From the NCBI GenBank assembly GCA_003962975.1, contig RXKC01000007.1, positions 26,711 to 90,710 on the forward strand: a DNA stretch of 64,000 bases. The letters are read 5' to 3'. Positions 1 to 64,000 of this stretch are shown in pieces. The DNA comes from Candidatus Saccharimonadota bacterium. GTDB taxonomy: Bacteria > Patescibacteriota > Saccharimonadia > Saccharimonadales > AWTP1-31. Numbering within the stretch: the first letter of the stretch is position 1; the number at the start of each line of letters is the position of its first letter. The notes beneath the pieces are model-generated. The model ran no database searches and was not told the origin of the DNA. It saw only the letters and a program-made list of their open reading frames with translations. Made by a program: the position numbers and the translations under genes.

Positions 1-123
1 GTTTTTTTGAGTAATGTTCTAAGGTTTTTTAAGTGGTTTGATAATCCTTCTACCCACTTGTTGACTATCGAATAGGTATTCTCGATTCCTATTCTTTCTA
101 TCTAAATTGTTAAAGAGCTGGGG

Positions 124-483
124 TTATGCAGCTAACAATCGCCAATACCGCCCTGCACGTACCGCAACCAGTTCGCGGTCAATGCCAGCGTAGTCCAAAA
201 GCGTAGTTTCAAGAGTTATCCTGCCCTGCTTTTCGTCAAGCGGGCTTTCACTCTTGCCAGTTCTGAAACGAACATTCAAGTCAGCAACCTTCTCGTCCAA
301 GATATTGCCCTGGAGTTCTGGTTCGACCAATTCGTCCCAAACAGCTTTGGGATACATATGGAGGTACTTAGAAAAGCCTTTCGTTATGACTACTCCGCTT
401 GCAAACTCAGCACGCAACTCAACTGGTATAGTTAACCTGCGTTTGTCATCAAGTTTGCGTTCGAAATAATCGACCGTGGCCAT
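124..483 (-). CDS. mraZ: Transcriptional regulator MraZ (division/cell-wall cluster)
   Basis: Two tandem MraZ/UPF0040 repeats, each with the D-x-K-x-R-L-x-I-P motif (DDKRRLTIPVELRAEF and DEKQGRITLETTLLDYAGI), closely matching B. subtilis MraZ (DAKGRMIVPAKFRE / DKQGRVNIASSLL). A phased GTGGG repeat array lies directly upstream. Confidence 0.8.
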   Translation of the reverse strand: MATVDYFERKLDDKRRLTIPVELRAEFASGVVITKGFSKYLHMYPKAVWDELVEPELQGNILDEKVADLNVRFRTGKSESPLDEKQGRITLETTLLDYAGIDRELVAVRAGRYWRLLAA

Positions 484-574
484 CTCACCTTTCCACTGAT
501 ATTGATTGATTGTTTTTTGTTTTTGAAGTGCCGCGGTTTATCTTGGAATAAATCCTCTGAATGTTTTTGAGGCT

Positions 575-622
575 TACCCACGATTACCCACTAACAAGAG
601 CATACTACCCACAACTACCCAC
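575..622 (-). promoter_or_regulatory. Four direct repeats TACCCAC (GTGGGTA on the mraZ coding strand) at 575, 585, 606 and 616: putative MraZ operator
   Basis: Read directly from the sequence. Repeat spacing is 10, 21 and 10 bp, i.e. helical phasing. E. coli MraZ is known to bind phased GTGGG direct repeats upstream of its own gene. Confidence 0.5.
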
Positions 623-664
623 AAGCAAGTGTTTTTTAGATAAATATCAGGGATTGTAAGCTAG

Positions 665-717
665 TTATCCACAGATTTACATTAAAAAGACTTATCCACA
701 CAACATGTAGTGGATAA
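665..717. promoter_or_regulatory. Three DnaA-box-like motifs: TTATCCACA (665-673), TTATCCACA (692-700) and inverted TTATCCACt (709-717)
   Basis: Two perfect matches to the TTATNCACA DnaA box consensus and one 8/9 match. The last two form the inverted repeat CTTATCCAC-N10-GTGGATAAG. They sit in the 260-bp mraZ upstream region. Confidence 0.4.
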
Positions 718-742
718 GTCGGTTCACAGTGCGCTAGACGAA

Positions 743-1384
743 CTACTGGCCAGCTTCAGTAACGAAAGCCACGGCAACTACTCCACCAGCAGCAGCTTCA
801 TATCCATGGTCACCAAGTACAGCAGATGACCACTCCTCCATAGGCTCTTCATAGCTTTCGCCTGGAGTCATTGAGACATATTCTTTACCCTGGCCATCAG
901 TCTGCCCAATAACTTCCTCTTTCATCCACACTAAACCAGAATGGTCTGTGTCGTCGTCAGGGTTGCCGCGTGGGTCCATAACACCAAACCATTGTTCATT
1001 ATTGTGATCGACATAAACCAGCGGACTAGCAGCGTGGAGCTCGGTTCCGCTGTTGATGGTGAATGCTATATTGCCAGAATTGTTTCCTTTTTCACCCGTT
1101 GAGTCCTTGTGAGGATACGTATGGAACCTGACGCCAGCACGAGCCACAAAGCTTATATCTGCAACCTTAAAGCCCTCTTCACCCTGTCGCATTTCTGCAA
1201 TAATTTGCGTTTCTGCTGCGGCAGCTTTCTCAGCTGCAGGCGAAGCACAACCGCTCCCAAGTAACGCAATACTGGCTGCGGCAATAGGAAGACCTATTCC
1301 CCGACGCATAAAACCACCGCGAAAACCGCGTTGTTCTAACTGGTTGTCATCATCGGTATGGCGATCAGTAGTGTGTTTTGACAT
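743..1384 (-). CDS. Putative lipoprotein (signal peptide with lipobox LLGSGC); true start may be the internal Met near 1309
   Basis: MRRGIGLPIAAASIALLGSGC signal/lipobox after a 25-aa N-terminal extension. No recognisable catalytic motifs. Confidence 0.55.
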   Translation of the reverse strand: MSKHTTDRHTDDDNQLEQRGFRGGFMRRGIGLPIAAASIALLGSGCASPAAEKAAAAETQIIAEMRQGEEGFKVADISFVARAGVRFHTYPHKDSTGEKGNNSGNIAFTINSGTELHAASPLVYVDHNNEQWFGVMDPRGNPDDDTDHSGLVWMKEEVIGQTDGQGKEYVSMTPGESYEEPMEEWSSAVLGDHGYEAAAGGVVAVAFVTEAGQ

Positions 1385-1391
1385 GTGCTAT

Positions 1392-1420
1392 ATAATAACA
1401 AACATTAGCGTTTTTGTCAA
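1392..1420 (-). promoter_or_regulatory. Sigma70-like promoter TTGACA-N17-TATTAT on the minus strand, predicting a leaderless transcript
   Basis: Minus-strand reading TTGACAaaaacgctaatgtttgtTATTATatagcacATG. The -10 hexamer ends 7 nt before the ATG at 1384. Confidence 0.5.
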
Positions 1421-1457
1421 TGCGGTAGTATCGTATAGGTACTCTGCTCTTCTACGA

Positions 1458-2741
1458 TTAGAGGACCTCTTTGGTAGGCTTTTCGCCGTCTTGCAGCGAA
1501 GCTATCTTCTTGGCAAACCATTTGGCGCTTGGGCGGATCGTACGCTTCATGCCCTGCTTGCGATCAACTTCAATTAAGCCAAACTTCGGCCACCAGCCAT
1601 ATTTCCATTCAAAATTATCAAGCAAACTCCAGTGGAAGTAGCCACGCAGATCTACACCTTCGCTCAGAGCTCGCTCCATAGCTACTGTTGTCTCCTCTAA
1701 CCACCATTGACGATACTGATCACTCGCATCTGCTACACCATTCTCTGTTATAAAGATCGGCTTTTTGTAATGTGCGTAAGTTCTTACAAGCAATGGGTGC
1801 AGACCTTCTGGTTCCATGTACCAGCCAAGGTCACTGCGAGGAGCTTCGGGGTTGGCCAGTTTGCCAGCCCTATAGTAATCTGAAAAATAATAGTTAAAGC
1901 CTACAAAATCCATCGATCGCTTAACTCGATTTATAAACCACCAATTCCAAAAATAACGCATCCACCATACAGCCACCACATCAATGAGATTGCTGGGTCG
2001 CTTTGCCTGTATATTTGCGAGCGCTGGAGCCAAACCAATCTTGAGTGTTGGACTTTTCTTACGCAGAATCTTATAGGCCTGCCGGTGGGCACGAGCCAGG
2101 TTGTAGTACACCGCCCCAAAAGTGAAGAAGTTTTTGCGCTGAGGAGGCCATTCACCTGTTAAATATCCGAAAGATGCGTAGACGTTTGGTTCGTTGATCG
2201 TCAATATATACTTCAGTTCGTCGGCATACTCATCACCAATTTTCTGTACAAAGCGTCGCCAGTAACGAAGATTACTGGATTTTTCAAAAGCTCCTTTTTC
2301 AATAAACCAGTTTGGCATTGTCCAGTGCCAAATATTCAAGAATGGCTCGAGCCCACGTGCGCGAAGCTGCCGAATGTACTCGCGGTAATGTTCGATAGCA
2401 ACCTCGTCCCATTCTCCTTCATTCGGTTCAATACGTGACCACTCTACACTAAAGCGTAGTGCGCTCAAATTGATTTTTTTCGCTAAATCAAAATCCTCTT
2501 GATACCGTGCATAGTGGTTTATACCCTTACCTGATACATAGTTGTTGGGGTCTTCTGCCTCGCTGCGAATAGAATCCCAGTCACTGACTACATGCTGCAA
2601 CCGTTGCTTGGCGGTTTTAGCTAGCTCGCTCGCATGCGCTAACTCCCATTCAGTCCATTGGTTAACCGTGCCGCCTTCTACCTGATGACTTGCCGTACTT
2701 GCACCCCAGTAGAAATTTTTCGGAAAGATATTTTTTGCCAT
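1458..2741 (-). CDS. Glycoside hydrolase family 1 beta-glucosidase
   Basis: N-terminal FYWGASTASHQVEGG signature, acid/base motif LTINEPNV and nucleophile motif ITENGVA. 427 aa. Confidence 0.85.
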   Translation of the reverse strand: MAKNIFPKNFYWGASTASHQVEGGTVNQWTEWELAHASELAKTAKQRLQHVVSDWDSIRSEAEDPNNYVSGKGINHYARYQEDFDLAKKINLSALRFSVEWSRIEPNEGEWDEVAIEHYREYIRQLRARGLEPFLNIWHWTMPNWFIEKGAFEKSSNLRYWRRFVQKIGDEYADELKYILTINEPNVYASFGYLTGEWPPQRKNFFTFGAVYYNLARAHRQAYKILRKKSPTLKIGLAPALANIQAKRPSNLIDVVAVWWMRYFWNWWFINRVKRSMDFVGFNYYFSDYYRAGKLANPEAPRSDLGWYMEPEGLHPLLVRTYAHYKKPIFITENGVADASDQYRQWWLEETTVAMERALSEGVDLRGYFHWSLLDNFEWKYGWWPKFGLIEVDRKQGMKRTIRPSAKWFAKKIASLQDGEKPTKEVL

Positions 2742-2767
2742 TACCAGCTATTATACCGCGCTCTTGC

Positions 2768-3322
2768 TTAACGTGGAGCTGACTTTACAATTCGGTCGAT
2801 GTACTGCCGATAGGTCATGTACGATTTGGTGTCTACTACGTGATCTACGAACAGCACACCCTGCAGATGATCGACTTCATGTTGCATGACATGCGCTGGT
2901 AAGCCGCTGTATTTTTCTTTATGCACCCTACCACTGGCATCTTGATACTCTATTTCAATTTTGGGATAACGAGGAACCTTTGCAAAAATGCCCGCTTGTC
3001 CGTCGCCGCTACTTATACAGCTCTCCCACAACTGCCTAGGCTTACCGATATACCTAGTAATTTTTGGATTGATCAGCACGGCCTCAAACGGAATGGCTAT
3101 GGGCCGATGTGGCAGCGGCTGGATATCGATAATTACTATGGCCAACGATTCTCCGACTTGTGGCGCCGCCAAACCAACACCAAGCTCTAGTGAACGCAGA
3201 GTGTACTGCATGTTCACGATGAGCTTTTGGATTTTTTCGGTGCGAATATCTTTTTGAGCGACGCGCTTTGCTCGCTTTCTGAGCACCGGGTCTCCAAACT
3301 GCCGCCGCTCTAACCACTTCAT
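2768..3322 (-). CDS. def: Peptide deformylase
   Basis: GVGLAAPQVG motif I and QHEVDHLQG HExxH motif III. Motif II is variant (ESCIS instead of EGCLS). Confidence 0.85.
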   Translation of the reverse strand: MKWLERRQFGDPVLRKRAKRVAQKDIRTEKIQKLIVNMQYTLRSLELGVGLAAPQVGESLAIVIIDIQPLPHRPIAIPFEAVLINPKITRYIGKPRQLWESCISSGDGQAGIFAKVPRYPKIEIEYQDASGRVHKEKYSGLPAHVMQHEVDHLQGVLFVDHVVDTKSYMTYRQYIDRIVKSAPR

Positions 3323-4047
3323 TACGAACGATACTCCGGATTCTCGAAGTCAAAGTGATTGCCATTGTCCCATGCCTGTCTCAGGTTTCCCTCACCTGGA
3401 ATACCGCCATTATCTTTCAGAAGTTTGGCCATATGCATGAGATTCCATGTCATAAATGTAGTATTACGATTTGTGAAATCATTATCTAGTCCAGCCCGCT
3501 TTCCATCTTCAAGCTTATCACCGTAACTCGCGCCAGGACCAACTTCACCTATCCAACCAGCGTCGGCCTGAGGTGGTATGGTATAGCCAATATGCTGAAG
3601 GCTATAGAGAATATTCATCGCACAGTGTTTGATGCCGTCTTCATTACCTGTAATCAGGCAGCCACCAACTTTGCCGTAATATAGCCACTGCCCTTTCTCG
3701 TTTAGCTCACCAGACGACGCATACAGCCTTTCGATAACTTTCTTCATTTCACTGCTGTTATCGCCAAGCCAAATAGGTCCGGCCAGTACTAAAATATCTG
3801 CCTTTGCAATGTCTTTAAAAAGCTCTGGCCAGGCATCTTTGTCCCACCCTTTTTTGGTCATATCTGGGTAGACTCCTGAGGCGATGTCATGATCAACAGC
3901 ACGGATAAGCTTAGTTTGAACTCCGTGCTTCTTCATAATCTGCTGACTAGCCTCAATCAGTAACTCAGTATGGCTCTTGGCAGGAGATTTCGTTAACGTG
4001 CAATTTATAAATACGGCGCGCAAATCTTTAAATTCGGTTTTTACCAT
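3322..4047 (-). CDS. Flavodoxin-like fold protein (NAD(P)H-dependent FMN reductase-like)
   Basis: Size and composition consistent with the flavodoxin_2 / NADPH-dependent FMN reductase fold. No decisive motif. 1-nt overlap with def. Confidence 0.45.
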   Translation of the reverse strand: MVKTEFKDLRAVFINCTLTKSPAKSHTELLIEASQQIMKKHGVQTKLIRAVDHDIASGVYPDMTKKGWDKDAWPELFKDIAKADILVLAGPIWLGDNSSEMKKVIERLYASSGELNEKGQWLYYGKVGGCLITGNEDGIKHCAMNILYSLQHIGYTIPPQADAGWIGEVGPGASYGDKLEDGKRAGLDNDFTNRNTTFMTWNLMHMAKLLKDNGGIPGEGNLRQAWDNGNHFDFENPEYRS

Positions 4048-4097
4048 AGTGACCTCCAGTCATACCTATTGTACGCCTCTGCAGAGATTTGGGACGA

Positions 4098-4352
4098 TTA
4101 GTTTCGAGAACGCTGCCACGTTGAACGAAGCCAACCCATGGTCAACGTCGATAACAAAAAACCACCAGTTGGAACCAAAGCATTAATTGCAGGTCGTTCA
4201 TTATCAATGGTCATCAAAAATAGCAGAACAGTTATGTACGTCATAAGCGCCAACGACACCCGGCGCAGCCAACTAGTTTCCCATGCCTTATCTAGCTCTA
4301 CCCTGCTATTACGCTCTTCAATCGCGTTCAGACGTTTTTCGATGTCACTCAT
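4098..4352 (-). CDS. Small membrane protein, function unknown
   Basis: 84 aa with one or two hydrophobic helices after a charged N-terminus. Overlaps the next gene by 1 nt. Confidence 0.4.
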   Translation of the reverse strand: MSDIEKRLNAIEERNSRVELDKAWETSWLRRVSLALMTYITVLLFLMTIDNERPAINALVPTGGFLLSTLTMGWLRSTWQRSRN

Positions 4353-4780
4353 TAGGGCTTCATTAAGCCAATAATCAGCGCCATTACTTCTAGGGTTACG
4401 AACTCGTGGGCTACTGCCAATACAGTTAGTTTCGTAGGTCGATGCTCAAAGACGTTATGGGTAATAATTCGCGCAGCGGTTAACCCAAGCCAGAGCCAAA
4501 AAGCTGTCGTCAGCGCATCCTGTAAGAATGAACCGTGGTTATAAAACTGATGCGACAGGAAGGTCACGTGAGCAAGTACAAATGCAGTAATAAGTGAAAC
4601 TACGGCCGTGATCACCATAGGCTTCGCCCCGCCCTCTAGTAATTGCTTGTCGGTTAGCTTAGCGAGTTTTTGCCACTGCGCGCCAAACACACTCTTTGAG
4701 TACCAAATAGCCCCGACAACCATACTGCTGATCATCGCCAAGAATACCGCTAGATAATTTACTTGTACCTCCATGCTCAC
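4352..4780 (-). CDS. DUF1761-family membrane protein
   Basis: GAIWYSKSVFGAQW motif typical of DUF1761, four predicted TM helices. Confidence 0.5.
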   Translation of the reverse strand: MSMEVQVNYLAVFLAMISSMVVGAIWYSKSVFGAQWQKLAKLTDKQLLEGGAKPMVITAVVSLITAFVLAHVTFLSHQFYNHGSFLQDALTTAFWLWLGLTAARIITHNVFEHRPTKLTVLAVAHEFVTLEVMALIIGLMKP

Positions 4781-4853
4781 CGCTCCTTGTTATTGTTAAT
4801 AACCAGTATGCACCTAGGCTCTACCATAAGCAACGGCACCTATTTCGTATCGT

Positions 4854-5438
4854 CTACTTTGCAGCTGGTGACTTAGTGCCGTTTGCCTTCTTATACAGCC
4901 GATATGATAGTTCCTGGCGATGTTTATCCAGTCGCTGCACATACTCTTCGTACTTATTGTACAAACTCGAATACTGCGTATTAGGCGCAAGCAAATGAAG
5001 AAGTTTTTTCTCTGCTTCGAGGTATTCGATCAGACTGTAAAAGTCTCCGTCGCCACTGACGATGACTGCCTTTTGATAGTTCTTCATTTCCTTTACTGCC
5101 CACAGCACCAGCTCTGCATCAACATTACCCTTCACCGGCTTTTTATCTTCAGGTTTTTCTTTATCAGGTACTTGTTGCTTTTGTGGTTTGCTCATATCAA
5201 AGGTTGGCTTGAGAACAATCAAATAACCTGCATCGTGTAGTTGCAAGTACATATCTTCATGTTCAGGCATATGGCCTATGAACATATAGGCTTTAGTGAC
5301 GCCGTACTGCTCGGCAAGAAACTTCCGAAACTTACGCCAGTCCATCTTCCATCCGAGCTTTTGAATGCCCAAATTCAAGTTTTGGTTATCGATAAAAGCG
5401 TAGTTACCTTTTGCCTTAGCGCGCGACTTAGTATTCAT
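4854..5438 (-). CDS. NYN-domain (LabA-like, PIN-related) putative ribonuclease
   Basis: YAFIDNQNL at the N-terminus and SGDGDF motif, characteristic of the NYN/LabA fold. Confidence 0.65.
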   Translation of the reverse strand: MNTKSRAKAKGNYAFIDNQNLNLGIQKLGWKMDWRKFRKFLAEQYGVTKAYMFIGHMPEHEDMYLQLHDAGYLIVLKPTFDMSKPQKQQVPDKEKPEDKKPVKGNVDAELVLWAVKEMKNYQKAVIVSGDGDFYSLIEYLEAEKKLLHLLAPNTQYSSLYNKYEEYVQRLDKHRQELSYRLYKKANGTKSPAAK

Positions 5439-5451
5439 TAGCTTAATGATA

Positions 5452-6498
5452 CTACTTTTCAGGTGCGTCTGGCTGATCTTCTTTTATTCGCAACGGCTTT
5501 TTACTAATGATCTGGTACTTCTTTCCAGTAAGCGGAGATTCCATATAGTCTTCGTTAAGTAAATTAACAAAAGTATTGAGGTCTTTGGGGCCCATGATGA
5601 TAATAGCGCCGTCGTTGTCGGTCATCAGATCAAGACCAAGCTCTTCAGATCGATCCATAAGATCAGCCTGCTTAACGTCGCCAACTTCCAGCTTTTGCAG
5701 CTTGTTGACCATACTCTTTTGTCCTTCAACCAGCTTCTCCATGCTGAGCTCTGTATCAAAATTAAAGGTAAAGTTAGCCTGTATCTCTTTCATTTTCTCG
5801 ACGGCCACGCCGTACTTTTTGGCATTGTAGGCAAACAGTTGCTCGAGCTTTGTCTGACTAAATGCATAGATATCCTCACCCAGAATCAGAATTTGATTGT
5901 CGGGCGGAATACGTACACCACCCTCTGCATCGAATGGTACAAACTTTCCGTTTTTTAGCATCCATGAAGATGCTCCCTTCATTACCATACTAGCGGGAAG
6001 CAACTTAATAATATAGAACGGTGCTGGTAGGTCGGCGTGTCGACAGCGTGCAAGCACACCTTTTATCCGCTTCAGATCATGCTCTTCCTCAACAAAGGTC
6101 TCGATTTCTGACTCTTGCTTTTTAATCCAGTTCAACAACTCGTAGGCCCGTTGTACTTTTCCAACTGTCGTCCGTTGTAGTACGTTTTCTTCGGCCTCTG
6201 CCTCTTCAAAGTCTCGCACTACTAGTCCTTGGGCAGCTCCATCGAGCACATACTCGAGCAAGCCATCAATAAGAAGTGGCTGGTAAGAGCGAGCTAATTC
6301 TGTACTCACTTTTGTACGATATAAAACATAATTTTTGTTGAATAGAAACAGGTCTATTTCAAGTTCTTCTTTAATAGGAACCAGATTGTTTGCCCAAAGA
6401 AAAACATCACTGCGTTCAGCTGGCGTACTGACCTCTTCTGCTGCTGCCTCATCGGCGTGTGGTGTCACCTTCTCTGTTTTTGTTGTGTCTTCATCCAT
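5452..6498 (-). CDS. Hypothetical protein (348 aa), acidic N-terminus
   Basis: Long ORF with consistent codon usage, 13 nt upstream of the NYN gene. No recognisable motif. Confidence 0.5.
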   Translation of the reverse strand: MDEDTTKTEKVTPHADEAAAEEVSTPAERSDVFLWANNLVPIKEELEIDLFLFNKNYVLYRTKVSTELARSYQPLLIDGLLEYVLDGAAQGLVVRDFEEAEAEENVLQRTTVGKVQRAYELLNWIKKQESEIETFVEEEHDLKRIKGVLARCRHADLPAPFYIIKLLPASMVMKGASSWMLKNGKFVPFDAEGGVRIPPDNQILILGEDIYAFSQTKLEQLFAYNAKKYGVAVEKMKEIQANFTFNFDTELSMEKLVEGQKSMVNKLQKLEVGDVKQADLMDRSEELGLDLMTDNDGAIIIMGPKDLNTFVNLLNEDYMESPLTGKKYQIISKKPLRIKEDQPDAPEK

Positions 6499-6549
6499 AT
6501 CAAGCGTTATTCTACCTGACCTTGGTCTGATTGTATGCTGTAAAATTTG

Positions 6550-7221
6550 CTAGGCAAATTGAACTTCGTCCAAGGACGCTACTATCTCGGTATGTGTTTG
6601 CCAGTCACTGTGAAGTTTCTCAGCATGCTGTAACGTCTGGCTACCCCGATTCACAATCGCAGCTTTTGCACCCAGATTATACGCCAGTTGCACATCAACA
6701 AACTGGTCGCCGATAACTAAGGTATGTTCACCACCAGGTGCTTCGCCGTTAAATACAGCAACGAGTGGCTTGCGATGCGGACCGTCGTCACCACAAATAA
6801 TGCTATCGACAAGTTCTTTCAGGCTCGAGTTAGCAACGATGTTGCGAGGGCTGGCATTCAACCGGCCCTCGTGCATACGATTAGTGACAATTGTCTGCAT
6901 TATGCCAGCAGACTTAGCTCGTTTAGCGAGTTCGATCGCGTCTGTAAATATATGATGTTCGATTGCTTCATAGTAACCATTCTGTACATCCAAGAACTGT
7001 GCCATCACAGCTTCTAGCTGTTGGTCTGTTAAGCCACCGGCAGAGTTGCGTATTGAATCTTCAAGACTACCATGAAAATTCTCTGCTAATTTTTCGACAG
7101 TCGGCACAGCGTAGCCCTGCGCTTTTAGAACATGCTGTGTAACCTCACTAAAAACACTGAAGCTGTCAATCAGTGTTCCGTCCAGATCCCACACAATAGT
7201 TTTAATACCCTTGTATATCAC
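6550..7221 (-). CDS. HAD-superfamily hydrolase (beta-phosphoglucomutase-like subfamily)
   Basis: N-terminal VWDLDGTLIDS (DxDGT) motif I, with C-terminal GD motif. Confidence 0.75.
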   Translation of the reverse strand: MIYKGIKTIVWDLDGTLIDSFSVFSEVTQHVLKAQGYAVPTVEKLAENFHGSLEDSIRNSAGGLTDQQLEAVMAQFLDVQNGYYEAIEHHIFTDAIELAKRAKSAGIMQTIVTNRMHEGRLNASPRNIVANSSLKELVDSIICGDDGPHRKPLVAVFNGEAPGGEHTLVIGDQFVDVQLAYNLGAKAAIVNRGSQTLQHAEKLHSDWQTHTEIVASLDEVQFA

Positions 7222-7634
7222 AGCTGCTCGCCTGCTCTTGCTCGATTAGCCCACTCGTCTGCCATGATGTTACCTTTATCTGTCGCATGTGCCTTAACCC
7301 AGACAAGTTTGGCCTTTGAATTTCTATAGACAGCCAGCGCTTCTTGTACCAAATCAAGATTTTTTATGGCACCAGTCTTTTTCTTCCAACCATTTTTTTC
7401 CCAGCCGGGTGCCCATACGGTAATGACATTGATCCAGAATTCACTATCTGTGTAAATTGTGCAGTCTTCTTGGCCAGCATCAGTCATAGCGGCAATCAAT
7501 GCCTTGCCTTCCATGCGAATATTTGTCGAGTCGATATCTTTACCCAAAATGTGCGGCTTATTATCCTTTATGACTGCAAAGCCACCAGGCCCAGGATTTG
7601 GGCTACAACTGCCATCGGTATAGTATGTTGTCAT
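7218..7634 (-). CDS. rnhA: Ribonuclease HI
   Basis: YTDGSC start, TDSEF and C-terminal ADEWAN motifs of RNase H type 1. 4-nt overlap with the HAD gene. Confidence 0.8.
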   Translation of the reverse strand: MTTYYTDGSCSPNPGPGGFAVIKDNKPHILGKDIDSTNIRMEGKALIAAMTDAGQEDCTIYTDSEFWINVITVWAPGWEKNGWKKKTGAIKNLDLVQEALAVYRNSKAKLVWVKAHATDKGNIMADEWANRARAGEQL

Positions 7635-8536
7635 TATTTCTCTTTCTGCACGTCTGAGCGCATACGATTCTTATTTATATAGTAAATGCTACCAACCACA
7701 ATAAGTGCGCCAACAAATTTATTCCAACTATACACTTCGTTTAATAGTACAGCACCAACAATGGGCGTGAACACAGGATGAGTATTAGCAATCATAAGCG
7801 CGCGGACAGGGTTGATATAGTGTATCGCAGTAAAGAACGCGCGAATGGTTATCCAGAAAAAAAATCCTGCCAGCAGCGGCCATAGTCCAGCTTGGGTAAT
7901 AATAACTGATTTTCCAAATACGACTAATCCGATTAGCAAAAAGAAGAACCCACCCACTAACAACCTGATATCGGCAAGTGTAGGGGCTGGATAATGTTTC
8001 ATAAGTAGTTTTGAGTATACGTTTGTAAAACCGAGAATTAAGCTTGAACTTACAACAATTAGGTCGCCTTTATTGATCTCGATCGCCTTTAGTCCAACAA
8101 TGGCAATATAAAAACCAAGGAACATGATTACAAACCATCCAAGCTGAGCTCGAGTTAATTTATCTTTGAGCATTATTGACGAGAATATTGCCGTAGTGAT
8201 TATCGTGGTGGTGGCTAATATACTCGCATTAGCTGCTGTCGTGTATCCTTGACCAAACACGAATACAGCTAACCCCGTCCCTGCCAGAACTCCATTTACT
8301 ACTGCGCCCCTCAGCTTCACATCAAACGACACGCCCAGATTTTTTCTATGCGTCAATAACAGGCTCAATAAGGCGAAGAAAGCCCCCGCTGCCAAGAATG
8401 TTACCGTGTATTTAAATACTGGCACTTCATATGTTACATACACATAGCGGTTTATTAATGCATATATACCAAAAGCAAGTGCGCCCACACAGGCATACAG
8501 ATAGCCACTTGATACTTTTGACATGACCTTTAACAT
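7634..8536 (-). CDS. DMT-superfamily (EamA-like) transporter
   Basis: 300 aa, about 10 TM helices, duplicated EamA-like halves. Confidence 0.6.
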   Translation of the reverse strand: MLKVMSKVSSGYLYACVGALAFGIYALINRYVYVTYEVPVFKYTVTFLAAGAFFALLSLLLTHRKNLGVSFDVKLRGAVVNGVLAGTGLAVFVFGQGYTTAANASILATTTIITTAIFSSIMLKDKLTRAQLGWFVIMFLGFYIAIVGLKAIEINKGDLIVVSSSLILGFTNVYSKLLMKHYPAPTLADIRLLVGGFFFLLIGLVVFGKSVIITQAGLWPLLAGFFFWITIRAFFTAIHYINPVRALMIANTHPVFTPIVGAVLLNEVYSWNKFVGALIVVGSIYYINKNRMRSDVQKEK

Positions 8537-8574
8537 TACCTAAATTGTATCAGCTTAGACTAAGCCATGTAATT

Positions 8575-9723
8575 TTAGACATACTTTGTTTCGTTTAACC
8601 TGAAGATTGCCCATAACATTACGCAGATAATTCCGGCCGACAGCAAGCCATACTGTAGCCTGAAGTTAGCTATTAAGTTAACAAGCAACATGAGTGAGCT
8701 ACCGATGACTTTATAGACCATGCTCTGCACCGAGATAGCTGTCGCCTGGATATCTTCTGGAACTACTTTTTGCACAAACGGTCGTTGTCGTGCAGCGTTA
8801 ATGCCACGCGAAAAACTTGTCAGTAAGAACAGTAAGATTGTTGCCAAGCTCAGTTGCCAACCTAGCACAAAGTACGCCGCTGCAGAAATAAGAAATGGTG
8901 TTGTCATCTTCATTTTCTTATTGAAGGCCACGAATTCACTACCTGAAATTGCAATCACTGAAATCAAGGCAAACAATATGCCGTGAAACTTTATGTCCAC
9001 TCCTGCTGCCAAAAATGAAGGCGTCATTAACCAGGCCATCAAAAGCGTAGAGGCCATAAGACTTGCTGTTAATAGCGTTCGCCAAGCCAACTGTGAATGG
9101 CCGCGCATGCAGTAACGGACGATATCTATCGCGTCGCGGACGGGATGTACATTTGTCTTTCTATGTTCCCCGGCATTCCTAATCGTAAACGCCATGCCCG
9201 CTGCCACAAGAAATACAAAACCCTGCAGTGCAAATGGCCAGCGCAAGTTACTGGCACCCAAAATACCGCCGACAATCGCTCCAAGCCCAGCAGTCACAAA
9301 CCCCACACTCTGCAGTCGTGCAGCTAATTTGTCATACGGCACTCCATCTTTTTGGGCGTGAGCTTTTAGTAGTGCACTATCGGCACCATTAGTAAGACTA
9401 AGCCCAACACCAAACAAAACTTCGCTTAGAATAATATGCCAAAAGCCGGTAGCAAAGCACATCACCAGCATGGCAATTGCCAAGAATATATCACCCGTCG
9501 CATTGCTGACCTTACGACTAAAACGGTCAGCAAAATAACCGGTCGGAACCTCCAATATTATCATCGTAAACGCAAAGATAAACTGGGTAAGACCAATAGC
9601 AAATTGATCCAGGCCGAGACTGCTATACAAAAGATAAGTCACAGGCATGAATAATATAAAGCTTGTTAGCGCTGATTCAATGAATAGGAACTTGCCGTCC
9701 CTACCCAATTTGTTGGGTTTCAT
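8575..9723 (-). CDS. MFS transporter
   Basis: 382 aa, about 12 TM helices, DRFSRK-type loop motif between TM2 and TM3. Confidence 0.65.
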   Translation of the reverse strand: MKPNKLGRDGKFLFIESALTSFILFMPVTYLLYSSLGLDQFAIGLTQFIFAFTMIILEVPTGYFADRFSRKVSNATGDIFLAIAMLVMCFATGFWHIILSEVLFGVGLSLTNGADSALLKAHAQKDGVPYDKLAARLQSVGFVTAGLGAIVGGILGASNLRWPFALQGFVFLVAAGMAFTIRNAGEHRKTNVHPVRDAIDIVRYCMRGHSQLAWRTLLTASLMASTLLMAWLMTPSFLAAGVDIKFHGILFALISVIAISGSEFVAFNKKMKMTTPFLISAAAYFVLGWQLSLATILLFLLTSFSRGINAARQRPFVQKVVPEDIQATAISVQSMVYKVIGSSLMLLVNLIANFRLQYGLLSAGIICVMLWAIFRLNETKYV

Positions 9724-9774
9724 AGGATTTTCCTTTAGATAGTTTTGAAGGTTTTTGGTTTGGTGTTTTGGGTT

Positions 9775-11118
9775 TTAAAGTTCGTCGATGGAAAGTCGGG
9801 TTTGTTGTGTCGTGTCGCGGTCGCGGATGGTCACGGTATTGTCTTCGAGCGTTTGAAAGTCGATAGTAACGCATTTGGGTGTTCCGATTTCGTCTTGGCG
9901 TCGATAACGTTTACCAATATTGCCGTTGTCGTCCCAAATAACTGACCCATATTTTTGCTTCATGGCTTTGAAAACTTCTTGGGCTTTTTCAACTAACTCT
10001 GGTTTGTTCTTAAGGAGCGGACTGACAGCCATTCGGACCGGGGCGAGATGTTCAGGAAGTTTAAGGTAGATACGTTGCTCGCCATTTTGTTCGTCAACCG
10101 AATAAGAACTATCGATCACTGCTAGGACCAGTCGGTCGAGACCAAACGTTGGTTCAATCACATGCGGGATGAAGGCCTCGCTACCGTCTTTGGGAATATA
10201 CTTTAGATTTTTACCCGAAGCATTGGCGTGTGATGACAAGTCATGGTCGGTACGGTAGGCACAACCACCGAGTTCCTTCTGTCCAATCGTAAAATCAAAC
10301 TCTGTATCGATCGAATGCTTGCTATAGTGCGCCCGGTCTTCAGCTGGTACTTCTATCTTGTGCAGCTTGTCGGCTGGTAGACCAAGACTTAGGTAAAAGT
10401 CTTGCTGCAACTGGAGCCACTTTTCAAACTCCTCTTTCCAATTATCTGGGTGGATAAAGAGTTCGATCTCCATTTGTTCGAGTTCACGTACACGAAAGAT
10501 AAAGTCACGCGGACTAATTTCGTTTCGAAACGCCTTACCAACTTGCGCCAAGGCAAAAGGCATATCAGGGCTAAAGCTATCGACAACGTTCTTGAAGTTA
10601 ACGAACATACCCTGCGCAGTTTCCGGACGGAGGTAGCTGGTAGAGTTCTCGTCCTCAGTAACGCCCACATTTGTCTTGAACATCATGTTAAACTGACGAA
10701 TTTTACTTAGTTGGTTGCCGTCGGGGCTTTTTATGCCCTGCTCTTCGATAACTTGATCCATCTGTGTGGTCGACATAGCCGCTACACCTTCGATACCAAG
10801 ATCTTCCAAAAGGTTGTCGGCACGATACCGTTTTTTGGTCTTTAGATCTTCAACAAGTGGATCATTAAAACCATCGACATGACCACTTGCCTGCCACACT
10901 TTTTGATTCATTAAGATTGCTGCATCAATACCGTAGACGTCATCACGGCTTTCGATAAAAAATTTCCACCATGCATCAACAATATTACGCTTTAGCTGCA
11001 CACCAAGCGGACCGTAGTCCCAGGTACCCGCCAGACCACCATAGATCTCACTACCCTGGTACATAAAACCACGGCGCTTACACAAGCTGACAATATCTTC
11101 TAGTTTGACGTCACTCAT
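9775..11118 (-). CDS. glyQS: Glycine--tRNA ligase (alpha2 dimeric type)
   Basis: N-terminal RRGFMYQGSEIYGGLAGTWDYGPLG, typical of GlyRS class II alpha2. Confidence 0.85.
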   Translation of the reverse strand: MSDVKLEDIVSLCKRRGFMYQGSEIYGGLAGTWDYGPLGVQLKRNIVDAWWKFFIESRDDVYGIDAAILMNQKVWQASGHVDGFNDPLVEDLKTKKRYRADNLLEDLGIEGVAAMSTTQMDQVIEEQGIKSPDGNQLSKIRQFNMMFKTNVGVTEDENSTSYLRPETAQGMFVNFKNVVDSFSPDMPFALAQVGKAFRNEISPRDFIFRVRELEQMEIELFIHPDNWKEEFEKWLQLQQDFYLSLGLPADKLHKIEVPAEDRAHYSKHSIDTEFDFTIGQKELGGCAYRTDHDLSSHANASGKNLKYIPKDGSEAFIPHVIEPTFGLDRLVLAVIDSSYSVDEQNGEQRIYLKLPEHLAPVRMAVSPLLKNKPELVEKAQEVFKAMKQKYGSVIWDDNGNIGKRYRRQDEIGTPKCVTIDFQTLEDNTVTIRDRDTTQQTRLSIDEL

Positions 11119-11159
11119 AACAGCTGATTATAACAGATACGCTACGAAGGTGGATGTTT

Positions 11160-11882
11160 TTATGCGTGGTAGCCATGCAAGCGAAGCATCTGTCGACAGA
11201 GCGCGTTCACAGAAGTACCTACAGGCTGCGCTACTTGTACCAAAGAAAGTTTTTGAGGACTAGACGCCCGCAAAGCAAGCCTTAGTAATTTTATGTGCTG
11301 AGACTGGTATGCCCCTTGGTCTTTTTGTGCAAATGTCATGTGCTCGACATCAAACATATAGCACTTGCTCTCAGCCAAAGCTTGGCCCTGCGTATCATGC
11401 GCTAGATCTGGCGTATGACCACCGATACTGAGCAGATGAACCGCTAGCCAGACTTCAATATTTTGAATCGGCACCGCCTCATCGAGAGCCTGCAAACAAA
11501 GATTAAGAAGATCAAAATATTCTGGTTCTGCCGCATCCTCAGTTATCTTATGGAATGACTTCAAAACTTCGTAGGCATACATAGTGCGTTGGATGTCCGT
11601 AACTATATTGCCGTAGTTACGCTTCAGCCTTGAAGAAATAAGCGTACCGAGATCACCCTTTCCAGCGGTATACGTTAGGTCATTTACGCTGAATAGTTCA
11701 ATGCCTCCTGCCATTTTGCTTTTTATTTTTCGAACGCCTTTAGCCACAAGACGTACCTTGCCATGATCTCTTGTAAGAACTGTTAATATTCTATCTGCTT
11801 CGCCGTAATTTGTACGCGCCAACACAATGCCAACTACTACGACTTGTTTCATATCACCTTGCTGGCTGTAACCGCTTCGCAC
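11160..11882 (-). CDS. recO: DNA repair protein RecO (probable start at internal Met, 11852)
   Basis: N-terminal OB-fold GIVLARTNYGEADRILTVLTRDHGKVRLVAKGVRK matches RecO. ATGA overlap with the upstream receiver gene if started at MKQVVVV. Confidence 0.7.
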   Translation of the reverse strand: MRSGYSQQGDMKQVVVVGIVLARTNYGEADRILTVLTRDHGKVRLVAKGVRKIKSKMAGGIELFSVNDLTYTAGKGDLGTLISSRLKRNYGNIVTDIQRTMYAYEVLKSFHKITEDAAEPEYFDLLNLCLQALDEAVPIQNIEVWLAVHLLSIGGHTPDLAHDTQGQALAESKCYMFDVEHMTFAQKDQGAYQSQHIKLLRLALRASSPQKLSLVQVAQPVGTSVNALCRQMLRLHGYHA

Positions 11883-12226
11883 AATTGAGCCAGACTTGTG
11901 TCTGACTTATATAATACTTGCTCAATACCCAGGTCACGCCGTGCCCTGTCGTCAATTCGTGAGGACCTAATGTCGGTATGCAGCACAACCCTAACCGCAT
12001 TCCAGTCTGTATAGGATCGTATTTCGTAAAGCAGCTCAATGCCGTTATGCACTGCCATCTGGATCTCTAGGATAAGCACATCGATACTAAGTTGATCCAG
12101 TGCATTAACTGCAGAGGCAGCCGTTTTTCGCCAATGGACCGTATTGCCCGCCCGCTCCAGAGCCTGTTTGTATACTGATCCCAACGTAGTGTCTGGCTCT
12201 ACTAAAAGTATATTCGCCATACTCAC
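11849..12226 (-). CDS. Atypical single-domain response-regulator receiver with Glu at the phospho-acceptor position
   Basis: CheY-like fold with the T (LHT) and K (YKS) positions conserved, but DVLILEIQM carries E where the phosphorylated Asp normally sits. The acidic pocket is EPD. Confidence 0.6.
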   Translation of the reverse strand: MSMANILLVEPDTTLGSVYKQALERAGNTVHWRKTAASAVNALDQLSIDVLILEIQMAVHNGIELLYEIRSYTDWNAVRVVLHTDIRSSRIDDRARRDLGIEQVLYKSDTSLAQLCEAVTASKVI

Positions 12227-12957
12227 ACCAGCGCCATCTGCTGGCTTGATGTAAACGTCGCTGCCAAACCAGGAAGCTTTTGATAGCGTGCCGTCCTCAA
12301 GCCTGATGACATATTCTGCAGTATCGCATCTGCGATAAACAGACCCGTCTCACCCGATACTGTCATCTCGGCCACAGGACTATGTGCGCGCCCGTACAGC
12401 TTACGTGATCGGCGCAGCGTTGCAGAATGTAACCCTTGCACTTCGGCAAACAAGCCGGCGACAATGCCTGCCCGTGTTCGATGCGCGGCCAGAGTTATGA
12501 CCGGCCGCTTGGTGTGTACTTGTTGGGATTGAGCTGTGATAAAGAAGTGCCCTAGACTCAGCAAGGCAGCGCTCAAGCCTGCTCCGTGCGCCATAACTGG
12601 TTCATACTTACCAGCTACGATGACTTCCAGGTCACAGCGTCGCTGCTCTGCAGTTCGATTAAGCTGATGCGCTATATCATTCAGACTAGCCGCTAACGAA
12701 ACGGGTTCGAGCGCAAGGCGCTGCCCGGCCTGTGTAAGCTGCAAGCTGAGCAAGTAGTTATCAAGCATTGTTAGCGCTGAGCTTGATGCAGCTTGTACTC
12801 GAGCTAGATGTCCATCAACGTCATCTGAGCCACTGCTGGCTAGTTCGGCCGTTCGAGCGATAGTTAGAAAGGAGGATTTGAGGTTTTCTGCCAGCACGGT
12901 AAAGAGTTGACTGTGATCACCAAGTGTATAATCTTTTTGCTCAGTTTTTGACATCAC
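12223..12957 (-). CDS. Degenerate histidine-kinase-like protein (HisKA-like H-box, degenerate ATPase N/G boxes), no TM segment
   Basis: GHLARVQAASSSALTMLDNYL resembles an H-box. The downstream region aligns loosely to HATPase_c but lacks the N-box Asn and the DxGxG motif. 4-nt overlap with the receiver gene. Confidence 0.35.
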   Translation of the reverse strand: MMSKTEQKDYTLGDHSQLFTVLAENLKSSFLTIARTAELASSGSDDVDGHLARVQAASSSALTMLDNYLLSLQLTQAGQRLALEPVSLAASLNDIAHQLNRTAEQRRCDLEVIVAGKYEPVMAHGAGLSAALLSLGHFFITAQSQQVHTKRPVITLAAHRTRAGIVAGLFAEVQGLHSATLRRSRKLYGRAHSPVAEMTVSGETGLFIADAILQNMSSGLRTARYQKLPGLAATFTSSQQMALV

Positions 12958-13054
12958 TGCAACTATCTACCCTCGCCTACTTCTTGTAGAATTATACCAC
13001 TTGTGGAGTCAACACCCCACTGATGTAGCATAAATTACTGCGGAAGCCGTAAGA

Positions 13055-13720
13055 CTATGGCACGAATGTAAAGTTGGCGAGAATAATGTCGTTAAGATCA
13101 CCAATATATTGCGGTGATTCAGTCCAGACCTTTAGTACCTTGTCGCGAACTGGCAGTATAACCATTGCACCCTGTTTACCGGTGGCTACTTGCCCTTCTA
13201 CTCTGACACCCACTGTACCCGGAACCTTGGGAGCTGTGTAAGGAACAGTTTTAATTTTTCCTGATTTCACCTGTGACTCTAAGTTGCGCACCGTAGTGGT
13301 GTAAGAACTGTTTGAAACCTGAAACCTGAGGGCAAGATTGTGCTTTTGACTATCGGTAGCCGTGGGGACAAATGACGGATTAAGGAAACCGTTAACAGGT
13401 GTTGAGCCATTAGCTTCATCAACATAGGCAGACCAAGTTTTTGGATAGCTAATAGTCACACTACCGAAAGCAGCAGGTCCCGTATATGTTTTTAGAGGAT
13501 TCTTTTCTTTCTCGGCAAATTCTACAGCCTTTTTCTCACTGAGCGTTTGCTCGGCCGCAGCAACAGCTTCTGCTATTTTATCGTCCACATTATTTTTGTA
13601 ATCTTGGCGCCCAGCAAATGCCCACAGACCAAAGCCAGCTGTGCCCAAAAATGCTATGAGCGTAACGATAAAGGCGATTAACCAAGTGTCAGCAACGCCG
13701 CGCTGATCAAGCTTTCTCAT
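13055..13720 (-). CDS. Membrane-anchored hypothetical protein
   Basis: Single N-terminal TM helix followed by a coiled region and a Ser/Thr-rich extracellular domain. Confidence 0.4.
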   Translation of the reverse strand: MRKLDQRGVADTWLIAFIVTLIAFLGTAGFGLWAFAGRQDYKNNVDDKIAEAVAAAEQTLSEKKAVEFAEKEKNPLKTYTGPAAFGSVTISYPKTWSAYVDEANGSTPVNGFLNPSFVPTATDSQKHNLALRFQVSNSSYTTTVRNLESQVKSGKIKTVPYTAPKVPGTVGVRVEGQVATGKQGAMVILPVRDKVLKVWTESPQYIGDLNDIILANFTFVP

Positions 13721-13757
13721 ACCGCTAATGGTACCATATCCTTGCCACAGGCGTCAC

Positions 13758-13961
13758 CTATAGCGAGAGCTTTTTAATTTTGTTTTCAGCCTGTTTTAAA
13801 TAGATTTCTAGTTCTTTTATAATCACCTGCCCTCTCTCAAAGGCAGTTATCGCATCATCAATTGATAGTGCACCGGTCTGCAAGCTAGCTAGTATGTCGT
13901 CAAGCTCTGCCTGCAGTTCGTGGTAATCAAGCTTGTTTTGAGTCGGTTTCTTTGCTGTCAT
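13758..13961 (-). CDS. xseB: Exodeoxyribonuclease VII small subunit
   Basis: 67-aa helical protein with the ELEQIV-like core (LDDILASLQTGALSIDDAITAFERG), immediately downstream of xseA. Confidence 0.8.
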   Translation of the reverse strand: MTAKKPTQNKLDYHELQAELDDILASLQTGALSIDDAITAFERGQVIIKELEIYLKQAENKIKKLSL

Positions 13962-13966
13962 AGTAA

Positions 13967-15085
13967 TTATTTTACCTGAATATTCTCAACTGTAGCTATT
14001 ACTATACCGTCTTGTAAGGTGGCGGTCAGTTTGTGACCAGGCCGCAATTGTTTTATCGACTGCACCACCGCTTGATCTGTGCGCAAAATGGCGTAGCCTC
14101 TCTGCAGTGCCGCCTGTGGGCTTAACGCTGTTAGTAGGGCTGCTCTTTCACTAAGATGACGTGTAGTTTCGGATAGTCGCTGCCCGATAGCTTGCGTAAG
14201 ATTTGTTCGTATATGTCTCAGTTGTTGTAACTGATTACTGGCCTGTGTCACTAAGGCATGAGCGAGCGCTGCGTACTGTGCTTGTAAACGCTTTTTTTCT
14301 TGAGTTTGATCAGGCGTTAGCAACTCAGCGGCATTGCTGGGTGTGCTTGCCCTCTGGTCAGCCGCTAACTCAGCCAAGCTGGTATCAATCTCATGGCCAA
14401 TGGCAACAAGTGTGGGTATTCGACTTGCCGCTACCGCCCGCACAACTGACTCTGTGCTAAAAACTACTAAGTCATCAGCGCTGCCACCTCCTCTGGTAAT
14501 CACCAGAACTTCTGGAGGTTCAGCGAGTGAGTTGCAGGCCGAGATAGCCGAAACTATTTGCCCGGCAGCCACTTCGCCTTGCACCTGTACATCACAAAAT
14601 ATTATCTCTAACCCGCCCCAGCGAGCGCCCAAAACCTTTATAAAGTCAGCGTAGGCAGCCGACTCTTTTGAACCTATCAGGGCGATCCGCCTTGGCGGGT
14701 ATGGGAATGGGCGTTTGCGAGCTGGGTCGAATAAGCCTTCTTTTTCTAACTTAGCTTGCAACAACGCTGCTGCTTTTTTTAGTGAGCCTTCTCCAACGGG
14801 CTGGATTGTGCGTACATTAACCGAGAAACCAAAAGTTTGATGCAAACGCGGCACGCCACTGACCTGCACCAGCATGCCGTCTTCTAGTGGCCCGGGCAAT
14901 GCGTAGATGGTGCCAAAAAAGCGCACGCTAGAAAACTCATCTTTAAGGTCAAAGTATATCCACTTGCCTTTGCTCACCTTGAAGTTACTGAGTTCACCCT
15001 GAATAGTTACAGTAGGATACGCAAACTCGAGCGTCTGGTTAAAAACACCAACAAAATCACTGACACTAAATACTAACTCGTTCAT
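13967..15085 (-). CDS. xseA: Exodeoxyribonuclease VII large subunit
   Basis: N-terminal OB fold (VSDFVGVFNQTLEFAYPTVTIQGELSNFKVSKGKWIYFDLKD) and a C-terminal helical region. 4-nt overlap with the upstream gene. Confidence 0.85.
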   Translation of the reverse strand: MNELVFSVSDFVGVFNQTLEFAYPTVTIQGELSNFKVSKGKWIYFDLKDEFSSVRFFGTIYALPGPLEDGMLVQVSGVPRLHQTFGFSVNVRTIQPVGEGSLKKAAALLQAKLEKEGLFDPARKRPFPYPPRRIALIGSKESAAYADFIKVLGARWGGLEIIFCDVQVQGEVAAGQIVSAISACNSLAEPPEVLVITRGGGSADDLVVFSTESVVRAVAASRIPTLVAIGHEIDTSLAELAADQRASTPSNAAELLTPDQTQEKKRLQAQYAALAHALVTQASNQLQQLRHIRTNLTQAIGQRLSETTRHLSERAALLTALSPQAALQRGYAILRTDQAVVQSIKQLRPGHKLTATLQDGIVIATVENIQVK

Positions 15086-16113
15086 GTTGTTTTGCGCCGT
15101 AATCGACGATAGTACAAAAAGTAGCCTGGTAGTAGCTGGATAATCATACTGACCACTCGATACATAACAGTCACGGGAATACTGATCGCAGGCGGGATTC
15201 CACCTACGGCCAACACTGCAGTCATCAAAGCCTCGTACACCCCTACTCCGCTCGGTAACACCGATAGAAAGCCGGCAGTACTCGCAATGGCGTACGCCAA
15301 GATAATTGCGCCAGGGTTAACTACATGTCCAAACGCTAGATAGACAGTATAAATAGTCAGCATCTCGGTAATATTGGCTACCAGCGACCATATAAGTGGC
15401 CACTTCAGAGCGCTGTAATCGTTCTTAATCAGAGCATAGTTATCGTGCAGATCTTCAAAGATCTCTTTAACTCGTACCACGCTAATTGTTTCAGGATACT
15501 TTGGTCGAATAACATGAATGAGCTTATTCAGAGTTTTGGTTAGAAAACCAAAAAACGCACTAATACGTTGCTTCCTGCCAATAATGAAAGCCATACCTAT
15601 TGTGCCAATCACAATGAGCGTTGTGATTGAACCGCCCGCTAGTAGCACAAACCTATTAACACTACCGCTGAAGCTGAGCATAAACATAGCGAGAAGAAGC
15701 AGGAATATAAATGCAACGTACACCAACACGAAACGCATTAACTGCACCAAAGATGCTTGAGTGCCAGTCACCCCTTTGTCTTTCATGCGGAGACTGTAAT
15801 ACGAAAAGCCCGAAACTCCTCCACTTGGGAATACATGATTCACAAAGTTAAGTTCAAGGTTAACCTTGTACAAAAACTTGTAGCTTATCTTCTGGCCAAG
15901 AATAGCAAACAGATCCTGGTTTTGTCGGGCATAGGCGTCATAGTTAATGATCTGCCAGACGGGCAGCAACAGCAATAGTGGCCATTTAATGTCACCAATC
16001 GTACGGAAACTTTCTGCAATCTGGTGGCGCACTACATATATGAGCAAGGCGAAGCCCAAGAACGTAACGATGTTCAAAATCACTTTCCAGTGCGCTCTCA
16101 GTTTTTGACTCAT
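15082..16113 (-). CDS. Flippase-like membrane protein (UPF0104 / lysylphosphatidylglycerol-synthase TM-domain family)
   Basis: 343 aa, about 8 TM helices, topology typical of YbhN/UPF0104. Confidence 0.45.
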   Translation of the reverse strand: MSQKLRAHWKVILNIVTFLGFALLIYVVRHQIAESFRTIGDIKWPLLLLLPVWQIINYDAYARQNQDLFAILGQKISYKFLYKVNLELNFVNHVFPSGGVSGFSYYSLRMKDKGVTGTQASLVQLMRFVLVYVAFIFLLLLAMFMLSFSGSVNRFVLLAGGSITTLIVIGTIGMAFIIGRKQRISAFFGFLTKTLNKLIHVIRPKYPETISVVRVKEIFEDLHDNYALIKNDYSALKWPLIWSLVANITEMLTIYTVYLAFGHVVNPGAIILAYAIASTAGFLSVLPSGVGVYEALMTAVLAVGGIPPAISIPVTVMYRVVSMIIQLLPGYFLYYRRLRRKTT

Positions 16114-17385
16114 TGGATGTATTATACCGGAACTTTCTTCTCTCTTGATATACTAGCTGGTATGCAATCATTACTCATTTTGGGCAGACAGCCCGCTCTT
16201 GGCCTGGCTGAGTTGGAAAGTTGGTGTGCCGCCGACAAAATCATGCCTATCGGCAATAATGCAGTTACGGTCGATATTGACCCGGCCGAGCTACCCTTTT
16301 TCCGCTTTGGTGGCAGTATTAAGTTGACGAAAGTCTTAACGGAGCTACCCCACGCCGACTTTAAAAAAGCGATTGAGTATATCAATAAAACAATCCCTGA
16401 GCATCTGCAGTACATTCCCGAAGGTAAAATTAAGTTTGGTATCAGCGTATACGGACTACGTGTGCAGACAAACGATATTAACCGAGCGACTTTACATATT
16501 AAAAAAACAATAAAAGCTGCAGGACGGTCAGTGCGCGTAGTACCGAATAACGAACCCAGTCTCAACAGTGCTCAGGTACTACACAATCAACTCACCTCGC
16601 CCGTAGGTATGGAATTGGTCCTTGTTCATAACAATGGTAAAACCATTCTTGCTCAAACGGTTGCTGAACAAGATATTGAAGCGTACGCTGCTCGAGACCA
16701 AAAACGTCCTAAACGTGACGCCAAAGTTGGCATGTTGCCCCCAAAACTAGCCCAGATTATCATCAACCTATCTGGCAATAACTTTACGCGTCAACAAGTC
16801 ACAGAGGCAGGTTTAAACACCACCCAAGAAAATTCTCTAGCTTCGTTAGCTACACTGCTCGATCCGTTTTGCGGAACTGGAGTGGTCTTACAAGAAGCCC
16901 TTTTGATGGGATTCAACGCCTATGGCACTGACCTGGATAAACGTATGGTGGAATATTCACAGGCTAACCTCGAGTGGCTGACGAGCAGGCAGAACGTTTC
17001 GGGAAGCTACAAAGTCAGCGCTGGTGATGCCACCACTACCACCTGGGAACCCTTCCATGGCATCGCTGGCGAAACGTACCTGGGACGACCGTTCTCTGCC
17101 CAGCCAGACCCCAAAGTTTTACAAGAAGTTATGCAGGATGTAAGTTTTATTCACAAGAAATTCCTGCAAAACGTAGCTCGCCAAACTGAACCCGGCTTTA
17201 GAATGTGTATTGCCGTACCGGCTTGGAAAACAAGCAGCGGCTTCAAACACCTTAAAACCCTTGATAATTTAGAGGAATTAGGCTATACTCGTATGGAATT
17301 TGTTCACGCAAAGGCGGAGGATCTGATCTACCACCGCGAAGGCCAAGTTGTTGCCCGTGAACTCGTCGTATTAGTAAGAAAGTGA
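16024..17385 (+). CDS. Putative class I SAM-dependent methyltransferase (Trm11/RlmL-like); probable start at 16117 or 16162
   Basis: Motif I LDPFCGTGVV followed by an acidic beta2 (AYGTDLD). The motif IV position is GETY rather than D/NPPY. The 5' end of the called ORF overlaps the upstream minus-strand gene, so an internal start is likely. Confidence 0.45.
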   Translation: MAHYIYEQGEAQERNDVQNHFPVRSQFLTHWMYYTGTFFSLDILAGMQSLLILGRQPALGLAELESWCAADKIMPIGNNAVTVDIDPAELPFFRFGGSIKLTKVLTELPHADFKKAIEYINKTIPEHLQYIPEGKIKFGISVYGLRVQTNDINRATLHIKKTIKAAGRSVRVVPNNEPSLNSAQVLHNQLTSPVGMELVLVHNNGKTILAQTVAEQDIEAYAARDQKRPKRDAKVGMLPPKLAQIIINLSGNNFTRQQVTEAGLNTTQENSLASLATLLDPFCGTGVVLQEALLMGFNAYGTDLDKRMVEYSQANLEWLTSRQNVSGSYKVSAGDATTTTWEPFHGIAGETYLGRPFSAQPDPKVLQEVMQDVSFIHKKFLQNVARQTEPGFRMCIAVPAWKTSSGFKHLKTLDNLEELGYTRMEFVHAKAEDLIYHREGQVVARELVVLVRK

Positions 17386-17398
17386 TCGAAGGAAGTAT

Positions 17399-17671
17399 AT
17401 GTCACACGTCAAAGCTGGCGGTACCAGCAAGAACAACCGAGATAGTCAGGGCCAACGCCTAGGTGTTAAGCTCTTTGGTGGTCAAAAAGTAAAGACTGGT
17501 CAGATTATTGTCCGCCAGGTCGGCCTTACTAAGCGCGCTGGTGTTGGCACTAAACTAAGCCGTAACTACACTATTCACGCTGCCAAAGACGGCACCGTGA
17601 AATTTATCGAACGAAAAGTTCGCCTCTTCAGCGGCAAATCAGTCCGCCGCACCGAAGTTACCGTCGAATAG
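17399..17671 (+). CDS. rpmA: 50S ribosomal protein L27
   Basis: MSHVKAGGTSKNNRDSQGQRLGVKLFGGQKVKTGQIIVRQVG, a canonical L27 N-terminus. No rplU upstream. Confidence 0.9.
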   Translation: MSHVKAGGTSKNNRDSQGQRLGVKLFGGQKVKTGQIIVRQVGLTKRAGVGTKLSRNYTIHAAKDGTVKFIERKVRLFSGKSVRRTEVTVE

Positions 17672-17672
17672 A

Positions 17673-19214
17673 CTACCGTTCGTAAGTATATTTAATGCCC
17701 CGCTCTTGGGCTGCCTTCATCCACTGATTATTCCCAAATAACATTGCAAGCGCCGCAACACGGTGTTGGCCCTTTGCTACACCACCGTCCTGCTTTGCAT
17801 TAAGCTGTATAATCTCTCTGTTGCCTCGCACAACATCAAACTTACCAGTCAGTAAATCAGTCATGAGTTCTGCTACATAAAGATGGGAAGGAATGGTTGC
17901 AACCTGACGTCCGTTACGTAGTGCCTCGTTCCGTTGCTTGCCAACATTACCCCTAACCCTATCACCAAACCATTGGTACGGTGAGTTTGGGTCATCCTGC
18001 ATTCTTGATTCAATTGCAACGGCGTTCTCGATCTGGCGGGTCAGTTCCGCTAGACGCTCAGGACTAACACCACCCGCCAGTTCATCTGCCCAGGCTTTAA
18101 CCTGCTCATTGCGCACCGGCATCTCATTCTCGGCTGCTGTCTCAGTAGGTGCTTCATCCTGAACTGTAACGCCAAGTCGACTTAGCATATCAACCAGACT
18201 ACGATCAGAGTCAGCTAGTTTTTCACTTAAGGCAGGTAGCTGGGTTTCAAGTGCTTTCCTGACAAGACGCCCCTGCTCCATATCCAGTTGTGGATTAGTC
18301 TTCTTGTACACAATGGTCATGGCTTTTGTGCGTTGATTTAGGAGCCTCAGTTGATTTTGGTATTGGCCTAACTCTGAACGCAGTGATTTTGGTAACAGGT
18401 GCGTTTTACCACCTGTAAGTTCAGTCAGTTTCCGGAAGCCAGGCCCGTCAAGAAAACGATCAAAGGCTTCTTTGTCAGCATGCGCTACATAGGTCGTACC
18501 ACTACCACGATCAGTCTTTTTGAGACCTACTGCGACAGACTGGCGGACTGGATCAAATTCAGTAAGGTAATCTAACGCCGCCTTTATCTTCTCTCGTTCG
18601 TTTCTTAGGGAAGTAACAGCGGCCTCCACTGTGACCTCTGGCGATAGCCCCCATTGCTCACTTAGCTCAGCCATAGCTACCTGCTGTGAATACGTAAGCT
18701 CGCCTTGTTCCTGCTGATCGCTGCGTCCTTCTTCGGCTAGAGATGCGGGCTGCTCTTCGGGGTATTCCATGTCTACTGTCATGTCCTCATCGTCAAACGT
18801 GTCATCAGCTTGCGTGTCTGCAACTGGTTCCATCGCTTCTACTAGACCTGACTCTTCAACGGCTACTTCTCCAATAGCATGAGCAGTCTCCTGATCTGCC
18901 TGAGTTTCGGGTGTAGCTAAACCTTCGTACCATGCCTTAGGTGCTGTGTCCTCTATATCCGGAGTATTCCAGTCACGAAGGTCGCTCACACGAACCCACT
19001 TTTCCATAATCTGATCCCCGGCTTGCGCACTCACGCGTGCGACATCAAGGGGCTGCTGAGTATTAGGATCAATTGCTCGCCCTAACTCTGCGACTTGCCA
19101 TCCACCCTCCATATGACCAGCGCCTCTTTTTACATTTACCATATCAGGAAGACCCAACTGTTGTGCTGGGGAAACATATTGTTCAGCTGACGATGGGCTC
19201 TGCGCTGGAGGCAT
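17673..19214 (-). CDS. Hypothetical acidic protein with a C-terminal ParB/Srx-superfamily-like motif (KGQHRVAAL)
   Basis: The central region is a long D/E-rich low-complexity segment. The C-terminal GQHR motif resembles the DGQHR/ParB-like nuclease fold. The promoter-like region is shared with the next gene. Confidence 0.35.
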   Translation of the reverse strand: MPPAQSPSSAEQYVSPAQQLGLPDMVNVKRGAGHMEGGWQVAELGRAIDPNTQQPLDVARVSAQAGDQIMEKWVRVSDLRDWNTPDIEDTAPKAWYEGLATPETQADQETAHAIGEVAVEESGLVEAMEPVADTQADDTFDDEDMTVDMEYPEEQPASLAEEGRSDQQEQGELTYSQQVAMAELSEQWGLSPEVTVEAAVTSLRNEREKIKAALDYLTEFDPVRQSVAVGLKKTDRGSGTTYVAHADKEAFDRFLDGPGFRKLTELTGGKTHLLPKSLRSELGQYQNQLRLLNQRTKAMTIVYKKTNPQLDMEQGRLVRKALETQLPALSEKLADSDRSLVDMLSRLGVTVQDEAPTETAAENEMPVRNEQVKAWADELAGGVSPERLAELTRQIENAVAIESRMQDDPNSPYQWFGDRVRGNVGKQRNEALRNGRQVATIPSHLYVAELMTDLLTGKFDVVRGNREIIQLNAKQDGGVAKGQHRVAALAMLFGNNQWMKAAQERGIKYTYER

Positions 19215-19249
19215 TTTTTTGTATAGTTTTTATTTGTGAATAACACTAT

Positions 19250-19281
19250 AACATTAGCATAATATTGCTATTTTAGCAATA
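19250..19281 (-). promoter_or_regulatory. Promoter-like motif ACATTAGCATAATAT plus palindrome TATTGCTA-ttt-TAGCAATA upstream of 17673..19214
   Basis: Minus-strand reading TTGCTA-N17-TAATGT. The 8-bp-arm inverted repeat overlaps the -35 element. Confidence 0.45.
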
Positions 19282-19310
19282 GAGTTTTAAAGCTAATTTA
19301 AGGGTATTAG

Positions 19311-20144
19311 CTATAGATCAGCAGTAGGCTGATATGCGGCAACTGTCTGTCCTGCACATTGCTCTAAATACGCAAACACTTCTTCGATGTTCGTACTAAC
19401 TACTCGCTCAGTGCCGTGTTGCAACGATCGTATTGAGTCATTACCAACCCTCGCATGCTCAAGGCCACCATCGACACCAAAACGCAGATGAGCACTAGCG
19501 CCGTCTGACGGATCGTCATTTGAGTGAACATATATATCCGTATATCCTGCAGATGGACGAAGGTTGTCGTCATATGGCGCATGATAGGTAATATGGATGA
19601 GATCAGCCCGCACAGAATGACTCCATGATTGTGCTCCAATATGATCTATCACCAAAGTTGGTGCTTCACCTAGAAGCGCTGTCGCGCGTATTTTCTCTGT
19701 GTCTGCGCTGGCCCCAAAACGAAAGTGGTTGTTCCACTGCAATTTGTCACCAGGCTTATATGGACCGCCTATTGGGCGGCTCTTAGCATCTTCAATAAGT
19801 ACAGCTGCCCAGCCCGGGTAACTTGCTGACTGATGAGGGATATCAATGGCGGTTTGCAGCAGCTTTATTGCGCCTTTGTTAGGCCCTACGGCTTCATCAA
19901 CAGCAACAGCCATTTGGTGGCGCCACATCTGGTCAATGCCATTGTTTTGGCGTTCTATGTCTCGGTATGACACCCTACCTATTCCGTGCGCCATGCGGTG
20001 TAATCGACTGGTCTCTTGAGCTGGACGCAAAGGCTCACCTCGAGTAGCTGCGCCGTAGGTGCTAAGCAACGAGGGTTTATCTTTTCGTGAAGAATTCTTT
20101 GCCATATCAATATAAACATTAGCATAATATATACAAAAAAGCAA
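19311..20144 (-). CDS. Hypothetical protein (likely start at MAKNSS, 20105)
   Basis: 277-aa ORF. No confident family assignment. Confidence 0.4.
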   Translation of the reverse strand: MLFCIYYANVYIDMAKNSSRKDKPSLLSTYGAATRGEPLRPAQETSRLHRMAHGIGRVSYRDIERQNNGIDQMWRHQMAVAVDEAVGPNKGAIKLLQTAIDIPHQSASYPGWAAVLIEDAKSRPIGGPYKPGDKLQWNNHFRFGASADTEKIRATALLGEAPTLVIDHIGAQSWSHSVRADLIHITYHAPYDDNLRPSAGYTDIYVHSNDDPSDGASAHLRFGVDGGLEHARVGNDSIRSLQHGTERVVSTNIEEVFAYLEQCAGQTVAAYQPTADL

Positions 20145-20163
20145 TAGCAGTATCTGCTATTGC
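20115..20163 (-). promoter_or_regulatory. Second copy of ACATTAGCATAATAT plus palindrome GCAATAGCAG-tat-CTGCTATTGC
   Basis: A 16/16 identical core to the 19250 site. Perfect 10-bp-arm inverted repeat. Minus-strand reading TTGCTT-N17-TAATGT. Confidence 0.45.
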
Positions 20164-20187
20164 TTTAGTTCTGGCTCTGTTTTGAGA

Positions 20188-20622
20188 CTAAACAGTTAGG
20201 TGATGCTTGATGCGCTCTACTACATCGGCAATCACGACTTGAGACTTAACCAAGTAATCGTCAGCACCGAGGCTTTGGGCACGCTCTTTGTCACTATCTT
20301 GGCTAAGTGCCGTTAACATTACTACTTTCACCTTAGCGGTTTCAGGAGTGTTGCGGAGGATATCCAAGACATCAAAGCCGCTTACTTTTGGCATCATCAC
20401 GTCCAGGACAATCAGGTCAGGACGGTACTCTAATGCACCTGCGAGAGCATCTTCCCCGTTAGGTACCCTTTTTACATCGAAGCCTTCAGCCTGTAATCTG
20501 GTTTGATAAACGCTGGCTAGCGCATCATCATCTTCGACGAGCAGAATCTTATGTTGCTTGGTTGCGGGTTTTGTTGGTTCATCCATAGTGCTAATGGTAG
20601 TATATTCTACCCACTTTGGCAA
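20188..20622 (-). CDS. Single-domain response regulator (CheY-like receiver); probable start at MDEP
   Basis: Canonical LLVEDDD, LIVLDVMMP (phospho-Asp), MLTA and YLVKS residues. Confidence 0.8.
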   Translation of the reverse strand: MPKWVEYTTISTMDEPTKPATKQHKILLVEDDDALASVYQTRLQAEGFDVKRVPNGEDALAGALEYRPDLIVLDVMMPKVSGFDVLDILRNTPETAKVKVVMLTALSQDSDKERAQSLGADDYLVKSQVVIADVVERIKHHLTV

Positions 20623-20626
20623 CGAG

Positions 20627-22234
20627 CTAGTGCTTTTTCTTGAGACTGCCGATGAATCCTAGGAACATAGGATGCGGTACATTCGGTCGCGATAAGAATT
20701 CTGGATGAAATTGACTGGCTAGAAAGAATGGATGGTTTTTAGCTTCGATCATCTCTACTAAAGTGCCGTCGGGTGATTTACCAACTGGGATAATACCCCA
20801 TGACTCATACTGTGCAACGTATTCGTTGTTAGCCTCATAGCGGTGTCGGTGTCGTTCGGTAATAGTATCTGAACCATATAGCTCAACAGCTTTGCTGCCC
20901 TTTTGAATAACGCACGGGTAGTCGCCAAGACGCATGGTACCACCAGTGTTTTCTTTACCTTTTTGGTCGTGCATAGTAGCGATGACAAGCTCAGAACCCT
21001 TAGGATCTAGCTCTTCAGAACTTGCCTTAGTGAGCCCAGCATTGCGGGCTGCGGCGATTACCCCTACTTGCATCCCAAGGCAGAGTCCTAGATACGGCAT
21101 TTTGTTGGTTAGCGCGTATTGTGCTGCCGCAATTTTGCCTTCGACACCTCGTGAACCAAAGCCGCCAGGCACTACAATGCCATCAAGTCCAGCAAAAAGA
21201 TCTGTAGGATCAGCTGTTTTCTGCAGTTTTTCAGCATCAACCCACTGAATATCTAGATCAACTTTATGTTCCCATGCAGCCGCCCGCAAGGCTTCGAATA
21301 CTGACATATAGGTGTCTTGGTTATCCATATATTTGGCGACGACACCTACTTTTACGGTTGGTGAACGCTTGGATAAAATAGTTTCGACCAGTTTTTTCCA
21401 GTCGGTCAGCTCTGGCTTATGAGATGGTAAGTCGAGCCAATCAACAATGTAGTTACCAATACCCTGTTCTTCTAAGGTCAATGGCACTTCATAGACGGTT
21501 CGCGCATTTGGCAAGATGGCAATACCTGTTTCGGGTACGCCACAAAACGCACTTAATTTGGCTCTGATTTTGTCGCCAGAAGTTGCCTGCTCGCTTCGTG
21601 CGACAAGCACATTCGGCACAATACCCATACTCCTGAGGTCACGTACTGCGTTCTGAGCAGGCTTTGTCTTAATCTCTTGGCTGGTCGACAAGTAAGGCAT
21701 GTACACGACCTGAACGTTTAAGCTGTTCTTGGCACCAACTTTTGCACCCAGTTCGCGAATAGCTTCAAAGAAAGCTGGGCTTTCGTAGTCGCCTACTGTG
21801 CCACCAATTTCAACGATATGAACATCGAAGCCTTCGGCTGCCTGCTCTACTACATCGATAGTCGCATTGGTAAGATGTGGCACCATTTGCACCGTCTTGC
21901 CCAAGAATTTACCGGCTCGCTCGTCGTTTATCAGATTACGCAAAATACGACCGCTCATAACTGAACTTTTGTTTGTAAGCTGGATATTTAGAAATCGTTC
22001 GTAGTGACCTAGATCGAGATCTGTTTCTGCGCCATCTTTGGTAACAAAGCATTCACCATGTTCGGCTGGATTGAGAGTACCGGCATCTACATTGAGATAC
22101 GGATCGAGTTTTTGGATGTTGACCTTGAGGCCGCGAGCTTGCAATATATTGCCGATTGAGGCGGCGGTGATACCCTTTCCTAATCCGGAAAGCACACCTC
22201 CTGTAACAAATATATACTTAGGCTCTCGTGCCAA
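20627..22234 (-). CDS. pyrG: CTP synthase
   Basis: KYIFVTGGVLSGLGKG P-loop and a C-terminal glutamine amidotransferase domain (GLCLGMQ). 535 aa. Confidence 0.9.
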   Translation of the reverse strand: MAREPKYIFVTGGVLSGLGKGITAASIGNILQARGLKVNIQKLDPYLNVDAGTLNPAEHGECFVTKDGAETDLDLGHYERFLNIQLTNKSSVMSGRILRNLINDERAGKFLGKTVQMVPHLTNATIDVVEQAAEGFDVHIVEIGGTVGDYESPAFFEAIRELGAKVGAKNSLNVQVVYMPYLSTSQEIKTKPAQNAVRDLRSMGIVPNVLVARSEQATSGDKIRAKLSAFCGVPETGIAILPNARTVYEVPLTLEEQGIGNYIVDWLDLPSHKPELTDWKKLVETILSKRSPTVKVGVVAKYMDNQDTYMSVFEALRAAAWEHKVDLDIQWVDAEKLQKTADPTDLFAGLDGIVVPGGFGSRGVEGKIAAAQYALTNKMPYLGLCLGMQVGVIAAARNAGLTKASSEELDPKGSELVIATMHDQKGKENTGGTMRLGDYPCVIQKGSKAVELYGSDTITERHRHRYEANNEYVAQYESWGIIPVGKSPDGTLVEMIEAKNHPFFLASQFHPEFLSRPNVPHPMFLGFIGSLKKKH

Positions 22235-22309
22235 CGTCTCACACCTCTCGTTTACTTGGCACAGTCTACCAGATTATGCGCCCGCTTACAAACCCAAAAA
22301 GCTACTGCT

Positions 22310-23539
22310 TTATTTACGCAGTTCCGCTTGTGCCGCATCGAGCTGCGGGTCCTTGCCGGCCTTAATATCGTCTGCACTACGTTCGACAGCTTTATCTGGC
22401 TTAATACCTTCTTTGTCGATGTTCTTACCCTTAGGGGTAAACCAGCGAGCTATAGTAACCTTTAAAATGCCGCCATTCGATAGGTTCTGGGGACTCTGTA
22501 CACTACCCTTACCAAAACTCTTTGTACCTAGTAGCTTAGCAACGCCGTTGTCATGTAAGGCACCAGCAACAATTTCACTGGCACTAGCGCTTCCTTCGTC
22601 AATCAACACCACAGTAGGTAGTCCTTTGAGGACTGGATCGCCACTGGCTCTATATGTCTTAATAGTAACACCGTCACGCTTTTCTTCTAGTACCACTTGG
22701 CCATCGAGCCATAAGCTTGAAACATCAACAGCCGAGTCTAGATAGCCACCTGGATTACCACGTAGATCGAGAACAATACTCTTAGCGCCCTGCTCTTTTA
22801 ATTGTCCTGCTTTTGATTGAGCAAGTTCTGTAGTGTCATCGCCAAACTGAGAAATCTTTAGGTAGCCAATATTGCCGTCAAGCATTTTTGATTCCACACT
22901 TGCGATATCAATCTGTTGCCGGGTGATTTCAAAGCTTAAGTCCTCTGCGCCGCCCCTAATGATGCGGAGTTTTACAACCGTACCTTTAGGGCCTCTGATT
23001 TTGTCACGAGCCTGGTCAACCGTCCAACCAGCCGTACTTTTACCGTCAACCTCAGCAATTACATCTTTAGGCTGCACACCGGCAGCCTTGGCAGGAAAAC
23101 CGTCAATTGGCGAGACAATAATTACGTTACCAGATTCATCTTTGCCAAGTTGCGCACCGATGCCTTCAAAGCTTCCGCTCAGTTCACCCTGAAACGCACG
23201 CGCGTCATCTGGGCTGAGATATTCTGTATATGGGTCCCCGCTGGATGCTACTAACCCCGTCTTAAGACCCTCGAGGAGCTTATCAACCTCTAGTTTACCG
23301 TCGTAGTTTTGTCGGAGTTCATCGTAAACCTGTTCGACGCTGGAATAGTCCAGATTTGATGGCAGATCTTTTTGAACGCTATCAAGTCCGCCTGTTATGA
23401 GCGCCAAATGACCCTGACCCGTTTGTACGCCAGCAATAAATATCAGGATGCCTAACAGCACACCGGCAATTTTTTGTTTACCACTAAACTTAGTATTACT
23501 TGCCGTGCGTTCTGGCACGTTAGACCCAATTTCTGGCAC
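22310..23539 (-). CDS. ctp: S41-family C-terminal processing peptidase with PDZ domain
   Basis: LDLRGNPGGYLDSAV catalytic Ser region, PDZ segment, N-terminal TM anchor. Confidence 0.85.
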   Translation of the reverse strand: MPEIGSNVPERTASNTKFSGKQKIAGVLLGILIFIAGVQTGQGHLALITGGLDSVQKDLPSNLDYSSVEQVYDELRQNYDGKLEVDKLLEGLKTGLVASSGDPYTEYLSPDDARAFQGELSGSFEGIGAQLGKDESGNVIIVSPIDGFPAKAAGVQPKDVIAEVDGKSTAGWTVDQARDKIRGPKGTVVKLRIIRGGAEDLSFEITRQQIDIASVESKMLDGNIGYLKISQFGDDTTELAQSKAGQLKEQGAKSIVLDLRGNPGGYLDSAVDVSSLWLDGQVVLEEKRDGVTIKTYRASGDPVLKGLPTVVLIDEGSASASEIVAGALHDNGVAKLLGTKSFGKGSVQSPQNLSNGGILKVTIARWFTPKGKNIDKEGIKPDKAVERSADDIKAGKDPQLDAAQAELRK

Positions 23540-23604
23540 ACACCCTCCTTAGTTATTGTTACTAACTATTGTACAGGAACTACCGTGCAGGTTGCTATTA
23601 TCAA

Positions 23605-24786
23605 CTAGTAGCTTCGAGTCTGATAGCTTAGAGTACCGGTGAGATAGGCATTGTATTCTGAGGTAGTAAAGGTACTGCCAGAGACACTTTCTACATACAT
23701 GGCATGGCCCCAATATCCGCTGGTACTAATGGCGACATCGCCAGGTTCTGGTGTTCGTGTAACGGTGACCCCTCGAGAATAGGCTGCAGCTACCCAATCA
23801 CGAGCATTGCCGTAGTACATTGGCGGTGTGCGACCAGATGCTAGAACTGCCCATGCAGCATACGAAACACATTGTCTTGTGCAGTAGCCCCAAGCATCAG
23901 GACCATCGTTATCGACACAGCCCCCTGGGCTCATACCAAAGCCAGAGTTAGCATACGGATAGGCGTTTGGATCAAAAGCTTGCACTTGACCTGGGAAGCG
24001 CAGGAAATAGTACCCACCGTCAGGGCTAAAGTTTGCTCGACGCTGTGAGGCGATAAGATCAGCAATCTTTGCCTGATTATTCTTGGTTTTTTGATTAAAC
24101 TCAGCCTGCTGACCCTCATTGTAAGAAAGCAAGTTGGCTTGCTCAGCACGGCTACCAGCTAGTTGATCACGCTGACCTTGTTGTTCTTTTAGGAGCTTCT
24201 CTACACTTTCCTTTTTGGCAGTAAGCTCGAATTTCAACTGGGTTATTTTATCAAGAGTCGTACGAATTTTACTTTGCACCGAATTGCGGTACTGCTGTTT
24301 ATCGACAAACTCGCTAAGATCTTTACTCGAAGCCAGCATTTCCAGAGTGCTAATCTTGCCCTCTAAGTACATTGTCTTGATGTTTGTGCCTAGTACAGCC
24401 TTTTGCTTAGTCAGTTCAGCCTCGGCAGCCTGTATTTCGCTTTGTAGCCTGTTCTGCTCGGCAGTGTTGGCATCAATCTTGCCTTGCAATTCATTAATCT
24501 GTGCCTGAAGTTGCGCTATGGCATTTTGGTAGCTTGTGGCTTGCTCGCGTAGCCCTGCGACTTGCCTGCGGTTTTCGGCATTTTGTCGTTCAAGTTCATT
24601 GATTTGCTCTTGAATAGTGGCTGCTTTGGCAGGACGTAACTGCGGAACACTACCCACACCAAGCAAAGCGACCAAAACAAGTACTCCAACAACCGCTGCT
24701 GGCTGCTTGATACGTATCTGTAATTTTTTGAGTTTTTGTTTTAGCATAACCGTTATTATCATACGCTCCTTTGGGACTTTTGGCAA
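23605..24786 (-). CDS. PcsB-like secreted peptidoglycan hydrolase (long coiled-coil plus C-terminal CHAP domain)
   Basis: Signal/TM segment, about 200 aa of heptad-rich coiled coil (QINELERQNAENRRQ...). The C-terminal domain has a GYCTRQC-type Cys and a GHAMYVESV-type His, characteristic of CHAP. It sits immediately downstream of ftsE-ftsX. Confidence 0.65.
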   Translation of the reverse strand: MPKVPKERMIITVMLKQKLKKLQIRIKQPAAVVGVLVLVALLGVGSVPQLRPAKAATIQEQINELERQNAENRRQVAGLREQATSYQNAIAQLQAQINELQGKIDANTAEQNRLQSEIQAAEAELTKQKAVLGTNIKTMYLEGKISTLEMLASSKDLSEFVDKQQYRNSVQSKIRTTLDKITQLKFELTAKKESVEKLLKEQQGQRDQLAGSRAEQANLLSYNEGQQAEFNQKTKNNQAKIADLIASQRRANFSPDGGYYFLRFPGQVQAFDPNAYPYANSGFGMSPGGCVDNDGPDAWGYCTRQCVSYAAWAVLASGRTPPMYYGNARDWVAAAYSRGVTVTRTPEPGDVAISTSGYWGHAMYVESVSGSTFTTSEYNAYLTGTLSYQTRSY

Positions 24787-24806
24787 GACCCCTCCCCTCT
24801 GACCGC

Positions 24807-25751
24807 TTACTTGCTGGTCTTAAATTTGAGATATCGCCTAGTTGCGATAAGTGACGACAACGCGCCAATAAAAATACCTACGAGCAGTTGCAGAAGTAAG
24901 AAGAGCCAAAAATGGCGGGAAAAATATTGGTTTGAGAACTGAATATCGAGTAAGCCCAGGCTGCTAGCTTCGAAAGTCTTAGCAGAAATCGAGAATAGAC
25001 TACGTACAATAGTTATCGACACGAGGCCCGAAACAACACCGTACATAATGCTTTCGACAATAAATGGACCTCGAATAAAGTTAGTACTTGCGCCTAATAA
25101 GCGCATTATGGTCAACTCATCACGTCGGTTAAAGATTGCCATTTGAATAGTATTAAAGATGATCAGCATTGAGATAACAGCGAACACAATCACCCCAGCA
25201 ATGCCTGCGCGCTGAAAGAAGTTGGTTGCACTTGTAATTTTATCGATAGCCGCTTTGCGGTCACCAGAATATGATGTCTCGTCAGACTGCAATGCTTTGA
25301 TCTCAGGTTTTTCTAGGAATGTGCGAATACTTTCGATACGATTTGGGTCTTTAGGCCGAATTTGCAAACTAGCTGGCAGCGGATTCTCGGTTTGCGAAAT
25401 AGCCTGTAGCAGCTCTGGATTATTTGCGTTCTGCTGACGATATACTTTGAGAGCTTCGTCTTTAGTAACAAAGTTAACGTCTCGCACGTTTTCTAAGCCA
25501 CGTACCTGTGTTATCAGGCCATCTAATTGCTTGCTAGTGACTTCATCTTTAATGTAGACCGAAATATCAATGCGGTCAGTAATAGTCTGGATAGTATTTG
25601 CAAACGTTGCATTAGCGATAACCGAAAACAAGATAATTGTCAGGGTTATTACCATGACAGCCATAGCAGCAATCCCAAGCCATGCGTTACGAATAAAGTT
25701 CAGTATTCCGGTGCGCACGATACGGCGCATCATAATCAAGCCTCGCTTCAC
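24807..25751 (-). CDS. ftsX: Cell division permease FtsX
   Basis: 4-TM FtsX topology with a large extracellular loop. 4-nt overlap with ftsE. Confidence 0.8.
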   Translation of the reverse strand: MKRGLIMMRRIVRTGILNFIRNAWLGIAAMAVMVITLTIILFSVIANATFANTIQTITDRIDISVYIKDEVTSKQLDGLITQVRGLENVRDVNFVTKDEALKVYRQQNANNPELLQAISQTENPLPASLQIRPKDPNRIESIRTFLEKPEIKALQSDETSYSGDRKAAIDKITSATNFFQRAGIAGVIVFAVISMLIIFNTIQMAIFNRRDELTIMRLLGASTNFIRGPFIVESIMYGVVSGLVSITIVRSLFSISAKTFEASSLGLLDIQFSNQYFSRHFWLFLLLQLLVGIFIGALSSLIATRRYLKFKTSK

Positions 25752-26428
25752 GCGTGGTACTCCGCATTCGCCCTATCACTTACAACCGTTCCATCTTGGA
25801 TGGTTATCACTCGTCGTTTGAGTTTATTAACGATTTCTTGATTATGGGTAGTCAATAGTACAGTGGTTCCGAAGCGATTGATTTTTTCAAGTACACGTAT
25901 CACATCCCAAGCGTGTTTTGGGTCAAGGTTGCCGGTTGGCTCATCGGCAATAAGAATACGTGGCTGCCGCACGATAGCCCTGGCAATAGCAACACGTTGT
26001 CGTTCACCACCAGAGAGTTCTCTTGGCATGCGCTTCTCTTTACCCTTCAAACCAACGATATCTAAAACACGTGGAACAGTGTGGTCGATTTCTTTATTGC
26101 CCATACCGACGATCTCTAAGGCAAAGGCTACGTTTTCCCAAACAGTTTTATTTGGCAACAGCTTAAAATCTTGGAATACTACGCCAATTTTACGACGCAA
26201 CAGAGGTATTTCTTTATCTTTCAGAGTTTCGTAGTCGATGCCACCAACAATGATCTTGCCGCTGGTTGGCTTCTCTTCTCTGGTCAGGAGTTTAAGTAAG
26301 GTAGATTTGCCGGCACCACTGGGTCCGACAATAATAACAAATTCCTTTGGTTCGACATGAAGACTAATGCGTTCGAGCGCTGGTCCACTGCGATTATACT
26401 TCTTGGTTACCCTATCCAATAAAATCAT
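25748..26428 (-). CDS. ftsE: Cell division ATP-binding protein FtsE
   Basis: Walker A GPSGAGKST, ABC signature LSGGERQR, Walker B ILIADEPT. 226 aa. Confidence 0.85.
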   Translation of the reverse strand: MILLDRVTKKYNRSGPALERISLHVEPKEFVIIVGPSGAGKSTLLKLLTREEKPTSGKIIVGGIDYETLKDKEIPLLRRKIGVVFQDFKLLPNKTVWENVAFALEIVGMGNKEIDHTVPRVLDIVGLKGKEKRMPRELSGGERQRVAIARAIVRQPRILIADEPTGNLDPKHAWDVIRVLEKINRFGTTVLLTTHNQEIVNKLKRRVITIQDGTVVSDRANAEYHA

Positions 26429-26522
26429 GCTTATTCATTATACCAAACCGCTTGTGCTGGATCAGCATAAATATCAAATCTTTTCAAAAGCAATGATTTT
26501 GTTGTCGTTAGCCTTAGTAAGA

Positions 26523-27611
26523 CTACTCGGCACCTAGGTTCTGTTCTAGGTAGGCATCAATAAACGGATCTAGGTTTCCGTCCAGAACGCCCTCGGCGTC
26601 ACTCGTCTCGTGGCGCGTACGCAAGTCTTTTACTTGTTTGTACGGATGCAGCACATAGCTACGAATCTGATTACCCCATTCTGCTGACTGGTTTGGACCT
26701 TTAAGCTCACTCAAGTGTTCTTGGTGCTGCTCGAGCTGCATAGCCGCAAGACGAGAGCGCAAAATAGTCATGGCTGTTTCTTTATTTTGCAACTGCGATC
26801 GCTCATTCTGAATCGCAACCGAGACACCTGTCGGAATATGCGTAATACGCACTGCAGAGTCAGTCGTATTAACGCTTTGACCACCGTGCCCACCAGCTCT
26901 GTACACGTCAATTTTTAGTTCTTTAGCATCAATCTCGAGTTCATTCGGACTATCTATCTTTGGCATAACCTCGGCTTTAGCAAAGCTTGTTTGACGTAAG
27001 TTGTCAGAGTTAAAAGGACTCAGTCGCACTAAACGATGTACGCCAGCCTCTCCAGCTAGTTTGCCGTACACAAATGATCCGCTAATTTCTAGTGTCGCAC
27101 GCTTCAGCCCGGCCTCGTCACCAGCTGCTTCGTCCAATAAAGTTACCTGCAATTTTTGTTGCTCCGCCCAACGGCTATACATACGCAGCAACATGGCCGT
27201 CCAGTCCTGGGCATCAGTACCGCCCGCGCCGGCAGATAAGGTCAGGACTGCATCGTGGTCATCATATTTACCACTGAAACGCAGGACGCTCTTTAGTTGA
27301 TCAAAGTCTTGCTGGCATTCAGTAAGCTGTTTCTGCAAATCATTAAGCAGCGTCTGATCCTGCAACTCAATAAGTTCACCTGTTTCCTGCAACTTCTTGC
27401 CCAGTAACTGCCAGGGCTCAATACGATTTTTAATACCTGCCTGCTGTTTAACGATTTCTTGCGCCTTAGCTGCATCACTCCAAAAGTCTGGCGCAAGAGC
27501 TTGAGCATCTAAGTCCGCAAGTTCACTAGCCAGCGTTTCAATATGTAGCTTTGAAACAGCCCTGTCGTAGTCTTGCTTCAGGACTTGATACTGCTTTTGA
27601 AGCTCTTCCAT
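26523..27611 (-). CDS. prfB: Peptide chain release factor 2, encoded in a single frame with no programmed frameshift site
   Basis: SPF tripeptide (VRLSPFNS) and GGQ motif (GHGGQSVN). The 362-aa ORF is uninterrupted. Confidence 0.9.
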   Translation of the reverse strand: MEELQKQYQVLKQDYDRAVSKLHIETLASELADLDAQALAPDFWSDAAKAQEIVKQQAGIKNRIEPWQLLGKKLQETGELIELQDQTLLNDLQKQLTECQQDFDQLKSVLRFSGKYDDHDAVLTLSAGAGGTDAQDWTAMLLRMYSRWAEQQKLQVTLLDEAAGDEAGLKRATLEISGSFVYGKLAGEAGVHRLVRLSPFNSDNLRQTSFAKAEVMPKIDSPNELEIDAKELKIDVYRAGGHGGQSVNTTDSAVRITHIPTGVSVAIQNERSQLQNKETAMTILRSRLAAMQLEQHQEHLSELKGPNQSAEWGNQIRSYVLHPYKQVKDLRTRHETSDAEGVLDGNLDPFIDAYLEQNLGAE

Positions 27612-28903
27612 TACTTCCCTTGCCAGAGTGGTGCGGCTTGCTGCTGTAACTCTTTGATAAGTGCTGGACTGGCACTGCCGAGTGCGCCTAAGCCCCAGAT
27701 ATTGTCCGTAAACATAGACTTGCTGACGGTAATTATGCCGCGTTTGGTAATCGCCTCTATGCGCTCTGGTACCTTGTAGTAATCATCTACATGACCGTCA
27801 AAGAAGTAACGGTAACTATAACCATTTGCCGTCCCGCCAACAGTCTGGCCACTGCGCTGATAGCGACCGAGAGCATACTGCTTAGCAGATTCAATGTCTT
27901 CGTCCGAAATATTGCCTGCAAACACCTCGCTCAGTTCGTGCACCATAATATCAAACAGTGCTGGGGCATTTTTAGGCATAACTTGAGCGCCGAACCACCA
28001 GTTAGCACTGTTTTTGGACTGACCAATACCCGAGCTCATACTATAGACAAGGCCCTTCTCGCGAGCCGTTCCCAAGATCTTGGAGTACAGTGTTTCAGTG
28101 AGCATGGTGTTTATAAGACTCAGGTTATCTGACTGAGCATCAGTGAGCCGTCGACCGGCAAACGTATCAAGATAAAAATACAAATTATCGACTGTTCTGT
28201 TTTTAATATGCAGTGGCTTTTTGGGATGCTTCGGATGTTCGTCGGGCAAGTCAGTTCTGCCCTCACCCTTTGGCAACTCAATATTTGCGAGGATCTGCTC
28301 TACGCTGCGTCGACGCTCGGCGTTGAGATTGCCAGCCATGACAAAACGAAGATTGCTTGTAGTGTGTGTTTTTTTATAGTGCTCAGTTATGTCATTGAGG
28401 ATGACATTTTCCATAATGCCCAGGCGGTCTTGATCAGTCAGCACATGAAAGCCGTATTGCTTGCGCAGCGCCAGGCTGAGGTGTCGGAAGTGATTATTCG
28501 AGCGAGCCGTGAGTTCTTCACGGACGTTGCCAAATTCAGCCTCGAATTCCTCTTGTAGGAACAACGGCTTAGTAATAGCAATCAGCAACATGTCTAGTAT
28601 TCTGTCCCACTCAAAGTCAGCACACTCGGCTTCGTAAATAATATCGTAGCTACCAGTGGATGCGTTTGAATAGGCTCCATTTTTTTCGAATTCTGCCTGA
28701 AATGCGCGGGCTTTAGGAATAAACTGGTTTGCGCCTAGTAGCATGTGCTCCATGATATGAGCAGTTTCCCATTTTGACTTTTCTACCAGGTACTCCCCTG
28801 CGCGAAAGTTAAACTCATATGTCATTACGCTAGCATCAGGTACGTGAATCAACAGACCTTCTGTGCCATTAGCTAGTTTGAGTTTGTGTACTGTATGTCT
28901 CAT
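27611..28903 (-). CDS. M16-family (insulinase-like) zinc peptidase
   Basis: Inverted zinc motif HIMEH (HxxEH) near the N-terminus. 430 aa. Confidence 0.75.
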   Translation of the reverse strand: MRHTVHKLKLANGTEGLLIHVPDASVMTYEFNFRAGEYLVEKSKWETAHIMEHMLLGANQFIPKARAFQAEFEKNGAYSNASTGSYDIIYEAECADFEWDRILDMLLIAITKPLFLQEEFEAEFGNVREELTARSNNHFRHLSLALRKQYGFHVLTDQDRLGIMENVILNDITEHYKKTHTTSNLRFVMAGNLNAERRRSVEQILANIELPKGEGRTDLPDEHPKHPKKPLHIKNRTVDNLYFYLDTFAGRRLTDAQSDNLSLINTMLTETLYSKILGTAREKGLVYSMSSGIGQSKNSANWWFGAQVMPKNAPALFDIMVHELSEVFAGNISDEDIESAKQYALGRYQRSGQTVGGTANGYSYRYFFDGHVDDYYKVPERIEAITKRGIITVSKSMFTDNIWGLGALGSASPALIKELQQQAAPLWQGK

Positions 28904-28932
28904 GAAAGAAATGTTGGGCTGTGACTTTTAGA

Positions 28933-31542
28933 TTAACGCTTTTTTGCTTTTTTACGACGTTTGCGTTCTGCTTTGTGCGCTTTTTTGCGCTGCGATGCAT
29001 TGATAGTTTTTTTGCTACCACTTCGAGCAGCTGCACTGGTGCCAGCTGGTACAAAATCTTCTTCATTAAATTCATCAGCTTCGATGATTTTGTCAGCGTT
29101 ATCAACAGATTGTCGGGCAGCCAGCGTAAGCTCAGTTTCTATTGGTGCATCACTCTGATCGCTCGGTTCAGCATTAAAGACCGCCCGGATAACATCGTGA
29201 CGCAGTGTGACCTGCATCTCTTCAAACATGCGCTGACCTTGACGACGGTACTCAACCAGAGGATCTCTTTGGCCAACACTGATCCAGTGAATACCTTCGC
29301 GTAGGTGATCCATATTCTCAAGATGTTGCATCCAAAGGTTATCTAGAATCTGCAAGTAAATATCGCGCTCAATCTTACGCATATTCTCGGCTTCGAACTC
29401 TTTTTCACGCTGTTTGTAGAGCTTGTCGGCTGCTTCTTGCAAGGCCTTACCAAATGTATCTGTCGACGTATCAAATAATTTGTCTAATGTCTTTTCATCA
29501 AACGGAAACACTTCGCGGATCAAAGCTTCAAATTTGTCGGTAGTTGCAAGCTCAGAGCCAGCGAGCTCTTTTACCTCTTCTTCGATGAAGAGTTTGATTC
29601 GCTTACTAATATCTGGTTGATGTAAGATCTCTCGTCGCATGGCGTACGTTGCCTTACGATGCCGGTTCATTACATCGTCGTACTGCACGACATTCTTACG
29701 CTGATCAAAGTTATGACCTTCAACTTTCTTTTGGGCACCTTCGAGACTTTTGCTAATGACTCGGTTTTCGATAGGTGTTTCGTCGTCCACATTTAGGCGG
29801 TCCATGACTGCCGCAATGCGCTCGCCACCGAAAATACGCATTAGATCATCTTCGGTACTTACAAAGAATTGGGTGATACCAGGATCGCCCTGTCGGCCTG
29901 AGCGACCGCGTAACTGGTTATCAATACGTCGAGATTCGTGTCGCTCGGAACCCAAGACGAATAGTCCCCCTAGTTTCTTTGTCTCGTCATCGAGCACAAT
30001 GTCAGTACCACGACCAGCGATGTTAGTAGCGAGTGTCACAGCACCTTTTTGCCCAGCTTTTGCCACAATAGCTGCTTCGCGTTCGTTATTCTTTGCATTC
30101 AAAATCTGGTGTGGCACACTAGCTTTTTTGAGCAAGCGACTTAATTCTTCGTTCTTTTCAATAGACACGGTACCAATAAGCACTGGCTGCCCTTTTTGGT
30201 GCAGTACTTTTACCTCTTGAGCTATGGCTTTAAACTTACCAGCCTCGGTCTTGTAGATACGGTCGGAACGATCGTCGCGAGCAAGCGCACGATTAGACGG
30301 AATCTGTAGAACATCGAGCTTATAGATAGAATGGAATTCTTCGCTCTCGGTTTCGGCAGTACCAGTCATACCGGCAAGCTTATCGTACAGACGAAAATAG
30401 TTCTGGAAGCTGATCGTAGCCAGGGTCATGGATTCTTCCTGGACATCAACGCCTTCTTTGGCTTCGATAGCTTGGTGCAAACCTTCGTTATAGCGACGAC
30501 CCTTCAATAGACGACCAGTAAACTCATCGACAATCACTACTTCACCATCGCTGGTAACCACGTAGTCTTTGTCGCACTTAAAAAGCACTTCGGCCTTTAG
30601 CGCTTGATCAAGATGATAAATCGTTCGAATGTTTTCGCTGCCATACAGATTGTCGATACCAAGCACTTTTTCGACATGGTCGACACCTTCGTCGGTGAGT
30701 ACTACTGCTCGGCGTTTTTCGTCTTTCTCATAATGAGCTTCTGCCTTTAGTCCCCGAGCCACTTTTGCAAATTGAGAGTAAGCATTGCCACTGGTAGCAG
30801 CAGGTGCCGAGATAATAAGTGGAGTTCGTGCTTCGTCAATAAGAATAGAGTCAACTTCGTCAACAATCGCATAATGCAGATCTCGTTGGCGCAGTTGATC
30901 TAGCTCACGAACCATGTTGTCACGGAGATAATCGAAGCCAAACTCGTTGTTAGTACCATAAGTTATGTCAGCTGCATACGCTTCTTGGCGTGTACAAGGC
31001 TTAAGATGCTGAAAACGAGGATCTTCATGTTCGGTATTCTTAAAATCAGCGTCAAAAATATACGACTCGTCAGCAATGATTACCCCAGCCTTAAGTCCTA
31101 AGAAGTTATAGACTTGACCCATCCAGCCAGCATCGCGTTGCGCCAAGTAGTCGTTCACAGTGACTACATGAACACCTTTGCCAGTGAGTGCATTTAAATA
31201 TACTGGCGCAGTAGCAACCAGGGTCTTACCTTCACCTGTTTTCATTTCGGCTACGCTACCTTCATGTAGCGCCATACCACCAATTAACTGTACGTCGAAG
31301 TGACGTTGACCGAGCGTTCTTGTGGCAGCTTCGCGCACAACAGCAAACGCATCGGGCAAGATTTTATCAAGAGATTCTTTTTCGAGCCGCTTCTTTAATT
31401 CCCGTGTTTGTTCCTTGAGTTTTTTATCTGAAAGCTTTTTATATTTTTCGCTAAGAGCATTAATGTCCTTAACGCGCTTCTGTAGTCGCTTAACGGTCTT
31501 GACCTGCGGGTCACCTAAAATTTTCTTCAGGGCTTTTTTCAT
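28933..31542 (-). CDS. secA: Preprotein translocase ATPase SecA
   Basis: ATPase motifs MKTGEGKTLVATAPVYLNAL and VTVNDYLAQRD. 869 aa with a Lys-rich C-terminus. Confidence 0.95.
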   Translation of the reverse strand: MKKALKKILGDPQVKTVKRLQKRVKDINALSEKYKKLSDKKLKEQTRELKKRLEKESLDKILPDAFAVVREAATRTLGQRHFDVQLIGGMALHEGSVAEMKTGEGKTLVATAPVYLNALTGKGVHVVTVNDYLAQRDAGWMGQVYNFLGLKAGVIIADESYIFDADFKNTEHEDPRFQHLKPCTRQEAYAADITYGTNNEFGFDYLRDNMVRELDQLRQRDLHYAIVDEVDSILIDEARTPLIISAPAATSGNAYSQFAKVARGLKAEAHYEKDEKRRAVVLTDEGVDHVEKVLGIDNLYGSENIRTIYHLDQALKAEVLFKCDKDYVVTSDGEVVIVDEFTGRLLKGRRYNEGLHQAIEAKEGVDVQEESMTLATISFQNYFRLYDKLAGMTGTAETESEEFHSIYKLDVLQIPSNRALARDDRSDRIYKTEAGKFKAIAQEVKVLHQKGQPVLIGTVSIEKNEELSRLLKKASVPHQILNAKNNEREAAIVAKAGQKGAVTLATNIAGRGTDIVLDDETKKLGGLFVLGSERHESRRIDNQLRGRSGRQGDPGITQFFVSTEDDLMRIFGGERIAAVMDRLNVDDETPIENRVISKSLEGAQKKVEGHNFDQRKNVVQYDDVMNRHRKATYAMRREILHQPDISKRIKLFIEEEVKELAGSELATTDKFEALIREVFPFDEKTLDKLFDTSTDTFGKALQEAADKLYKQREKEFEAENMRKIERDIYLQILDNLWMQHLENMDHLREGIHWISVGQRDPLVEYRRQGQRMFEEMQVTLRHDVIRAVFNAEPSDQSDAPIETELTLAARQSVDNADKIIEADEFNEEDFVPAGTSAAARSGSKKTINASQRKKAHKAERKRRKKAKKR

Positions 31543-31648
31543 CTTCTAACAGTCCTCCAAAGCTACGCTCACCTGTCTATTGAAATTCAACATCTATTGT
31601 AGCGTACTATCTCTTATGGTGCAGCGTAATTTTTACGTCTATTATCTA

Positions 31649-32023
31649 TTAGCCGCTCGAGCGAGCGCTAGAACGTTTGAAGCGTGCTAAAACGCGTTGA
31701 TGCAAGCGTCCAGTACCATGTGTTTGCTTGTACTTTTTGATATGGTTTTTGAGCTTTTGCTCAACCACGTCAACAGCTGCAAAGAGATTTACTGTCGTCT
31801 CTTTGATAGTAAATGTCTCTTTGGGCAGATGCAGAATAACTTCACAACTGCACTCCACTCGGTTTTTAATTTTCTTTTCCTTTAGCTTCACTTCTACATG
31901 CGCAGACTCTCTTGCATAACGCGGCATGTATTTGTCGAGCTGGCCGATCTTTTTCTCTACGTACTTCTGCAAATCGGCGCTTATTTCAGTGTGAATACCC
32001 TGCACTTCTAGTTTTTGAATCAT
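31649..32023 (-). CDS. hpf: Ribosome hibernation promoting factor (short HPF/RaiA type)
   Basis: S30EA fold signature (MIQKLEVQGIHTEISADLQKYVEKKIGQLDKY). Confidence 0.85.
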   Translation of the reverse strand: MIQKLEVQGIHTEISADLQKYVEKKIGQLDKYMPRYARESAHVEVKLKEKKIKNRVECSCEVILHLPKETFTIKETTVNLFAAVDVVEQKLKNHIKKYKQTHGTGRLHQRVLARFKRSSARSSG

Positions 32024-33315
32024 ATTCGCTCCTTACCTCCCATAAATGGTCGTAATACTTCAGGCACAATTACATCACCTTCTTCGGTTTGGTAGTTCTC
32101 GATAATCGCAATGAGAGGACGCTGTGATAGCGCGGTAGCATCATTGGTGTGTGCAAACACTAAGCTGCCGTCTTTACGACGGAGTTTAGTTTGCATACGT
32201 CGAGTCTGGTAGTCGGTCATCAGGTCAGCAGTATGTGTTTCACGGTATTTATTTTGACCAGGCAGCCATACATCAATATCAATACCGCTGGCGTTTGGAC
32301 CACCAATATCAGCAGTACACTTATCGACCACACGGTACGGCAGCTTGAGTGCGGCCATAAAATATTCTTGGATAGCTACCATGAGCTTATGCTCTTCCAG
32401 AGAAGTGTCTGGTGTATTGAAACTTTCCATCTCGAGCTTATTAAACTGATGTAGGCGTAAGAAGCCTTCCATGTCTTTGCCGTAGGTACCTGCCTCGCGG
32501 CGGAATGCTGTCGTGTAGCCAACATAGCGAATTGGCAAAGCGTCTTCAGGTAAGATTTCGTCTAGGTACATTGGCGCCAATACGTGTTCGGCACTAGCGT
32601 TAAGCCATAAGTCATCTTCTGCAAGCTTATAGGTCTGCTCTTCTTTATTAAGTCGGCCGGTGGCGTCGTAGACATCGGTCTTGGCTACGGCCGGTGGTTG
32701 CACAGGCACAAACGGCTTATCACTCAGGCTAAGGCCAGCATCTTTTATGAGTCCGGCTACGAAGCTTTGGTCTGTTAGTTTAGTCAACGCAAACATGTTC
32801 ATTGCCCAGTCCAATAAAACTAAATCACCCTTTAAGTAGGCGAAACGCGAGCCGGCTACCTTGGCGGCTCGTTCCTTGTCGAGCCAACCTTTTGCTTCGG
32901 CAATTTGCGCGTGATTTTTAGGTGTAAATGCAAACTTTGTAGGCTCACCCACAACTTTACTGACCACATTTTCATCTTCACTTGAACCAACTGGTACCGT
33001 ATCAAGCGGCATATTCGGAATGGCCTTCAGTAATGTGATGACATCTTGCTCTAAGGGAGCAAGTTTTTGTTCGAGTAAAGTTGCCTGCTCTTTAAGCTCC
33101 TTGCCTTTTTCAATTGCTTCAGCCGAAGGTTTACCTTGTCGTAAGCTTGCGGCATGATCGTTGCGTGCTGCCCGTAAAGCTTCAAGCTCGACTAATAAAT
33201 GCCGTCGCTCTTCATCGACTTTTAAGAGGGCATTTACATCAACTTCATAGCCTTTTTGTTTTGCCTTTTCTTCCACCAGTTCCGGATTGTCACGAATAAA
33301 CTGTATATCTAGCAT
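32020..33315 (-). CDS. serS: Serine--tRNA ligase
   Basis: N-terminal coiled-coil arm (MLDIQFIRDNPE...) and a class II core. 431 aa. 4-nt overlap with hpf. Confidence 0.9.
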   Translation of the reverse strand: MLDIQFIRDNPELVEEKAKQKGYEVDVNALLKVDEERRHLLVELEALRAARNDHAASLRQGKPSAEAIEKGKELKEQATLLEQKLAPLEQDVITLLKAIPNMPLDTVPVGSSEDENVVSKVVGEPTKFAFTPKNHAQIAEAKGWLDKERAAKVAGSRFAYLKGDLVLLDWAMNMFALTKLTDQSFVAGLIKDAGLSLSDKPFVPVQPPAVAKTDVYDATGRLNKEEQTYKLAEDDLWLNASAEHVLAPMYLDEILPEDALPIRYVGYTTAFRREAGTYGKDMEGFLRLHQFNKLEMESFNTPDTSLEEHKLMVAIQEYFMAALKLPYRVVDKCTADIGGPNASGIDIDVWLPGQNKYRETHTADLMTDYQTRRMQTKLRRKDGSLVFAHTNDATALSQRPLIAIIENYQTEEGDVIVPEVLRPFMGGKERI

Positions 33316-33354
33316 GCTTATAGTATAGGGCGTACGCCATGTATGGGCTAGCCT

Positions 33355-34299
33355 TTATTCGGCTTCTTTACCTATTCTCTGCCCAAGTGCTTGCAATAAT
33401 TCGGCACCCTGGGGAGTTCTGGGTCGCGCTGTTTCGATAAACTCTAGGACTGCTTCACGGCTTCCGCCTCGTGTCACGTGCAGCTTACTGCACGCCATGC
33501 CGAAGAGTACCTTGTCATATAGATACCTCAGGTATTTTTCGGCGTAGTCCGTACGTACAGTGTGATTATCCAGCAGACTAATCAGTCCCTGTGGGTTACG
33601 ATCGTTCGCCAACACCTTAGCAACCCTCAGCAGTTCGCGGTCGTACATAAGATCTACTCGAGAATTGGGCGGTAATTTCTTCAGTCGAAATAATTCAGTG
33701 AACATACCAAAGTCTTGTGTCTGTTCTGGAACTCCTACGGAAAAAGGGCTATTACCAAACAATGGCACACGTGGCTTGCCCGACCGACGGCGATGCGCCG
33801 TAATTGCACCCAGCGTTGGCTCGGTAAATCGTGATGGCACGAGATCAAGTCCATCTAATTCGGCATCCAGATAGTCTAAATCGCTGCCCTCTAGGTATTC
33901 TCTATCTGATTGAGTGAACACGCGACTATCAGGCTCTTGCTGAGCATCATCTTCAAGCAGACTCGTTAAATACGTTTTTATTGTAGTCGCCGACTCATGT
34001 TCTGGATCCTGAGCAGTAATACGCTCAAGCACATTAATACCTAAGGCAAAAGTTCTGGCTACATCAGTTGTGCCAATAAAATCCATGACGGACTGAACGC
34101 TTGATATATCACCTTCCAAAGCGACTCGAGTGAGCGTCGCTGTCGCCCATTCTCGTCGGAGTCGAAGTTCTTCGCCAGGATCAATATTTCGGCGTAAGTC
34201 GTGAACTGCGTGGCGTAGTGGCGTATCAGGCGCTTCTGTAATAAAAGGCGCACAAATCTGCGCCAGTAACTCTGGTTGTTGGTCTCCCTGAACCTGCAT
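33355..34299 (-). CDS. Hypothetical protein (314 aa)
   Basis: No recognisable motif. Lies 20 nt upstream of the Cas4-like nuclease gene. Confidence 0.4.
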   Translation of the reverse strand: MQVQGDQQPELLAQICAPFITEAPDTPLRHAVHDLRRNIDPGEELRLRREWATATLTRVALEGDISSVQSVMDFIGTTDVARTFALGINVLERITAQDPEHESATTIKTYLTSLLEDDAQQEPDSRVFTQSDREYLEGSDLDYLDAELDGLDLVPSRFTEPTLGAITAHRRRSGKPRVPLFGNSPFSVGVPEQTQDFGMFTELFRLKKLPPNSRVDLMYDRELLRVAKVLANDRNPQGLISLLDNHTVRTDYAEKYLRYLYDKVLFGMACSKLHVTRGGSREAVLEFIETARPRTPQGAELLQALGQRIGKEAE

Positions 34300-34319
34300 G
34301 GATCACACTATAGCTGATT

Positions 34320-35105
34320 TTAGTCTTTTTGTTGCAACGCTTTTAACGTTAGTTCAGTTCTGGATCGCGCATAGCTGCAAAAATCGCATGGTCCACCCAT
34401 AGCTGCTTGTCCAACTGCTGGCATATCACCGTCCATACACTCTTTCATTGCTAACAGAGTTTTCTCAACCCATACATCTTGCCCGACATGCGGAAACACA
34501 TTGGTCCGAAATTCAACCACATCGTTGAATGCGTCCTTACTGGCGTCACCGTTAGCATACACAAAATACCCAACGTTACTGACCTGAAAGCCATTCGCCC
34601 GAAGTAGCCATTGGTACACCTCCATCTGACGTCGGTAGCTATCTTGCCAACCACCAGGTGGGTTCAAGTCGGTAATTTCTTTATCTTTTGCTGTAGCTTT
34701 GTAATCAACAACAATCAATTCACCTGCGTCATTGACCCACACATCATCAACTGCCCCAAAAACGTGGAGATTTGTTGGTTGATGTAGTGTGAAAACACCG
34801 ACAAAATTCTCTCGCCACGTATCGATATCGGCATGATCATAGGGCTTTGCCGCAACCTTGAATTTTGTCTGCAGCGGATGCTGCGTCCCTGCTTTGCGGT
34901 GATGGTCAAACTCTTTCTTAAAAAGTTCGTCGATTGCTTTGTTGATGTTGAAGGGTGGTCCACTAGGTCGAGTAATTTTATGTCGTACATCCAACCAAAA
35001 ACAACGTGGACACTGGGTAAAAAGCTCGATTTTGCTTCGGCTTACCTTGAAGGGCGTTTTCTGTCCTGGCACATAGGGCTTACTGCGTTCACGATAATAA
35101 CTCAT
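34320..35105 (-). CDS. Cas4-like PD-(D/E)xK nuclease with a predicted 4Fe-4S cluster (DUF83/RecB-nuclease family)
   Basis: N-terminal Cys in CPRCFW, D...ELIVVDYK catalytic motif, and C-terminal C-x(n)-C-x2-C (KECMDG...CDFCSY). Confidence 0.6.
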   Translation of the reverse strand: MSYYRERSKPYVPGQKTPFKVSRSKIELFTQCPRCFWLDVRHKITRPSGPPFNINKAIDELFKKEFDHHRKAGTQHPLQTKFKVAAKPYDHADIDTWRENFVGVFTLHQPTNLHVFGAVDDVWVNDAGELIVVDYKATAKDKEITDLNPPGGWQDSYRRQMEVYQWLLRANGFQVSNVGYFVYANGDASKDAFNDVVEFRTNVFPHVGQDVWVEKTLLAMKECMDGDMPAVGQAAMGGPCDFCSYARSRTELTLKALQQKD

Positions 35106-35110
35106 CTAGG

Positions 35111-35794
35111 CTATTGTAGCAGCCTTGCTACTGCCGTAACTGCTGCAGTCTCGGCTCGCAGCGTAAAATCATGGAGCGCTATATGCTGAATTTCATTATC
35201 TACAAAAAGTTGTTTCTCGGCGTCGCTCCAGCCACCTTCCGGACCAATCAGGACACCCGTATCATCGCCAGGAAGATCTGGCCCCTGACTGTCTTGCTCG
35301 CAAATATACAAAGTTGCTTTGTCTTTATACTGCTGCAGTGCCTTTTCTACATGCAGTGCATCACGTACCGACGGTATGTCACTGCGACCGCATTGCTCAG
35401 CCGCTTCAATCACAATTTTACGAGCACGCTCTATATTAAAACCAGTTTTTTCGCTCCGGTCAGCGATCATTGGTATTAGGTGGCTCACGCCTAATTCGGT
35501 TGCTTTCTGTAAAACCCAATCGTTCTTATCTTTCTTTAAAAGCGACCAAAAAAGATAGACATTTTTCTTCGGCAATTGTCGTCTGTAGTCCGTAATAAGT
35601 TCTAGATGAGCTTCGTCTGGACGAAGCTCTAGTATCTTATAGAGTCGATCATGTTCTACTCCATCGAATAAAACAATTTCCTGACCAGGCCTAAACCGTA
35701 ATACCTTGGTCCACTGAGATAGTACGACTGGTTCACGAAACCAAAAGTCATGCGTAAGCTTAGTATCAGGACAGTAAAAACGGTGAATCTTCAT
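35111..35794 (-). CDS. rsmE: 16S rRNA (uracil1498-N3)-methyltransferase RsmE
   Basis: SPOUT knot motifs (LIGPEGGWSDAE) and an N-terminal PUA-like region. Confidence 0.8.
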   Translation of the reverse strand: MKIHRFYCPDTKLTHDFWFREPVVLSQWTKVLRFRPGQEIVLFDGVEHDRLYKILELRPDEAHLELITDYRRQLPKKNVYLFWSLLKKDKNDWVLQKATELGVSHLIPMIADRSEKTGFNIERARKIVIEAAEQCGRSDIPSVRDALHVEKALQQYKDKATLYICEQDSQGPDLPGDDTGVLIGPEGGWSDAEKQLFVDNEIQHIALHDFTLRAETAAVTAVARLLQ

Positions 35795-35822
35795 GGTAAA
35801 TCTGGGTAATTATTGTATACAA

Positions 35823-36623
35823 CTACGGGCGCAGTGCACCTGCAAAAACCTGCCAAGCTAATGCTGACTTTGCTACTAGGCTCAATACCATATAGGTACG
35901 TTCGCCGTATAGATAGTTACTCCACTTGCCGGTCTTTTTGTACTGCAAGTACATATTGACTGCGAAACTACCGAAGAATACGAATAGGCTGCCGTAAATA
36001 AAGTAAACAAAGGTTGGGATACCCCCTGAACCGTAAACATTGGCACCAATAAAGTAAATGGCCAGCACAATCCACGGCACAATGCCTGCTAATGTACCGA
36101 CCCAGAATGGTAACCAGTCAACTTGTTTGTTGGTTTGATTCTTGAGCTCCATAACAAGACCGAGCAAGTTCATGACAAGCGTTAGTACAAACATCATCAG
36201 TAGCGATGAAAGGTCATAAACCCCAGTCAGGACACCGATAGCGACAATCATCGTGCTGGCGCTAAAGCCGTATTCAATCCACCGAAACTTGTTGATGCCC
36301 TTTTTGAGATCAGCTTCGTACGTTTTACGACCACGAGTCGCCACAACTATGTGAGCGATGGCTGACATAAAGAAAAAGGTTGCCACAAGATGAGCAAGGT
36401 TAACATTAAAGAGTACTTGCGCTGCTGGTGCCAGAACCGGACGCTCAGCTATTTTTGATGCGATGCTGTCTTGGGTTAGAAAACTGGTGGTAATTGGCCA
36501 GCTCACACCCTTACTCAGAATGAGCACCAAAATGCCCTGTACTGCGTGTAGTACGGCTAATCGCTTGTTCCATGTATTTAATGAGCTTGTTGAAATAGTT
36601 GGTGATTTTGTTGTAAGTCGCAT
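35823..36623 (-). CDS. Heliorhodopsin-like seven-TM retinal-binding protein
   Basis: 7 TM, 266 aa. The C-terminal helix SLVAKSALAWQVF carries the conserved Schiff-base Lys. The FRWIEYGFSAS counterion Glu helix and LQYKKTGKWSNYLYGER loop match, as recalled, the characterised heliorhodopsin 48C12. Confidence 0.7.
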   Translation of the reverse strand: MRLTTKSPTISTSSLNTWNKRLAVLHAVQGILVLILSKGVSWPITTSFLTQDSIASKIAERPVLAPAAQVLFNVNLAHLVATFFFMSAIAHIVVATRGRKTYEADLKKGINKFRWIEYGFSASTMIVAIGVLTGVYDLSSLLMMFVLTLVMNLLGLVMELKNQTNKQVDWLPFWVGTLAGIVPWIVLAIYFIGANVYGSGGIPTFVYFIYGSLFVFFGSFAVNMYLQYKKTGKWSNYLYGERTYMVLSLVAKSALAWQVFAGALRP

Positions 36624-36676
36624 ACCACGACTATACCACAGTGCCGTACTCTCTGATGCTATACTGATACTAATCT

Positions 36677-37339
36677 ATGAAAACAAAGCTTCACATTCGT
36701 AACCGAAGTTCTCTTAAGCAAAAACGAGCTGCGCGAGCACCACGTTCAGTTGGTTCTAAAATTGCTATAACCCTTCTCAGCCTTATTGCTATCGGTAGTT
36801 TTACGCTTCTCGTATTTCCCTACATTCCAAAGGTGCTATTTTGGATCACTCGCCCTAGCCTCGATCCAACTAGCTACCGACAAGCAGCTCAGGACACAAA
36901 AAATGGCAAGCCAATCAATGCTGATCAAACTAAGCCTGGCAATCGACTCATCCTGCCAGGCATCGGGGCAGATATTCAGATCATTGAAGGCAGCAACATA
37001 TATGTTATCGGTAAAAACCAAGGAGCCTGGCGCGAGACTCGAGCAGCCAACCCTACACAAAACGGTAACCTAGTTTTGGCGGGTCATCGTTTTATCTATA
37101 ATGTTCGCAATCCAGGAGTTTTCTATAACATGCCCGAGCTTGATGTAGGTGAAAAAATCTTCATTCGCTGGGATAATAAGATGTACGAATACGAGATTTA
37201 TAACACGCGATCAGTACAACCTACTCAAGTCGATATTCGTGACCCAGATCCAAAAGTGTCACGTAAACTTACGCTCTATACCTGTTGGCCGCTTGGTAGT
37301 ACCGCAGAAAGATTCGTGATTGAAGCTAAGCAGCTTTAA
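36677..37339 (+). CDS. Sortase (class E/F-like transpeptidase)
   Basis: N-terminal TM anchor, LAGHR catalytic His, TLYTCWP catalytic Cys, downstream Arg. Confidence 0.75.
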   Translation: MKTKLHIRNRSSLKQKRAARAPRSVGSKIAITLLSLIAIGSFTLLVFPYIPKVLFWITRPSLDPTSYRQAAQDTKNGKPINADQTKPGNRLILPGIGADIQIIEGSNIYVIGKNQGAWRETRAANPTQNGNLVLAGHRFIYNVRNPGVFYNMPELDVGEKIFIRWDNKMYEYEIYNTRSVQPTQVDIRDPDPKVSRKLTLYTCWPLGSTAERFVIEAKQL

Positions 37340-37859
37340 GCTTGTTTTGAAATTTCTGGCGTAGCTTTGTGAGCTTTGGATTGATTATCACCTGGCAGTA
37401 GCCTAGCTGTGGATTTTTATTGAAATAATCTTGATGCTCATCCTCGGCTGGGTAAAAAGTATCCAGCTTTTTTACTTCTGTAACTATGGGGTCATCCCAA
37501 AGTAGTTGTACCTGCGCAATGGAAGACTCGACCACCTGCTTTTGCTCGTCACTGCTATACAAAATAATTGAACGGTACTCAGGCCCCTGATCGTTTCCCT
37601 GATAGTTTAAGGTCGTTGGGTCATGCACAACCCAGAATATGTCTAATATCTCATTGAGGTCCAACTTTTTATTGTCAAAGCTTACTTTCACGACTTCAGC
37701 GTGTCCTGTCGTCTGAGAAGCCACGCTGTAATAGGTTGGATTCGTGGTATCACCACCAGCATAACCGGCAACAACATCATCCACACCTTCGATTAATCGA
37801 AATGCAGCATCTAAACACCAGAAACAACCGCCGCCAAGAACGATACTTTCTTGGCTCAA
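37326..37859 (-). CDS. msrA: Peptide methionine sulfoxide reductase MsrA
   Basis: GGGCFWC active-site motif. Confidence 0.9.
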   Translation of the reverse strand: MSQESIVLGGGCFWCLDAAFRLIEGVDDVVAGYAGGDTTNPTYYSVASQTTGHAEVVKVSFDNKKLDLNEILDIFWVVHDPTTLNYQGNDQGPEYRSIILYSSDEQKQVVESSIAQVQLLWDDPIVTEVKKLDTFYPAEDEHQDYFNKNPQLGYCQVIINPKLTKLRQKFQNKLKAA

Positions 37860-37863
37860 GCGC

Positions 37864-38166
37864 CTACTCCGTCACCTGGACATCACGCCAGAAAGCTACG
37901 TAGTTTGAGAAATCCTTTTTAACCTGATCAATAGCAGATGGCAGTGGCCTTGGATAGCTGAACGCGCTGTCTTGGCTAGTTTTATCATCTATGCTGATAT
38001 TAAAGTACTGACATACGCCCTTCCGCGGACATGTGTACGGGGTTGGGCTTTTACTGAGGAATTCCTGCTTTACACTGTCGGGTGGAAAATACCAGTTACC
38101 CTCTATGTAAATAAGTTCTTCTCTTGTTGCTTCGGCGATTACGGTGTCATTCCAGATAGCTTTCAT
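37864..38166 (-). CDS. DUF427-domain protein
   Basis: MKAIWNDTVIAEA...YIEGNWYFPPDSV matches the DUF427 signature. Confidence 0.6.
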   Translation of the reverse strand: MKAIWNDTVIAEATREELIYIEGNWYFPPDSVKQEFLSKSPTPYTCPRKGVCQYFNISIDDKTSQDSAFSYPRPLPSAIDQVKKDFSNYVAFWRDVQVTE

Positions 38167-38187
38167 AAGCCCCCTTCGTTATTCTTA

Positions 38188-39564
38188 CTATTCAGTTCTT
38201 AATGCTTCAATCGGATCCATTTTGGCAGCTTTACGGGCTGGTAGATATCCAGCCAGGATAGCAACAATCATTAATCCAACAATGAGCGCAGCTATTTGAG
38301 AAGGACGGAAAATAAGCAAACTGTTGCCCTCACCAAGGTCAAGCTTCTTGGTAATCCACGGGTTTAAGGGAATGCCGACCAGCAATGCTCCAGCGGATCC
38401 AATTGCTCCACCCAAGAAACCTATCCAACCGGCTTCAAGCATAAAGAGCCTGCGCAGATCACGTTTGCGCATACCCAATGCTTTCATGAGTCCGATTTCA
38501 CGAATACGCTCTAGAACACTAATGTACTGAGTGTTCACAATACCAAAGACGGATGCTATCACGGTAATGAGCCCGAAAACACCTACCAGTGCCTGTAGAA
38601 TATTCACAATTTGGGTGATCGACTGCTGAATTTCTTTGCTACTCATCGTGAAGTATTTCTTGGCTTTTAGATCAGCTTGAGCTGCATCAATACTTGCCTG
38701 CTTTTCACCATCTTTAACCCGCACATACACGTATGTGTATTTGTCATAACTGGGCGTACCCTCGGTAGTGTAATCATACATCTGCTTAGCGTCATTGGTT
38801 GATACCAGTACCGGTAGCGTTCCGAAGTTTATGCTTGTTGCAGCCTTTTTAGTAATCGCGGCAATCGTAAAGGTGCGCATTTGCGATTCAGGTTGTAGCG
38901 TACGCGGATCAACTCCGTTGCGAATGGCCGCCAGTACTTGCTCACCCCCTCCGTCTACAAATGGTTTTTGGATATTAATGCTGATTTTTTTACCAAGCGC
39001 ATCTTTATCACTCTTAAAACCGAGTGCCTTTACATAACCTTCTGGTAACATTACCTGATTGTCAGCGATGTCACCTGTTTTTGGTAACGTCCCAGCTGCC
39101 AGTTCTGGTTTTTGCGCCGGGTTATACGCGGTTGCGCTGAGAGTGAACCTCTTCTGGCCTTCACGAGTTATATATCGAGCTGCCAGCTGATAGTTCTCTC
39201 GGACTTCTTCGATATATGGTAAGCTCTTCAACTCGGTAATATCTTCTGGCGTAACCTGTTTAATCTGCAAACTAGAACCATCACCGCCAATGGCCATAGA
39301 TGTAACGGACTCATCGTATTCTTTGGGCTCGGTTGATGGCGCGCCAGTATTGCTCACTTCTTTGTCGCGTCCAACAATAAGTTCGGATGAGTCAAAGTTA
39401 CTCGTGACTAACCGATCGGTATACTCACGAATTCCGTTGCCGGCTGCTAACGTTATGGTTAATGTAAAGCCCCCGACTGCGATGGCGAGAGAAGTTAGAA
39501 CTGTTCGTAGTTTTGCGCTACGCAGACTGCGCCCACTACGGCGAATAGTATCTTGAATACGCAT
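38188..39564 (-). CDS. ABC transporter permease, FtsX/MacB-like with a large extracytoplasmic domain
   Basis: N-terminal TM helix, about 250-aa periplasmic domain, and a C-terminal 3-TM FtsX domain. Confidence 0.75.
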
Positions 39565-40274
39565 TACTTCTTTGCCCTCGCTACAGTCTTACGAGTTGGT
39601 TTTGTAACCAAACTGTCTATCTTGCCGTCCTTTAGCCTCACTTGTATCTTACAGCGAGCTGCTAGTTCATCATCATGTGTCACAATCACGAGTGTACTGC
39701 CAAGCGTTTTATTAATACTAAATAGTAAATCAATAATCTTATCGCCTGTTGCACTATCGAGGTTACCGGTTGGCTCATCAGCAAAGATAAGTTTTGGACG
39801 ATTAACGATCGCCCTGGCGATTGCTAGTCGCTGCTTTTGGCCTCCAGATAGGTTGCGAGCTCGACTGTTTGCTTTCTCACTCAAATCTACGGCCGCTAAA
39901 GCATCCATGACTCGTTGCTTGCGGTCGCGCCCACGAACCTCCGCAATTTCAAGCGGCAACATAACGTTCTGATAGCATGTCTGGTTACCTTCTACGAAGA
40001 AAGCCTGAAAGATAAAGCTCATTTGCTCAGCCCGAAACGCATCGATCTGTTTGGGCTTCATTTGCTGCAGTACCGTACCGTCAACCGTTACATGTCCGTC
40101 ACTCGGTGTATCTAGACCACTCATGATGTGCATGAGGGTTGATTTACCCGATCCACTTTTACCAATAATAGCCACTGTGGCGCCATCTTTAATGCTTAGG
40201 CTAATGTCGTCGAGCGCTGTAAAAGCACTGTCCTTCTTGCCATACGTTTTCGTAATGTTTGCTACCTCAATCAT
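39564..40274 (-). CDS. ABC transporter ATP-binding protein (MacB/LolD-like)
   Basis: Walker [10 protein letters not shown], signature LSGGQKQR, Walker B LIFADEPT. 1-nt overlap with the permease. Confidence 0.85.
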
Positions 40275-40308
40275 CCTCCTAGTATAGCAGGCGACGTAGT
40301 CGAGGCAG

Positions 40309-41844
40309 TTAGGCTTTGAGCTGTAATCGCTCGATAAGCCAGTCGCGCGGCAGAATGCTCAGGAACCAACCAGCTCGAGGGCCAGATTCTTGATTAATAA
40401 GGACTGTATACAGCGTCGTGAACATTTCTTTTGGACTAAGACCAGTCTCGTCTTTCAATTCGTAGATGGCCTGGTGAAACCAATTGCCATCTGCGTCATC
40501 TGGTGCAGTACGGACCTTATCAGCAAGCGTTTTTAAGAGCGATTGCTGTGCGTCACTAAGTTCCAGATCAGAAATATCTTCGCGCAGCGCAAACTTTGCC
40601 TCTTCTGGAGCCCAGGTATCGAGCCATTTATCAATAAATTGAAGTTCCTGCATGATGACATCGATATCTGCTTCGACTTGCTCAGCGTGCTCGGTACGCT
40701 TAATAATCTCGATAGTTTTAGCCGGATCACGCAGCGCCGACTGGTAGCTAGCCACAAGATGTGAGAATGGTATTTGACTAATGACTAGCTGGTCACCAAG
40801 AGGAGCACGGCATATCTCGAGTAACTGCTCTTCCTGAGGAGTTTTGTCTGCCTTAGCAAGTAAAGCAGCGAACTCGTCAAAGAGTCGCATAACGCCTACT
40901 CCCTGATCAAAATACAGGCGTTTACTTGGTGGATAGACCAACACAAAATAACGAACAAGCTCTGCCGGTAGTACTTGTGTCACCTGCTTAGCTTCGATGC
41001 CAGTACCTTTGCTGGCACTCATTTTTTTGGTGTCGCCCGCCCGATTAATAAAGTCATACGGTACTGGAATTGGTGCAGGTGTTTTAAAGATATCTTCCAT
41101 AATCCCTACACCAGTGTCATACGAACCGCCCTTGGTGGCATGGTCGCGGCCAAATGGCTCGACATGAACATTGAGCATCCACCAGCGAGCTGGCCAATCT
41201 AATCGCCAGTCCAGCTTAACCTCACCCTGGGCATAGCCGGTAACTTTTTCTTCGCCCTCTGGTGTCTGGTAGGTAATCTGCTGACTGGTTGGGTCAATAC
41301 TTATGAAACGACGATTCTTGAGGCGACCAGCTTCCATGATTTGGATAGGTGACCAATGTTCGTCTAACTGACGTCCAGCTACTGTTTCGAGTGTCTTGCG
41401 GGCAGCTGGGACATTGTCTAGCACCTTCTCTATGGCTGGGACAAAAAAACCAGCACGGTATTTTAGATGACTTCGCTCGACAGCCATGTCGATACCTAAA
41501 TCATTAGCTACCGCGATAAAGTCGTCGGCAAAATAATCAGCGAAGGTTCGTTCGCTGCCGTCAGGTGCTGGAATATCGCAAAGCGGCATACCAAGATACT
41601 GTTCAAAGTCAGTTGGGATGTTTATCGGTATTTTGCGTAGAGCATCGAGGTCATCAACAAACTGAATATGTCTGGCCTGGCGACCGCGTCGCTTTAGTTC
41701 AAGCATAACGGCGTCAGCCGTGATTATTTCTCGTAAGTGACCGAAGTGATACGTACCTGAAGGCGAAGCACCAGACTCAATGAGGATCTCTCCTTCTGGG
41801 ACTTGAGCAATAATTTGGTCAACAAGGTTATTTAGCCACTGCAT
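40309..41844 (-). CDS. lysK: Lysine--tRNA ligase, class I type
   Basis: SGASPSGTYHFGH (HIGH variant) and KMSASKG (KMSKS). 511 aa, consistent with class I LysRS rather than class II LysS. Confidence 0.7.
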   Translation of the reverse strand: MQWLNNLVDQIIAQVPEGEILIESGASPSGTYHFGHLREIITADAVMLELKRRGRQARHIQFVDDLDALRKIPINIPTDFEQYLGMPLCDIPAPDGSERTFADYFADDFIAVANDLGIDMAVERSHLKYRAGFFVPAIEKVLDNVPAARKTLETVAGRQLDEHWSPIQIMEAGRLKNRRFISIDPTSQQITYQTPEGEEKVTGYAQGEVKLDWRLDWPARWWMLNVHVEPFGRDHATKGGSYDTGVGIMEDIFKTPAPIPVPYDFINRAGDTKKMSASKGTGIEAKQVTQVLPAELVRYFVLVYPPSKRLYFDQGVGVMRLFDEFAALLAKADKTPQEEQLLEICRAPLGDQLVISQIPFSHLVASYQSALRDPAKTIEIIKRTEHAEQVEADIDVIMQELQFIDKWLDTWAPEEAKFALREDISDLELSDAQQSLLKTLADKVRTAPDDADGNWFHQAIYELKDETGLSPKEMFTTLYTVLINQESGPRAGWFLSILPRDWLIERLQLKA

Positions 41845-41883
41845 TGCGCCTATTTTACCTTATTTACCCCTGTAAATCTAGTT

Positions 41884-42246
41884 CTAGTATAACTTGCCGC
41901 CCAGGGGCACATCTTTATCGGTCGTGATGAGCATGCACTCGCCCTTTCCATCGGGAATTCCGAGCGTCAGCACTTCACTCATAAAGGGACCTATTTGACG
42001 AGGCGCAAAGTTTACGACAGCAAGCACCTGCTTACCTTTTAACTCATCTCTATTGTAATTTGTTGGCAGCTGCGCGCTCGATTTTTTAACACCAATCTCT
42101 TCACCAAAGTCGATGGTCAACTTATACGCGGGCTTTCGTGCTTCGGGAAAATCCTGTACGTCGATAATCTGACCGACCCTAATATCGACGCTCTCAAAGT
42201 CCTCGTAGCTAATTGTGCTCATAAAACTACTAGGAGATGTCGACAA
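41884..42246 (-). CDS. tRNA-binding domain protein (CsaA/Trbp111-like OB fold)
   Basis: VDIRVGQIIDVQDFPEARKPAYKLTIDFGE...VLAVVNFAPRQI matches the Myf tRNA-binding domain. Overlaps greA by 17 nt. Confidence 0.7.
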   Translation of the reverse strand: MSTSPSSFMSTISYEDFESVDIRVGQIIDVQDFPEARKPAYKLTIDFGEEIGVKKSSAQLPTNYNRDELKGKQVLAVVNFAPRQIGPFMSEVLTLGIPDGKGECMLITTDKDVPLGGKLY

Positions 42247-42688
42247 TTTTGTAAGTAGTCGTGTCGGCAGGAGTAGTGATCTCTACTTCCTCGCCCTCTT
42301 TTTTGCCTAGTAAAGCTTTACCGATAGGAGATTCGTCTGAGATTTTTCCATTAAGTGGGTCAGCTTCTACCGTACCAACAACTTGAAATTCTTTGGTGCC
42401 TGAAGCATTTTTTAGTTTCACTTTAGAGCCCACTTGGACCTTGCTGTCACCTTTTGGCTTGCTAATAATCTGTACGTTCTGCAAAATCGCCTCAATTTCA
42501 GCAATGCGGCCTTCGGCACGTTCTTGTTCTTGGCGAGCAGAACTATATTCTGCGTTCTCGCTTAAGTCACCGAATTCTCGGGCCGTCTTAATACGCTCGG
42601 CGATTTGGCTTCGCTGGCCTACTAACTCAGCATGCTCTTGTTCAAGTTCGCTAACACCCTCTTTGGTTAGTAAGTATGGTTTCTTCAT
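42230..42688 (-). CDS. greA: Transcription elongation factor GreA
   Basis: N-terminal coiled-coil with acidic tip (LTKEGVSELEQE) and a C-terminal FKBP-like domain. 152 aa. Confidence 0.85.
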   Translation of the reverse strand: MKKPYLLTKEGVSELEQEHAELVGQRSQIAERIKTAREFGDLSENAEYSSARQEQERAEGRIAEIEAILQNVQIISKPKGDSKVQVGSKVKLKNASGTKEFQVVGTVEADPLNGKISDESPIGKALLGKKEGEEVEITTPADTTTYKIVDIS

Positions 42689-42711
42689 AATATCTATTCT
42701 CCCTCTGTTAT

Positions 42712-43995
42712 TTACTGGTCATTACTAGTTGAATTTTCTACCGTAGATGTGACTAGTTGGTCTAGTATATCACGGCTGGATAGCATCTGAGTTTCTTGGC
42801 TAGTTCGGGCCTTGAGCTCGTGTTTTCCAGAGGCAACTGTCTTTGCACTCACCACGACACGGTACGGAATACCCATTAGGTCTGCGTCGGCGAACTTCTG
42901 ACCAGCCCGAGTATCGCGGTCATCATAAAGAACTGTCACACCCTGCTTTTCGAGATCGCGGTACAACTCATCTGCCGCAGTTATAACGTCAGCTTCATCA
43001 CCAAGCCGGGCCAGGTAAACTTTAGCTGGTGCAATATTCTCTGGCCACACTAAACCTTTATCATCACTAGCAAGCTCTGCAATGACGCCCATAAGTCTGG
43101 TTACACCGATACCGTACGAACCAAGAAAAACTGCTTGCTGCGAGCCATCTTGATTGGTAAACATCACATTCATCTGCTCTGCCTTCTCGGTGCCAAAGTT
43201 AAAGATGTTACCCACTTCGGCACTCTTCACTTCTTCGAGTTCTTCACGCTTAATACCGAGGTTCTTGAGGTTTTCATCATCTAAGACTTCTTCATTCACG
43301 GCGATGTTCTTGCCACGGTGCAAGTAAATAATGTCCTCGCCTGCCTCACAGATAGTTTGAAATTCGTGGCTGAACTTCGTAAAAGCACCGCCGCTGGCAA
43401 ACGTCACATAGGTAATGTCACCAATACCGAGCCGCTCGAAAACTCTTTTGTAAGCTTCAATGCTCACTTGATAGAACTTCTCATGTTGTTCGGCATCGGT
43501 ACTGAGGGAGTACATGTCTTTCATGACAAACTCTCGACCACGCATAATGCCACTCTTGGCACGCAGTTCGTTTCGAAGTTTCGTCTGGAATTGGTAGACG
43601 TACATCGGTAAATCTTTATAACTGGCAACGTACTGACGCATCATGTCCAAAATAGCTTCCTCGTGTGACCACGCCAGACCGAGCTCGGTACCGTCTTGCA
43701 GCTTCGTCTTAAACCATACATCGACAACCTTTTCATCCCAGCGAGTCGTCATTGCCCATGGACCCTCTGGCTGGAGGTTAGTCATAATAAGCTCTTGCCC
43801 GCCAATAGCATTCATTTCCTCACGTACAATTTGCTTGATATTCTCGACGACACGCAAACCGAGAGGTGTATAGGCATATACGCCTGCCATGACCTTATAG
43901 ATAAAGCCTGCCTGAATGAGCAGCTGTGCATTTTTTGCGGTCTCATCACTTGGTGCTGTCTTACTGGTTTTAGTGAATAGTTGACTTACTTTCAT
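42712..43995 (-). CDS. proS: Proline--tRNA ligase (short form)
   Basis: Class II motifs and a C-terminal anticodon-binding domain. 427 aa, so no large editing insertion. Confidence 0.8.
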   Translation of the reverse strand: MKVSQLFTKTSKTAPSDETAKNAQLLIQAGFIYKVMAGVYAYTPLGLRVVENIKQIVREEMNAIGGQELIMTNLQPEGPWAMTTRWDEKVVDVWFKTKLQDGTELGLAWSHEEAILDMMRQYVASYKDLPMYVYQFQTKLRNELRAKSGIMRGREFVMKDMYSLSTDAEQHEKFYQVSIEAYKRVFERLGIGDITYVTFASGGAFTKFSHEFQTICEAGEDIIYLHRGKNIAVNEEVLDDENLKNLGIKREELEEVKSAEVGNIFNFGTEKAEQMNVMFTNQDGSQQAVFLGSYGIGVTRLMGVIAELASDDKGLVWPENIAPAKVYLARLGDEADVITAADELYRDLEKQGVTVLYDDRDTRAGQKFADADLMGIPYRVVVSAKTVASGKHELKARTSQETQMLSSRDILDQLVTSTVENSTSNDQ

Positions 43996-44024
43996 AATTT
44001 TTCTTTGTTAGCTCCTTCTGCTAA

Positions 44025-44049
44025 TAAAAAAGACGGCCGGTTGGCCGTC
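44025..44049 (-). terminator. Rho-independent terminator (GACGGCC-aacc-GGCCGTC followed by a U-run on the minus strand)
   Basis: Perfect 7-bp GC-rich stem with a 4-nt loop, immediately followed by TTTTTTATTA on the transcribed strand. It lies downstream of the CPBP protease gene. Confidence 0.7.
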
Positions 44050-44176
44050 GTATCGCAGTTTTTGTCGATAACCTAGCCAAGCCTCCGAGTTTGAATCGGT
44101 GCGGTGACCATGGGCACGAGTGCGCATATAAATGATCTACGATAAATCATACCTTCATAATACCGGCTTATCTCGC

Positions 44177-45013
44177 TTAGGCAAGTTTAAAAATAAACAA
44201 AGTTGCGAAGGCGATTCCGTTCTTGAGAGCATGCAGCATAATTGGCGCCCACAAGCGACCAGTTTTTTCGCGGAGATGTATGAGTAGTAGTGACAGGATG
44301 AAGGTATCAATCGCCGCTATCCATAGTAAAGGTGCGCTACTGCCTGCCTGCAGGTGTGCAATGGCAAAGAGAATGCTGGTTATAATGGCCGCCCAGCGCT
44401 GTGATACTTGTGATTTGAGACTAGTGTATAAATAGCCCCTCATGATCACCTCTTCTACCAGTGGTGGCAATATAACGAGACTCACAAATACTAGGGGCAA
44501 CTGTAATTGACTTACGTTATCGAAACCAATCTCTTGTTTCTGCTCAAGGTCGAGTGATGGGAAGAGTGCTTTGGCAGCAACCGTACTAGCAATGAATAAT
44601 GCGAGATATGCTAAGTAGGCTACGATAACGAGTCCAATTTCACGCCAAGCAAAGCGACCCTTCCAGCCGATTGAAGCGAAACTCATTCGCCGCCTCTTCA
44701 TAAACAGCGCCAGCAGCCCCAGCATACCCAGCTGAATGGCCGCAGATACAAGGAACTGACCCAACGTATTGTTAGTTAACCAGCTGGTAATACGAGCTTC
44801 ATCCCATCCGATTAAGCCCAAGAATATATATATCGTTAACCCACCAATAAGCTGGCTAAAGAAATAGATAAAGAAAGTTACCGCTGTCGCCTCAAGAATA
44901 CCGAATAGTTTTCTCCGGGGCGAGCCTTCTTCGGCAGCCTGTGACTGGGCTACAAAGCGAAGCATACCGTATAACACGGGTATAATCAGCAGACCTAGCC
45001 AACCAAGCTCCAT
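44177..45013 (-). CDS. CPBP-family intramembrane metalloprotease (CAAX protease/Abi-like)
   Basis: EEVIMRGY (EExxxR) and FAIAHL (FxxxH) motifs in a multi-TM protein. Confidence 0.65.
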   Translation of the reverse strand: MELGWLGLLIIPVLYGMLRFVAQSQAAEEGSPRRKLFGILEATAVTFFIYFFSQLIGGLTIYIFLGLIGWDEARITSWLTNNTLGQFLVSAAIQLGMLGLLALFMKRRRMSFASIGWKGRFAWREIGLVIVAYLAYLALFIASTVAAKALFPSLDLEQKQEIGFDNVSQLQLPLVFVSLVILPPLVEEVIMRGYLYTSLKSQVSQRWAAIITSILFAIAHLQAGSSAPLLWIAAIDTFILSLLLIHLREKTGRLWAPIMLHALKNGIAFATLFIFKLA

Positions 45014-45021
45014 GCCGCCTC

Positions 45022-46149
45022 CTATAAGAAACGCTTAATATCTACGACAGTAATTACCAAGAAAAGGAGCATCAATACTGCAAAGCCTGTGCCATGAATA
45101 CGCTCCTCTGTCTCTTGGCTCAGTGGTTTACGAAGTACTTTACGATACAAAAGCGTTACGAACAGTCGGCCGCCATCGAGAGCAGGTATTGGCAGCGTGT
45201 TCATAATGGCTAGCGTCAACGAGATAATAGCAATGATCATTAGCACAAATTCGTACCCCATTAAGCTGCCATCTTTGAGTAGAACGACAATGCCCACTGG
45301 TCCAGAAACTTGAGCTCCTGCCTCACCGCCGCGCCCACGAATCGCATCCCATAGTGCATTGCCGATGCCTTTTAATGTCTCGACGGTAAACTGCTTAATT
45401 ATGCCCACTCCGACGAGCGGTGCAGACCAGGTCGAACGACGAATAGTAAATTCTGCAGGTGATACACCCATATATCCTTTCGGGTTATTCGTTTTTTGGC
45501 TGGCTTCTACTTCTTGTGTGGAGCGAAGCTGTGTTTGCAAGGTCTGTGACTGACCAGCGCGCACGATGTCGATGTCGACCTTCCGCCCTGCAAAAGATTT
45601 CGTAACTTCAGGTAACTGTTCAGCACTTGAAACGGCTTTTTTATTGTCTTTTACACCTATAGCGGTAATCTTGTCTCTCTCTTGAAGCCCAGCCTTCTCA
45701 GCTGGTGAACCCTGTTCTACCCTGCCCACCAGTACCTGATTCTGAACAATTTTTGTGTCCGAATCGACGGTAAATTGGTTATCGATAAGCTTTGGCATAC
45801 CCACCAGCGCTAGGAAGGTAAACAGTATAAATGCCGCGCCAAGGTTCATACCCACACCGGCCAGCATGATAGCTATTTTTGTCTTTAACGGCGCTGCACC
45901 AAAACTACCCTTGGCCTTCGCCGAGTCATTCTCGCCCTTGAGCTTTACAAACCCACCTAAAGGCAGCCAGTTGAGCGTAAAAAGGACGCCGTTCTTGAGT
46001 TTACGGCTCCAGGCGACTGGCGGAAAACCAATGCCAAACTCTTCTACTTCTACACCGCCCCGTCGAGCTGCCAAATAGTGACCGAATTCATGCACAACCA
46101 CCAAACCGATAAACATTACGAGGCCAATAAAAAGTAGTAGTCCTGTCAT
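45022..46149 (-). CDS. rseP: RIP zinc metalloprotease RseP (site-2 protease, M50)
   Basis: HEFGH zinc motif in TM1 and a PDZ domain. 375 aa. Confidence 0.8.
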   Translation of the reverse strand: MTGLLLFIGLVMFIGLVVVHEFGHYLAARRGGVEVEEFGIGFPPVAWSRKLKNGVLFTLNWLPLGGFVKLKGENDSAKAKGSFGAAPLKTKIAIMLAGVGMNLGAAFILFTFLALVGMPKLIDNQFTVDSDTKIVQNQVLVGRVEQGSPAEKAGLQERDKITAIGVKDNKKAVSSAEQLPEVTKSFAGRKVDIDIVRAGQSQTLQTQLRSTQEVEASQKTNNPKGYMGVSPAEFTIRRSTWSAPLVGVGIIKQFTVETLKGIGNALWDAIRGRGGEAGAQVSGPVGIVVLLKDGSLMGYEFVLMIIAIISLTLAIMNTLPIPALDGGRLFVTLLYRKVLRKPLSQETEERIHGTGFAVLMLLFLVITVVDIKRFL

Positions 46150-46847
46150 TACGATCCAAACCTCCGTTGTCTATTTTCAAAGTCATCAAGTGCAATTTGC
46201 AAATCTTGTTCTGTAAATTCTGGCCAATGCTTTTCAATAAAATACAGTTCGCTGTACGCAGCTCGCCAAAGCATAAAGTTGCTGATTCGCTGCTCGCCTG
46301 AAGTACGAATAATAAGATCGACGGCCGGTATTTCTGGCTTGTATAGATGCTGGGTGATCATTTCTGGAGTGATCTCACCAGATGGTTGTTTAAGAAGGAT
46401 CTTGTTCATTGCCGTGGCAATCTCTTGGTGCCCACCGTAGTTTAGACACAAGAGCAAAGTGCCACCTGTATTGTCTTCGGTCTTCGCTTCTGCGCTTTCC
46501 ATTGCCGCAATCACTTGTGGCGACAGACGTTCTTCCTCGCCCAGGAATTGAACCCGGATATTCTGCTTATCAAGCTCTTTAACCTCATGTTTTGATACCC
46601 AGATGAGCAACTTCATTAGGTAATCAACTTCTTCAGTGGACCGTTTCCAGTTCTCTGTAGAAAACACATAGGCCGATACGTACTGTACACCTTGGTCAAA
46701 GGCGTATTTAGCAATTGTCTTTAAGTTTTCGTAGCCCTTTTTATGGCCGTCGAGTGTGGGTAAACCCTGAGCAGTAGCCCAGCGACGGTTTCCGTCTAAG
46801 ATAAGGCCAAGATGAGCTGGCACAGAGGCATGAGCGTTAATAGACAT
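46149..46847 (-). CDS. uppS: Undecaprenyl diphosphate synthase
   Basis: HLGLILDGNRRWA motif. 1-nt overlap with rseP. Confidence 0.85.
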   Translation of the reverse strand: MSINAHASVPAHLGLILDGNRRWATAQGLPTLDGHKKGYENLKTIAKYAFDQGVQYVSAYVFSTENWKRSTEEVDYLMKLLIWVSKHEVKELDKQNIRVQFLGEEERLSPQVIAAMESAEAKTEDNTGGTLLLCLNYGGHQEIATAMNKILLKQPSGEITPEMITQHLYKPEIPAVDLIIRTSGEQRISNFMLWRAAYSELYFIEKHWPEFTEQDLQIALDDFENRQRRFGS

Positions 46848-46863
46848 TCCCTCTAGTATAACC

Positions 46864-47427
46864 TTAAACGGTCATTATTTCTTGTTCTTTGGCCTTGGCC
46901 GCAGCTTCGGCATCTGCCTTAGTTTTAGTCATTGCCTCTTCGACCTGCCCCACATACCTTTTTTCATCGTCTTCGCTAATGTCTTTGTCTTTCTTTGCTT
47001 GCTCAAACGTATCAAGCGCATCATGACGCACACTGCGCATGCGCACCATACATTCTTCGAGCTTGCCGCCTACTTGCTTGCTAATCTCACGTCGTCGCTC
47101 TTCGGTAAGTGCAGGAATAGTGACACGAACTACACGACCATCATCAGAAGGATTAAGACCAAGGCTTTGGTTATCGCGAATCGCAGCACTGATTGCCTGC
47201 AAGTTATTTGGATCAAAAGGAGTAATCTGTAGCAGCTGTGCTTCTGGTGCAGATACCGTAGCAACCTGATTGAGTGGCATTGGTGTGCCATAGGCTTCTA
47301 CTGTAACACCGTCTAGCATGCTGGCATTAGCTCGGCCAGTACGAAGGCGCTTGAGCTCTTCCTTGAAATGATCGACTGCTTCGTTGAATTTGGTTTTTGC
47401 TTGATCAACAACCTGATTTGGACTCAC
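46864..47427 (-). CDS. frr: Ribosome recycling factor
   Basis: 187 aa. RRF signature (RTGRANASMLDGVTVEAYGTPMPLNQVATVS). Confidence 0.9.
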   Translation of the reverse strand: MSPNQVVDQAKTKFNEAVDHFKEELKRLRTGRANASMLDGVTVEAYGTPMPLNQVATVSAPEAQLLQITPFDPNNLQAISAAIRDNQSLGLNPSDDGRVVRVTIPALTEERRREISKQVGGKLEECMVRMRSVRHDALDTFEQAKKDKDISEDDEKRYVGQVEEAMTKTKADAEAAAKAKEQEIMTV

Positions 47428-47472
47428 GAAAAAACTCCTTGGTTATGGATATTAGTATAGCATTCCGCTGCT

Positions 47473-47748
47473 TTAGGCTGCTTCAGGAACTACAGGAATT
47501 GGCTCATGCGCGGCCAAGGCAGCTGCCAAGACTAGGTTTGCAGCTGCATCGTCCTGCGCTATATCACGGGGTAGCGTCTCTGGCATACGACAACTAACTG
47601 CGAGCCAACCGGCAGCCCCTTCAACCCAGTAGGCCGTGTGATTATCGGGATTTATCGCTAAGGCGTCAAATTTACCGTCTCGGCTCTCGTGAGCCACCAG
47701 GCCATTTGGATCCATCAGCGTTTTACCGGTCCAAAATATACTACTCAT
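47473..47748 (-). CDS. Hypothetical GC-rich 91-aa ORF at the position normally held by pyrH
   Basis: Ala-rich product with no UMP-kinase motifs. Visibly higher GC than the flanks. Confidence 0.3.
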   Translation of the reverse strand: MSSIFWTGKTLMDPNGLVAHESRDGKFDALAINPDNHTAYWVEGAAGWLAVSCRMPETLPRDIAQDDAAANLVLAAALAAHEPIPVVPEAA

Positions 47749-47762
47749 CCGAAGATTCCTGC

Positions 47763-48359
47763 TTAGGCGACTTCACCAAGAGCAATGCGGCTAAAGCGAC
47801 GAACAACGACGTTTTCACCAAGTCGTGCGTTAGCATCTTTCACAAGATCACCGACGGTTTGATCAGGATTCTTAATGAAAGGCTGATCGAGTAAACACAG
47901 CTCTGCAAAGTGTTTCTTCAACATACCCTCAACGATATTGTCGAGCATAATTTCTGGCTTACCTTCGGCTTTTGCTTTATCGGTAAACTCAGCCTTTTTA
48001 GCATCACGATCTGCTTCTGGGATGTCGTCAGCACTTACGTAGGCTGGTGAGCTGGCTGCAATGTGCATAGCAACATCTTTTACGAGTTCAGTGAAGCCTT
48101 CGGTTCGGGCTACAAAGTCAGTTTCACAGTTTACTTCTACGAGTACACCTATGCGGTTATCGTGATTGTAAGTACCGACAATGCCCTGTCGAGCCTCGCG
48201 CTCGCCACGCTTCTCGGCCTTGGTAAGACCTTTTTTGCGCATTGCCTCTAGGGCTTTATCAAAGTCACCATCAGCTTCTTCTAGGGCTTTCTTAGCATCG
48301 GTAAGACCAACACCACTGAGAGCTTTTAGTCGCTTAATGTCGTCAATAGATACCTGCAT
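47763..48359 (-). CDS. tsf: Elongation factor Ts (short form)
   Basis: N-terminal UBA-like LKALSGVGLTDAKKAL and a dimerisation core. 198 aa. Confidence 0.85.
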   Translation of the reverse strand: MQVSIDDIKRLKALSGVGLTDAKKALEEADGDFDKALEAMRKKGLTKAEKRGEREARQGIVGTYNHDNRIGVLVEVNCETDFVARTEGFTELVKDVAMHIAASSPAYVSADDIPEADRDAKKAEFTDKAKAEGKPEIMLDNIVEGMLKKHFAELCLLDQPFIKNPDQTVGDLVKDANARLGENVVVRRFSRIALGEVA

Positions 48360-49093
48360 TATTTGTCCCCTTCTGTTTTATCAGCAGTTTTAGGTGCTGC
48401 TTTCTGCTTGCTCTTACCTTCCGCAATAGCGTCTTTTACATAGCTAATGATCAGCTCAAGTGTCTTAATTGCATCGTCGTTAGCAGGGATAACAAAGTCG
48501 ATATCAGTAGGGTCAACATTTGTGTCAGCGATAGCAATGGTCTTAAGACCAAGCTTTTTAGCTTCACGTAGTGCGTTAGCTTCGTTGATAACATCAACAA
48601 CAAAGACTACACCAGGTTTGTCAGCCAATTCTTTAATACCACCGTACTGGAAGTTCATCAGATCAATCTCTTCCTGGAATCGCTGGATCTCAAGCTTGTT
48701 GTACTTGCTATCAAAGTAGCCGCTGGCCATTTTGGTTTCAAGATCTTTAAGGTGCTTGATACGCTCGCCCATGGTCTGTTTGTTGGTTAGCATACCGCCC
48801 AGCCAACGCTCAGTTACATATGGCATGTTTGTTTCAAGAGCAGCGGCTTTTACGAGGTCTTTGGCTTGGCGTTTTGTACCAACAAAGAGGACCTGTTTGC
48901 CAGCAGCAACAGTCTTAGCAATAAAGGCTTGGGCATCTTCGATACCCTCAACCGTCTTAGTCAGGTCGATGATATGAGTACCTTCACGCCTTGAGTGAAT
49001 GTACTGAGCCATTTTAGGGTGCCAACGGCTAGTCTTATGACCAAAATGCGCACCAGCACTTAATAGTTGTTTGATGTCGACTTCTGTCGCCAT
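48359..49093 (-). CDS. rpsB: 30S ribosomal protein S2
   Basis: LLSAGAHFGHKTSRWHPKM signature. Shine-Dalgarno AGAAAGGA 8 nt upstream. Confidence 0.9.
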   Translation of the reverse strand: MATEVDIKQLLSAGAHFGHKTSRWHPKMAQYIHSRREGTHIIDLTKTVEGIEDAQAFIAKTVAAGKQVLFVGTKRQAKDLVKAAALETNMPYVTERWLGGMLTNKQTMGERIKHLKDLETKMASGYFDSKYNKLEIQRFQEEIDLMNFQYGGIKELADKPGVVFVVDVINEANALREAKKLGLKTIAIADTNVDPTDIDFVIPANDDAIKTLELIISYVKDAIAEGKSKQKAAPKTADKTEGDK

Positions 49094-49228
49094 GAGTAAA
49101 TCCTTTCTCTTCGGTGGATAGCTGCCCGATTTGTCCTACATGGAGCAAATAAGGAGGATTTTCTAAACACCTGCTTAATGAATAGTGCTCATATAGTAAC
49201 AGGTAACCGAATTTCTTACAAGAGATAG

Positions 49229-49257
49229 TTGACTGAGTCACCCCTGATGTGTATAAT
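49229..49257 (+). promoter_or_regulatory. Sigma70 promoter TTGACT-N17-TATAAT for rpmE, near-leaderless
   Basis: TTGACTgagtcacccctgatgtgTATAAT. The -10 ends 12 nt before the rpmE ATG at 49270, and there is no Shine-Dalgarno. Confidence 0.6.
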
Positions 49258-49269
49258 CTGGCATTGACT

Positions 49270-49635
49270 ATGAAAAAAGATTTACACCCCAAGAACTATC
49301 GAATGGTTGTGTTTAAGGATCTCAACAACGGCGAGACTTTCCTTACCCGCTCAACTGTTGCGAGCGAAGAGACTATCAAGCACACTGACGGCAATGAATA
49401 CCCATTAGTAACCGTGCACATCAGCAGCGCTTCTCACCCCTTCTTCACTGGCCAAGAAAAAATGATCGATATCGAAGGTCGCGTTGACCGCTTCAAGGCA
49501 CGTAAAGACGCAGCCGAAGCTCGTAAAGAAGCTGCTATGAAAAAGGCAGCCAAAGTACGCACCAAGAAAACTGCTGACGTTGTTGAAACTCAGAAAATTG
49601 GCACACCAAGCGGATCAAACTCTCAGAAGCGTTAA
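49270..49635 (+). CDS. rpmE: 50S ribosomal protein L31, type B (no Zn-ribbon Cys) with a Lys/Ala-rich C-terminal extension
   Basis: [10 protein letters not shown]...HPFFTGQ. No CxxC motif, so type B. The track ORF start at 49249 lies inside the promoter, so the ATG at 49270 is preferred. Confidence 0.8.
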
Positions 49636-49705
49636 CTACAGTCATTAAAAACGGTCGAAAGCATTGCTGCATTCGACCGTTTTTCTTTTATACTAGGAAT
49701 CATCT

Positions 49706-50764
49706 ATGAATAAAGAACAAGCACTCCGCGACGAATTAGCTCAACTGCAAACCGAGTTAGAAGACCCGGCCATTTTTAGTTCGTCCCGCTACCCCAAGCT
49801 TGCCAAGAGACAGAGTGAGCTCGAAAAAACGCTCGGTCTTTTTGATACCATTGCAAAACTGACAAGCCAAGAAGCAGAAGCACAAGAACTCAGCCAAGAT
49901 AGCGATGTCGAAATATCCACCATGGCTAAAGACGAATTGGCGACAATCGCTGAGCAAAAAACACAAGCTCAGGCGGAACTCGCTGAACTACTGACGCCAC
50001 GAGACCCTAATGACGAACGCGACGCCATTGTCGAAATTCGGGGCGCTGCCGGTGGCGACGAAGCTAGCCTGTTTGCAGGCGACTTGTTTCGTATGTACTC
50101 TCGCTGGTGCGAGGCAAAAAACCTGAAAGTTGAACTGATCAATGAAAGCCCAAGCGAAGTTGGCGGCTTTAAAGAAGTTATTTTTGCCGTACGAGGTATT
50201 GAAGTCTTCAAAGTACTTAAGTTCGAAGCTGGTGTACACCGCGTGCAACGCGTTCCAAGCACCGAAAGCCAAGGCCGAATACACACGAGTACCGTCACCG
50301 TGTCCGTGCTGCCCGAGGCGGAAGAAACAGATGTAGAGATCAATCCCAGTGATCTGCGTATTGATGTCTACCGCAGTAGTGGGCATGGCGGTCAGAGTGT
50401 TAACACGACCGACTCCGCAGTACGTATTACTCACATTCCGTCTGGTCTGGTCGTAACCTGCCAGGACGAGAAATCGCAGATTAAGAATAAAGACAAGGCC
50501 ATGGGCGTGTTACGTTCACGTTTATTGCAGATTAAGATTGATGAAGAACAAAGTCGCCTTAGCGACGCACGCAAAAAGCTGATTGGTTCGGGTGATCGTA
50601 GCGAGAAAATTCGTACGTATAACTTTCCACAAGATCGCATCACTGACCACCGTATCGGTTATAGTCGCAGTAACATTCCTGGCGCATTAAGCGGTGACAT
50701 CGACGACATTATCGAAGCACTACAGACAGCCGAACAACAGATTATTAGCAATGAAAATAGCTGA
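49706..50764 (+). CDS. prfA: Peptide chain release factor 1
   Basis: PST (PxT) motif [13 protein letters not shown] and GGQ motif SGHGGQSVN. Ends with a TGA stop. Confidence 0.9.
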
Positions 50765-51593
50765 TTGGCTGCACAGCAGTACCCTTTTTCTTACCAGGCA
50801 CGACATTCCGACAGCACGCCTTGACTGCCTGGTCTTGCTAGCAGATGCATTAGAAGAAGACAAAGCATATGTACTAGCCCGCCCAGAGCTAGAGCTGACT
50901 GACGTACAAGTGGCACAACTCAAAAAGCAACTCATTCAGAGGAGTCAGCATATTCCACTTGCCTACATTCGTGGCAGAACTGAGTTTTATGGCCGCGAGT
51001 TTAGTATCAACAAGCACGTGCTCGAACCTCGACCAGAGTCAGAAACCATGATTGAACAAGCCCTCACACTGCTCAGTTCACTACCTGGAGCAAACGTTAT
51101 TGATATCGGTACCGGCTCTGGTGCTCTGGCCATTACCGTTAAATTAGAAGCTCCTCGAGCAAATGTACATGCAGTCGACATCGACCCAAACTGCCTAGAT
51201 GTCGCCAAGCAAAATGCCAGCCTACATAGAGCCGACATATCTTTCTGTCAGGGTGATCTATTCGCGCCTTTTAGCGCAAAGATTTTAGCCAATACAGTCG
51301 TACTAGCTAACCTGCCTTACGTACCGGAAACTCACACTATTAATCAAGCTGCCGCTAATGAACCGAAGTTGGCAATCTTTGGCGGTACAGATGGGTTGGA
51401 CCTGTACCGCACAATGTTTGCTCAGTTTCAAAAAGCCGAGTCTTTGCCTGCTGCCGTACTCACCGAATCGCTTCCGTTTCAACACCAGTCTCTAGAACGG
51501 ATTGCGGCTGATAATGGCTATAGACTAGAGAATACGTCAGACTTTATTCAAGTTTTTACACCTTCTAGTCAGAAGGTGCAGCTTCAAGCGTAG
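50694..51593 (+). CDS. prmC: Release factor glutamine N5-methyltransferase PrmC/HemK (probable start at 50751)
   Basis: [12 protein letters not shown] motif I and NLPYVP (NPPY variant). Overlaps the prfA stop, the classic prfA-prmC pairing. Confidence 0.8.
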
Positions 51594-52848
51594 CAGATAG
51601 TTTCTGTTCTTTGCCGTCACGAATAATGGTAAGTGTCACCTTATCGCCAACGGCATGTTTACCTAATATGGAAGCCAAGCTATTCTTTTCATCTATGGCC
51701 ACATCATTAATTTTCGTAATGATGTCTTCGACTTCCAGGCCAGCTTTTTCTGCAGGACTGTTTGGCAATACAACTGCTGAGTCTGCATCTGGCGCCAGGT
51801 AAGCCCCTCGCTTAACACTCAGTTCATACTGGTAGGCAATGTCATCAGTCAGGCCAACATAGCGGACACCGAGATATGGACGTAGTAACTTGCCTTCCTT
51901 TAAGACACTCTTGATCAGCCCTTGCATGTCATTTATAGGGATAGCAAAGCCAATGTTTTCAGCATCACCGGCTACGGCAGTATTAATGCCGATGACTTCT
52001 CCGTTGGTATTTACCAATGGTCCTCCCGAGTTGCCTTGGTTAATGGCAGTATCCGTCTGGAAGAGATTCTGCAGTGTTTCAGGATTTGTTCCACTCTGGT
52101 CAGTTGCCTCGAGATCACGGCCGAATCCTGAGATAATCCCGCTGGTAACAGTATTTTGAAATTGTCCGAGAGCGTTACCAATGGCGACCACTTTATCGCC
52201 TACTTTGGTTTTGCTTGAATCACCGAGTTTTGCGGCCGTCAGAGATTTGCCTTTGCGATCGTTGATCTTTAGAAAAGCTATGTCCAGTGGATCACTGGCT
52301 GCAGTACGCCCAATTACAGATACGTCTTCAAGGCTAGTGCCGTCAGATAAAGTTATGCTGACAGTGTCTGTGCCGACCGGTACAACGTGCCTGTTAGTAA
52401 TGATGATGCCTTCTTCACTAATAATGACCCCGGTACCGGCACCTCTCTGCTGTAGCGATTCACCAAAGAAACTGCGGGCACCAGAATTAGTAACTACGTT
52501 CACCGAAACTACACTTGGACCAACTGTGGTCGCAATTTCGTTAATAAGCTGACTTTCGCTGGCGATTATTTGCTGCTTTGCTTCTGGAGTAGTTATATTC
52601 TGTACTCCGCCGCTGCGGCTTCCGAACCACCCGCCTACAAATCCCAGACTCAGGCAAGCGAGCAACAATAATGCAGTCTTAGAAAAAGCGGGCATACTTG
52701 GGCGTGGTAGGGACTTCTTAAACGCAGGTCTTGTCGGCTTGAAGCGGGTAGCAGATTGCGTTTTAGGCTGCCGTGCTTCTGTAGATTGTGACGCAACTGG
52801 CTGATGCTGCAGGCTTGGTTCTATAGGTTGTTCTTTATCCATGTCCAC
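51565..52848 (-). CDS. htrA: HtrA/DegP-family serine protease with PDZ domain
   Basis: Catalytic triad regions (TNRHVV, D, GNSGGPLVN), a C-terminal PDZ and an N-terminal TM anchor. Confidence 0.8.
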   Translation of the reverse strand: MDMDKEQPIEPSLQHQPVASQSTEARQPKTQSATRFKPTRPAFKKSLPRPSMPAFSKTALLLLACLSLGFVGGWFGSRSGGVQNITTPEAKQQIIASESQLINEIATTVGPSVVSVNVVTNSGARSFFGESLQQRGAGTGVIISEEGIIITNRHVVPVGTDTVSITLSDGTSLEDVSVIGRTAASDPLDIAFLKINDRKGKSLTAAKLGDSSKTKVGDKVVAIGNALGQFQNTVTSGIISGFGRDLEATDQSGTNPETLQNLFQTDTAINQGNSGGPLVNTNGEVIGINTAVAGDAENIGFAIPINDMQGLIKSVLKEGKLLRPYLGVRYVGLTDDIAYQYELSVKRGAYLAPDADSAVVLPNSPAEKAGLEVEDIITKINDVAIDEKNSLASILGKHAVGDKVTLTIIRDGKEQKLSATLEAAPSD

Positions 52849-52858
52849 CTTATTTTGC

Positions 52859-53698
52859 TTAGATTGTTTTATCGCCCCAGTCTGACAATGTCAGCACAAT
52901 GAGTACTACTGCGAATACGACAAATACCAGCTGACGTCGTAGGAGCAGTGACATACGGTCAGATTTTTCTAGATAGTAGATACCACCCAGCCCGAAGCTA
53001 ATAACAGATAGCAGCAATGCCGGTTGCGCAACTGAGCCATAAAACAGTAGCCAGTGGCCAAGAATCCACATCATGGCTGCGGCGAAGTATGACCAAACGA
53101 GAGCTAGAAAACGAGTCATTGCCTCTTCAAAGCTGGCAAAAAAGTGTCGCGCAGACATGTATGCAATCACCCAAGCACCAGCCACCAAAACAAACAACGG
53201 TGAGCTACCCCAAGCAATAAGTATGGCAACCAGACCAACAGATTGAGCTACTAACGCTTGCAGCGCAATGCCAAACTGTGAAGCCTGAGGCTTAAGTACC
53301 ACCAGCCAGACGCCGTACAAGACTGCCCACAAGAGCTGGAACAGCTGTGTATCGCTGTGAATCATAAAGACCAGCATAGATAGACCAAAGATCACATCAA
53401 CGGCGTTGGCACGGATACTGGCTGGCCAGTGTCGTGGCTTTACGGCGAACATTCTCCATTTACTGAGCAGAATAAGACTAATCCCTATTTGCAGTTGGAA
53501 AAAGCGCAGCCGTACCAGCACGAATAATAGTGCCGGAAGAAGGCAAACAAGCATGATATGTATAACATGCGAAAAGCCAGCAGCAGGTTTGATCTTTGCG
53601 GTTATTTGTCCCATTTCAGTACCTCTCATTATAACAAACAAGCTTAAGTCTTGCTGAAGATTCATCATAAGCATTGGCGTGTTGGCAGCTCTGATCAA
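52859..53698 (-). CDS. Polytopic membrane protein, function unknown
   Basis: 279 aa with 7-8 predicted TM helices. No motif recognised. Confidence 0.4.
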   Translation of the reverse strand: MIRAANTPMLMMNLQQDLSLFVIMRGTEMGQITAKIKPAAGFSHVIHIMLVCLLPALLFVLVRLRFFQLQIGISLILLSKWRMFAVKPRHWPASIRANAVDVIFGLSMLVFMIHSDTQLFQLLWAVLYGVWLVVLKPQASQFGIALQALVAQSVGLVAILIAWGSSPLFVLVAGAWVIAYMSARHFFASFEEAMTRFLALVWSYFAAAMMWILGHWLLFYGSVAQPALLLSVISFGLGGIYYLEKSDRMSLLLRRQLVFVVFAVVLIVLTLSDWGDKTI

Positions 53699-53718
53699 TT
53701 CAAGTATAGTGAGGGCTT

Positions 53719-54435
53719 ATGGACGATGAATCGCAAGGCCCAAAACCCGTAATTGTTGATGCTACTGCACCTGTCGAGCAGCCCGACACACAGCAATCAG
53801 CAGACCCTAATGCGACCACTAACAGTGTCGAAACTGAGGCGCCTGCCCCTGAAAGTGAAGAAGAACAAAACAAAAAAGAAGGTATCAAAGGTATTTTTTC
53901 TACGATCGCAATTCTTGTGATTGCACCGCTGATTGCCCTCTCTCTTACTCTGTTTGTTTTTCAATCATATGAGGTTGATGGCCCAAGTATGGAAACAACT
54001 CTCCAGGATAATGATCGTCTTATTGTCTATAAACTGCCAAAAACCGTAGCTCGTCTGACAGGACGTGATTACTTACCAAAACGCACCGATATTATTATAT
54101 TCACTCGTAACGAAGGGATGGGTTCACGACAGCTCGTCAAAAGAGTCATCGCCCTCCCCGGTGAACGCGTGGTACTGAAAAACGGTGTAATGACCGTGTA
54201 CAATAATAAAAAACCAGAGGGCTTCCAGCCTGATAAGGTCTTCCCGTACGGTAAGGTCATAACTACGACTGCTGGCGATGTTGATGTAGTTGTACCTGAA
54301 GATAGCGTGTTTGTATGTGGGGACAACCGTCCTCAATCACTCGATTCAAGAGCGTTTGGACCAGTCCCACTCAAAGATATAACGGGTAAGCTCTCGCTAC
54401 GTGTATATCCATTCGGTAATGGACAAAAGTTTTAG
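53719..54435 (+). CDS. lepB: Signal peptidase I
   Basis: GPSMETTL (Ser), KRVIALPGE (Lys box) and GDNRPQSLDSR motifs. Confidence 0.85.
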   Translation: MDDESQGPKPVIVDATAPVEQPDTQQSADPNATTNSVETEAPAPESEEEQNKKEGIKGIFSTIAILVIAPLIALSLTLFVFQSYEVDGPSMETTLQDNDRLIVYKLPKTVARLTGRDYLPKRTDIIIFTRNEGMGSRQLVKRVIALPGERVVLKNGVMTVYNNKKPEGFQPDKVFPYGKVITTTAGDVDVVVPEDSVFVCGDNRPQSLDSRAFGPVPLKDITGKLSLRVYPFGNGQKF

Positions 54436-54461
54436 CCAGCCAACCATTGCCTGACTGACTA

Positions 54462-55316
54462 CTATTTTGATATCAGTTTGAGAATGCGTTTTAGATCAGC
54501 GTCACTCTTGAACACAATTTCCAACTTACCGCCCTTGGCCATTCGTTTTAATGTCACCGGTGTTTTGAGTGTATCTGATAATTTTTTGGTCTGAGGAGAC
54601 GTCGTTGCTACTCGTTTAGTAGCTGAACCTACGCTGGTCGCCCCTTCCCGGTGTGCAACCACATAGCGTTCTGCCTGACGCACTGACCAGCCATTCTTAA
54701 TAATCTGCTCTAGCAACTTGAGTTGATCTTTTTCGTCGGCAAGTGCCAGCACAGTACGAGCATGACCTTCGGTTATCTTTTTATCACGCAGTGCCTGCTT
54801 GACTGCTTCGGGCAGCTGCATCAAGCGAGCAGTATTGCGAACCGTTGTAGATGCTTTACCCAAGCGCAAACCAATTACATCGAAATCAAGATTAAACTGC
54901 TCGTTCAAGGCTACAATTGAAGCCGCTTGCTCAAGTGGCGATAAGTTGACACGCTGGACGTTCTCAACAAGGGCCAACTCGACTCGCTGCAACTGCTCTA
55001 GCGTACGCACCACTACTGGTACAGATGTCAGCCCGGCCAGTTTTGCTGCCCGCCAACGCCGTTCGCCAGCAATAATATAGTACTTGTCACCATTTGGCGT
55101 AACCACCAGGGGTTGCAGAATGCCGTGCTCTTTTATAGATTGCGCTAAGCCTTTGAGTTCTTCTTCATCGAAGTTAACACGGGGTTGTTCTGGATTTGCA
55201 AGCAGCTCGGTTACTGCTATTTTTTGTAGACGTTCACCTTCGTTAACAAGCAGAGATGTGTCGAAGTTTTGTGGAATAAGAGAATCAAAGCCCCTACCTA
55301 ATTTATTTGCCGACAC
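54462..55316 (-). CDS. parB: Chromosome partitioning protein ParB/Spo0J
   Basis: GERRWRAAKLAGL ParB box and an HTH. 284 aa. Confidence 0.85.
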   Translation of the reverse strand: MSANKLGRGFDSLIPQNFDTSLLVNEGERLQKIAVTELLANPEQPRVNFDEEELKGLAQSIKEHGILQPLVVTPNGDKYYIIAGERRWRAAKLAGLTSVPVVVRTLEQLQRVELALVENVQRVNLSPLEQAASIVALNEQFNLDFDVIGLRLGKASTTVRNTARLMQLPEAVKQALRDKKITEGHARTVLALADEKDQLKLLEQIIKNGWSVRQAERYVVAHREGATSVGSATKRVATTSPQTKKLSDTLKTPVTLKRMAKGGKLEIVFKSDADLKRILKLISK

Positions 55317-56193
55317 GATCTTCTACCTCCTTAGCTAAACTCTTGTAACTTCTCGCACCTTTTGACCATTTATCATGCTCCATGATCGATTTACCAAAAC
55401 TTGGTGCTTCTGCAAGTCGAACATTACGCGGCACAATAGTTTTCATAAGTTTATCTTTGAAGTGTTTCTTGAGCTCATCCACAACCTGGTCTGATAAAGA
55501 AGTGCGGCTGTCGTGCATGGTTACGACAATGCCTAGTAACTCGAGCTGTGGGTTCAAACCCTGTCTTACTCGTTGCATAACATCGAGCAACTGGCCCAGA
55601 CCTTCAAGCGCATAATACTCTGCCTGCACTGGCACAAGTATATAATTTGCCGCTGACATGGCGTTGATGCTCAAGAGCCCCAAAGAAGGCGGACAATCAA
55701 TAAGTATGTAATCATACTCGAGGTGAGCAATTGCATTCCTGAGCTTGTATTCGCGCTGCAGTTCTCCAGCCAAATCAACCTCTGCAGCAGCTAATTGTGC
55801 ATTGGCAGGCAAGATATGAAGCCCTGCCACAGCAGTGTCCTTAATTATCTGTTCACTCTTAGCATTGCCAAACAACGTATCGTACACCGTGCTGTCTAAA
55901 GTCTGCTTATCGATCCCTACTCCGCTTGTAGCATTACCCTGTGGATCGAGGTCAACCAACAAAACTTTTTTTCCTCGTTTGGCTAAGTAGGCGCCAATAT
56001 TAATAGTAGACGTAGTTTTACCTACGCCACCCTTCTGGTTGAGTACCGCTATGATTCTACCCATATGAATGTATCTATTTAAACATAAGCTTCTGCTATG
56101 TACCACCCCAGTTCCGCTGCAATGCCTATTCGCGGCGAAGGGCGTCGATAGGGCTAATCTTTTGCGCTCGGCGCGCTGGGAAGTAAGCCACAA
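55303..56193 (-). CDS. parA: Chromosome partitioning ATPase ParA/Soj (likely start at internal Met, 56064)
   Basis: Deviant Walker A NQKGGVGKTT. The called N-terminal 43 aa overlap the ABC permease gene, so an internal start is preferred. Confidence 0.85.
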   Translation of the reverse strand: MWLTSQRAERKRLALSTPFAANRHCSGTGVVHSRSLCLNRYIHMGRIIAVLNQKGGVGKTTSTINIGAYLAKRGKKVLLVDLDPQGNATSGVGIDKQTLDSTVYDTLFGNAKSEQIIKDTAVAGLHILPANAQLAAAEVDLAGELQREYKLRNAIAHLEYDYILIDCPPSLGLLSINAMSAANYILVPVQAEYYALEGLGQLLDVMQRVRQGLNPQLELLGIVVTMHDSRTSLSDQVVDELKKHFKDKLMKTIVPRNVRLAEAPSFGKSIMEHDKWSKGARSYKSLAKEVEDRVGK

Positions 56194-57352
56194 TTAAACC
56201 AACGATCAGCATGAAAGCTGTCAGCGCCGCTATGAGCCAAAGTGGCAGCGAGAATATTTCGAAGCGCTCGTTTACTCTTTGGGCAGCATTCTGATTAACT
56301 AGTTCGTTAATGACTCGACTAGCAATGAATGAACCAAACATACCAATGAATACACCGATAAGGGACAAGAGGACTGCTTCAATCATAAACAAGCGGCGCA
56401 TGTCACGTTTACGACCACCTAGGGTTATCATCAAACCAATCTCCTTTGTTCTTTCGAGCAAAGATATAGTCAAAGTGTTAAACATACCGAGAATAGCTAC
56501 GATAATACCAATACCACCGAATCCTGCCAGAATAATATTAAAGAACTTAAATAACTGATTTATTTGTTCAAGGGTATCAATGGGAGAGTTGGTTAGAAAG
56601 CCATTGGACTCAATTTGTTTTCGAAGTGTAGGAATATTACTGGTGTCATCAATGGTTACTTTAACTTGTTTATAAGTCGGAACACCCGCAACATCAAAGA
56701 CTGCACTTGGCACAAATATCTCGTTATTCTGGTCAGAATCGATGACGCCAACAACTTTAAAGGTATCCCGTAATTCATCCGCTTCACTGTCTGCCAATTG
56801 CAACGGCACCACTATCTCGATCTCTTGGCCCACAGCCTTCTTCGGGTCAGTTACACCAATGCCGCGCAAAGCCGACAGGCTAACAAGCGCAGATCGATTA
56901 TCGTTTTTTTGCAACAGCCGTCCTTCGAGTAAATTAAGTGTCGTTAAATCCTGGAAAGTCTGATCGACGCCGTAAATAACCGAATCGATTCCCCCGCCCT
57001 TAAGGGCCACACTCGAGGGGAACGAGTACTCTACGCCCACCTTTTCAATGTGCGGGAACCGACGAATTTTATTAACTGCCGTATCGTTGAGCTTGATAAT
57101 TTTAGAGTTTGGACTGGTTATTTCGATGGTCTTGATCGACTTATCGCCTATCACGTTATCGGTGACCAGCTTCTGTAAACCAAGCCCGAAAGAAATGAGG
57201 AAGGCAATCGATCCGATCCCCACCACAATGCCTGCGATTGTCAGGAATGATCTAAGCTTCTTGCTCGTTAAGTTCCGCCAGGCCATGTAAAACAGGGTGT
57301 TCAGATGAATCTTTGGCCGTTTTTTAATAGTATCGTCTTCTTGATTACGCAT
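56126..57352 (-). CDS. ABC transporter permease, FtsX/MacB-like
   Basis: N-terminal TM helix, extracytoplasmic domain, C-terminal FtsX 3-TM bundle. 8-nt overlap with the ATPase gene. Confidence 0.75.
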   Translation of the reverse strand: MRNQEDDTIKKRPKIHLNTLFYMAWRNLTSKKLRSFLTIAGIVVGIGSIAFLISFGLGLQKLVTDNVIGDKSIKTIEITSPNSKIIKLNDTAVNKIRRFPHIEKVGVEYSFPSSVALKGGGIDSVIYGVDQTFQDLTTLNLLEGRLLQKNDNRSALVSLSALRGIGVTDPKKAVGQEIEIVVPLQLADSEADELRDTFKVVGVIDSDQNNEIFVPSAVFDVAGVPTYKQVKVTIDDTSNIPTLRKQIESNGFLTNSPIDTLEQINQLFKFFNIILAGFGGIGIIVAILGMFNTLTISLLERTKEIGLMITLGGRKRDMRRLFMIEAVLLSLIGVFIGMFGSFIASRVINELVNQNAAQRVNERFEIFSLPLWLIAALTAFMLIVGLIVAYFPARRAQKISPIDALRRE

Positions 57353-58127
57353 CTTGTTTCTTCCTTGCTAGATGGTCTATACGAGCCTTCATCTGATTAA
57401 GCAATGTTTCCGTAGTCTCGCTAATATCGCCACTTTGCATCTGCTGGCATTGCCCGTCCTGGATGTGCACCAGTTGGTCTGCAAGTGGCAAATACTCCAT
57501 ATTATGTGTCACCAGAATGATCGTACGATTAAGGTCTCGCTGATAGCTTTCAAGCAGAGCCATAATCATGTCACCATTCTTGCTATCCAGACTTCCCGTT
57601 GGTTCGTCGGTAATGATTACCGATGGATCATTTACAATAGCGCGAGCCATGGCAATACGCTGTTGCTCACCACCAGATAGCATGAGTGGACTTTTCTTGG
57701 CAAAAGGTGCCATGTCTACTCGTTGCAGCGCGTCCATAGCTTTTTTGGCCGCTGCAGCACGGTTATAGCCCAAAAAGAACAGTGGAATCGACACATTTTC
57801 GATGACATTAAGGCTATTCACCCAATAGTTCTGCTGGTAGACCACCCCTATACTTTTTGCCCTAAAGTAGGCTAGTTGTTCGGCGGAATACTTGTATATA
57901 TCTCTACCGTCGTATGTAACCTGCCCACCACTGGGAACCTGGATACCACTCAGGACATTGAGAAGGGTTGATTTACCCGACCCTGAAGGGCCATAGATAA
58001 TGTTGAAGGAGTTCTTTTTGATTGTGAAACTACTTGGATGAAGTACTTTGAGCATCTCTTCTCCAATCTTGAAAGATTGCTCCAGGTTGCTAACACGAAT
58101 AAGAATTTGCCCACCCTCGTCTTGCAT
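57345..58127 (-). CDS. ABC transporter ATP-binding protein (MacB-like)
   Basis: [24 protein letters not shown] motifs. 4-nt overlap with the 3' end of the giant surface-protein gene. Confidence 0.85.
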
Positions 58128-58129
58128 AC

Positions 58130-61100
58130 CTAAAGCCCAAATACCTTTCTCAGTGTGTTGAGTACTATGTTCAATACACTATCTGAGGCACGGCCGATAA
58201 TAGCAGCCTGCGGCTTGGTTGTTGAAGCGTTGTTTGATTTGTCTCGCGATACCGGCATGATGCTATAGACTCGGCTTGGCGGCAAGTCAGAAACAATAAC
58301 TAAGTGCTCGGTCGTAAGCTGAGCATCTTCGGCGGTACGATTGTTAAATACCGTAACTGCTGAACCTTCGGCGTAGGCTACTTGGCTTGTGGAAGGCTCA
58401 TCTGTCTTCCAGGAAACAACGATTTGTCCGCGGGCCTCTGCACCCGTACCACGAATAGTTGGCTCGATAACCACATCAAAGACATTCGGTGGACGAGTAT
58501 CTAGCGCTGTCTTGAAAACTTGACGATCTGATACAGCTAGGTTACCACTGGCGTCACGCCCCTGGGCGATTAAGAAGTACTCACTATTATCTTCAAGTCC
58601 ACGAATGACCATTTCATGCATGGTCTTTAGCTCCTGAGATTGAACAATCGTACCATCGGTGCCAACCTTGCCATATTGCACGATCGAATTTGTCGGGATA
58701 TTAGTCGTCCAGGTAACTTGCTGAGTACTAGTCGGCTCACCAATAAGTGGCTGAAAACGCAGATTACTAATTGCTGGTCGTGGTGGAGTGGTGAAAGAGA
58801 ATATACTGCTCTGATATTTACCGCCTTCTGTATCTTGCATGACTAAGCGGTACAGATACTTCGTGCCGTCGTCCAGGCCATTCAACTCAAGTTCATAGGT
58901 CGATTCGCTGAGGGCAGTATTTATTGATTTTACGCCGCCAAATGAATCGGTTCGCCCGTACTGCAACTCAACTTTTACGGCGTCCTTGACAGTAAACTGC
59001 AGTGTTACGGTCGATAAGCTGACAGAAAGTGTGTCCACCTCTTTCAATACAGGAGCGGGCGCAGTCGTAAAGCTATATTCTTGACTTACTCCGGTGTTAC
59101 CGTCGGTGTCGGTCCAACGTGCCTGGAAGTAATAGGTTGTCCCGGCAGCTAAGTTGTCTAGGTCCAGCTTATGAGCTGTCACTTGTGATGAATTACCAAT
59201 TTCTGACGGACTGTATTCACCGCTAGTCACTCCAATGGCAATCTTACTGTCGGAAGCTCTATCTGTAGACCACGTGATTGTTGCCCGCTTAGTAGTGACA
59301 CCACTAACTACTGGTTCACTGGTCATTGCAGCAGGTTCCGTAAACTTACCCGTTGGAATCATCGAGGCAACTCCCGTAAATGCTCCGCAGTTATTGGCGC
59401 TATCGCAGGCTCGCACCTTATAGTAATACTCTACCTGGCTTAAGCCACCGTCGACAAAAGATGTGCCGCTACTAGATCCAACTTGAGTAAAGTTACTGTT
59501 ATCAGTGGAACGGAAAACTCGGTAGCTGCTTACACCAGCGCCGACATTTGCCGGTGCATCCCATGTTACCGCCAACCTCCAGTTGCTGGTTGCCTTCACA
59601 GACACATCAGCTGCATCTATATTAGTTGGTATTCCTGGCGCCGGGGTGTTAGCTGTAAACGTTACGCTCGCATAGCTCGAATAGTTAATTGCTCCAAAGT
59701 CATCTTTACCTACGACATAGAGAGTGTTCGACCCAGGCTGGGTTGCATACGGTCCATCGGGCAAACTAGTTACTCCAGCAGCCGTAAAGTTACAGTTACT
59801 TACATTAGGCAGGGTATTAACGACGTAACAGTATGTCAGCCTATCTGGTTGGCCTGTGGTCGTATTAAAGGTAGCCGGTGCATCCCAAGAAAATTCGAAT
59901 TCGTTAGTCGTATTAGTGGCAGGAGTTGCTGTAAGGTTCTGCGGCTCACTCGGTGCACCAGTCGTATTAATACGCAGTACTGCCGTGACGTAGCTATTTG
60001 TCACGTTACCGGCGGCATCCCATGTTCTAAAGTAGACAGTATTGATGCCGTCGACAAGATTATCAAAGTCCGGCGGGTCAACGGTTGTATAGTTGCCGTC
60101 ACCGACCGTCAGCAGGTCATTGATATCGCCGGCGCCAGTATGATCTTCGCCGTACCATGCAGTGTTGCCAATTCGATATTGCAAGCCCGCTACTCCAGAG
60201 TTTGCATCACTAGCTGCATCTCCCCCAGTGGTTGGCCAAGTTATTGTTGCTGTTTTGGTATTTATAAATCCAGAAGGTGCTGATACATACCCCGGGTTAG
60301 CTGGTGCTGTATTGTCGAATCTAAACTGGAATTGTTCCGAGGTCGAAGCAACATTACCAGCTTTATCTATCGCCTTGATATTGAGGTAGTACGGCGTGTT
60401 TGAACTGGACAGTGCGGTTCCTAGCAGTCCAGACGTTGCCAAATCGAGGCTCGTACCAGACACGGCAAACTGACACGCCGAATTGGTATCTATCGGGCTG
60501 GCACCGAGTAATCCTTTGCTCGTTTCAGGATCATCGCTAGAAGAGTGGCCAAGGTATAGACAATATCCCAAGATGCCTGCCCCGCTATCAGTTCCAGCCG
60601 TCCAGGTAAAGTATGGCGAGGCTCCGTTGGTCCATGCATTTGAATTTAAACTAGTCCCACCATTCGACTTGAAGGCTAGAATGTTCGAAGCATTAGTATC
60701 CGGCCCATTATTATCTGCATTAGCGCCCAGTTCAACTGAATTTACAGTAACCTGCTGATTGCCATCCCCTTTAAGCAATGCCTGCCACATTAAACCGTCA
60801 AAGGTCACCGGAAAATCACCTATGTTTGCATTGATCACGGAAGCAGCATTAGCGTCTGACACACTACTTGATAGGACCCAAGCTGATCCATTCCAGTACT
60901 TCCAGGTATTGCCTTCGTTATCACTCAGGCGATAGGTTATTGCTCCGCCGTTAGTGATCTCACTAGTAGTGAAGCTGTCCCAGTCTTGCACCCCAGACTT
61001 GCGCACAGCCGACGACAACACAACACCTTGGTGTGTATTTGCATACGGCCTACTATTAAAACTCGTCCGGGCTGTATTACTTATCCTAATTTCATCTAAA

Positions 61101-63496
61101 GTTCCCGCAAAGTAGTCCGCCCCATCTCCTGCAACCTTACTGCCGTATCCTCGACCGATCAGTAGCGGGAGGTCATTATCTACGGTACTCGTGCTCACTG
61201 TTGCCGTTGTTTCTAGGGTGCCATCAATGTAGATTTTTACCGTCGCGCCATCCAGCACTACCGCATAGTGGTGCCAATTTGTATCAAAAGAAGTGGTCGT
61301 CGACTCAGCATAGCCATTTGCACCGTATGAATATACTAACGCGTCTTGGTTCTGGCTAAGGCCAGTACCGGCATATAGTTTCCCCTTATAACTAGAAAGT
61401 GTATAAATTGCCTCAATAGTTGCGCCCCAGCTACTGTTTATTCCGTCTCCTGCTATCTGTGTCCATGTACTGCCATTGTACGTATATATATCCCCCGCAC
61501 CTGTATTGCTAAAGCCTGCTTGGCGCATTCCCGCGACCAGCACACCGTTGTATACCGTAATCGCAGATACATGGGAATAGCTTCCATTCTGCCAACTAGA
61601 ATTGAGACCACCCCCACTAATCTGAGTCCAGGTACTACCATCCCACTTCCAGACATTTGCTAACAGATTTGTGGCATCGCTATAGCCGACATACAGATCA
61701 TCGTTGTATACACCCATAGAGTTCACCTCGACAGTGTTAGCCACTGTTGGCCAACTGCCGTTTACGCCATCACCGGCAATCTTCGTCCAAGACGAACCGT
61801 TATAACACCACACATGAGCAGCTCCACCATACCGGCCGTTAGATGCGCATAACTGATTACGAAATACTGTTAAAGCACCGACATCTGTAGCAGCCCAGGT
61901 ACCGGCTATCCCTGTTCCACCAATCCTCGTCCAACTTGTATCGTTATACTCCCAAACCCATGCCGTATTGCTGGTTCCACCCATACCGGCATACAGTTTG
62001 CCGTTGTACACTGCTAATGAGCTTAGTTGCAGCACGTTATTCCAGCTAGTATTCACACCATCACCACCAATCTTAGTCCAAACAGTACCATTCCAGCTGT
62101 ATACATCTGAATCGCTTCCGTTACCAGAGCCGAGTCCAACTATAAGAGCCCCCTTATAAGAGGTCATTGATGCGACAGTTTCGTACGTGTTGCCGGGCCA
62201 GGCACCGTTACTATTCAACCCAAAACCACCGCCAATCATGCGGGCCGTGTTCCCATCCCACTCATAAACATAAGCGTTATTTGCACCACCTAGGACGCCA
62301 ACATATAGCTTGCCGTTGTGGACGGTGCTTGATACCACAGCCGCTGATCCAAAATCCGACCAGCTATTATTGAGGTAACTCCCTCCGATTAGCGTCCAAG
62401 CATTTGAACCATTCCATGTATGTATTGCCGGATACACGTTTGCGTTTGCAGATGGCGCAGCAAAAAGCGTTGATCCAACAAACTGAAGGCCAAAAACCTT
62501 GTCATATGCTGCAGCCGTCCAGCTATTTGCCACTGCTGTACCGCCAATCCTTGTCCAAGAGCTACCATTCCAACGCCACAACTCACCACCTGACATATAC
62601 GTACCTACATATAGGTTAGTTCCGTCATCAGTCATACTTAGTATCTGAGTTGCTGTAAACGAGCTGTTCACGCCATCGCCGCCAACTTTAGTCCAAGTAC
62701 CACCGTTCCAACGCCATACCTCACCATCACCTGGTGCCGTTAAGCCTAATCCAGCATAAAGCATCCCGTCAACATGACGCAGCGTCATAACTGATTCATA
62801 GTCAGTACCCCAGCCACTATTCAAGCCATCGCCACCGATTTGCGCCCAAGCACTACCGTTCCAACGCCATACATCAGCATCACCAGCACTTGTACCAAGT
62901 CCTGCATACAAGTTTGTACCGTCGGATGCCAAAGACAATACCTGCTCAAACGTACTCGCTGCCCAGCTACCATTCAAACCATCGCCGCCAACTTGCGTCC
63001 ATGACGTACCGCCGTTATGTCGCCACAAGTCACCGCCCGCTACCGCGTCACCCATACCGGCATATAAGACACCGTTGTGAAAAGCAAGAGATCGAACCGT
63101 ATGATACGCATTGGAGTAACCCAGACCATCCCCGGCAATCTTAGTCCAGCTTGTGCAGTTTGTAGTAGTATTACAGCTCCAAACTTCTCCATCACCAGCG
63201 TTATTGCCTAACCCGGCATAGAGAATATTATTGTGCCAAGTCATCGAGTATACGCCTTCGTACACTTGATCGGGCCAGCTACCGTTTACTCCATCGCCAC
63301 CGATCTTGTTCCAGGTAGTGCCGTTCCACTTCCAGACCTCTGCATCGCCCGCACTTACACCAAGCCCCGCATAGTAGTTAGTGCCGTCAGTTGCTGATGA
63401 ATCTACCTCATAGTGCCCAAACGACCAACTGCCGTTCGTATCACCACCCATCTGTTTGGTCCAGCTGTTATTGGTATTACTCTGGGCTTCGTACAC
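58130..63496 (-). CDS. Giant secreted multidomain protein (1788-aa portion): W/G-rich beta-propeller-like repeats, LamG-like lectin domain, multiple FN3-like domains
   Basis: At least 13 tandem repeats of the form YAGLG..GDGEVWRWNG..W..IGGDGVN.SW. A LamG domain (VKIYIDGTLETTA...FAGTLDEIRISN) and FN3-like segments (NLTATPATNT..FSWDAP; YRVFRSTDNSNF). It is in frame with the upstream signal-peptide ORF across one TGA. Confidence 0.8.
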   Translation of the reverse strand: MYEAQSNTNNSWTKQMGGDTNGSWSFGHYEVDSSATDGTNYYAGLGVSAGDAEVWKWNGTTWNKIGGDGVNGSWPDQVYEGVYSMTWHNNILYAGLGNNAGDGEVWSCNTTTNCTSWTKIAGDGLGYSNAYHTVRSLAFHNGVLYAGMGDAVAGGDLWRHNGGTSWTQVGGDGLNGSWAASTFEQVLSLASDGTNLYAGLGTSAGDADVWRWNGSAWAQIGGDGLNSGWGTDYESVMTLRHVDGMLYAGLGLTAPGDGEVWRWNGGTWTKVGGDGVNSSFTATQILSMTDDGTNLYVGTYMSGGELWRWNGSSWTRIGGTAVANSWTAAAYDKVFGLQFVGSTLFAAPSANANVYPAIHTWNGSNAWTLIGGSYLNNSWSDFGSAAVVSSTVHNGKLYVGVLGGANNAYVYEWDGNTARMIGGGFGLNSNGAWPGNTYETVASMTSYKGALIVGLGSGNGSDSDVYSWNGTVWTKIGGDGVNTSWNNVLQLSSLAVYNGKLYAGMGGTSNTAWVWEYNDTSWTRIGGTGIAGTWAATDVGALTVFRNQLCASNGRYGGAAHVWCYNGSSWTKIAGDGVNGSWPTVANTVEVNSMGVYNDDLYVGYSDATNLLANVWKWDGSTWTQISGGGLNSSWQNGSYSHVSAITVYNGVLVAGMRQAGFSNTGAGDIYTYNGSTWTQIAGDGINSSWGATIEAIYTLSSYKGKLYAGTGLSQNQDALVYSYGANGYAESTTTSFDTNWHHYAVVLDGATVKIYIDGTLETTATVSTSTVDNDLPLLIGRGYGSKVAGDGADYFAGTLDEIRISNTARTSFNSRPYANTHQGVVLSSAVRKSGVQDWDSFTTSEITNGGAITYRLSDNEGNTWKYWNGSAWVLSSSVSDANAASVINANIGDFPVTFDGLMWQALLKGDGNQQVTVNSVELGANADNNGPDTNASNILAFKSNGGTSLNSNAWTNGASPYFTWTAGTDSGAGILGYCLYLGHSSSDDPETSKGLLGASPIDTNSACQFAVSGTSLDLATSGLLGTALSSSNTPYYLNIKAIDKAGNVASTSEQFQFRFDNTAPANPGYVSAPSGFINTKTATITWPTTGGDAASDANSGVAGLQYRIGNTAWYGEDHTGAGDINDLLTVGDGNYTTVDPPDFDNLVDGINTVYFRTWDAAGNVTNSYVTAVLRINTTGAPSEPQNLTATPATNTTNEFEFSWDAPATFNTTTGQPDRLTYCYVVNTLPNVSNCNFTAAGVTSLPDGPYATQPGSNTLYVVGKDDFGAINYSSYASVTFTANTPAPGIPTNIDAADVSVKATSNWRLAVTWDAPANVGAGVSSYRVFRSTDNSNFTQVGSSSGTSFVDGGLSQVEYYYKVRACDSANNCGAFTGVASMIPTGKFTEPAAMTSEPVVSGVTTKRATITWSTDRASDSKIAIGVTSGEYSPSEIGNSSQVTAHKLDLDNLAAGTTYYFQARWTDTDGNTGVSQEYSFTTAPAPVLKEVDTLSVSLSTVTLQFTVKDAVKVELQYGRTDSFGGVKSINTALSESTYELELNGLDDGTKYLYRLVMQDTEGGKYQSSIFSFTTPPRPAISNLRFQPLIGEPTSTQQVTWTTNIPTNSIVQYGKVGTDGTIVQSQELKTMHEMVIRGLEDNSEYFLIAQGRDASGNLAVSDRQVFKTALDTRPPNVFDVVIEPTIRGTGAEARGQIVVSWKTDEPSTSQVAYAEGSAVTVFNNRTAEDAQLTTEHLVIVSDLPPSRVYSIMPVSRDKSNNASTTKPQAAIIGRASDSVLNIVLNTLRKVFGL
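60400..63450 (-). repeat. Coding tandem-repeat array (about 50-75-aa period) inside the giant gene
   Basis: Reiterated W-x-W-N-G / I-G-G-D-G-x-N-x-S-W peptide motif seen throughout the first ~1000 residues. Confidence 0.55.
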
Positions 63497-63547
63497 TAAT
63501 TTTCCCGAGGACCGGTCTAGATTAACTCGATGTGAACCCTTATCTAG

Positions 63548-63973
63548 TCAGGTTTGGGAGGTACTCGAGTTATTATTGAAAGTACTACTAGGCTTAAACC
63601 AGCCTTCAATAGTCTGTTGGCTACCAAGAGATAACGAGCCAGAATCTTGAACAGATACAGACTGGCTCGTACCATTTAATGTCAGTCCGTTGTTCATTCT
63701 TCCTGAACCCCAACTAGGACTGCCCACAGTTGAGCCGTTATTAGCATTAGAGGAACTATCAGTTACCGTCGTACCGCTCGTACTGTTCATGTGCGCCAAA
63801 AAACCTGTTAGTGAATCACTGCTGTATTCTTGGGCTTTCAGGCGAGCACTATTGCCGTTAAATTCAACCCCAGCGTCAAGTGCATACTCACTCTGACTGC
63901 TAAAGTCCCAGGTATTTGTGAGGTCTGCTGCCAAAGCAATCCGAACGGTACTAAACACCATCAGCCCAACCAC
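63548..63973 (-). CDS. Signal-peptide-bearing N-terminal segment of the giant protein gene, separated from the body by a single in-frame TGA; may extend beyond the window edge
   Basis: MVGLMVFSTVRIALAADL signal peptide, Ser/Thr/Asn-rich. Same reading frame as 58130..63496 (coordinate difference divisible by 3). No stop between 63973 and the window end at 64000. Confidence 0.6.
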   Translation of the reverse strand: MVGLMVFSTVRIALAADLTNTWDFSSQSEYALDAGVEFNGNSARLKAQEYSSDSLTGFLAHMNSTSGTTVTDSSSNANNGSTVGSPSWGSGRMNNGLTLNGTSQSVSVQDSGSLSLGSQQTIEGWFKPSSTFNNNSSTSQT

Positions 63974-64000
63974 CAGTAAGTAAGATCCAAGGGTTCCATA

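Follow-up and report, generated by a model that had tools for sequence, protein, structure and literature searches.

How bacteria couple division to replication is unsettled, and the DNA upstream of mraZ, which heads the dcw cluster, raises the question in a concrete form: which proteins does this region serve, and is a replication initiator among them? The window, as we call the whole stretch of 64,000 nucleotides that was analysed, carries two classes of motif at this place. Direct reading and a pattern search locate TACCCAC on the plus strand at 575–581, 585–591, 606–612 and 616–622; read on the mraZ strand, the array is GTGGGTA, with start-to-start spacings of 10, 21 and 10 bp. Thirteen copies of GTGGGTA occur in the window where 4.8 are expected, and four of them fall inside 48 bp. 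Farther upstream, TTATCCACA is found in perfect form at 665–673 and 692–700, the sole perfect copies in 64 kb, and an inverted sequence, TTATCCACT, which matches TTATCCACA at 8 of 9 positions, occupies 709–717. The distal and inverted boxes form CTTATCCAC-N10-GTGGATAAG, within a full palindrome made of GACTTATCCAC (689–699) and GTGGATAAGTC (710–720). These motifs are real and chance is excluded; the four repeats with their 10-bp phasing, and the boxes at 665, 692 and 709 with their N10 spacing, are as the first-pass annotation had recorded them. On balance, positions 575–720 probably form the regulatory region of the mra (dcw) operon, combining a promoter that MraZ would autorepress with an input from DnaA.

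The gene downstream of the array is a genuine mraZ. The product of the open reading frame at 124–483 on the minus strand (119 aa) matches Pfam PF02381 at 47 bits, against a cutoff of 23. In an alignment to MraZ chains from the PDB, D12, K14 and R16 as well as D83 and R88 are kept, and the DNA-contacting Lys/Arg/Arg residues are retained together with their Asp partners in the two DXXXR motifs. LDDKRR of the window protein aligns with LDNKNR of M. genitalium and LDEKQGR with LD-SANR, the window protein having one extra residue in the latter. Candidatus Saccharibacteria has an annotated MraZ of identical sequence, and Saccharimonadales supply close homologues. In L081, a longer piece of the same contig, mraZ is followed by rsmH, a small ORF, a PBP gene, ftsW and murG, and the array lies directly 5' of this mraZ at the head of the dcw cluster. 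On the other side of the array and boxes, also on the minus strand, a co-directional gene at 743–1384 encodes a 213-aa product that has a lipoprotein-like N-terminus and gave no Pfam match.

To compare the region among relatives, we used 80 loci from one scan of species-representative Saccharimonadales genomes, in which MraZ is 73–85% identical to the window protein. Each locus was anchored on its first repeat, and inclusion of the window brings the set to 81 loci. GTGG is present at offsets 0/10/31/41 in 69 of the 81; three of the four repeats are found in 10 further loci, and two loci have a 22-bp gap. Per-position counts over 77 aligned loci show hardly any variation in GTGGGTA in any of the four repeats, whereas the bases of the spacers vary. 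GTGGG is invariant (77/77) in repeat 1 (616–622, minus strand), the G/T/G/G/G of repeat 2 (606–612, minus strand) is kept in 70–77 of 77 loci, and GTGG of repeat 4 (575–581, minus strand) is again found in 77/77. The distance from the array to the ATG ranges from 89 to 183 nt among the loci, which ties the array to the promoter and not to the coding sequence. Even the distant short-MraZ lineages L088 and L089 (51–55% identity) have kept the promoter and the GTGGGTA repeats. MraZ operators are recognized by at least three direct repeats with a GTG(G/T) core and a period of about 10 bp, and this locus has four, at 0/10/31/41.

A generic scan for promoters and terminators called neither the mra promoter nor the hairpin described below, the former being missed on account of its weak -35 hexamer and the latter because its 10-nt loop exceeds the scanner limit of 8 nt. 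Conservation analysis and folding were used in its place. Relative to repeat 1, T, T and G at positions -6 to -4 are found in 56, 76 and 57 of 77 loci, and, in array numbering, T18, A19 and T23 are conserved in 75–76 of 77 loci and A at +30 in 76 of 77. We infer that the conserved TTG and TAnnnT are parts of the -35 and -10 hexamers of a promoter with an 18-nt spacer. In the window, such a sigma-70-type promoter would comprise TTGCTT (623–628, minus strand), TATGCT (599–604, minus strand) and a predicted start at A592 on the same strand, 7 nt past the -10 hexamer and preceded by C or T in the aligned loci; the predicted 5' UTR is about 109 nt long. The window -35 hexamer is weak, agreeing with the consensus at 3 of 6 positions. 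In L088, the predicted -35 site is occupied by a perfect TTGACA and the predicted -10 site by TATTAT; in L085, a perfect TATAAT is displaced upstream by one base from the predicted -10, with the 18-nt spacer to the -35 hexamer unchanged. These hexamers strengthen the promoter reading.

With this assignment, the conserved hexamers flank and interrupt the repeats of the array. Repeats 1 and 2 would fill the promoter spacer, and the start would lie one base before repeat 3 (585–591, minus strand), which is predicted to cover +2 to +8, with repeat 4 at +12 to +18. The 21-bp gap between the two pairs of repeats would exist because the -10 hexamer occupies it. Upstream of the -35 hexamer, an A-tract and a T-rich stretch at 633–645 (minus strand) resemble an UP element, and the relatives conserve the corresponding AAAAA at -15 to -11 and TTTT at -23 to -20, counted from repeat 1; the T-run of this stretch doubles as a terminator tail in many of them.

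That the phased array is an MraZ operator, as had been proposed from the window alone, is well supported by comparison: the mraZ is genuine, the period is 10 bp, the core is GTG(G), and the array is near-invariant in 80 species. MraZ very likely fills the four repeats, occludes the promoter and represses its own synthesis. As in B. cenocepacia and M. genitalium, where four boxes engage four MraZ subunits, an MraZ oligomer would place four subunits on the four boxes, two in the promoter spacer and two at +2 to +18, and exclude RNA polymerase; mraZ and the division genes downstream would thereby be autorepressed.

The operators of E. coli, B. subtilis, B. cenocepacia and Mycoplasma likewise consist of direct GTG(G/T) repeats with a 10-bp period just 5' of mraZ. 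The B. subtilis operator is described as three GTGG[A/T]G boxes with 4-nt spacers, on which repression depends. B. cenocepacia has four 7-nt repeats with 3-nt spacers, located 3' of the -10 hexamer and over the start site. Mollicutes operators are built of AAAGTG[T/G] repeats; in M. genitalium, four GTG(G/T) boxes are engaged by four subunits of the MraZ octamer, the start site lies within box 1, and longer spacers are tolerated. In known cases, an MraZ operator mediates autorepression and extends over the -10 hexamer or the start site; such an overlap is predicted here as well. The present operator nevertheless differs from the known ones in several respects. Its unit is a 7–8-bp GTGGGTA(A/G), and a 21-bp gap, in which the predicted -10 hexamer lies, divides the array 2+2, with two boxes in the promoter spacer instead of all boxes downstream of the -10 hexamer. 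The protein is also short (119 aa compared with about 145–160) and has a one-residue insertion in its second DXXXR motif.

We then asked which of the DnaA-type boxes share this conservation. The proximal box, CTGTGGATAACT at 663–674 on the minus strand (core TGTGGATAA, 665–673), has its counterparts in 78 of 81 loci, where they begin 49–53 bp upstream of repeat 1. The variants are few, with TGTGGATAA in 61 loci, TGTGGAAAA in 15 and TGTGAATAA in 2, and all 78 conform to the relaxed DnaA consensus TTWTNCACA. When loci are aligned on the box, the conserved block is exactly C-TGTGGAWAA-S-T, 12 nt, and its flanks are at background. The 12-mer of the window is identical to R4 of E. coli oriC, flanks included, and has 11 of 12 positions in common with R1 (CTGTGGATAACA); the 9-mer TGTGGATAA is identical in both. 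The window site, unlike R1 and R4, is not in an origin, and one to three boxes are all that is present.

The perfect 9-mer is concentrated at this position. Across the 80 loci, 87 copies occur in the 10.3 kb of mraZ-upstream segments versus 2 in the other 860 kb, an enrichment of about 3,600-fold; by our own arithmetic, base composition alone would give about 8 copies in the 860 kb. A second box of the relaxed consensus, mostly 76–82 bp upstream of the array, is found in 44 of 81 loci, and 36 of 81 have a single box only. The boxes thus match TTATCCACA or TTWTNCACA over the 9-mer, and their occurrence is non-random and orthologously placed. L088 and L089 have only box-like sequences with one mismatch, plus an extra upstream GTGGGTA, which makes the box a feature of one clade (the main clade and L085). 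That DnaA of this lineage prefers TTATCCACA is our assumption, which rests on the general conservation of DnaA domain IV. A literature search on MraZ or DnaA boxes in Saccharibacteria or Patescibacteria returned nothing relevant. Comparison of orthologous mraZ upstream regions, which had been suggested as a check on the region, finds both motif classes conserved in the 80 genomes.

The DnaA-box reading had initially been extended to all three boxes, and it is sustained for the proximal one, by virtue of its presence in 78 of 81 loci, its fixed distance and its consensus-conforming variation. The distal box (TGTGGATAA, 692–700, minus strand) is kept in about half of the loci and doubles as the 3' arm of a terminator hairpin. 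The inverted box (709–717, plus strand; TTATCCACT when read on the minus strand) lies within the 5' arm of the same hairpin. This intrinsic-terminator-like structure of the upstream gene, at 684–720 on the minus strand, consists of GACTTATCCAC-N10-GTGGATAAGTC followed on the mraZ strand by TTTTT, and its palindrome (689–720) starts 23 nt past the stop codon of that gene. Folding of the 70 nt from 676 to 745 gave -21.5 kcal/mol with z = -3.9, and UUUUUAAU follows. The locus thus has a stable, GC-containing hairpin and a U-run 3' of a co-directional gene. Its palindrome and T-run after a stop codon are those of intrinsic terminators in general; unlike the usual ones, it has a 10-nt loop and a stem made of a DnaA box and its complement.

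Of 78 related loci, 59 have a hairpin with a T-run on one side or the other of the proximal box: just after it in 40 loci, before it in 24 and on both sides in five. The stems are unrelated in sequence (GTGGTGT, CTCACCAT, GGGCG, GTCCGCC, GCGGCCAC and others), and the hairpins of the relatives show compensatory stem changes and a T-run on their 3' side. Hairpins in these loci serve the upstream gene as intrinsic terminators. They shift in position with respect to the box, while the box keeps a fixed place with respect to the promoter. The full palindrome of box and anti-box is confined to the window, L001, L012 and L013, and the simplest account of the inverted third box is therefore that it complements the distal DnaA box, on which the terminator is built, as the other arm of the stem. 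An Rfam search of the intergenic region gave nothing at E <= 10 except noise, and a tRNA search of the same region found none.

Taken with the predicted promoter, these data suggest how DnaA might act. The candidate high-affinity DnaA box CTGTGGATAACT is centred about 78 bp upstream of the predicted start, and 27 bp upstream of it, near -105, this genome has a second box. It is likely, judging from the comparative evidence, that DnaA binds the box near -78, and in the window also that near -105, and modulates initiation at the promoter. At 51–52 bp, about five helical turns, from the array, the proximal box would be on the same face of the helix as the repeats, and this, together with the tight distance, suggests contact with RNA polymerase or with MraZ. 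DnaA at the boxes would then tune promoter output, and transcription of the division genes would follow the state of the replication initiator.

The idea of a DnaA-responsive element on the division cluster, already raised in the first-pass annotation, is supported by this conservation and by a precedent. In B. subtilis, the promoter of yllB(mraZ)-ylxA-ftsL-pbpB is reported as bound and negatively regulated by DnaA, on the evidence of ChIP and of expression change after replication arrest (Goranov et al. 2005). DnaA sites, candidate ones here, thus lie at the promoter of the same operon in both cases, and the proposed purpose is common to both, namely to make division-gene transcription responsive to replication status. 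The evidence is ChIP and expression there and comparative here; in contrast to yllB, the site here is a single consensus box that an order of Patescibacteria has conserved at a fixed distance upstream. As to whether DnaA would raise or lower transcription, the case of B. subtilis points to repression under replication stress. Activation would equally suit a far-upstream site beside an UP-like element, and the B. subtilis sda promoter is reported to be activated through upstream DnaA boxes. Simple repressors do not usually have a site centred near -78, which counts against our explanation.

Could MraZ itself account for the boxes? The TGTGGATAA boxes would then be auxiliary MraZ sites of lower affinity, a fifth and a sixth, reached by looping or wrapping and operating without DnaA. 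They do have a GTGG core and are one base off GTGGGTAA, a sequence that a few distal sites (L007, L064) actually carry; the proximal box is a near-integral number of helical turns from repeat 1; and the distant relatives L085, L088 and L089 have an extra GTGGGTA upstream of the promoter. The specificity of MraZ resides mainly in GTG(G/T) contacts, its operators tolerate longer spacers, and the B. subtilis boxes read GTGG[A/T]G. However, position 5 is A in 79 of 80 aligned proximal boxes and G in about 100% of operator repeats, and the conserved 5' C-T and 3' AA-S-T of the box are absent from the repeats. We take these differences to mean that selection has kept two motif classes distinct in spite of their common GTGG, the shared core having been correctly noted at the outset. 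The box variants are, moreover, exactly those of the DnaA consensus. Finally, both orientations are seen among distal boxes and among the boxes of L085, L059, L071 and L073, as fits a self-contained protein site, unlike the MraZ repeats, which are strictly direct. We consider it unlikely that the boxes serve MraZ instead of DnaA. Under the preferred reading, in which DnaA is the ligand, MraZ might still bind the box as well, given that it reads mainly GTG(G/T) and that the GTGG of the box is in the helical phase of the operator.

A second alternative keeps DnaA as the ligand and places the boxes in replication control, as a titration or recycling site of the datA, DARS or DnaA-box-cluster type that merely lies beside mraZ. 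Being almost absent elsewhere in the 0.86 Mb sampled, the 9-mer could hold much of the cellular DnaA here, and B. subtilis has stable DnaA-binding clusters outside oriC. DARS cores superficially resemble an inverted pair plus a third box, and the window has such an arrangement. The inverted copy is limited to a sub-clade, however, and is explained by the terminator, and the single box of 36 of the 81 loci is too few for a titration cluster. The proximal box is also held within about 2 bp of a fixed promoter distance across 25–30 bp of unconserved or hairpin sequence, which argues for a role coupled to the promoter. We regard a site of this kind as quite improbable, and somewhat more doubtful still is a third proposal, that another DNA-binding protein of Saccharimonadales, neither DnaA nor MraZ, reads CTGTGGAWAAST and that the match to DnaA boxes is coincidental. 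Other factors probably do act here, as the conserved TAG[CT]G and CRCYAYATRT nearby indicate. Yet this proposal would require the 9/9 match to the universal box, the 12/12 match to E. coli R4 and the consensus-conforming variation all to have arisen by chance, and reduced CPR genomes such as these encode few regulators.

The region is hardly a chromosomal replication origin, present or past, in spite of three DnaA-type boxes within 55 bp and AT-rich sequence near them. All 64 kb to the right of the site have negative GC skew and, when loci are put in mraZ orientation, in nearly all 80 the skew keeps its sign from one side of mraZ to the other. Genes run co-directionally through the site, and most species have only one or two boxes. 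With an unverified DnaA probe, which makes this a weak negative, tblastn gave no match in the window or the 80 loci, and neither the window nor, within 6 kb, any locus showed a dnaA. A DUE is not present at the site, and a skew switch and, within the limits of that probe, an adjacent dnaA are likewise absent. We therefore rejected the oriC hypothesis on skew, gene orientation and, with the same weak probe, absence of dnaA; an origin-like element had been thought the less likely option from the start, and the lack of a GC-skew switch agrees with this. As for the boxes being mere by-products of terminator hairpins (RNA structure) or chance, the distal and inverted boxes do form the stem of the window's terminator and hairpins adjoin boxes in many relatives, but this reading is effectively refuted by the enrichment of about 3,600-fold, the fixed position, the conserved block and the variability of the hairpins, the proximal box being single-stranded in fold predictions and its sequence invariant while the adjoining stems change freely in sequence and even in side.

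A stronger version of the DnaA–MraZ model is possible, and we put it forward tentatively. In Saccharimonadales, whose genomes are very small and encode few regulators, DnaA and MraZ would together form a two-input switch that is the main device coupling division to replication initiation, and the perfect 9-mer would have been purged elsewhere in the genome while being retained at its strict position on the mra promoter. If true, the division promoter would rank among the few strong sinks for DnaA outside oriC and could feed back on initiation.

What is new here is that a split MraZ operator is combined with a consensus DnaA box whose position is fixed across an order of Patescibacteria; the components themselves are familiar. 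The analysis provides the first promoter and operator model for a dcw cluster of Patescibacteria, with an MraZ operator predicted to be split around the -10 hexamer. Purifying selection appears to hold a consensus box at a fixed distance from an MraZ-controlled promoter in about 80 species of an uncultivated, genome-reduced order, which would be natural evidence of a selected link. As far as sequence conservation can tell, the box suggests that DNA replication and cell division are hard-wired to each other here. Because the conservation runs so deep, the connection between DnaA and cell division, debated for a long time, can be tested directly in a minimal system, and a very simple one: a single promoter with two regulators and hardly any other high-affinity boxes in the 0.86 Mb sampled.

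Some smaller features of the region can be added. The conserved TAGCG and CGCTA could pair, but we dropped a reading of them as an RNA stem since they show no covariation; the TAG of TAGCG terminates the reading frame of the upstream gene in only a minority of loci. Two other motifs are conserved nearby and have no assigned role, TAG[CT]G at -114 and CRCYAYATRT at about -90. An extra GTGGGTA, found by pattern search 3' of mraZ at 51–57 on the minus strand, was rejected as a second operator because it is unconserved past the closest relatives; kept only in L081 (the same organism), L001 and L013, it is probably non-functional.

The spacer between mraZ and rsmH is unusually long, at about 300–590 bp, and in all 76 loci for which enough sequence was available it contains a block of some 40 nt that does not vary (AACACCTCCCAAAACTCCACCTCACACATAAGTCTCTCA, mraZ strand). 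In the longer piece of the window's own contig (L081), this block occupies positions 10480–10520 on the mraZ strand; it starts just past window position 1, and window positions 1–16 are the sequence that directly precedes it. Its conservation looks to exceed that of the MraZ protein, which is 73–85% identical across the same loci. Two CACCUC motifs, which resemble an anti-Shine-Dalgarno sequence, lie within the block. An Rfam search with the block gave no match, and no conserved ORF was found in it. The block may act in the control of rsmH, as a translational or rRNA-mimic element.

In the mraZ leader, AAA[AC]CACT was found in 45 of 79 loci (among L014–L080), some 60–90 nt after the array of MraZ repeats. 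By eye, it appears in many of these loci to belong to a longer A-rich motif, AAAAAYAAAAACCACTAGCAAATTAA. The window carries CGCGGCACTTCAAAAACAAAAAAC at about 505–530 in its place, and the leader of the window's sub-clade is conserved but different from the AAA[AC]CACT type.

Two further conserved motifs, both fixed in position relative to the promoter, lie upstream of repeat 1, the first of the four GTGGGTA repeats. TAG[CT]G is located 112–116 nt upstream of this repeat in 64/79 loci (TAGCG at window 732–736, − strand), and C[AG]C[CT]A[CT]AT[AG]T lies about 80–95 nt upstream in 50/79 loci (window ~703–712). Together the motifs have the likeness of an inverted repeat, with CGCTATATATAGCG present in some loci; no covariation between them was seen among the compared loci. 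The TAG of TAG[CT]G was considered as the stop codon of the upstream gene, which in the compared loci it usually is not.

When the mraZ upstream regions of the 80 Saccharimonadales loci were excluded, the remaining 860 kb contained only two copies of the perfect DnaA 9-mer, compared to about eight expected from base composition. The relaxed consensus TTWTNCACA occurred 48 times, approximately as expected by chance. This is a hint that stray high-affinity DnaA boxes are selected against.

A paralogue of MraZ (125 aa, 48% identical) is encoded at positions 1440–1878 of another locus, L086. It does not belong to any dcw cluster, its neighbours being small ORFs on the opposite strand, and it is preceded by TGGGTA repeats of its own, spaced by 10–11 bp. 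MraZ-type repressors may have been recruited to other places, possibly on a mobile element.

Gene orientation reverses about 7 kb downstream of mraZ (L081, 17150–20360): more than 70 kb in which the genes all run in one direction give way there to a sigma-70-like gene, topA and others, encoded on the other strand. This flip may mark a replichore boundary or the terminus region. Within the window, two adjoining genes at 4854–6498 (− strand) have precomputed Pfam matches to KwaB (PF16162, 348 aa) and NYN ribonuclease (PF01936, 194 aa), a gene pair that may represent a remnant or variant of a Kiwa-type anti-phage defence system.

Follow-up and report, generated by a model that had tools for sequence, protein, structure and literature searches.

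The genes for a pseudo-histidine kinase (pHK) and a stand-alone receiver, together with recO, form a single transcription unit in a genome of Saccharibacteria (Patescibacteria/CPR). Both genes of the pair derive from a kinase and a receiver of the ordinary HisKA type, but by alignment both proteins have lost every residue for making, transferring or removing a phosphoryl group. A dead kinase accompanied by a dead receiver had been proposed in the first-pass annotation of the window (the whole analysed stretch of DNA, 64,000 nucleotides), and this core idea holds more strongly than it was put there. Because both phospho-sites are now glutamate, the pair probably works through partner binding and not through phosphate transfer.

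Gene order and junctions

The three genes are real, and the unit is conserved across Saccharibacteria. The three minus-strand reading frames described earlier are all present in the ORF listing (Table 1). The identity of RecO is given by the OB fold of RecO_N (PF11967, 3.9e-21), by RecO_C (PF02565, 2.6e-6) and by the TIGR00613 equivalog, which scores 92 bits (cut-off 48.7).

Table 1. Genes and sequence features of the pHK-receiver-recO unit (positions in the window)
Feature	Position	Strand	Basis and remarks
pHK (pseudo-histidine kinase gene)	12223..12957	-	ORF listing; 244 aa from GTG start
pHK alternative start	ATG at 12954	-	243 aa
receiver (stand-alone pseudo-receiver, aspartate-less)	11849..12220	-	123 aa from ATG start
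recO	11160..11852	-	230 aa from ATG start; Pfam and TIGR00613
hyp221, context gene directly upstream of pHK	13055..13720	-	conserved membrane-anchored protein
pHK Glu24 codon GAA (phospho-acceptor His position of H-box)	12886..12888	-	HMM and hhalign alignments
receiver Glu52 codon GAG (phospho-acceptor Asp position)	12065..12067	-	alignment to CpxR D51, CheY D57
receiver Glu8-Pro9 codons (in place of metal-binding DD)	12194..12199	-	aligned with CheY D12/D13
receiver Thr82 codon (T/S position)	11975..11977	-	aligned with CheY T87
receiver Lys105 codon (K position)	11906..11908	-	aligned with CheY K109
ATGA, receiver stop/recO start overlap	11849..11852	-	read from sequence; predicted translational coupling
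candidate extended -10 element TGgTATAAT	12991..12999	-	read by eye; putative operon start

All three genes were initially described as overlapping by ATGA. This is correct for the receiver/recO junction but not for the junction of pHK and the receiver gene, which reads ...GTG TGA GT ATG... and allows two starts, a GTG that overlaps the pHK stop as GTGA or an ATG two bases past that stop. The N-termini of the family favour the latter as the receiver start. The four-nucleotide overlap of receiver and recO recurs in 62 of 71 genome loci. Elsewhere in the same loci an overlap of this length was found at 19 of 73 mem343/xseA junctions and 11 of 102 xseA/xseB junctions, and the receiver/recO junction is more constant than that of the two exonuclease VII subunit genes.

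The gap between hyp221 and pHK is 97 nt in the window; in 128 loci it was never shorter than 11 nt and mostly measured 51–150 nt. A promoter and terminator consensus scan that required both hexamers found nothing in this gap. The hyp221 product has a transmembrane helix at residues 14–32 and no Pfam match, its PDB profile search returned only noise, and its single-sequence structure model reached a pLDDT of 39.7.

Where the flanking sequence is long enough, essentially all loci keep the pHK-receiver-recO trio in this order, including four loci that were found via RecO and are hence free of kinase-motif bias; the best 120 RecO matches were all from close relatives. The conserved order extends over the whole block from mem343, which encodes a membrane protein, through xseA to glyS, and hyp221 is syntenic in 74 of 79 loci. 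In one locus (L028) a 581-nt insert separates the pHK and receiver genes; it contains no convincing ORF and has no Rfam match.

The kinase-like protein and its lost motifs

At least 172 close homologues of pHK were found, and the family comprises 265 cluster representatives (50% identity) at E<1e-30, all of about 230–250 aa. A Pfam search with the protein encoded in the window gave no match at E ≤ 1, HisKA and HATPase_c included. Among 124 family members, HisKA (PF00512) was matched by 6 and HATPase_c (PF02518) by none (E ≤ 0.01). The family profile, in turn, matches the DHp domain of CpxA (E=1e-6), placing E24 on the histidine, and an hhalign comparison with EnvZ and HK853 spans 200 columns. 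The AF2 model (pLDDT 89.1, pTM 0.85) contains helices at residues 11–41 and 47–80 followed by an alpha/beta domain. The protein can be divided accordingly into a DHp hairpin (residues 11–80) and a CA-like alpha/beta domain (84–235), the order of a DHp hairpin and a GHKL-type CA domain in the HisKA-type kinase fold. The top Foldseek matches were HK853, DivL, RetS and CusS (E ~1e-8, probability 1.00), with HK853, DivL, CusS and WalK aligned over about 230 columns; the best structural match is HK853 (E=6e-9, TM 0.65). Both profile and fold identify the 244-aa protein, originally called only kinase-like, as a true homologue of histidine kinases. It lacks a sensor domain and is soluble; the absence of a transmembrane segment, noted before, is borne out by a maximal 19-residue hydropathy of 1.33, against 2.32 in the neighbouring membrane-anchored protein.

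The string GHLARVQAA, previously taken for the H-box, was rejected as a chance match because its histidine, H50, is not conserved in the family (A, D, Q and others occur there). In the AF2 model H50 sits where the second helix of the DHp hairpin begins. The true H-box homologue is LAENLKSSF (LAEQLKxPL in the family), with Glu24 at the histidine position: AENLKSS aligns with SHELRTP, so that Glu24 falls on the phospho-histidine of CpxA in the HMM alignment and of EnvZ and HK853 in hhalign. In close homologues this column holds Glu in 178 of 186 sequences (about 95%) and His in none of them; among 149 cluster representatives (50% identity) it is Glu in 117, Gln in 11, Asp in 10 and His in 4. The acceptor motif H-E/D-x-x-T/N-P is consequently absent. 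The phosphatase motif is missing as well, the H+1 acid and the H+4 Thr/Asn being lost: position H+1 is mostly Gln and H+4 mostly Leu or Val in the family, and pHK of the window has Ser at H+4.

The reported lack of the N-box asparagine and of DxGxG was confirmed by alignment. Neither candidate position of the N-box (S134; V138 or T/E141) holds an Asn, the G1 box has neither its Asp nor its first Gly (FAEVQGL), and the G2 box (GxGxG) is kept only in part, as G-x-G-x-F. Taken together, the AF2 model and the alignments describe pHK as a predicted full histidine-kinase core (DHp and CA) without any remaining catalytic motif. A histidine-kinase fold, no acceptor histidine, degenerate motifs and conservation are the marks of a histidine pseudokinase, and pHK has all of them. 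The conserved motifs of the CA-like domain and lid (GKYEPVMAH, LAAHR, LYGxARQPL and GAGVFVAD) suggest a retained binding function; as a counterpoint, such strongly conserved lid and glycine motifs could mean that a nucleotide or another ligand is still bound.

The receiver

The receiver matches Response_reg (PF00072) with 1.7e-11 and 44.7 bits against a gathering cut-off of 30.2, as did 67 of 67 family members scanned, and it carries no output domain. Its Glu52 aligns with the phospho-aspartate of CpxR, CheY, Spo0F and PhoB, in agreement with the glutamate first noticed at this site. The EPD acidic pocket and the retained Thr and Lys were also read correctly: E-P stands in the place of DD, and T82 and K105 are present. 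The protein therefore has the conserved T/S and K of a receiver but not the phospho-acceptor Asp at the end of beta3 or the Mg2+-binding DD. In the literature a REC domain without the D residue is defined as an aspartate-less receiver (ALR), and one missing any of the five active-site residues as a pseudo-receiver (PMC12632262, PMC4395418); both definitions apply here.

In 133 non-redundant kinase/receiver pairs Glu52 is present without exception, and the other columns are nearly as constant (E8 in 132, P9 in 131, T/S82 in 132, K105 in 132). Such constancy lies far outside chance expectation. The C-terminus of the receiver, in contrast, varies in length and sequence across genomes. Calling the glutamate "phosphomimetic", as the first-pass annotation did, is an assumption; replacement of Asp by Glu is activating in some receivers and not in others (PMC4395418, PMC12632262).

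Mode of action and relation to RecO

On balance it is likely that pHK and the receiver form a phosphorylation-independent pseudo-kinase/pseudo-receiver module in which Glu52 locks the receiver and which acts by protein contacts. In this scheme pHK would still dimerise via the DHp hairpin, and the receiver would dock on it via the usual surface formed by DHp helix 1 and receiver helix 1; both surfaces are highly conserved in the pair. Glu52, held by Thr82 and Lys105, would fix the receiver in one conformation, probably an "on-like" one, and with the receiver permanently in that conformation the module would signal or scaffold purely via protein-protein contacts. RecO, which may be co-translated with the receiver, is the most obvious candidate target, and this is the weakest step of the scheme.

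The scheme would resemble two pseudokinases, DivL and PsmA, as well as other receivers of the aspartate-less kind. The kinds of protein involved are already known, and the Glu/Glu pair is a variant of them. PsmA of Streptomyces venezuelae has, like pHK, a DHp and CA core in which Glu occupies the His position of the H-box, degenerate ATP-binding motifs and no D/ExxT/N phosphatase motif; it shows no autokinase activity and functions independently of a phosphorelay (PMC12963549). Whereas pHK consists of nothing but a minimal core of 244 aa, PsmA is a large hybrid that binds DivIVA; besides PAS domains and a disordered region it contains a REC domain of its own, with an intact Asp. The residue at its histidine position varies between species, whereas the Glu of pHK is nearly constant in close homologues, and the partner receiver of pHK is a separate protein that itself lacks the Asp. 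DivL of Caulobacter (PDB 4Q20, PMC4211667), also a pseudo-histidine kinase, is one of the top structural hits; its kinase fold has been repurposed for binding the single-domain receiver DivK and not for phosphorylating it. DivL differs from pHK in the Tyr at its His site, its PAS sensor domains and its membrane anchor; moreover, DivK is truly phosphorylatable and its state is read by DivL, whereas the receiver described here is predicted not to be phosphorylatable at the canonical site.

Glu-type aspartate-less receivers such as ChxR, plant PRRs and fungal Rim15 share the REC fold (PF00072) with the receiver, and Glu is the commonest substitution of Asp among them (26% of ALRs; PMC4395418). 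Like the receiver, they retain acidic residue 1 and the Lys but not acidic residue 2 (PMC4395418, PMC12632262). Most characterised examples, however, have an output domain and no cognate kinase-like partner, whereas the present receiver stands alone, is encoded beside a matching dead kinase and has an invariant E-P...E...T/S...K-P signature. The canonical HisKA pair HK853-RR468 of Thermotoga (PDB 3DGE, 5UHT) is likewise encoded by two genes, one of them for a small receiver that stands alone. HK853, however, has a membrane sensor, His260, intact N, G1 and G2 boxes and both kinase and phosphatase activity, and RR468 possesses Asp53; all of these are predicted to be missing from the pair described here.

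Co-evolution was assessed as rate covariation, using a partial Mantel correlation. The value for pHK and the receiver was 0.40 (P=0.001), compared with 0.31 for the positive control XseA-XseB; by this measure the two proteins co-evolve. Covariation with RecO gave no signal for either the receiver (-0.11) or pHK (-0.03), and hyp221-pHK scored 0.29. The method is noisy, since the presumably unrelated pairs mem343-RecO and hyp221-RecO also scored high (0.43 and 0.38). The top pairs by mutual information with APC in 133 kinase/receiver pairs lay off the canonical interface and were dominated by a clade-specific receiver column, Y65. The earlier statement that the module is hard-wired to recO stands only as far as position is concerned, in the conserved ATGA coupling. 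Neither partner shows rate covariation with RecO. Because synteny covers the entire stretch between mem343 and glyS, adjacency to recO may be historical. A functional link of the pair to RecO is plausible but unproven.

Published Tn-seq data for the cultivated Southlakia epibionticum show strong fitness defects at the position of the pair and not at recO: the two genes at that position were scored GD/GD/ES and NE/GD/ES, and recO NE/NE/GD (PMC10633639, Table S1). The gene at the hyp221 position, SEML1_0245, is scored essential and annotated as Mog1p/PsbP-like (PMC10633639). The Southlakia counterparts are more canonical than any of the 134 family kinases or 67 receivers scanned (HATPase_c 1.1e-9 and HisKA 5.3e-8 for the kinase, PF00072 6e-22 for the receiver), and the kinase may be a working one; the Tn-seq phenotype may therefore not transfer to the Glu/Glu pair. 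The genes of the pair are not mentioned in the TM7x transcriptome papers, in the Patescibacteria review or in the main text of the Cell paper.

Several other explanations have to be weighed against the preferred protein-contact module. There is some chance, though a clearly smaller one, that a phosphorylation-independent pair performs an essential job unrelated to RecO, for instance in the envelope, cell division or host attachment and possibly with the upstream membrane-anchored protein, and that recO is a distal passenger of a compact operon. In Southlakia the genes at the position of the pair, like the hypothetical gene upstream of them, are fitness-critical or essential, whereas insertions are tolerated in recO, xseA and xseB; the covariation of pHK with hyp221 but of neither partner with RecO, and the synteny of the entire neighbourhood, also agree with this. 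Likewise, recO of E. coli lies among unrelated genes in the rnc-era-recO-pdxJ-acpS operon: it is distal and close behind a gene of another functional class, as here, although the preceding gene encodes the GTPase Era, the gap is 11 nt and no two-component-like gene is present. Such a RecO-independent job fits less well with the receiver/recO ATGA, kept despite the variable receiver C-terminus and steadier than the exonuclease VII junction, and with the gap that always sets hyp221 apart from the pair; the Southlakia genes, besides, may differ from the Glu/Glu pair. It is unlikely that the module serves RecO as a negative regulator or chaperone, with the receiver, alone or with the pHK dimer, binding RecO stoichiometrically and its strand-annealing and RecA-loading activity being restrained or targeted. 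Stoichiometric binding would explain the co-translation, in line with the conserved ATGA coupling, and with RecO under restraint, loss of the pair would do more harm than loss of RecO itself: the Southlakia Tn-seq pattern, depletion upstream with a tolerated recO, suits an inhibitor placed before a potentially harmful activity. The products of the flanking xseA and xseB and RecO all act on single-stranded DNA. On the other hand, rates do not covary with RecO, literature searches found no precedent, and the Southlakia genes are only presumed equivalents.

Cryptic phosphotransfer, in which pHK would serve as a connector by docking a canonical orphan receiver or a sensor kinase encoded elsewhere, or would use another conserved residue such as His159, is rather improbable. 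A canonical stand-alone receiver with intact DD/D/T/K is indeed encoded 8 kb from the pair (20188-20622), at least one PAS sensor kinase is present in Southlakia, and the His of the H-box survives in four distant members of the family. Close homologues nearly all have His159 (180/186; in LAAHR), but it is found in only 87 of the 149 distant representatives, the others having Y, R or K; pHK also has no N-box Asn or G1 box for the use of ATP and no phosphatase motif, and Glu52 of the receiver is invariant. Least probable by far are decaying remnants of a lost two-component system, pseudogenes in the making. The catalytic residues are gone and pHK is unrecognised by Pfam, yet the ORFs are intact and uniform in length in more than 150 loci, an alignment of 44 sequences has 15 invariant and 37 near-invariant columns, and the AF2 model is confident. 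The substituted residues E24, E52, E8 and P9 are themselves fixed, which decay would not yield, and the Glu/Glu and linked states are near-fixed in more than 130 genomes. The pattern of conservation points to strong purifying selection on the pair, and on this ground the decay reading was rejected and is effectively refuted.

A bolder extension of the protein-contact module, with a small chance of being right, is that in most Saccharibacteria a sensor-less ancestral pair became a phosphate-free, permanently engaged Glu/Glu complex that is more growth-critical than RecO and physically gates RecO-dependent processing of single-stranded DNA. In these nucleotide-scavenging episymbionts such processing would be repair or the handling of DNA imported by competence.

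Pseudo-kinases and aspartate-less receivers are common and their mechanisms are mostly obscure, being called "a mystery" in a 2025 review (PMC12632262). The present pair is unusually clean: both partners are minimal, each with a single function, and the same residue occupies both phospho-sites, fixed across hundreds of species. The lineage is genetically tractable, with published Tn-seq at the corresponding Southlakia position (PMC10633639), and the combination of a clean pair with genetics in the lineage makes it a tractable system for two-component function without phosphorylation. For the reduced genomes of Patescibacteria, it may also bring to light a regulator that is critical for fitness and has gone unrecognised, possibly with a tie to recombination.

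The kinase-like protein and its receiver

The 244-aa protein pHK (pseudo-histidine kinase) has no Pfam matches, and as a single query it found no match among the PDB sequences. However, a profile built from 44 homologues matched the DHp (two-helix hairpin) domain of CpxA with E=1e-6, as well as other kinases and DivL. The confident AF2 model made on the 44-homologue alignment (pLDDT 89.1, pTM 0.85) has a hairpin of two helices leading into an alpha/beta domain, and a Foldseek search with it gave full-length matches to HK853, DivL, RetS, CusS and WalK (E down to 6e-9, probability 1.00). Taken together, the profile matches, the model and the structural matches show that pHK is a genuine histidine-kinase catalytic core that has no sensor and, as the first-pass annotation had it, no transmembrane segment. 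At least 172 close homologues of uniform length exist, belonging to Saccharibacteria wherever named.

Every catalytic determinant has been lost. The motif GHLARVQAA, initially taken for the H-box, was rejected, since its His is unconserved and located at the start of helix 2. Instead, HMM alignment and hhalign comparison with EnvZ/HK853 align LAENLKSS (LAEQLKxPL in the family) with SHELRTPL, which puts Glu24 at the acceptor-His position. This column contains Glu in 178 of 186 close homologues and never His. The following residue is mostly Gln instead of the catalytic Glu/Asp, and position H+4 is hydrophobic or Ser instead of Thr/Asn, which means that the phosphatase motif of HisKA has gone as well. 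The reported absence of the N-box Asn and DxGxG was confirmed by the alignment: the N-box contains no Asn, G1 lacks the Asp and the first Gly, and G2 keeps only a G-x-G-x-F remnant. The Pfam scan of the family (n=124) agrees with this, with HATPase_c found in 0/124 and HisKA in 6/124 sequences. The stretches GKYEPVMAH, LAAHR, GIVAG, LYGxARQPL, GAGVFVAD and GLAATF are invariant, and the many invariant positions argue against a decaying gene.

When the representatives of all 50%-identity clusters were searched, 265 belonged to the family (E<1e-30), each being about 230–250 aa long. Among the best 149 of these representatives, position 24 is E in 117, Q in 11, D in 10 and H in 4. The four distant His-keeping members (P0209, P0267, P0269 and P0276; e.g., AHELRMPL) also possess a degenerate CA (catalytic ATP-binding-type) domain and have no Pfam match. 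It seems that the ATP-binding domain died before, or independently of, the loss of His.

The adjacent receiver matches Response_reg, scoring 44.7 bits (cut-off 30.2). Alignment with CpxR and other solved receivers, and with CheY, Spo0F and PhoB, upheld the earlier assignment of the active site: the phospho-acceptor Asp position is occupied by Glu52 and the acidic pair is replaced by Glu8-Pro9, while the conserved Thr and Lys are kept as Thr82 and Lys105. The replacement residues are fixed among 133 non-redundant homologues from genome and metagenome loci (E52 133/133, E8 132, P9 131; T/S82 132 and K105 132). By published definitions (PMC12632262), the protein is an aspartate-less receiver, or pseudo-receiver. 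Glu is the commonest replacement in such receivers, at 26% (PMC4395418). As Asp-to-Glu activates some receivers and not others (PMC12632262, PMC4395418), the term "phosphomimetic" applies to Glu52 as a hypothesis rather than a finding.

Gene order and junctions

In the window (GC about 46%), pHK, receiver and recO are three tightly packed ORFs, and xseB, xseA and the gene of a flippase-like membrane protein (mem343) are located further upstream of pHK, all on the minus strand.

Features of the window discussed in the text
Feature	Position	Strand	Remarks
Class II glycyl-tRNA synthetase (glyS)	9775–11118	minus	downstream of recO
recO	11160–11852	minus	230 aa, ATG start
Receiver	11849–12226	minus	read as 123 aa from ATG at 12220
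pHK	12223–12957	minus	244 aa, GTG start (ORF listing)
hyp221	13055–13720	minus	221 aa, membrane-anchored hypothetical, upstream of pHK
Flippase-like gene/xseA overlap	15082–15085		4 nt
rpmA (L27)	17399–17671
513-aa ORF	17673–19214	minus	N-terminal half long, acidic, low-complexity; no obvious family; flanked by rpmA and another hypothetical protein
Second stand-alone receiver	20188–20622	minus	probable start 20586; canonical active site LLVEDDD ... LIVLDVMMP ... MLTAL ... YLVKS

The first-pass annotation described ATGA overlaps between all three genes. The receiver/recO junction, GTG ATA TGA / ATG AAA, is a true overlap of this kind. The pHK/receiver junction reads GCG CTG GTG TGA GT ATG GCG, where a GTGA overlap exists only with GTG as the receiver start; the N-termini seen in the family, such as MANILL and MARILL, speak for the ATG located two bases past the pHK stop.

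The order pHK, receiver, recO is preserved wherever the contig is long enough (80 genome and 80 metagenome loci), and the same Glu/Glu pair is encoded in four loci that were reached from RecO and hence carry no bias from the kinase motif. The receiver stop and recO start overlap by 4 nt in 62 of 71 genomes and by 1 nt in three more, compared with 4-nt overlaps in 19/73 for mem343/xseA and 11/102 for xseA/xseB, encoding two subunits of one enzyme. A gap, mostly of 51–150 nt, always separates hyp221 from pHK and contains a TGgTATAAT element in the window, and the recO/glyS distance is variable. The junction statistics and this element indicate that the trio is a discrete unit with unusually fixed receiver–recO coupling. 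Nevertheless, synteny spans the whole block of mem343, xseA, xseB, hyp221, pHK, receiver, recO and glyS, and E. coli recO is a passenger in a mixed operon, so adjacency to recO alone proves little.

Several other features were recorded. Across loci L001–L080 the flippase-like gene/xseA junction ranges from -35 to >150 nt, unlike receiver/recO. The conserved hyp221 protein carries a single TM helix at its N-terminus, belongs to no Pfam family and is syntenic in 74/79 loci; the Southlakia gene at its position is essential and annotated as Mog1p/PsbP-like (PMC10633639). In one Saccharibacteria genome (L028), a 581-nt insert (5691–6271), in which neither an ORF nor an Rfam match is convincing, parts the kinase-like gene from the receiver gene, whereas the spacing in all other loci is at most ~24 nt. 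In one MAG of Saccharibacteria (L161), a KwaB-family gene (PF16162, Kiwa anti-phage defence) at 6771–7735 follows the trio a few genes downstream. The second receiver of the window is an orphan adjoining pyrG, no canonical kinase being found within the window; by position it matches the non-essential Southlakia SEML1_0238. No tRNA genes or Rfam families at gathering threshold were found in the whole 64 kb (1–64000), and GC skew is negative all along, the cumulative skew dropping steadily.

Function of the pair and its relation to RecO

The best-supported reading is that pHK and receiver descend from a canonical HisKA pair and have been retained by selection as a pseudo-kinase/pseudo-receiver module that works without phosphorylation. 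The DHp/receiver surface would still serve for docking of the two proteins, the receiver would be held in a single state by Glu52 together with Thr82 and Lys105, and the output would pass through protein contacts. Residue-level mutual information between pHK and receiver gave no informative signal. In a mirror-tree test of 50 genomes, with the average divergence of six neighbouring proteins as the control variable, the partial Mantel value was 0.40 for pHK–receiver (P=0.001), 0.31 for the positive control XseA–XseB, -0.11 for receiver–RecO and -0.03 for pHK–RecO. The test is noisy, as mem343–RecO (0.43) and hyp221–RecO (0.38) scored too. It lends modest support to pHK and receiver as a functional unit and no support to a RecO partnership.

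RecO may be the target of the module, or the pair might instead have an essential function unrelated to RecO. Cultivated Southlakia epibionticum (Wang et al. 2023, Table S1; PMC10633639) has the same gene order, with 4-nt overlaps at both trio junctions: flippase-like, xseA, xseB, methyltransferase, SEML1_0245, SEML1_0246 (the kinase-like counterpart), SEML1_0247, SEML1_0248 and GlyRS. There, xseA and xseB tolerate insertions, and the Tn-seq categories are ES/ES/ES for the hypothetical SEML1_0245, GD/GD/ES for SEML1_0246, NE/GD/ES for the response regulator SEML1_0247 (366 bp) and NE/NE/GD for RecO, SEML1_0248, with 25–36 insertion sites retained (PMC10633639). Since recO itself tolerates insertions, the upstream depletion is not explained by polarity on it; in Southlakia, the genes at the pHK/receiver position matter more than RecO. 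The Southlakia pair may, however, be less degenerate and might even work as a kinase pair: SEML1_0246 matches HATPase_c (1.1e-9) and HisKA (5.3e-8) and SEML1_0247 matches PF00072 (6e-22), whereas none of the 134 kinase-like and 67 receiver sequences scanned gives as strong a match, and it is by inference that the phenotype is carried over to the Glu/Glu pair. Rival explanations are also that the pair restrains RecO, or that it is a cryptic connector towards the canonical orphan receiver.

The closest precedents of the pseudo-kinase/pseudo-receiver module are Streptomyces PsmA, which has Glu instead of the acceptor His, lacks the phosphatase motif, has a degenerate CA domain and functions independently of phosphorelay (PMC12963549), DivL, a pseudokinase reading a single-domain receiver, and Glu-type aspartate-less receivers. 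Literature searches limited to open-access sources found no description of such a Glu/Glu pair combined with recO. The apparent novelty is that four traits occur together: the two cognate partners are minimal and both dead, Glu has become fixed as the substitute in each of them, their conservation extends across the class in a lineage whose genomes are reduced, and their translation is rigidly coupled to that of recO.

What the first reader, a model, noticed from the sequence alone, without database searches (positions are those of the whole stretch)
17673..20187. Two adjacent unknown genes share an identical 16-nt promoter-like core flanked by related palindromes
ACATTAGCATAATAT is identical (16/16) at 19250-19265 and 20115-20130, each about 30-50 nt upstream of a start codon. 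Each copy abuts an inverted repeat built from the same half-site (TATTGCTA-ttt-TAGCAATA and GCAATAGCAG-tat-CTGCTATTGC). Read on the minus strand, both give TTGCT(A/T)-N17-TAATGT with the -35 inside the palindrome, which suggests a shared repressor or operator. The regulated products are a 513-aa acidic protein with a ParB/DGQHR-like C-terminal motif (KGQHRVAAL) and a 277-aa protein with no assignable family. A standalone CheY-like receiver lies immediately upstream. This could be a small co-regulated module, possibly of foreign origin.
Basis: seen in the sequence. Interest (0 to 1): 0.55.

Follow-up and report, generated by a model that had tools for sequence, protein, structure and literature searches.

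The report
Reused promoter in variable gene slot
Two neighbouring genes of unknown function in a Saccharibacteria (TM7) genome each carry a copy of the same strong promoter and lie in a small chromosomal slot whose genes differ in almost every related species. One of the flanking "palindromes" is a transcription terminator and the other appears to be a by-product of the promoter sequence, so neither looks like a repressor site.

Summary
The repeat is real. AACATTAGCATAATAT is exact at 19250 and 20115, and it extends to a gapped 33-mer, which on the gene strand reads CTATTGCT-N9-ATATTATGCTAATGTT. This is a sigma-70-type promoter: -35 TTGCT(A/T), a 17-nt spacer, and an extended -10 TGCTAATGT.

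The upstream palindrome is the strong intrinsic terminator of the CheY-like receiver gene, and it is conserved in relatives. The downstream palindrome does not fold stably. It arises from the -35 hexamer plus a GCAA spacer motif that is common in strong promoters of this clade. A shared operator is not supported.

The organism is a Saccharibacterium. The order S41-pyrG-receiver-[slot]-rpmA is conserved across the order, but the slot holds anywhere from nothing to 4.5 kb of genes. Almost every slot gene has its own copy of this promoter type.

Both window genes belong to small Saccharibacteria-specific families that recur in this slot, so they are not foreign. The 264-aa family gives a confident predicted fold with no match among PDB or viral structures. 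The 513-aa protein lacks the FHA domain that its two full-length relatives carry, and its ParB/DGQHR likeness could not be verified. The identical 24 specified bases also occur upstream of unrelated genes on three other distinct metagenome loci.

The parts
20188..20586 (-). Standalone CheY-like receiver gene (132 aa), the conserved left border of the variable slot
   Evidence: Pfam Response_reg E = 3.5e-24. Orthologues at 66-98% identity sit in the same synteny in 18 Saccharibacteria loci.
20131..20166 (-). Intrinsic terminator of the receiver gene. The stem is AAAGCAATAGCAG/CTGCTATTGCTTT with loop AUA, followed by a T tract. Its 3' arm contains the -35 hexamer of the next promoter.
   Evidence: Terminator scan finds 13 pairs plus TTTGTATATA. 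RNA fold gives -17.8 kcal/mol, z = -5.5. Equivalent hairpins occur in L001, L007 and L087.
20115..20147 (-). Promoter copy 2 (33-nt block). The -35 TTGCTT is at 20139-20144, the extended -10 TGCTAATGT at 20116-20124. The spacer is the T tract of the terminator (class T). It drives the 264-aa gene with a leader of at most about 4 nt.
   Evidence: PWM score 30.5 bits. The spacer matches the receiver-proximal promoters of L007, L008a, L087, L001 and L008b at 8, 7, 7, 6 and 6 of 9 positions.
19311..20105 (-). 264-aa protein (RTK94414.1, annotated hypothetical). It belongs to a small uncharacterised Saccharibacteria family, called the 'A2 family' here.
   Evidence: Exhaustive HMMER search finds 17 representatives, one of which is spurious. 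No Pfam, PHROG, PADLOC, NCBIfam or PDB sequence hit. AlphaFold2 pLDDT 86.9, pTM 0.81, with no Foldseek hit at E <= 0.001 in PDB or BFVD (best E 0.019 and 0.15). Homologues lie between the receiver gene and rpmA in L087, L089-91, L094 and L101.
19285..19311 (-). Flank just after the 264-aa stop codon. It resembles the sequence that follows the receiver stop codon in relative L001.
   Evidence: 20 of 27 identical, and this is the best match in the whole window. The alignment shows a 17-nt gap that removes the terminator's 5' arm.
19250..19282 (-). Promoter copy 1 (33-nt block). The -35 TTGCTA is at 19274-19279, the extended -10 TGCTAATGT at 19251-19259. The spacer AAAATAGCA is class A. It drives the 513-aa gene.
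   Evidence: PWM score 32.3 bits, the top of the window. The spacer matches L097, L098 and L100 at 6-7 of 9 positions. Identical in four strain contigs.
19262..19280 (.). Perfect palindrome TATTGCTA-N3-TAGCAATA, made of the -35 hexamer plus the spacer GCAAT motif. It is not a credible terminator.
   Evidence: The MFE structure does not use it, and z = -1.4. GCAA at the same spacer position occurs with TTGACA -35 boxes in L012, L014 and L020.
19215..19250 (-). A-rich 36-nt leader of the 513-aa gene, with no Shine-Dalgarno sequence
   Evidence: It aligns with the leader of the L001 homologue and matches the slot-wide leader GTTAATTAAAACAAAAA-ATG. This supports the ATG at 19214 rather than the gene callers' Met35.
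17673..19214 (-). 513-aa acidic protein. It has a unique N-terminus, an acidic linker and a helical middle region. The conserved C-terminal ~110-aa GQHR domain is at 17676-18005.
   Evidence: 37% identical over residues 154-508 to the 585-aa L001 protein, which carries a sub-threshold FHA match (17 bits, below Pfam's 20.7 cut-off). Homologue in L096, where the gene is split. The C-terminus also resembles that of L012_451. pI 4.75.
17399..17671 (+). rpmA (ribosomal protein L27), convergent with the slot genes. It is the conserved right border of the slot, and its stop codon lies 1 nt from the 513-aa stop codon.

Best explanation
The region is the variable gene slot that Saccharibacteria carry between a conserved CheY-like receiver gene and rpmA.

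In this genome the slot holds two separate transcription units. Each is driven by its own copy of a near-consensus housekeeping-sigma promoter: -35 TTGCTx, a 17-nt spacer, an extended '-16 TRTG' -10 reading TATGCTAATGT.

Copy 2 is the ancestral receiver-proximal promoter. Its -35 box lies in the 3' arm of the receiver gene's intrinsic terminator, and its spacer is the terminator's T tract. It produces a leaderless or nearly leaderless mRNA for the 264-aa protein.

Copy 1 is a second member of the same promoter family. It has the clade's usual A-rich GCAA spacer and a 36-nt A-rich leader without a Shine-Dalgarno sequence, and it drives the 513-aa gene. No credible terminator separates the two genes, so the 513-aa gene is probably also transcribed by read-through from copy 2.

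The repeat therefore reflects reuse or duplication of a promoter module when two slot genes were combined, or equivalently when one was deleted in relatives by recombination between the repeats. It does not reflect a shared operator.

Shown: the repeat, the terminator, the synteny, the slot variability, the family memberships, and the recurrence of the promoter. Inferred: promoter activity, the transcription start sites, read-through, and the recombination history.
For: - Repeat and gapped extension.
- A weight matrix from 16 slot promoters of other species ranks the two sites first and second in the window (32.3 and 30.5 bits), with only one other site above 12 bits.
- The terminator is detected and stable in the window, L001, L007 and L087.
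- The synteny S41-pyrG-receiver-[slot]-rpmA-UPF0020 holds in 18 genome loci. The slot ranges from 13 bp to 4.5 kb, and none of those loci encodes a relative of either window protein.
- Relative L001 has receiver-terminator-promoter-585-aa homologue-rpmA without the 264-aa gene.
- L087, L089 and L101 have the 264-aa family alone, and L094 has an FHA protein followed by an A2 member.
- Promoter-plus-leader direct repeats before successive slot genes also occur in L008 (84 nt, 73% identical) and L012 (58 nt, three copies).
- Spacer classes: copy 2 groups with the receiver-proximal promoters, and copy 1 groups with L097, L098 and L100.
- Exact 24-base matches occur upstream of unrelated genes on four metagenome contigs, representing three distinct loci.
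- About 20 of 62 window genes have a -10 box 6-9 nt before the ATG, so a leaderless 264-aa mRNA fits the genome's habit.
- Saccharibacteria are naturally competent and integrate DNA by homologous recombination (PMC10633639).
Against: - There are no transcript data, so promoter strength, start sites and read-through are all inferred.
- By the E. coli consensus the hexamers are mediocre (TTGCTA 4 of 6, TAATGT 3 of 6), and the generic scan did not call them on the gene strand.
- The 24 flanking bases are perfectly identical while the 9-nt spacer matches at only 1 of 9 positions. Simple duplication followed by drift does not explain this, so it requires selection, spacer replacement, or independent recruitment of two family members.
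- Only 64 kb of this genome could be searched.
- The perfect 19-bp palindrome between -35 and -10 of copy 1 sits where a repressor would bind. Such a function is not excluded.
Confidence: 0.72

Rival explanations
1. Shared operator. A dimeric regulator binds the CTATTGC/GCAATAG dyads at both promoters and co-regulates the two genes.
For: Both sites contain inverted repeats built from the same 7-mer. In copy 1 and in three other distinct loci (four contigs) the dyad TATTGC-N7-GCAATA lies between -35 and -10, a classic repressor position. The sequence is identical in four strain contigs.
Against: - The copy-2 dyad is a textbook terminator directly after a stop codon and is conserved as a structure in relatives.
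- Half-site orientation and spacing differ between the copies: GCAATAG-N9-CTATTGC versus CTATTGC-N5-GCAATA.
- Copy 2, L001 and L007 lack the spacer GCAAT.
- Spacer GCAA occurs without a partner half-site in promoters with a TTGACA -35.
- There is no third dyad in the window, and CTATTGC occurs 8 times where chance predicts about 8.
- No DNA-binding protein is encoded in the slot.
Confidence: 0.1
2. Recent insertion of a foreign cassette. The 264-aa gene arrived from outside the lineage (phage, plasmid or another phylum) with its own promoter, and the 865-bp direct repeat marks the insertion.
For: The nearest available relative of the 513-aa locus (L001) lacks the 264-aa gene. The segment is bracketed by the 33-nt repeat 865 bp apart. 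The flank after the 264-aa stop codon resembles a receiver-stop flank.
Against: - GC content is 0.47-0.51, the same as its neighbours.
- There are no phage or viral relatives.
- Five of the six other contexts examined for the family place it in this same slot (L087, L089-91, L094, L101). In L089-91 its start even overlaps the receiver stop codon.
- No integrase or transposase is nearby in the window.
Confidence: 0.1
3. Convergence rather than common descent. The two sites are independent instances of one optimal promoter sequence for this lineage's RNA polymerase, and they are identical because every position is under selection.
For: The same 24 bases occur at three unrelated loci in other metagenomes. 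The two copies have different spacer classes. Strong promoters across the order share -35, spacer and -10 features.
Against: Orthologous promoters in close relatives differ at 2-7 of the 24 positions yet still score about 31-35 bits (L087 only 19), so not every position is essential. The similarity of copy 1 to L097 and L100 continues into the leader (56 nt at 82%, 42 nt at 90%), which points to homology.
Confidence: 0.2

Closest known systems
Sigma-70/SigA promoters with an extended -10 ('-16 TRTG' region of Gram-positive promoters)
   Same: The -35 TTGxxx, 17-nt spacer, TATG immediately upstream of the -10, and a -10 of the form TAnnnT. The -10 to ATG distance matches the leaderless genes in the same genome.
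   Different: The lineage-specific -35 variant CTATTGCT and a conserved spacer motif (AAAAnnGCAA) are not part of the textbook consensus. No experimental start site exists for any Saccharibacterium at this locus. The TRTG comparison rests on my own knowledge, not on a test here.
Rho-independent terminator overlapping the next gene's promoter (compact-genome terminator-promoter junction)
   Same: A stable hairpin plus T tract directly after the receiver stop codon, with the next -35 in the 3' arm.
   Different: The overlap is conserved across several species (window, L001, L007, L087). The same -35 sequence is reused in a second copy where the 5' arm is missing.
Putative mobile promoters / promoter reuse in prokaryotes (PMC3575422)
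   Same: Highly similar promoter sequences sit upstream of non-homologous genes, both within one genome and between genomes.
   Different: The copies here are concentrated in one small syntenic slot and include a leader. No associated mobile element was seen, except an IS1595 transposase in the L019 slot.
Chromosomal hotspots of gene turnover flanked by core genes
   Same: Conserved flanks (pyrG-receiver on one side, rpmA-UPF0020 on the other), with contents ranging from empty to 4.5 kb that differ even between relatives whose receivers are 94-98% identical.
   Different: The slot is very small. All cargo runs in the same direction as the receiver gene. The cargo is dominated by FHA, PP2C and lineage-specific proteins rather than defence or mobile genes (PADLOC negative).
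ParB/sulfiredoxin-fold DGQHR (DndB-like) domains
   Same: The motif (D)GQHR followed by a helix (AAALAML). Predicted secondary-structure order is helix-strand-strand-helix.
   Different: No Pfam, NCBIfam or PDB sequence match at E <= 10. The structure model is unreliable (pLDDT 44.7). Membership is not established.
FHA-domain phosphothreonine-binding signalling proteins
   Same: Relatives of the 513-aa protein (L001, L096) and many other slot proteins carry FHA domains, some fused to PP2C.
   Different: The window's 513-aa protein has no FHA domain. Its first ~150 residues are unrelated to those of its homologues.

Membership tests
Sigma-70-type promoter with extended -10 | Two hexamers at 16-18 nt spacing, with TG one base upstream of the -10 | tested here: met
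   TTGCT(A/T)-N17-TAATGT preceded by TGC at both sites. Top two scores with a weight matrix built from other species.
Sigma-70-type promoter with extended -10 | Transcription actually starts about 7 nt downstream of the -10 | not testable with these tools
   No transcript data. Indirect support only: leaderless spacing is common in this genome.
Intrinsic (rho-independent) terminator (palindrome at 20138-20166) | Stable stem-loop directly followed by a T/U tract, downstream of a stop codon | tested here: met
   13-pair stem plus a T tract, with the stem beginning 21 nt after the receiver stop codon. Fold energy -17.8 kcal/mol, z = -5.5. Conserved as a structure in L001, L007 and L087.
Intrinsic terminator (palindrome at 19262-19280) | Stable stem-loop plus T tract | tested here: not met
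   The MFE structure does not use the 8-bp hairpin. MFE is -7.9 kcal/mol, z = -1.4, and 15 of 200 shuffles fold as well. The tail UUAUGCUAAU is a poor U tract.
Repressor operator shared by a regulon | The same dyad geometry at each regulated promoter | tested here: not met
   Half-sites are divergent with a 9-nt gap at copy 2 and convergent with a 5-nt gap at copy 1.
Repressor operator shared by a regulon | Further sites elsewhere and a cognate DNA-binding protein | tested here: inconclusive
   The 64-kb window has no further dyad, and the half-site occurs at chance frequency. No HTH protein is encoded in the slot. The rest of the genome could not be searched.
ParB/Srx DGQHR domain (C-terminus of the 513-aa protein) | Significant profile match to ParBc or DGQHR/DndB models | tested here: not met
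   No such family at E <= 10 in Pfam or NCBIfam for any of four members. No PDB sequence hit.
ParB/Srx DGQHR domain (C-terminus of the 513-aa protein) | ParB/Srx fold | tested here: inconclusive
   AlphaFold2 with 3 sequences gave pLDDT 44.7. The secondary-structure order is compatible, but the model is not fit for a fold search.
FHA domain protein | Pfam PF00498 match | tested here: not met
   None in the 513-aa protein. Present above threshold in L007, L010, L011, L014 and L094, and weak in L001 and L096.
Saccharibacteria 'A2' family (264-aa protein) | Full-length homology to the ~250-270-aa family and a position between the receiver gene and rpmA | tested here: met
   phmmer E-values from 6e-33 to 6.5e-4 against 15 true relatives. 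The alignment covers residues 13-260. Same slot in L087, L089-91, L094 and L101.
Anti-phage defence system or phage gene | Match to PADLOC or PHROG models, or to phage genomes | tested here: not met

The most novel reading that the evidence does not exclude
The receiver-rpmA slot is an order-wide diversification hotspot in Saccharibacteria. Portable promoter-leader modules drive strong expression of fast-evolving proteins there. These include FHA and PP2C modules fused to protease-like or unknown domains, the A2 family with an apparently new fold, and the GQHR domain family. The proteins act in the epibiont-host conflict, for example by interfering with host phosphothreonine/FHA threat signalling, or as partners of the adjacent CheY-like receiver.
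Probability: 0.15. Interest if true: 0.8.

Novelty: new variant of a known kind. Interest (0 to 1): 0.42.

Why it matters
As a regulatory feature the finding is ordinary: a reused strong promoter and a terminator.

Following it up exposed three things that are not described in the papers I could search:
- A tiny, precisely bounded slot next to a highly conserved CheY-like receiver gene. Its gene content turns over even between Saccharibacteria whose flanking genes are 80-98% identical.
- Slot genes that repeatedly carry copies of one promoter-leader module.
- Cargo enriched in FHA/PP2C signalling domains and in families with no known fold or function.

Saccharibacteria are obligate epibionts. 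A 2026 preprint (PMC13622651) reports that their actinobacterial hosts sense them through a kinase-to-FHA pathway. Such a fast-evolving, apparently strongly expressed locus is therefore a reasonable place to look for host-interaction or signalling factors. The promoter itself is a candidate strong expression element for the new Saccharibacteria genetics (PMC10633639).

Tried and rejected
- Domain searches: Pfam, PHROGs, PADLOC and NCBIfam on both proteins gave nothing.
- Paralogy: I tested whether the 264-aa protein is a diverged paralogue of the 513/585-aa proteins, which would indicate a tandem gene duplication. It shows no similarity.
- Locus search: the search for related loci with the 16-member family alignment failed because the alignment is too divergent. 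The receiver protein was used instead.
- C-terminal domain: the structure model of the 513-aa C-terminal domain was too poor to use.
- Spurious relative: P0016, a 2783-aa 'relative' of the 264-aa protein, is a eukaryotic FERM/PDZ repeat protein that matches a low-complexity stretch. It was discarded.
- N-terminus: an apparent resemblance between the 513-aa N-terminus and the C-terminus of L012_543 is not significant.
- Non-coding RNA: Rfam finds no RNA family in the region.
- Composition: the composition profile shows no anomaly.
- Mobile origin: there is no copy of the promoter and no relative of either protein in viral contigs or phage genomes.
- Literature: a search for this slot or for Saccharibacteria promoter mapping found nothing specific.
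Full report
**Observation**

The 16-mer AACATTAGCATAATAT is exact at 19250-19265 and 20115-20130 and has no other copy in the window, even allowing three mismatches. On its own this is weak evidence, because the window contains five unrelated exact direct repeats of 16 nt or more.

The match does, however, continue in register to AACATTAGCATAATAT-N9-AGCAATAG at both places. None of 100 shuffles reproduced this. The two copies also occupy the two intergenic gaps of a run of three minus-strand genes.

On the gene strand the block reads CTATTGCT-N9-ATATTATGCTAATGTT. That gives a -35 of TTGCT(A/T), a 17-nt spacer, and TGC-TAATGT, which is an extended -10.

Three corrections apply. The upstream gene starts at the ATG at 20105 and encodes 264 aa; the family alignment begins there, and the listed TTG at 20144 lies inside the promoter. 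Its promoter therefore ends only 10 nt before the start codon. The receiver gene is 20188-20586.

**The palindromes**

The palindrome at 20138-20166 begins 21 nt after the receiver gene's stop codon and is followed by a T tract. The terminator scan finds it. As RNA it folds at -17.8 kcal/mol (z = -5.5). Equivalent hairpins follow the orthologous receiver genes of L001, L007 and L087. It is therefore the receiver gene's intrinsic terminator, and the -35 hexamer of the next promoter lies in its 3' arm.

The second palindrome (19262-19280) does not behave like a terminator. The minimum-energy fold does not use it, z = -1.4, and the tail is not U-rich. It consists of the -35 variant TTGCTA plus a GCAAT in the spacer. 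GCAA at that spacer position is common in strong promoters of this clade, including ones with a TTGACA -35 where no dyad results (L012, L014, L020).

The two palindromes also have opposite half-site geometry. CTATTGC occurs in the window at chance frequency, and there is no third dyad. A shared operator is therefore not supported, although a repressor at the copy-1 dyad cannot be excluded.

**Organism and context**

The receiver protein retrieves orthologues at 66-98% identity in Saccharibacteria (TM7, Patescibacteria) genomes. The 264-aa protein is RTK94414.1, annotated as a hypothetical protein of a Candidatus Saccharibacteria MAG.

In 18 genome loci the order S41 peptidase-pyrG-receiver-[slot]-rpmA(reverse)-UPF0020(reverse) is conserved. 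The distance between the receiver gene and rpmA varies widely:
- 13-17 bp in L013, L021 and L028;
- 93 bp in L017;
- 0.7-4.5 kb, holding one to four genes, elsewhere. All of these genes run in the receiver's direction.

None of the 18 loci encodes a relative of either window protein. Slot proteins are related only in scattered pairs.

Pfam identifies several domains among the cargo:
- FHA domains in L007 (fused to PP2C), L010, L011, L014 and L094, with weak matches in L001 and L096;
- PP2C in L012;
- an IS1595 transposase and an SLT domain in L019.

Two further readings come from the sequences only. L009 and L015 share an HExxH motif, and L008 and L011 share a Cys/His/Asp pattern like that of transglutaminase-type proteases.

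Contents differ completely even among genomes whose receivers are 94-98% identical and whose pyrG is about 80% identical (window, L001, L007, L008, L087).

**The two window proteins**

Neither protein matches Pfam, PHROGs, PADLOC or NCBIfam.

*The 264-aa protein.* In the word-indexed search it has only near-identical (99%) copies of itself. An exhaustive HMMER scan finds 15 true distant relatives of 250-275 aa, plus one spurious eukaryotic repeat protein.

Of the six other contexts examined, five are in this same slot:
- L087: receiver-A2-rpmA.
- L089-91: the same order, with the A2 start codon overlapping the receiver stop codon.
- L094: receiver-FHA protein-A2-rpmA.
- L101: (partial ORF, presumably the receiver)-A2-rpmA.
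- L092 is the one context that lies elsewhere.

AlphaFold2 with the family alignment gives a confident model (pLDDT 86.9, pTM 0.81). It has three N-terminal helices, a beta domain of about ten strands, and a C-terminal helix. Foldseek finds no significant match in the PDB or in BFVD. The family profile finds nothing in PDB sequences or Pfam.

*The 513-aa protein.* It is 37% identical over residues 154-508 to a 585-aa protein in L001, which has an N-terminal FHA-like region. It is also related to a gene in L096 that an in-frame stop codon splits into 442 + 110 aa. Both relatives lie in the slot.

Its C-terminal ~110 residues form the conserved GQHR domain, which is also seen at the end of L012_451. 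The ParB/DGQHR likeness could not be verified. There are no profile hits at E <= 10, and the structure model is unusable (pLDDT 44.7).

Both families are therefore native, recurrent residents of this slot and are not foreign. GC content is ordinary, and there are no phage or viral relatives.

**The promoter as a family**

Nearly every slot gene in every species is preceded by the pattern TTGACA or TTGCxx, then 17 nt, then T(A/T)TGCTAATAT-like. This is usually followed either by an ATG within about 10 nt or by an A-rich leader without a Shine-Dalgarno sequence (GTTAATTAAAACAAAAA-ATG).

A weight matrix built from 16 such promoters of other species scores the two window sites 32.3 and 30.5 bits. 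Only one other site in 64 kb exceeds 12 bits. It scores 21.3 bits and precedes a leaderless 213-aa gene with no Pfam match.

Across 324 kb of Saccharibacteria sequence, about 23 of 33 hits of 17 bits or more fall in slots, which make up 11% of that sequence. Sixteen of the 33 hits were training sites.

Promoter-plus-leader direct repeats before successive slot genes also occur in L008 (84 nt, 73% identical) and L012 (58 nt, three copies).

A scan of public metagenomes for the 24 specified bases found four contigs representing three distinct loci. All are upstream of unrelated genes. The two downstream proteins that could be tested have no Pfam match, and the third is cut off by the contig end. 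All three loci have the spacer ending GCA, as copy 1 does. Similarity to copy 1 extends into the leader.

The 9-nt spacers fall into two classes:
- Copy 2 groups with the receiver-proximal promoters of L001, L007, L008 and L087. In this class the spacer is the terminator's T tract.
- Copy 1 groups with L097, L098 and L100.

So the element is not a ubiquitous promoter in this window, but it is not private to this pair either.

**History (inferred)**

L001 shows receiver-terminator-promoter-585-aa gene without the 264-aa gene. The 27 nt after the 264-aa stop codon match the sequence after the L001 receiver stop codon at 20 of 27 positions. This is the best match in the whole window, and a 17-nt gap removes the terminator's 5' arm.

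Two scenarios fit. In one, a receiver-proximal intergenic region was duplicated when an A2 gene and a 513-type gene were joined. In the other, relatives lost one gene by recombination between the repeated promoters. The data do not polarise the event.

One fact is explained neither by plain duplication and drift nor by chance. The spacer differs completely (1 of 9 identical) while the flanks are perfectly conserved (24 of 24). I take this to indicate spacer replacement or selection.

Natural competence and homologous recombination in Saccharibacteria (PMC10633639) give a plausible route for allelic replacement through the conserved flanks. Promoter reuse is itself a described phenomenon (PMC3575422).

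**Mechanism proposed**

Receiver-gene transcripts stop at the hairpin. RNA polymerase holoenzyme then initiates at copy 2 and produces a leaderless or nearly leaderless 264-aa mRNA. This fits the roughly 20 of 62 window genes that have a -10 box 6-9 nt before their ATG.

With no effective terminator after the 264-aa gene, transcription probably continues into the 513-aa gene. That gene also has its own promoter (copy 1) and a 36-nt A-rich leader homologous to that of L001. The leader homology supports the ATG at 19214 over the gene callers' Met35.

The two genes are thus likely to be expressed together and strongly. This would result from promoter duplication and read-through rather than from a dedicated regulator.

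**Verdict**

The promoter reading is right. The operator, ParB and foreign-origin readings are not supported.

The regulatory feature itself is a new variant of known kinds (promoter reuse, terminator-promoter overlap, a core-flanked hotspot). The more interesting result is the slot: a small, order-wide, fast-turnover locus next to a conserved CheY-like receiver. It is populated by FHA/PP2C proteins and by two uncharacterised families, one of which has a confident fold without a known match.

A link to host interaction is speculation. It is prompted by the epibiotic lifestyle and by a 2026 preprint on host FHA-based sensing of Saccharibacteria (PMC13622651).

Noticed in passing
window, genome-wide (e.g. 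1458-2741, 7634-8536, 9775-11118, 25748-26428, 33355-34299, 35823-36623): About 20 of 62 genes have a TAnnnT -10-like box 6-9 nt upstream of the ATG and no Shine-Dalgarno sequence. Leaderless mRNAs therefore seem common in this Saccharibacterium. The remaining genes mostly have GGAG-type Shine-Dalgarno sequences.
   Followed up: partly
window 1386-1424 (-), gene 743-1384 (-): This is the third strong consensus promoter in the window (TTGACA-N17-TGTTATTAT, 21 bits). It lies directly before a leaderless 213-aa protein with no Pfam match.
   Followed up: partly
L012 7715-7753 and 9134-9172; L014 6904-6942; L020 6430-6468; window 1386-1424: Strong promoters across Saccharibacteria share a conserved spacer motif, TTGACAAAAnnGCAAnnAT-TG-n-TAnnnT. 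This is more sequence conservation in the spacer than the textbook promoter model expects.
   Followed up: partly
L007-L023 slot intergenic regions; window 19215-19250: Slot genes share an A-rich leader without a Shine-Dalgarno sequence (GTTAATTAAAACAAAAA-ATG). Many of their proteins begin MSE, MTE or MA, as if promoter, leader and the first codons travel together.
   Followed up: no
window 17669-17675: The stop codons of rpmA (+) and the 513-aa gene (-) are separated by a single nucleotide, with no terminator between them. Convergent transcripts must therefore overlap.
   Followed up: no
L089 7998-8003 (also L090, L091): The A2-family gene start overlaps the receiver gene's stop codon (TAATG). 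In those species the two genes form an operon, which suggests a functional link between the receiver and the A2 protein.
   Followed up: partly
L096 688-2418: The homologue of the 585-aa FHA/GQHR protein is interrupted by an in-frame TAA, giving 442 + 110 aa. This could be a pseudogene, a split gene or read-through. The 110-aa part is annotated as a separate hypothetical protein.
   Followed up: partly
L001 530-2395: The database protein P0002 (621 aa) reads through the TAG at 2285-2287 into the antisense strand of rpmA. The real ORF is 585 aa. This is a gene-calling artefact from an alternative genetic code.
   Followed up: yes
L019 7483-8436 and 9477-10757: In one species the slot contains an IS1595-family transposase and a protein with a weak, sub-threshold SLT (lytic transglycosylase) match. 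This is the only mobile-element gene seen in any slot.
   Followed up: no
window 40135-40151 and 57964-57980; 61978-63049: An exact 17-mer, AGGGTTGATTTACCCGA, is shared by two distant genes. Several exact 16-18-nt repeats lie inside the 1788-aa gene at 58130-63496, which therefore has internal repeats.
   Followed up: no
L009 6905-8260 and L015 780-2201; L008 6714-7445 and L011 1640-2887: Some slot proteins carry motifs that look enzymatic but that Pfam does not recognise. One homologous pair shares a conserved HExxH. Another pair shares a Cys...GGHAW...D pattern like that of transglutaminase-type proteases; in L011 this region is fused to an FHA domain.
   Followed up: no
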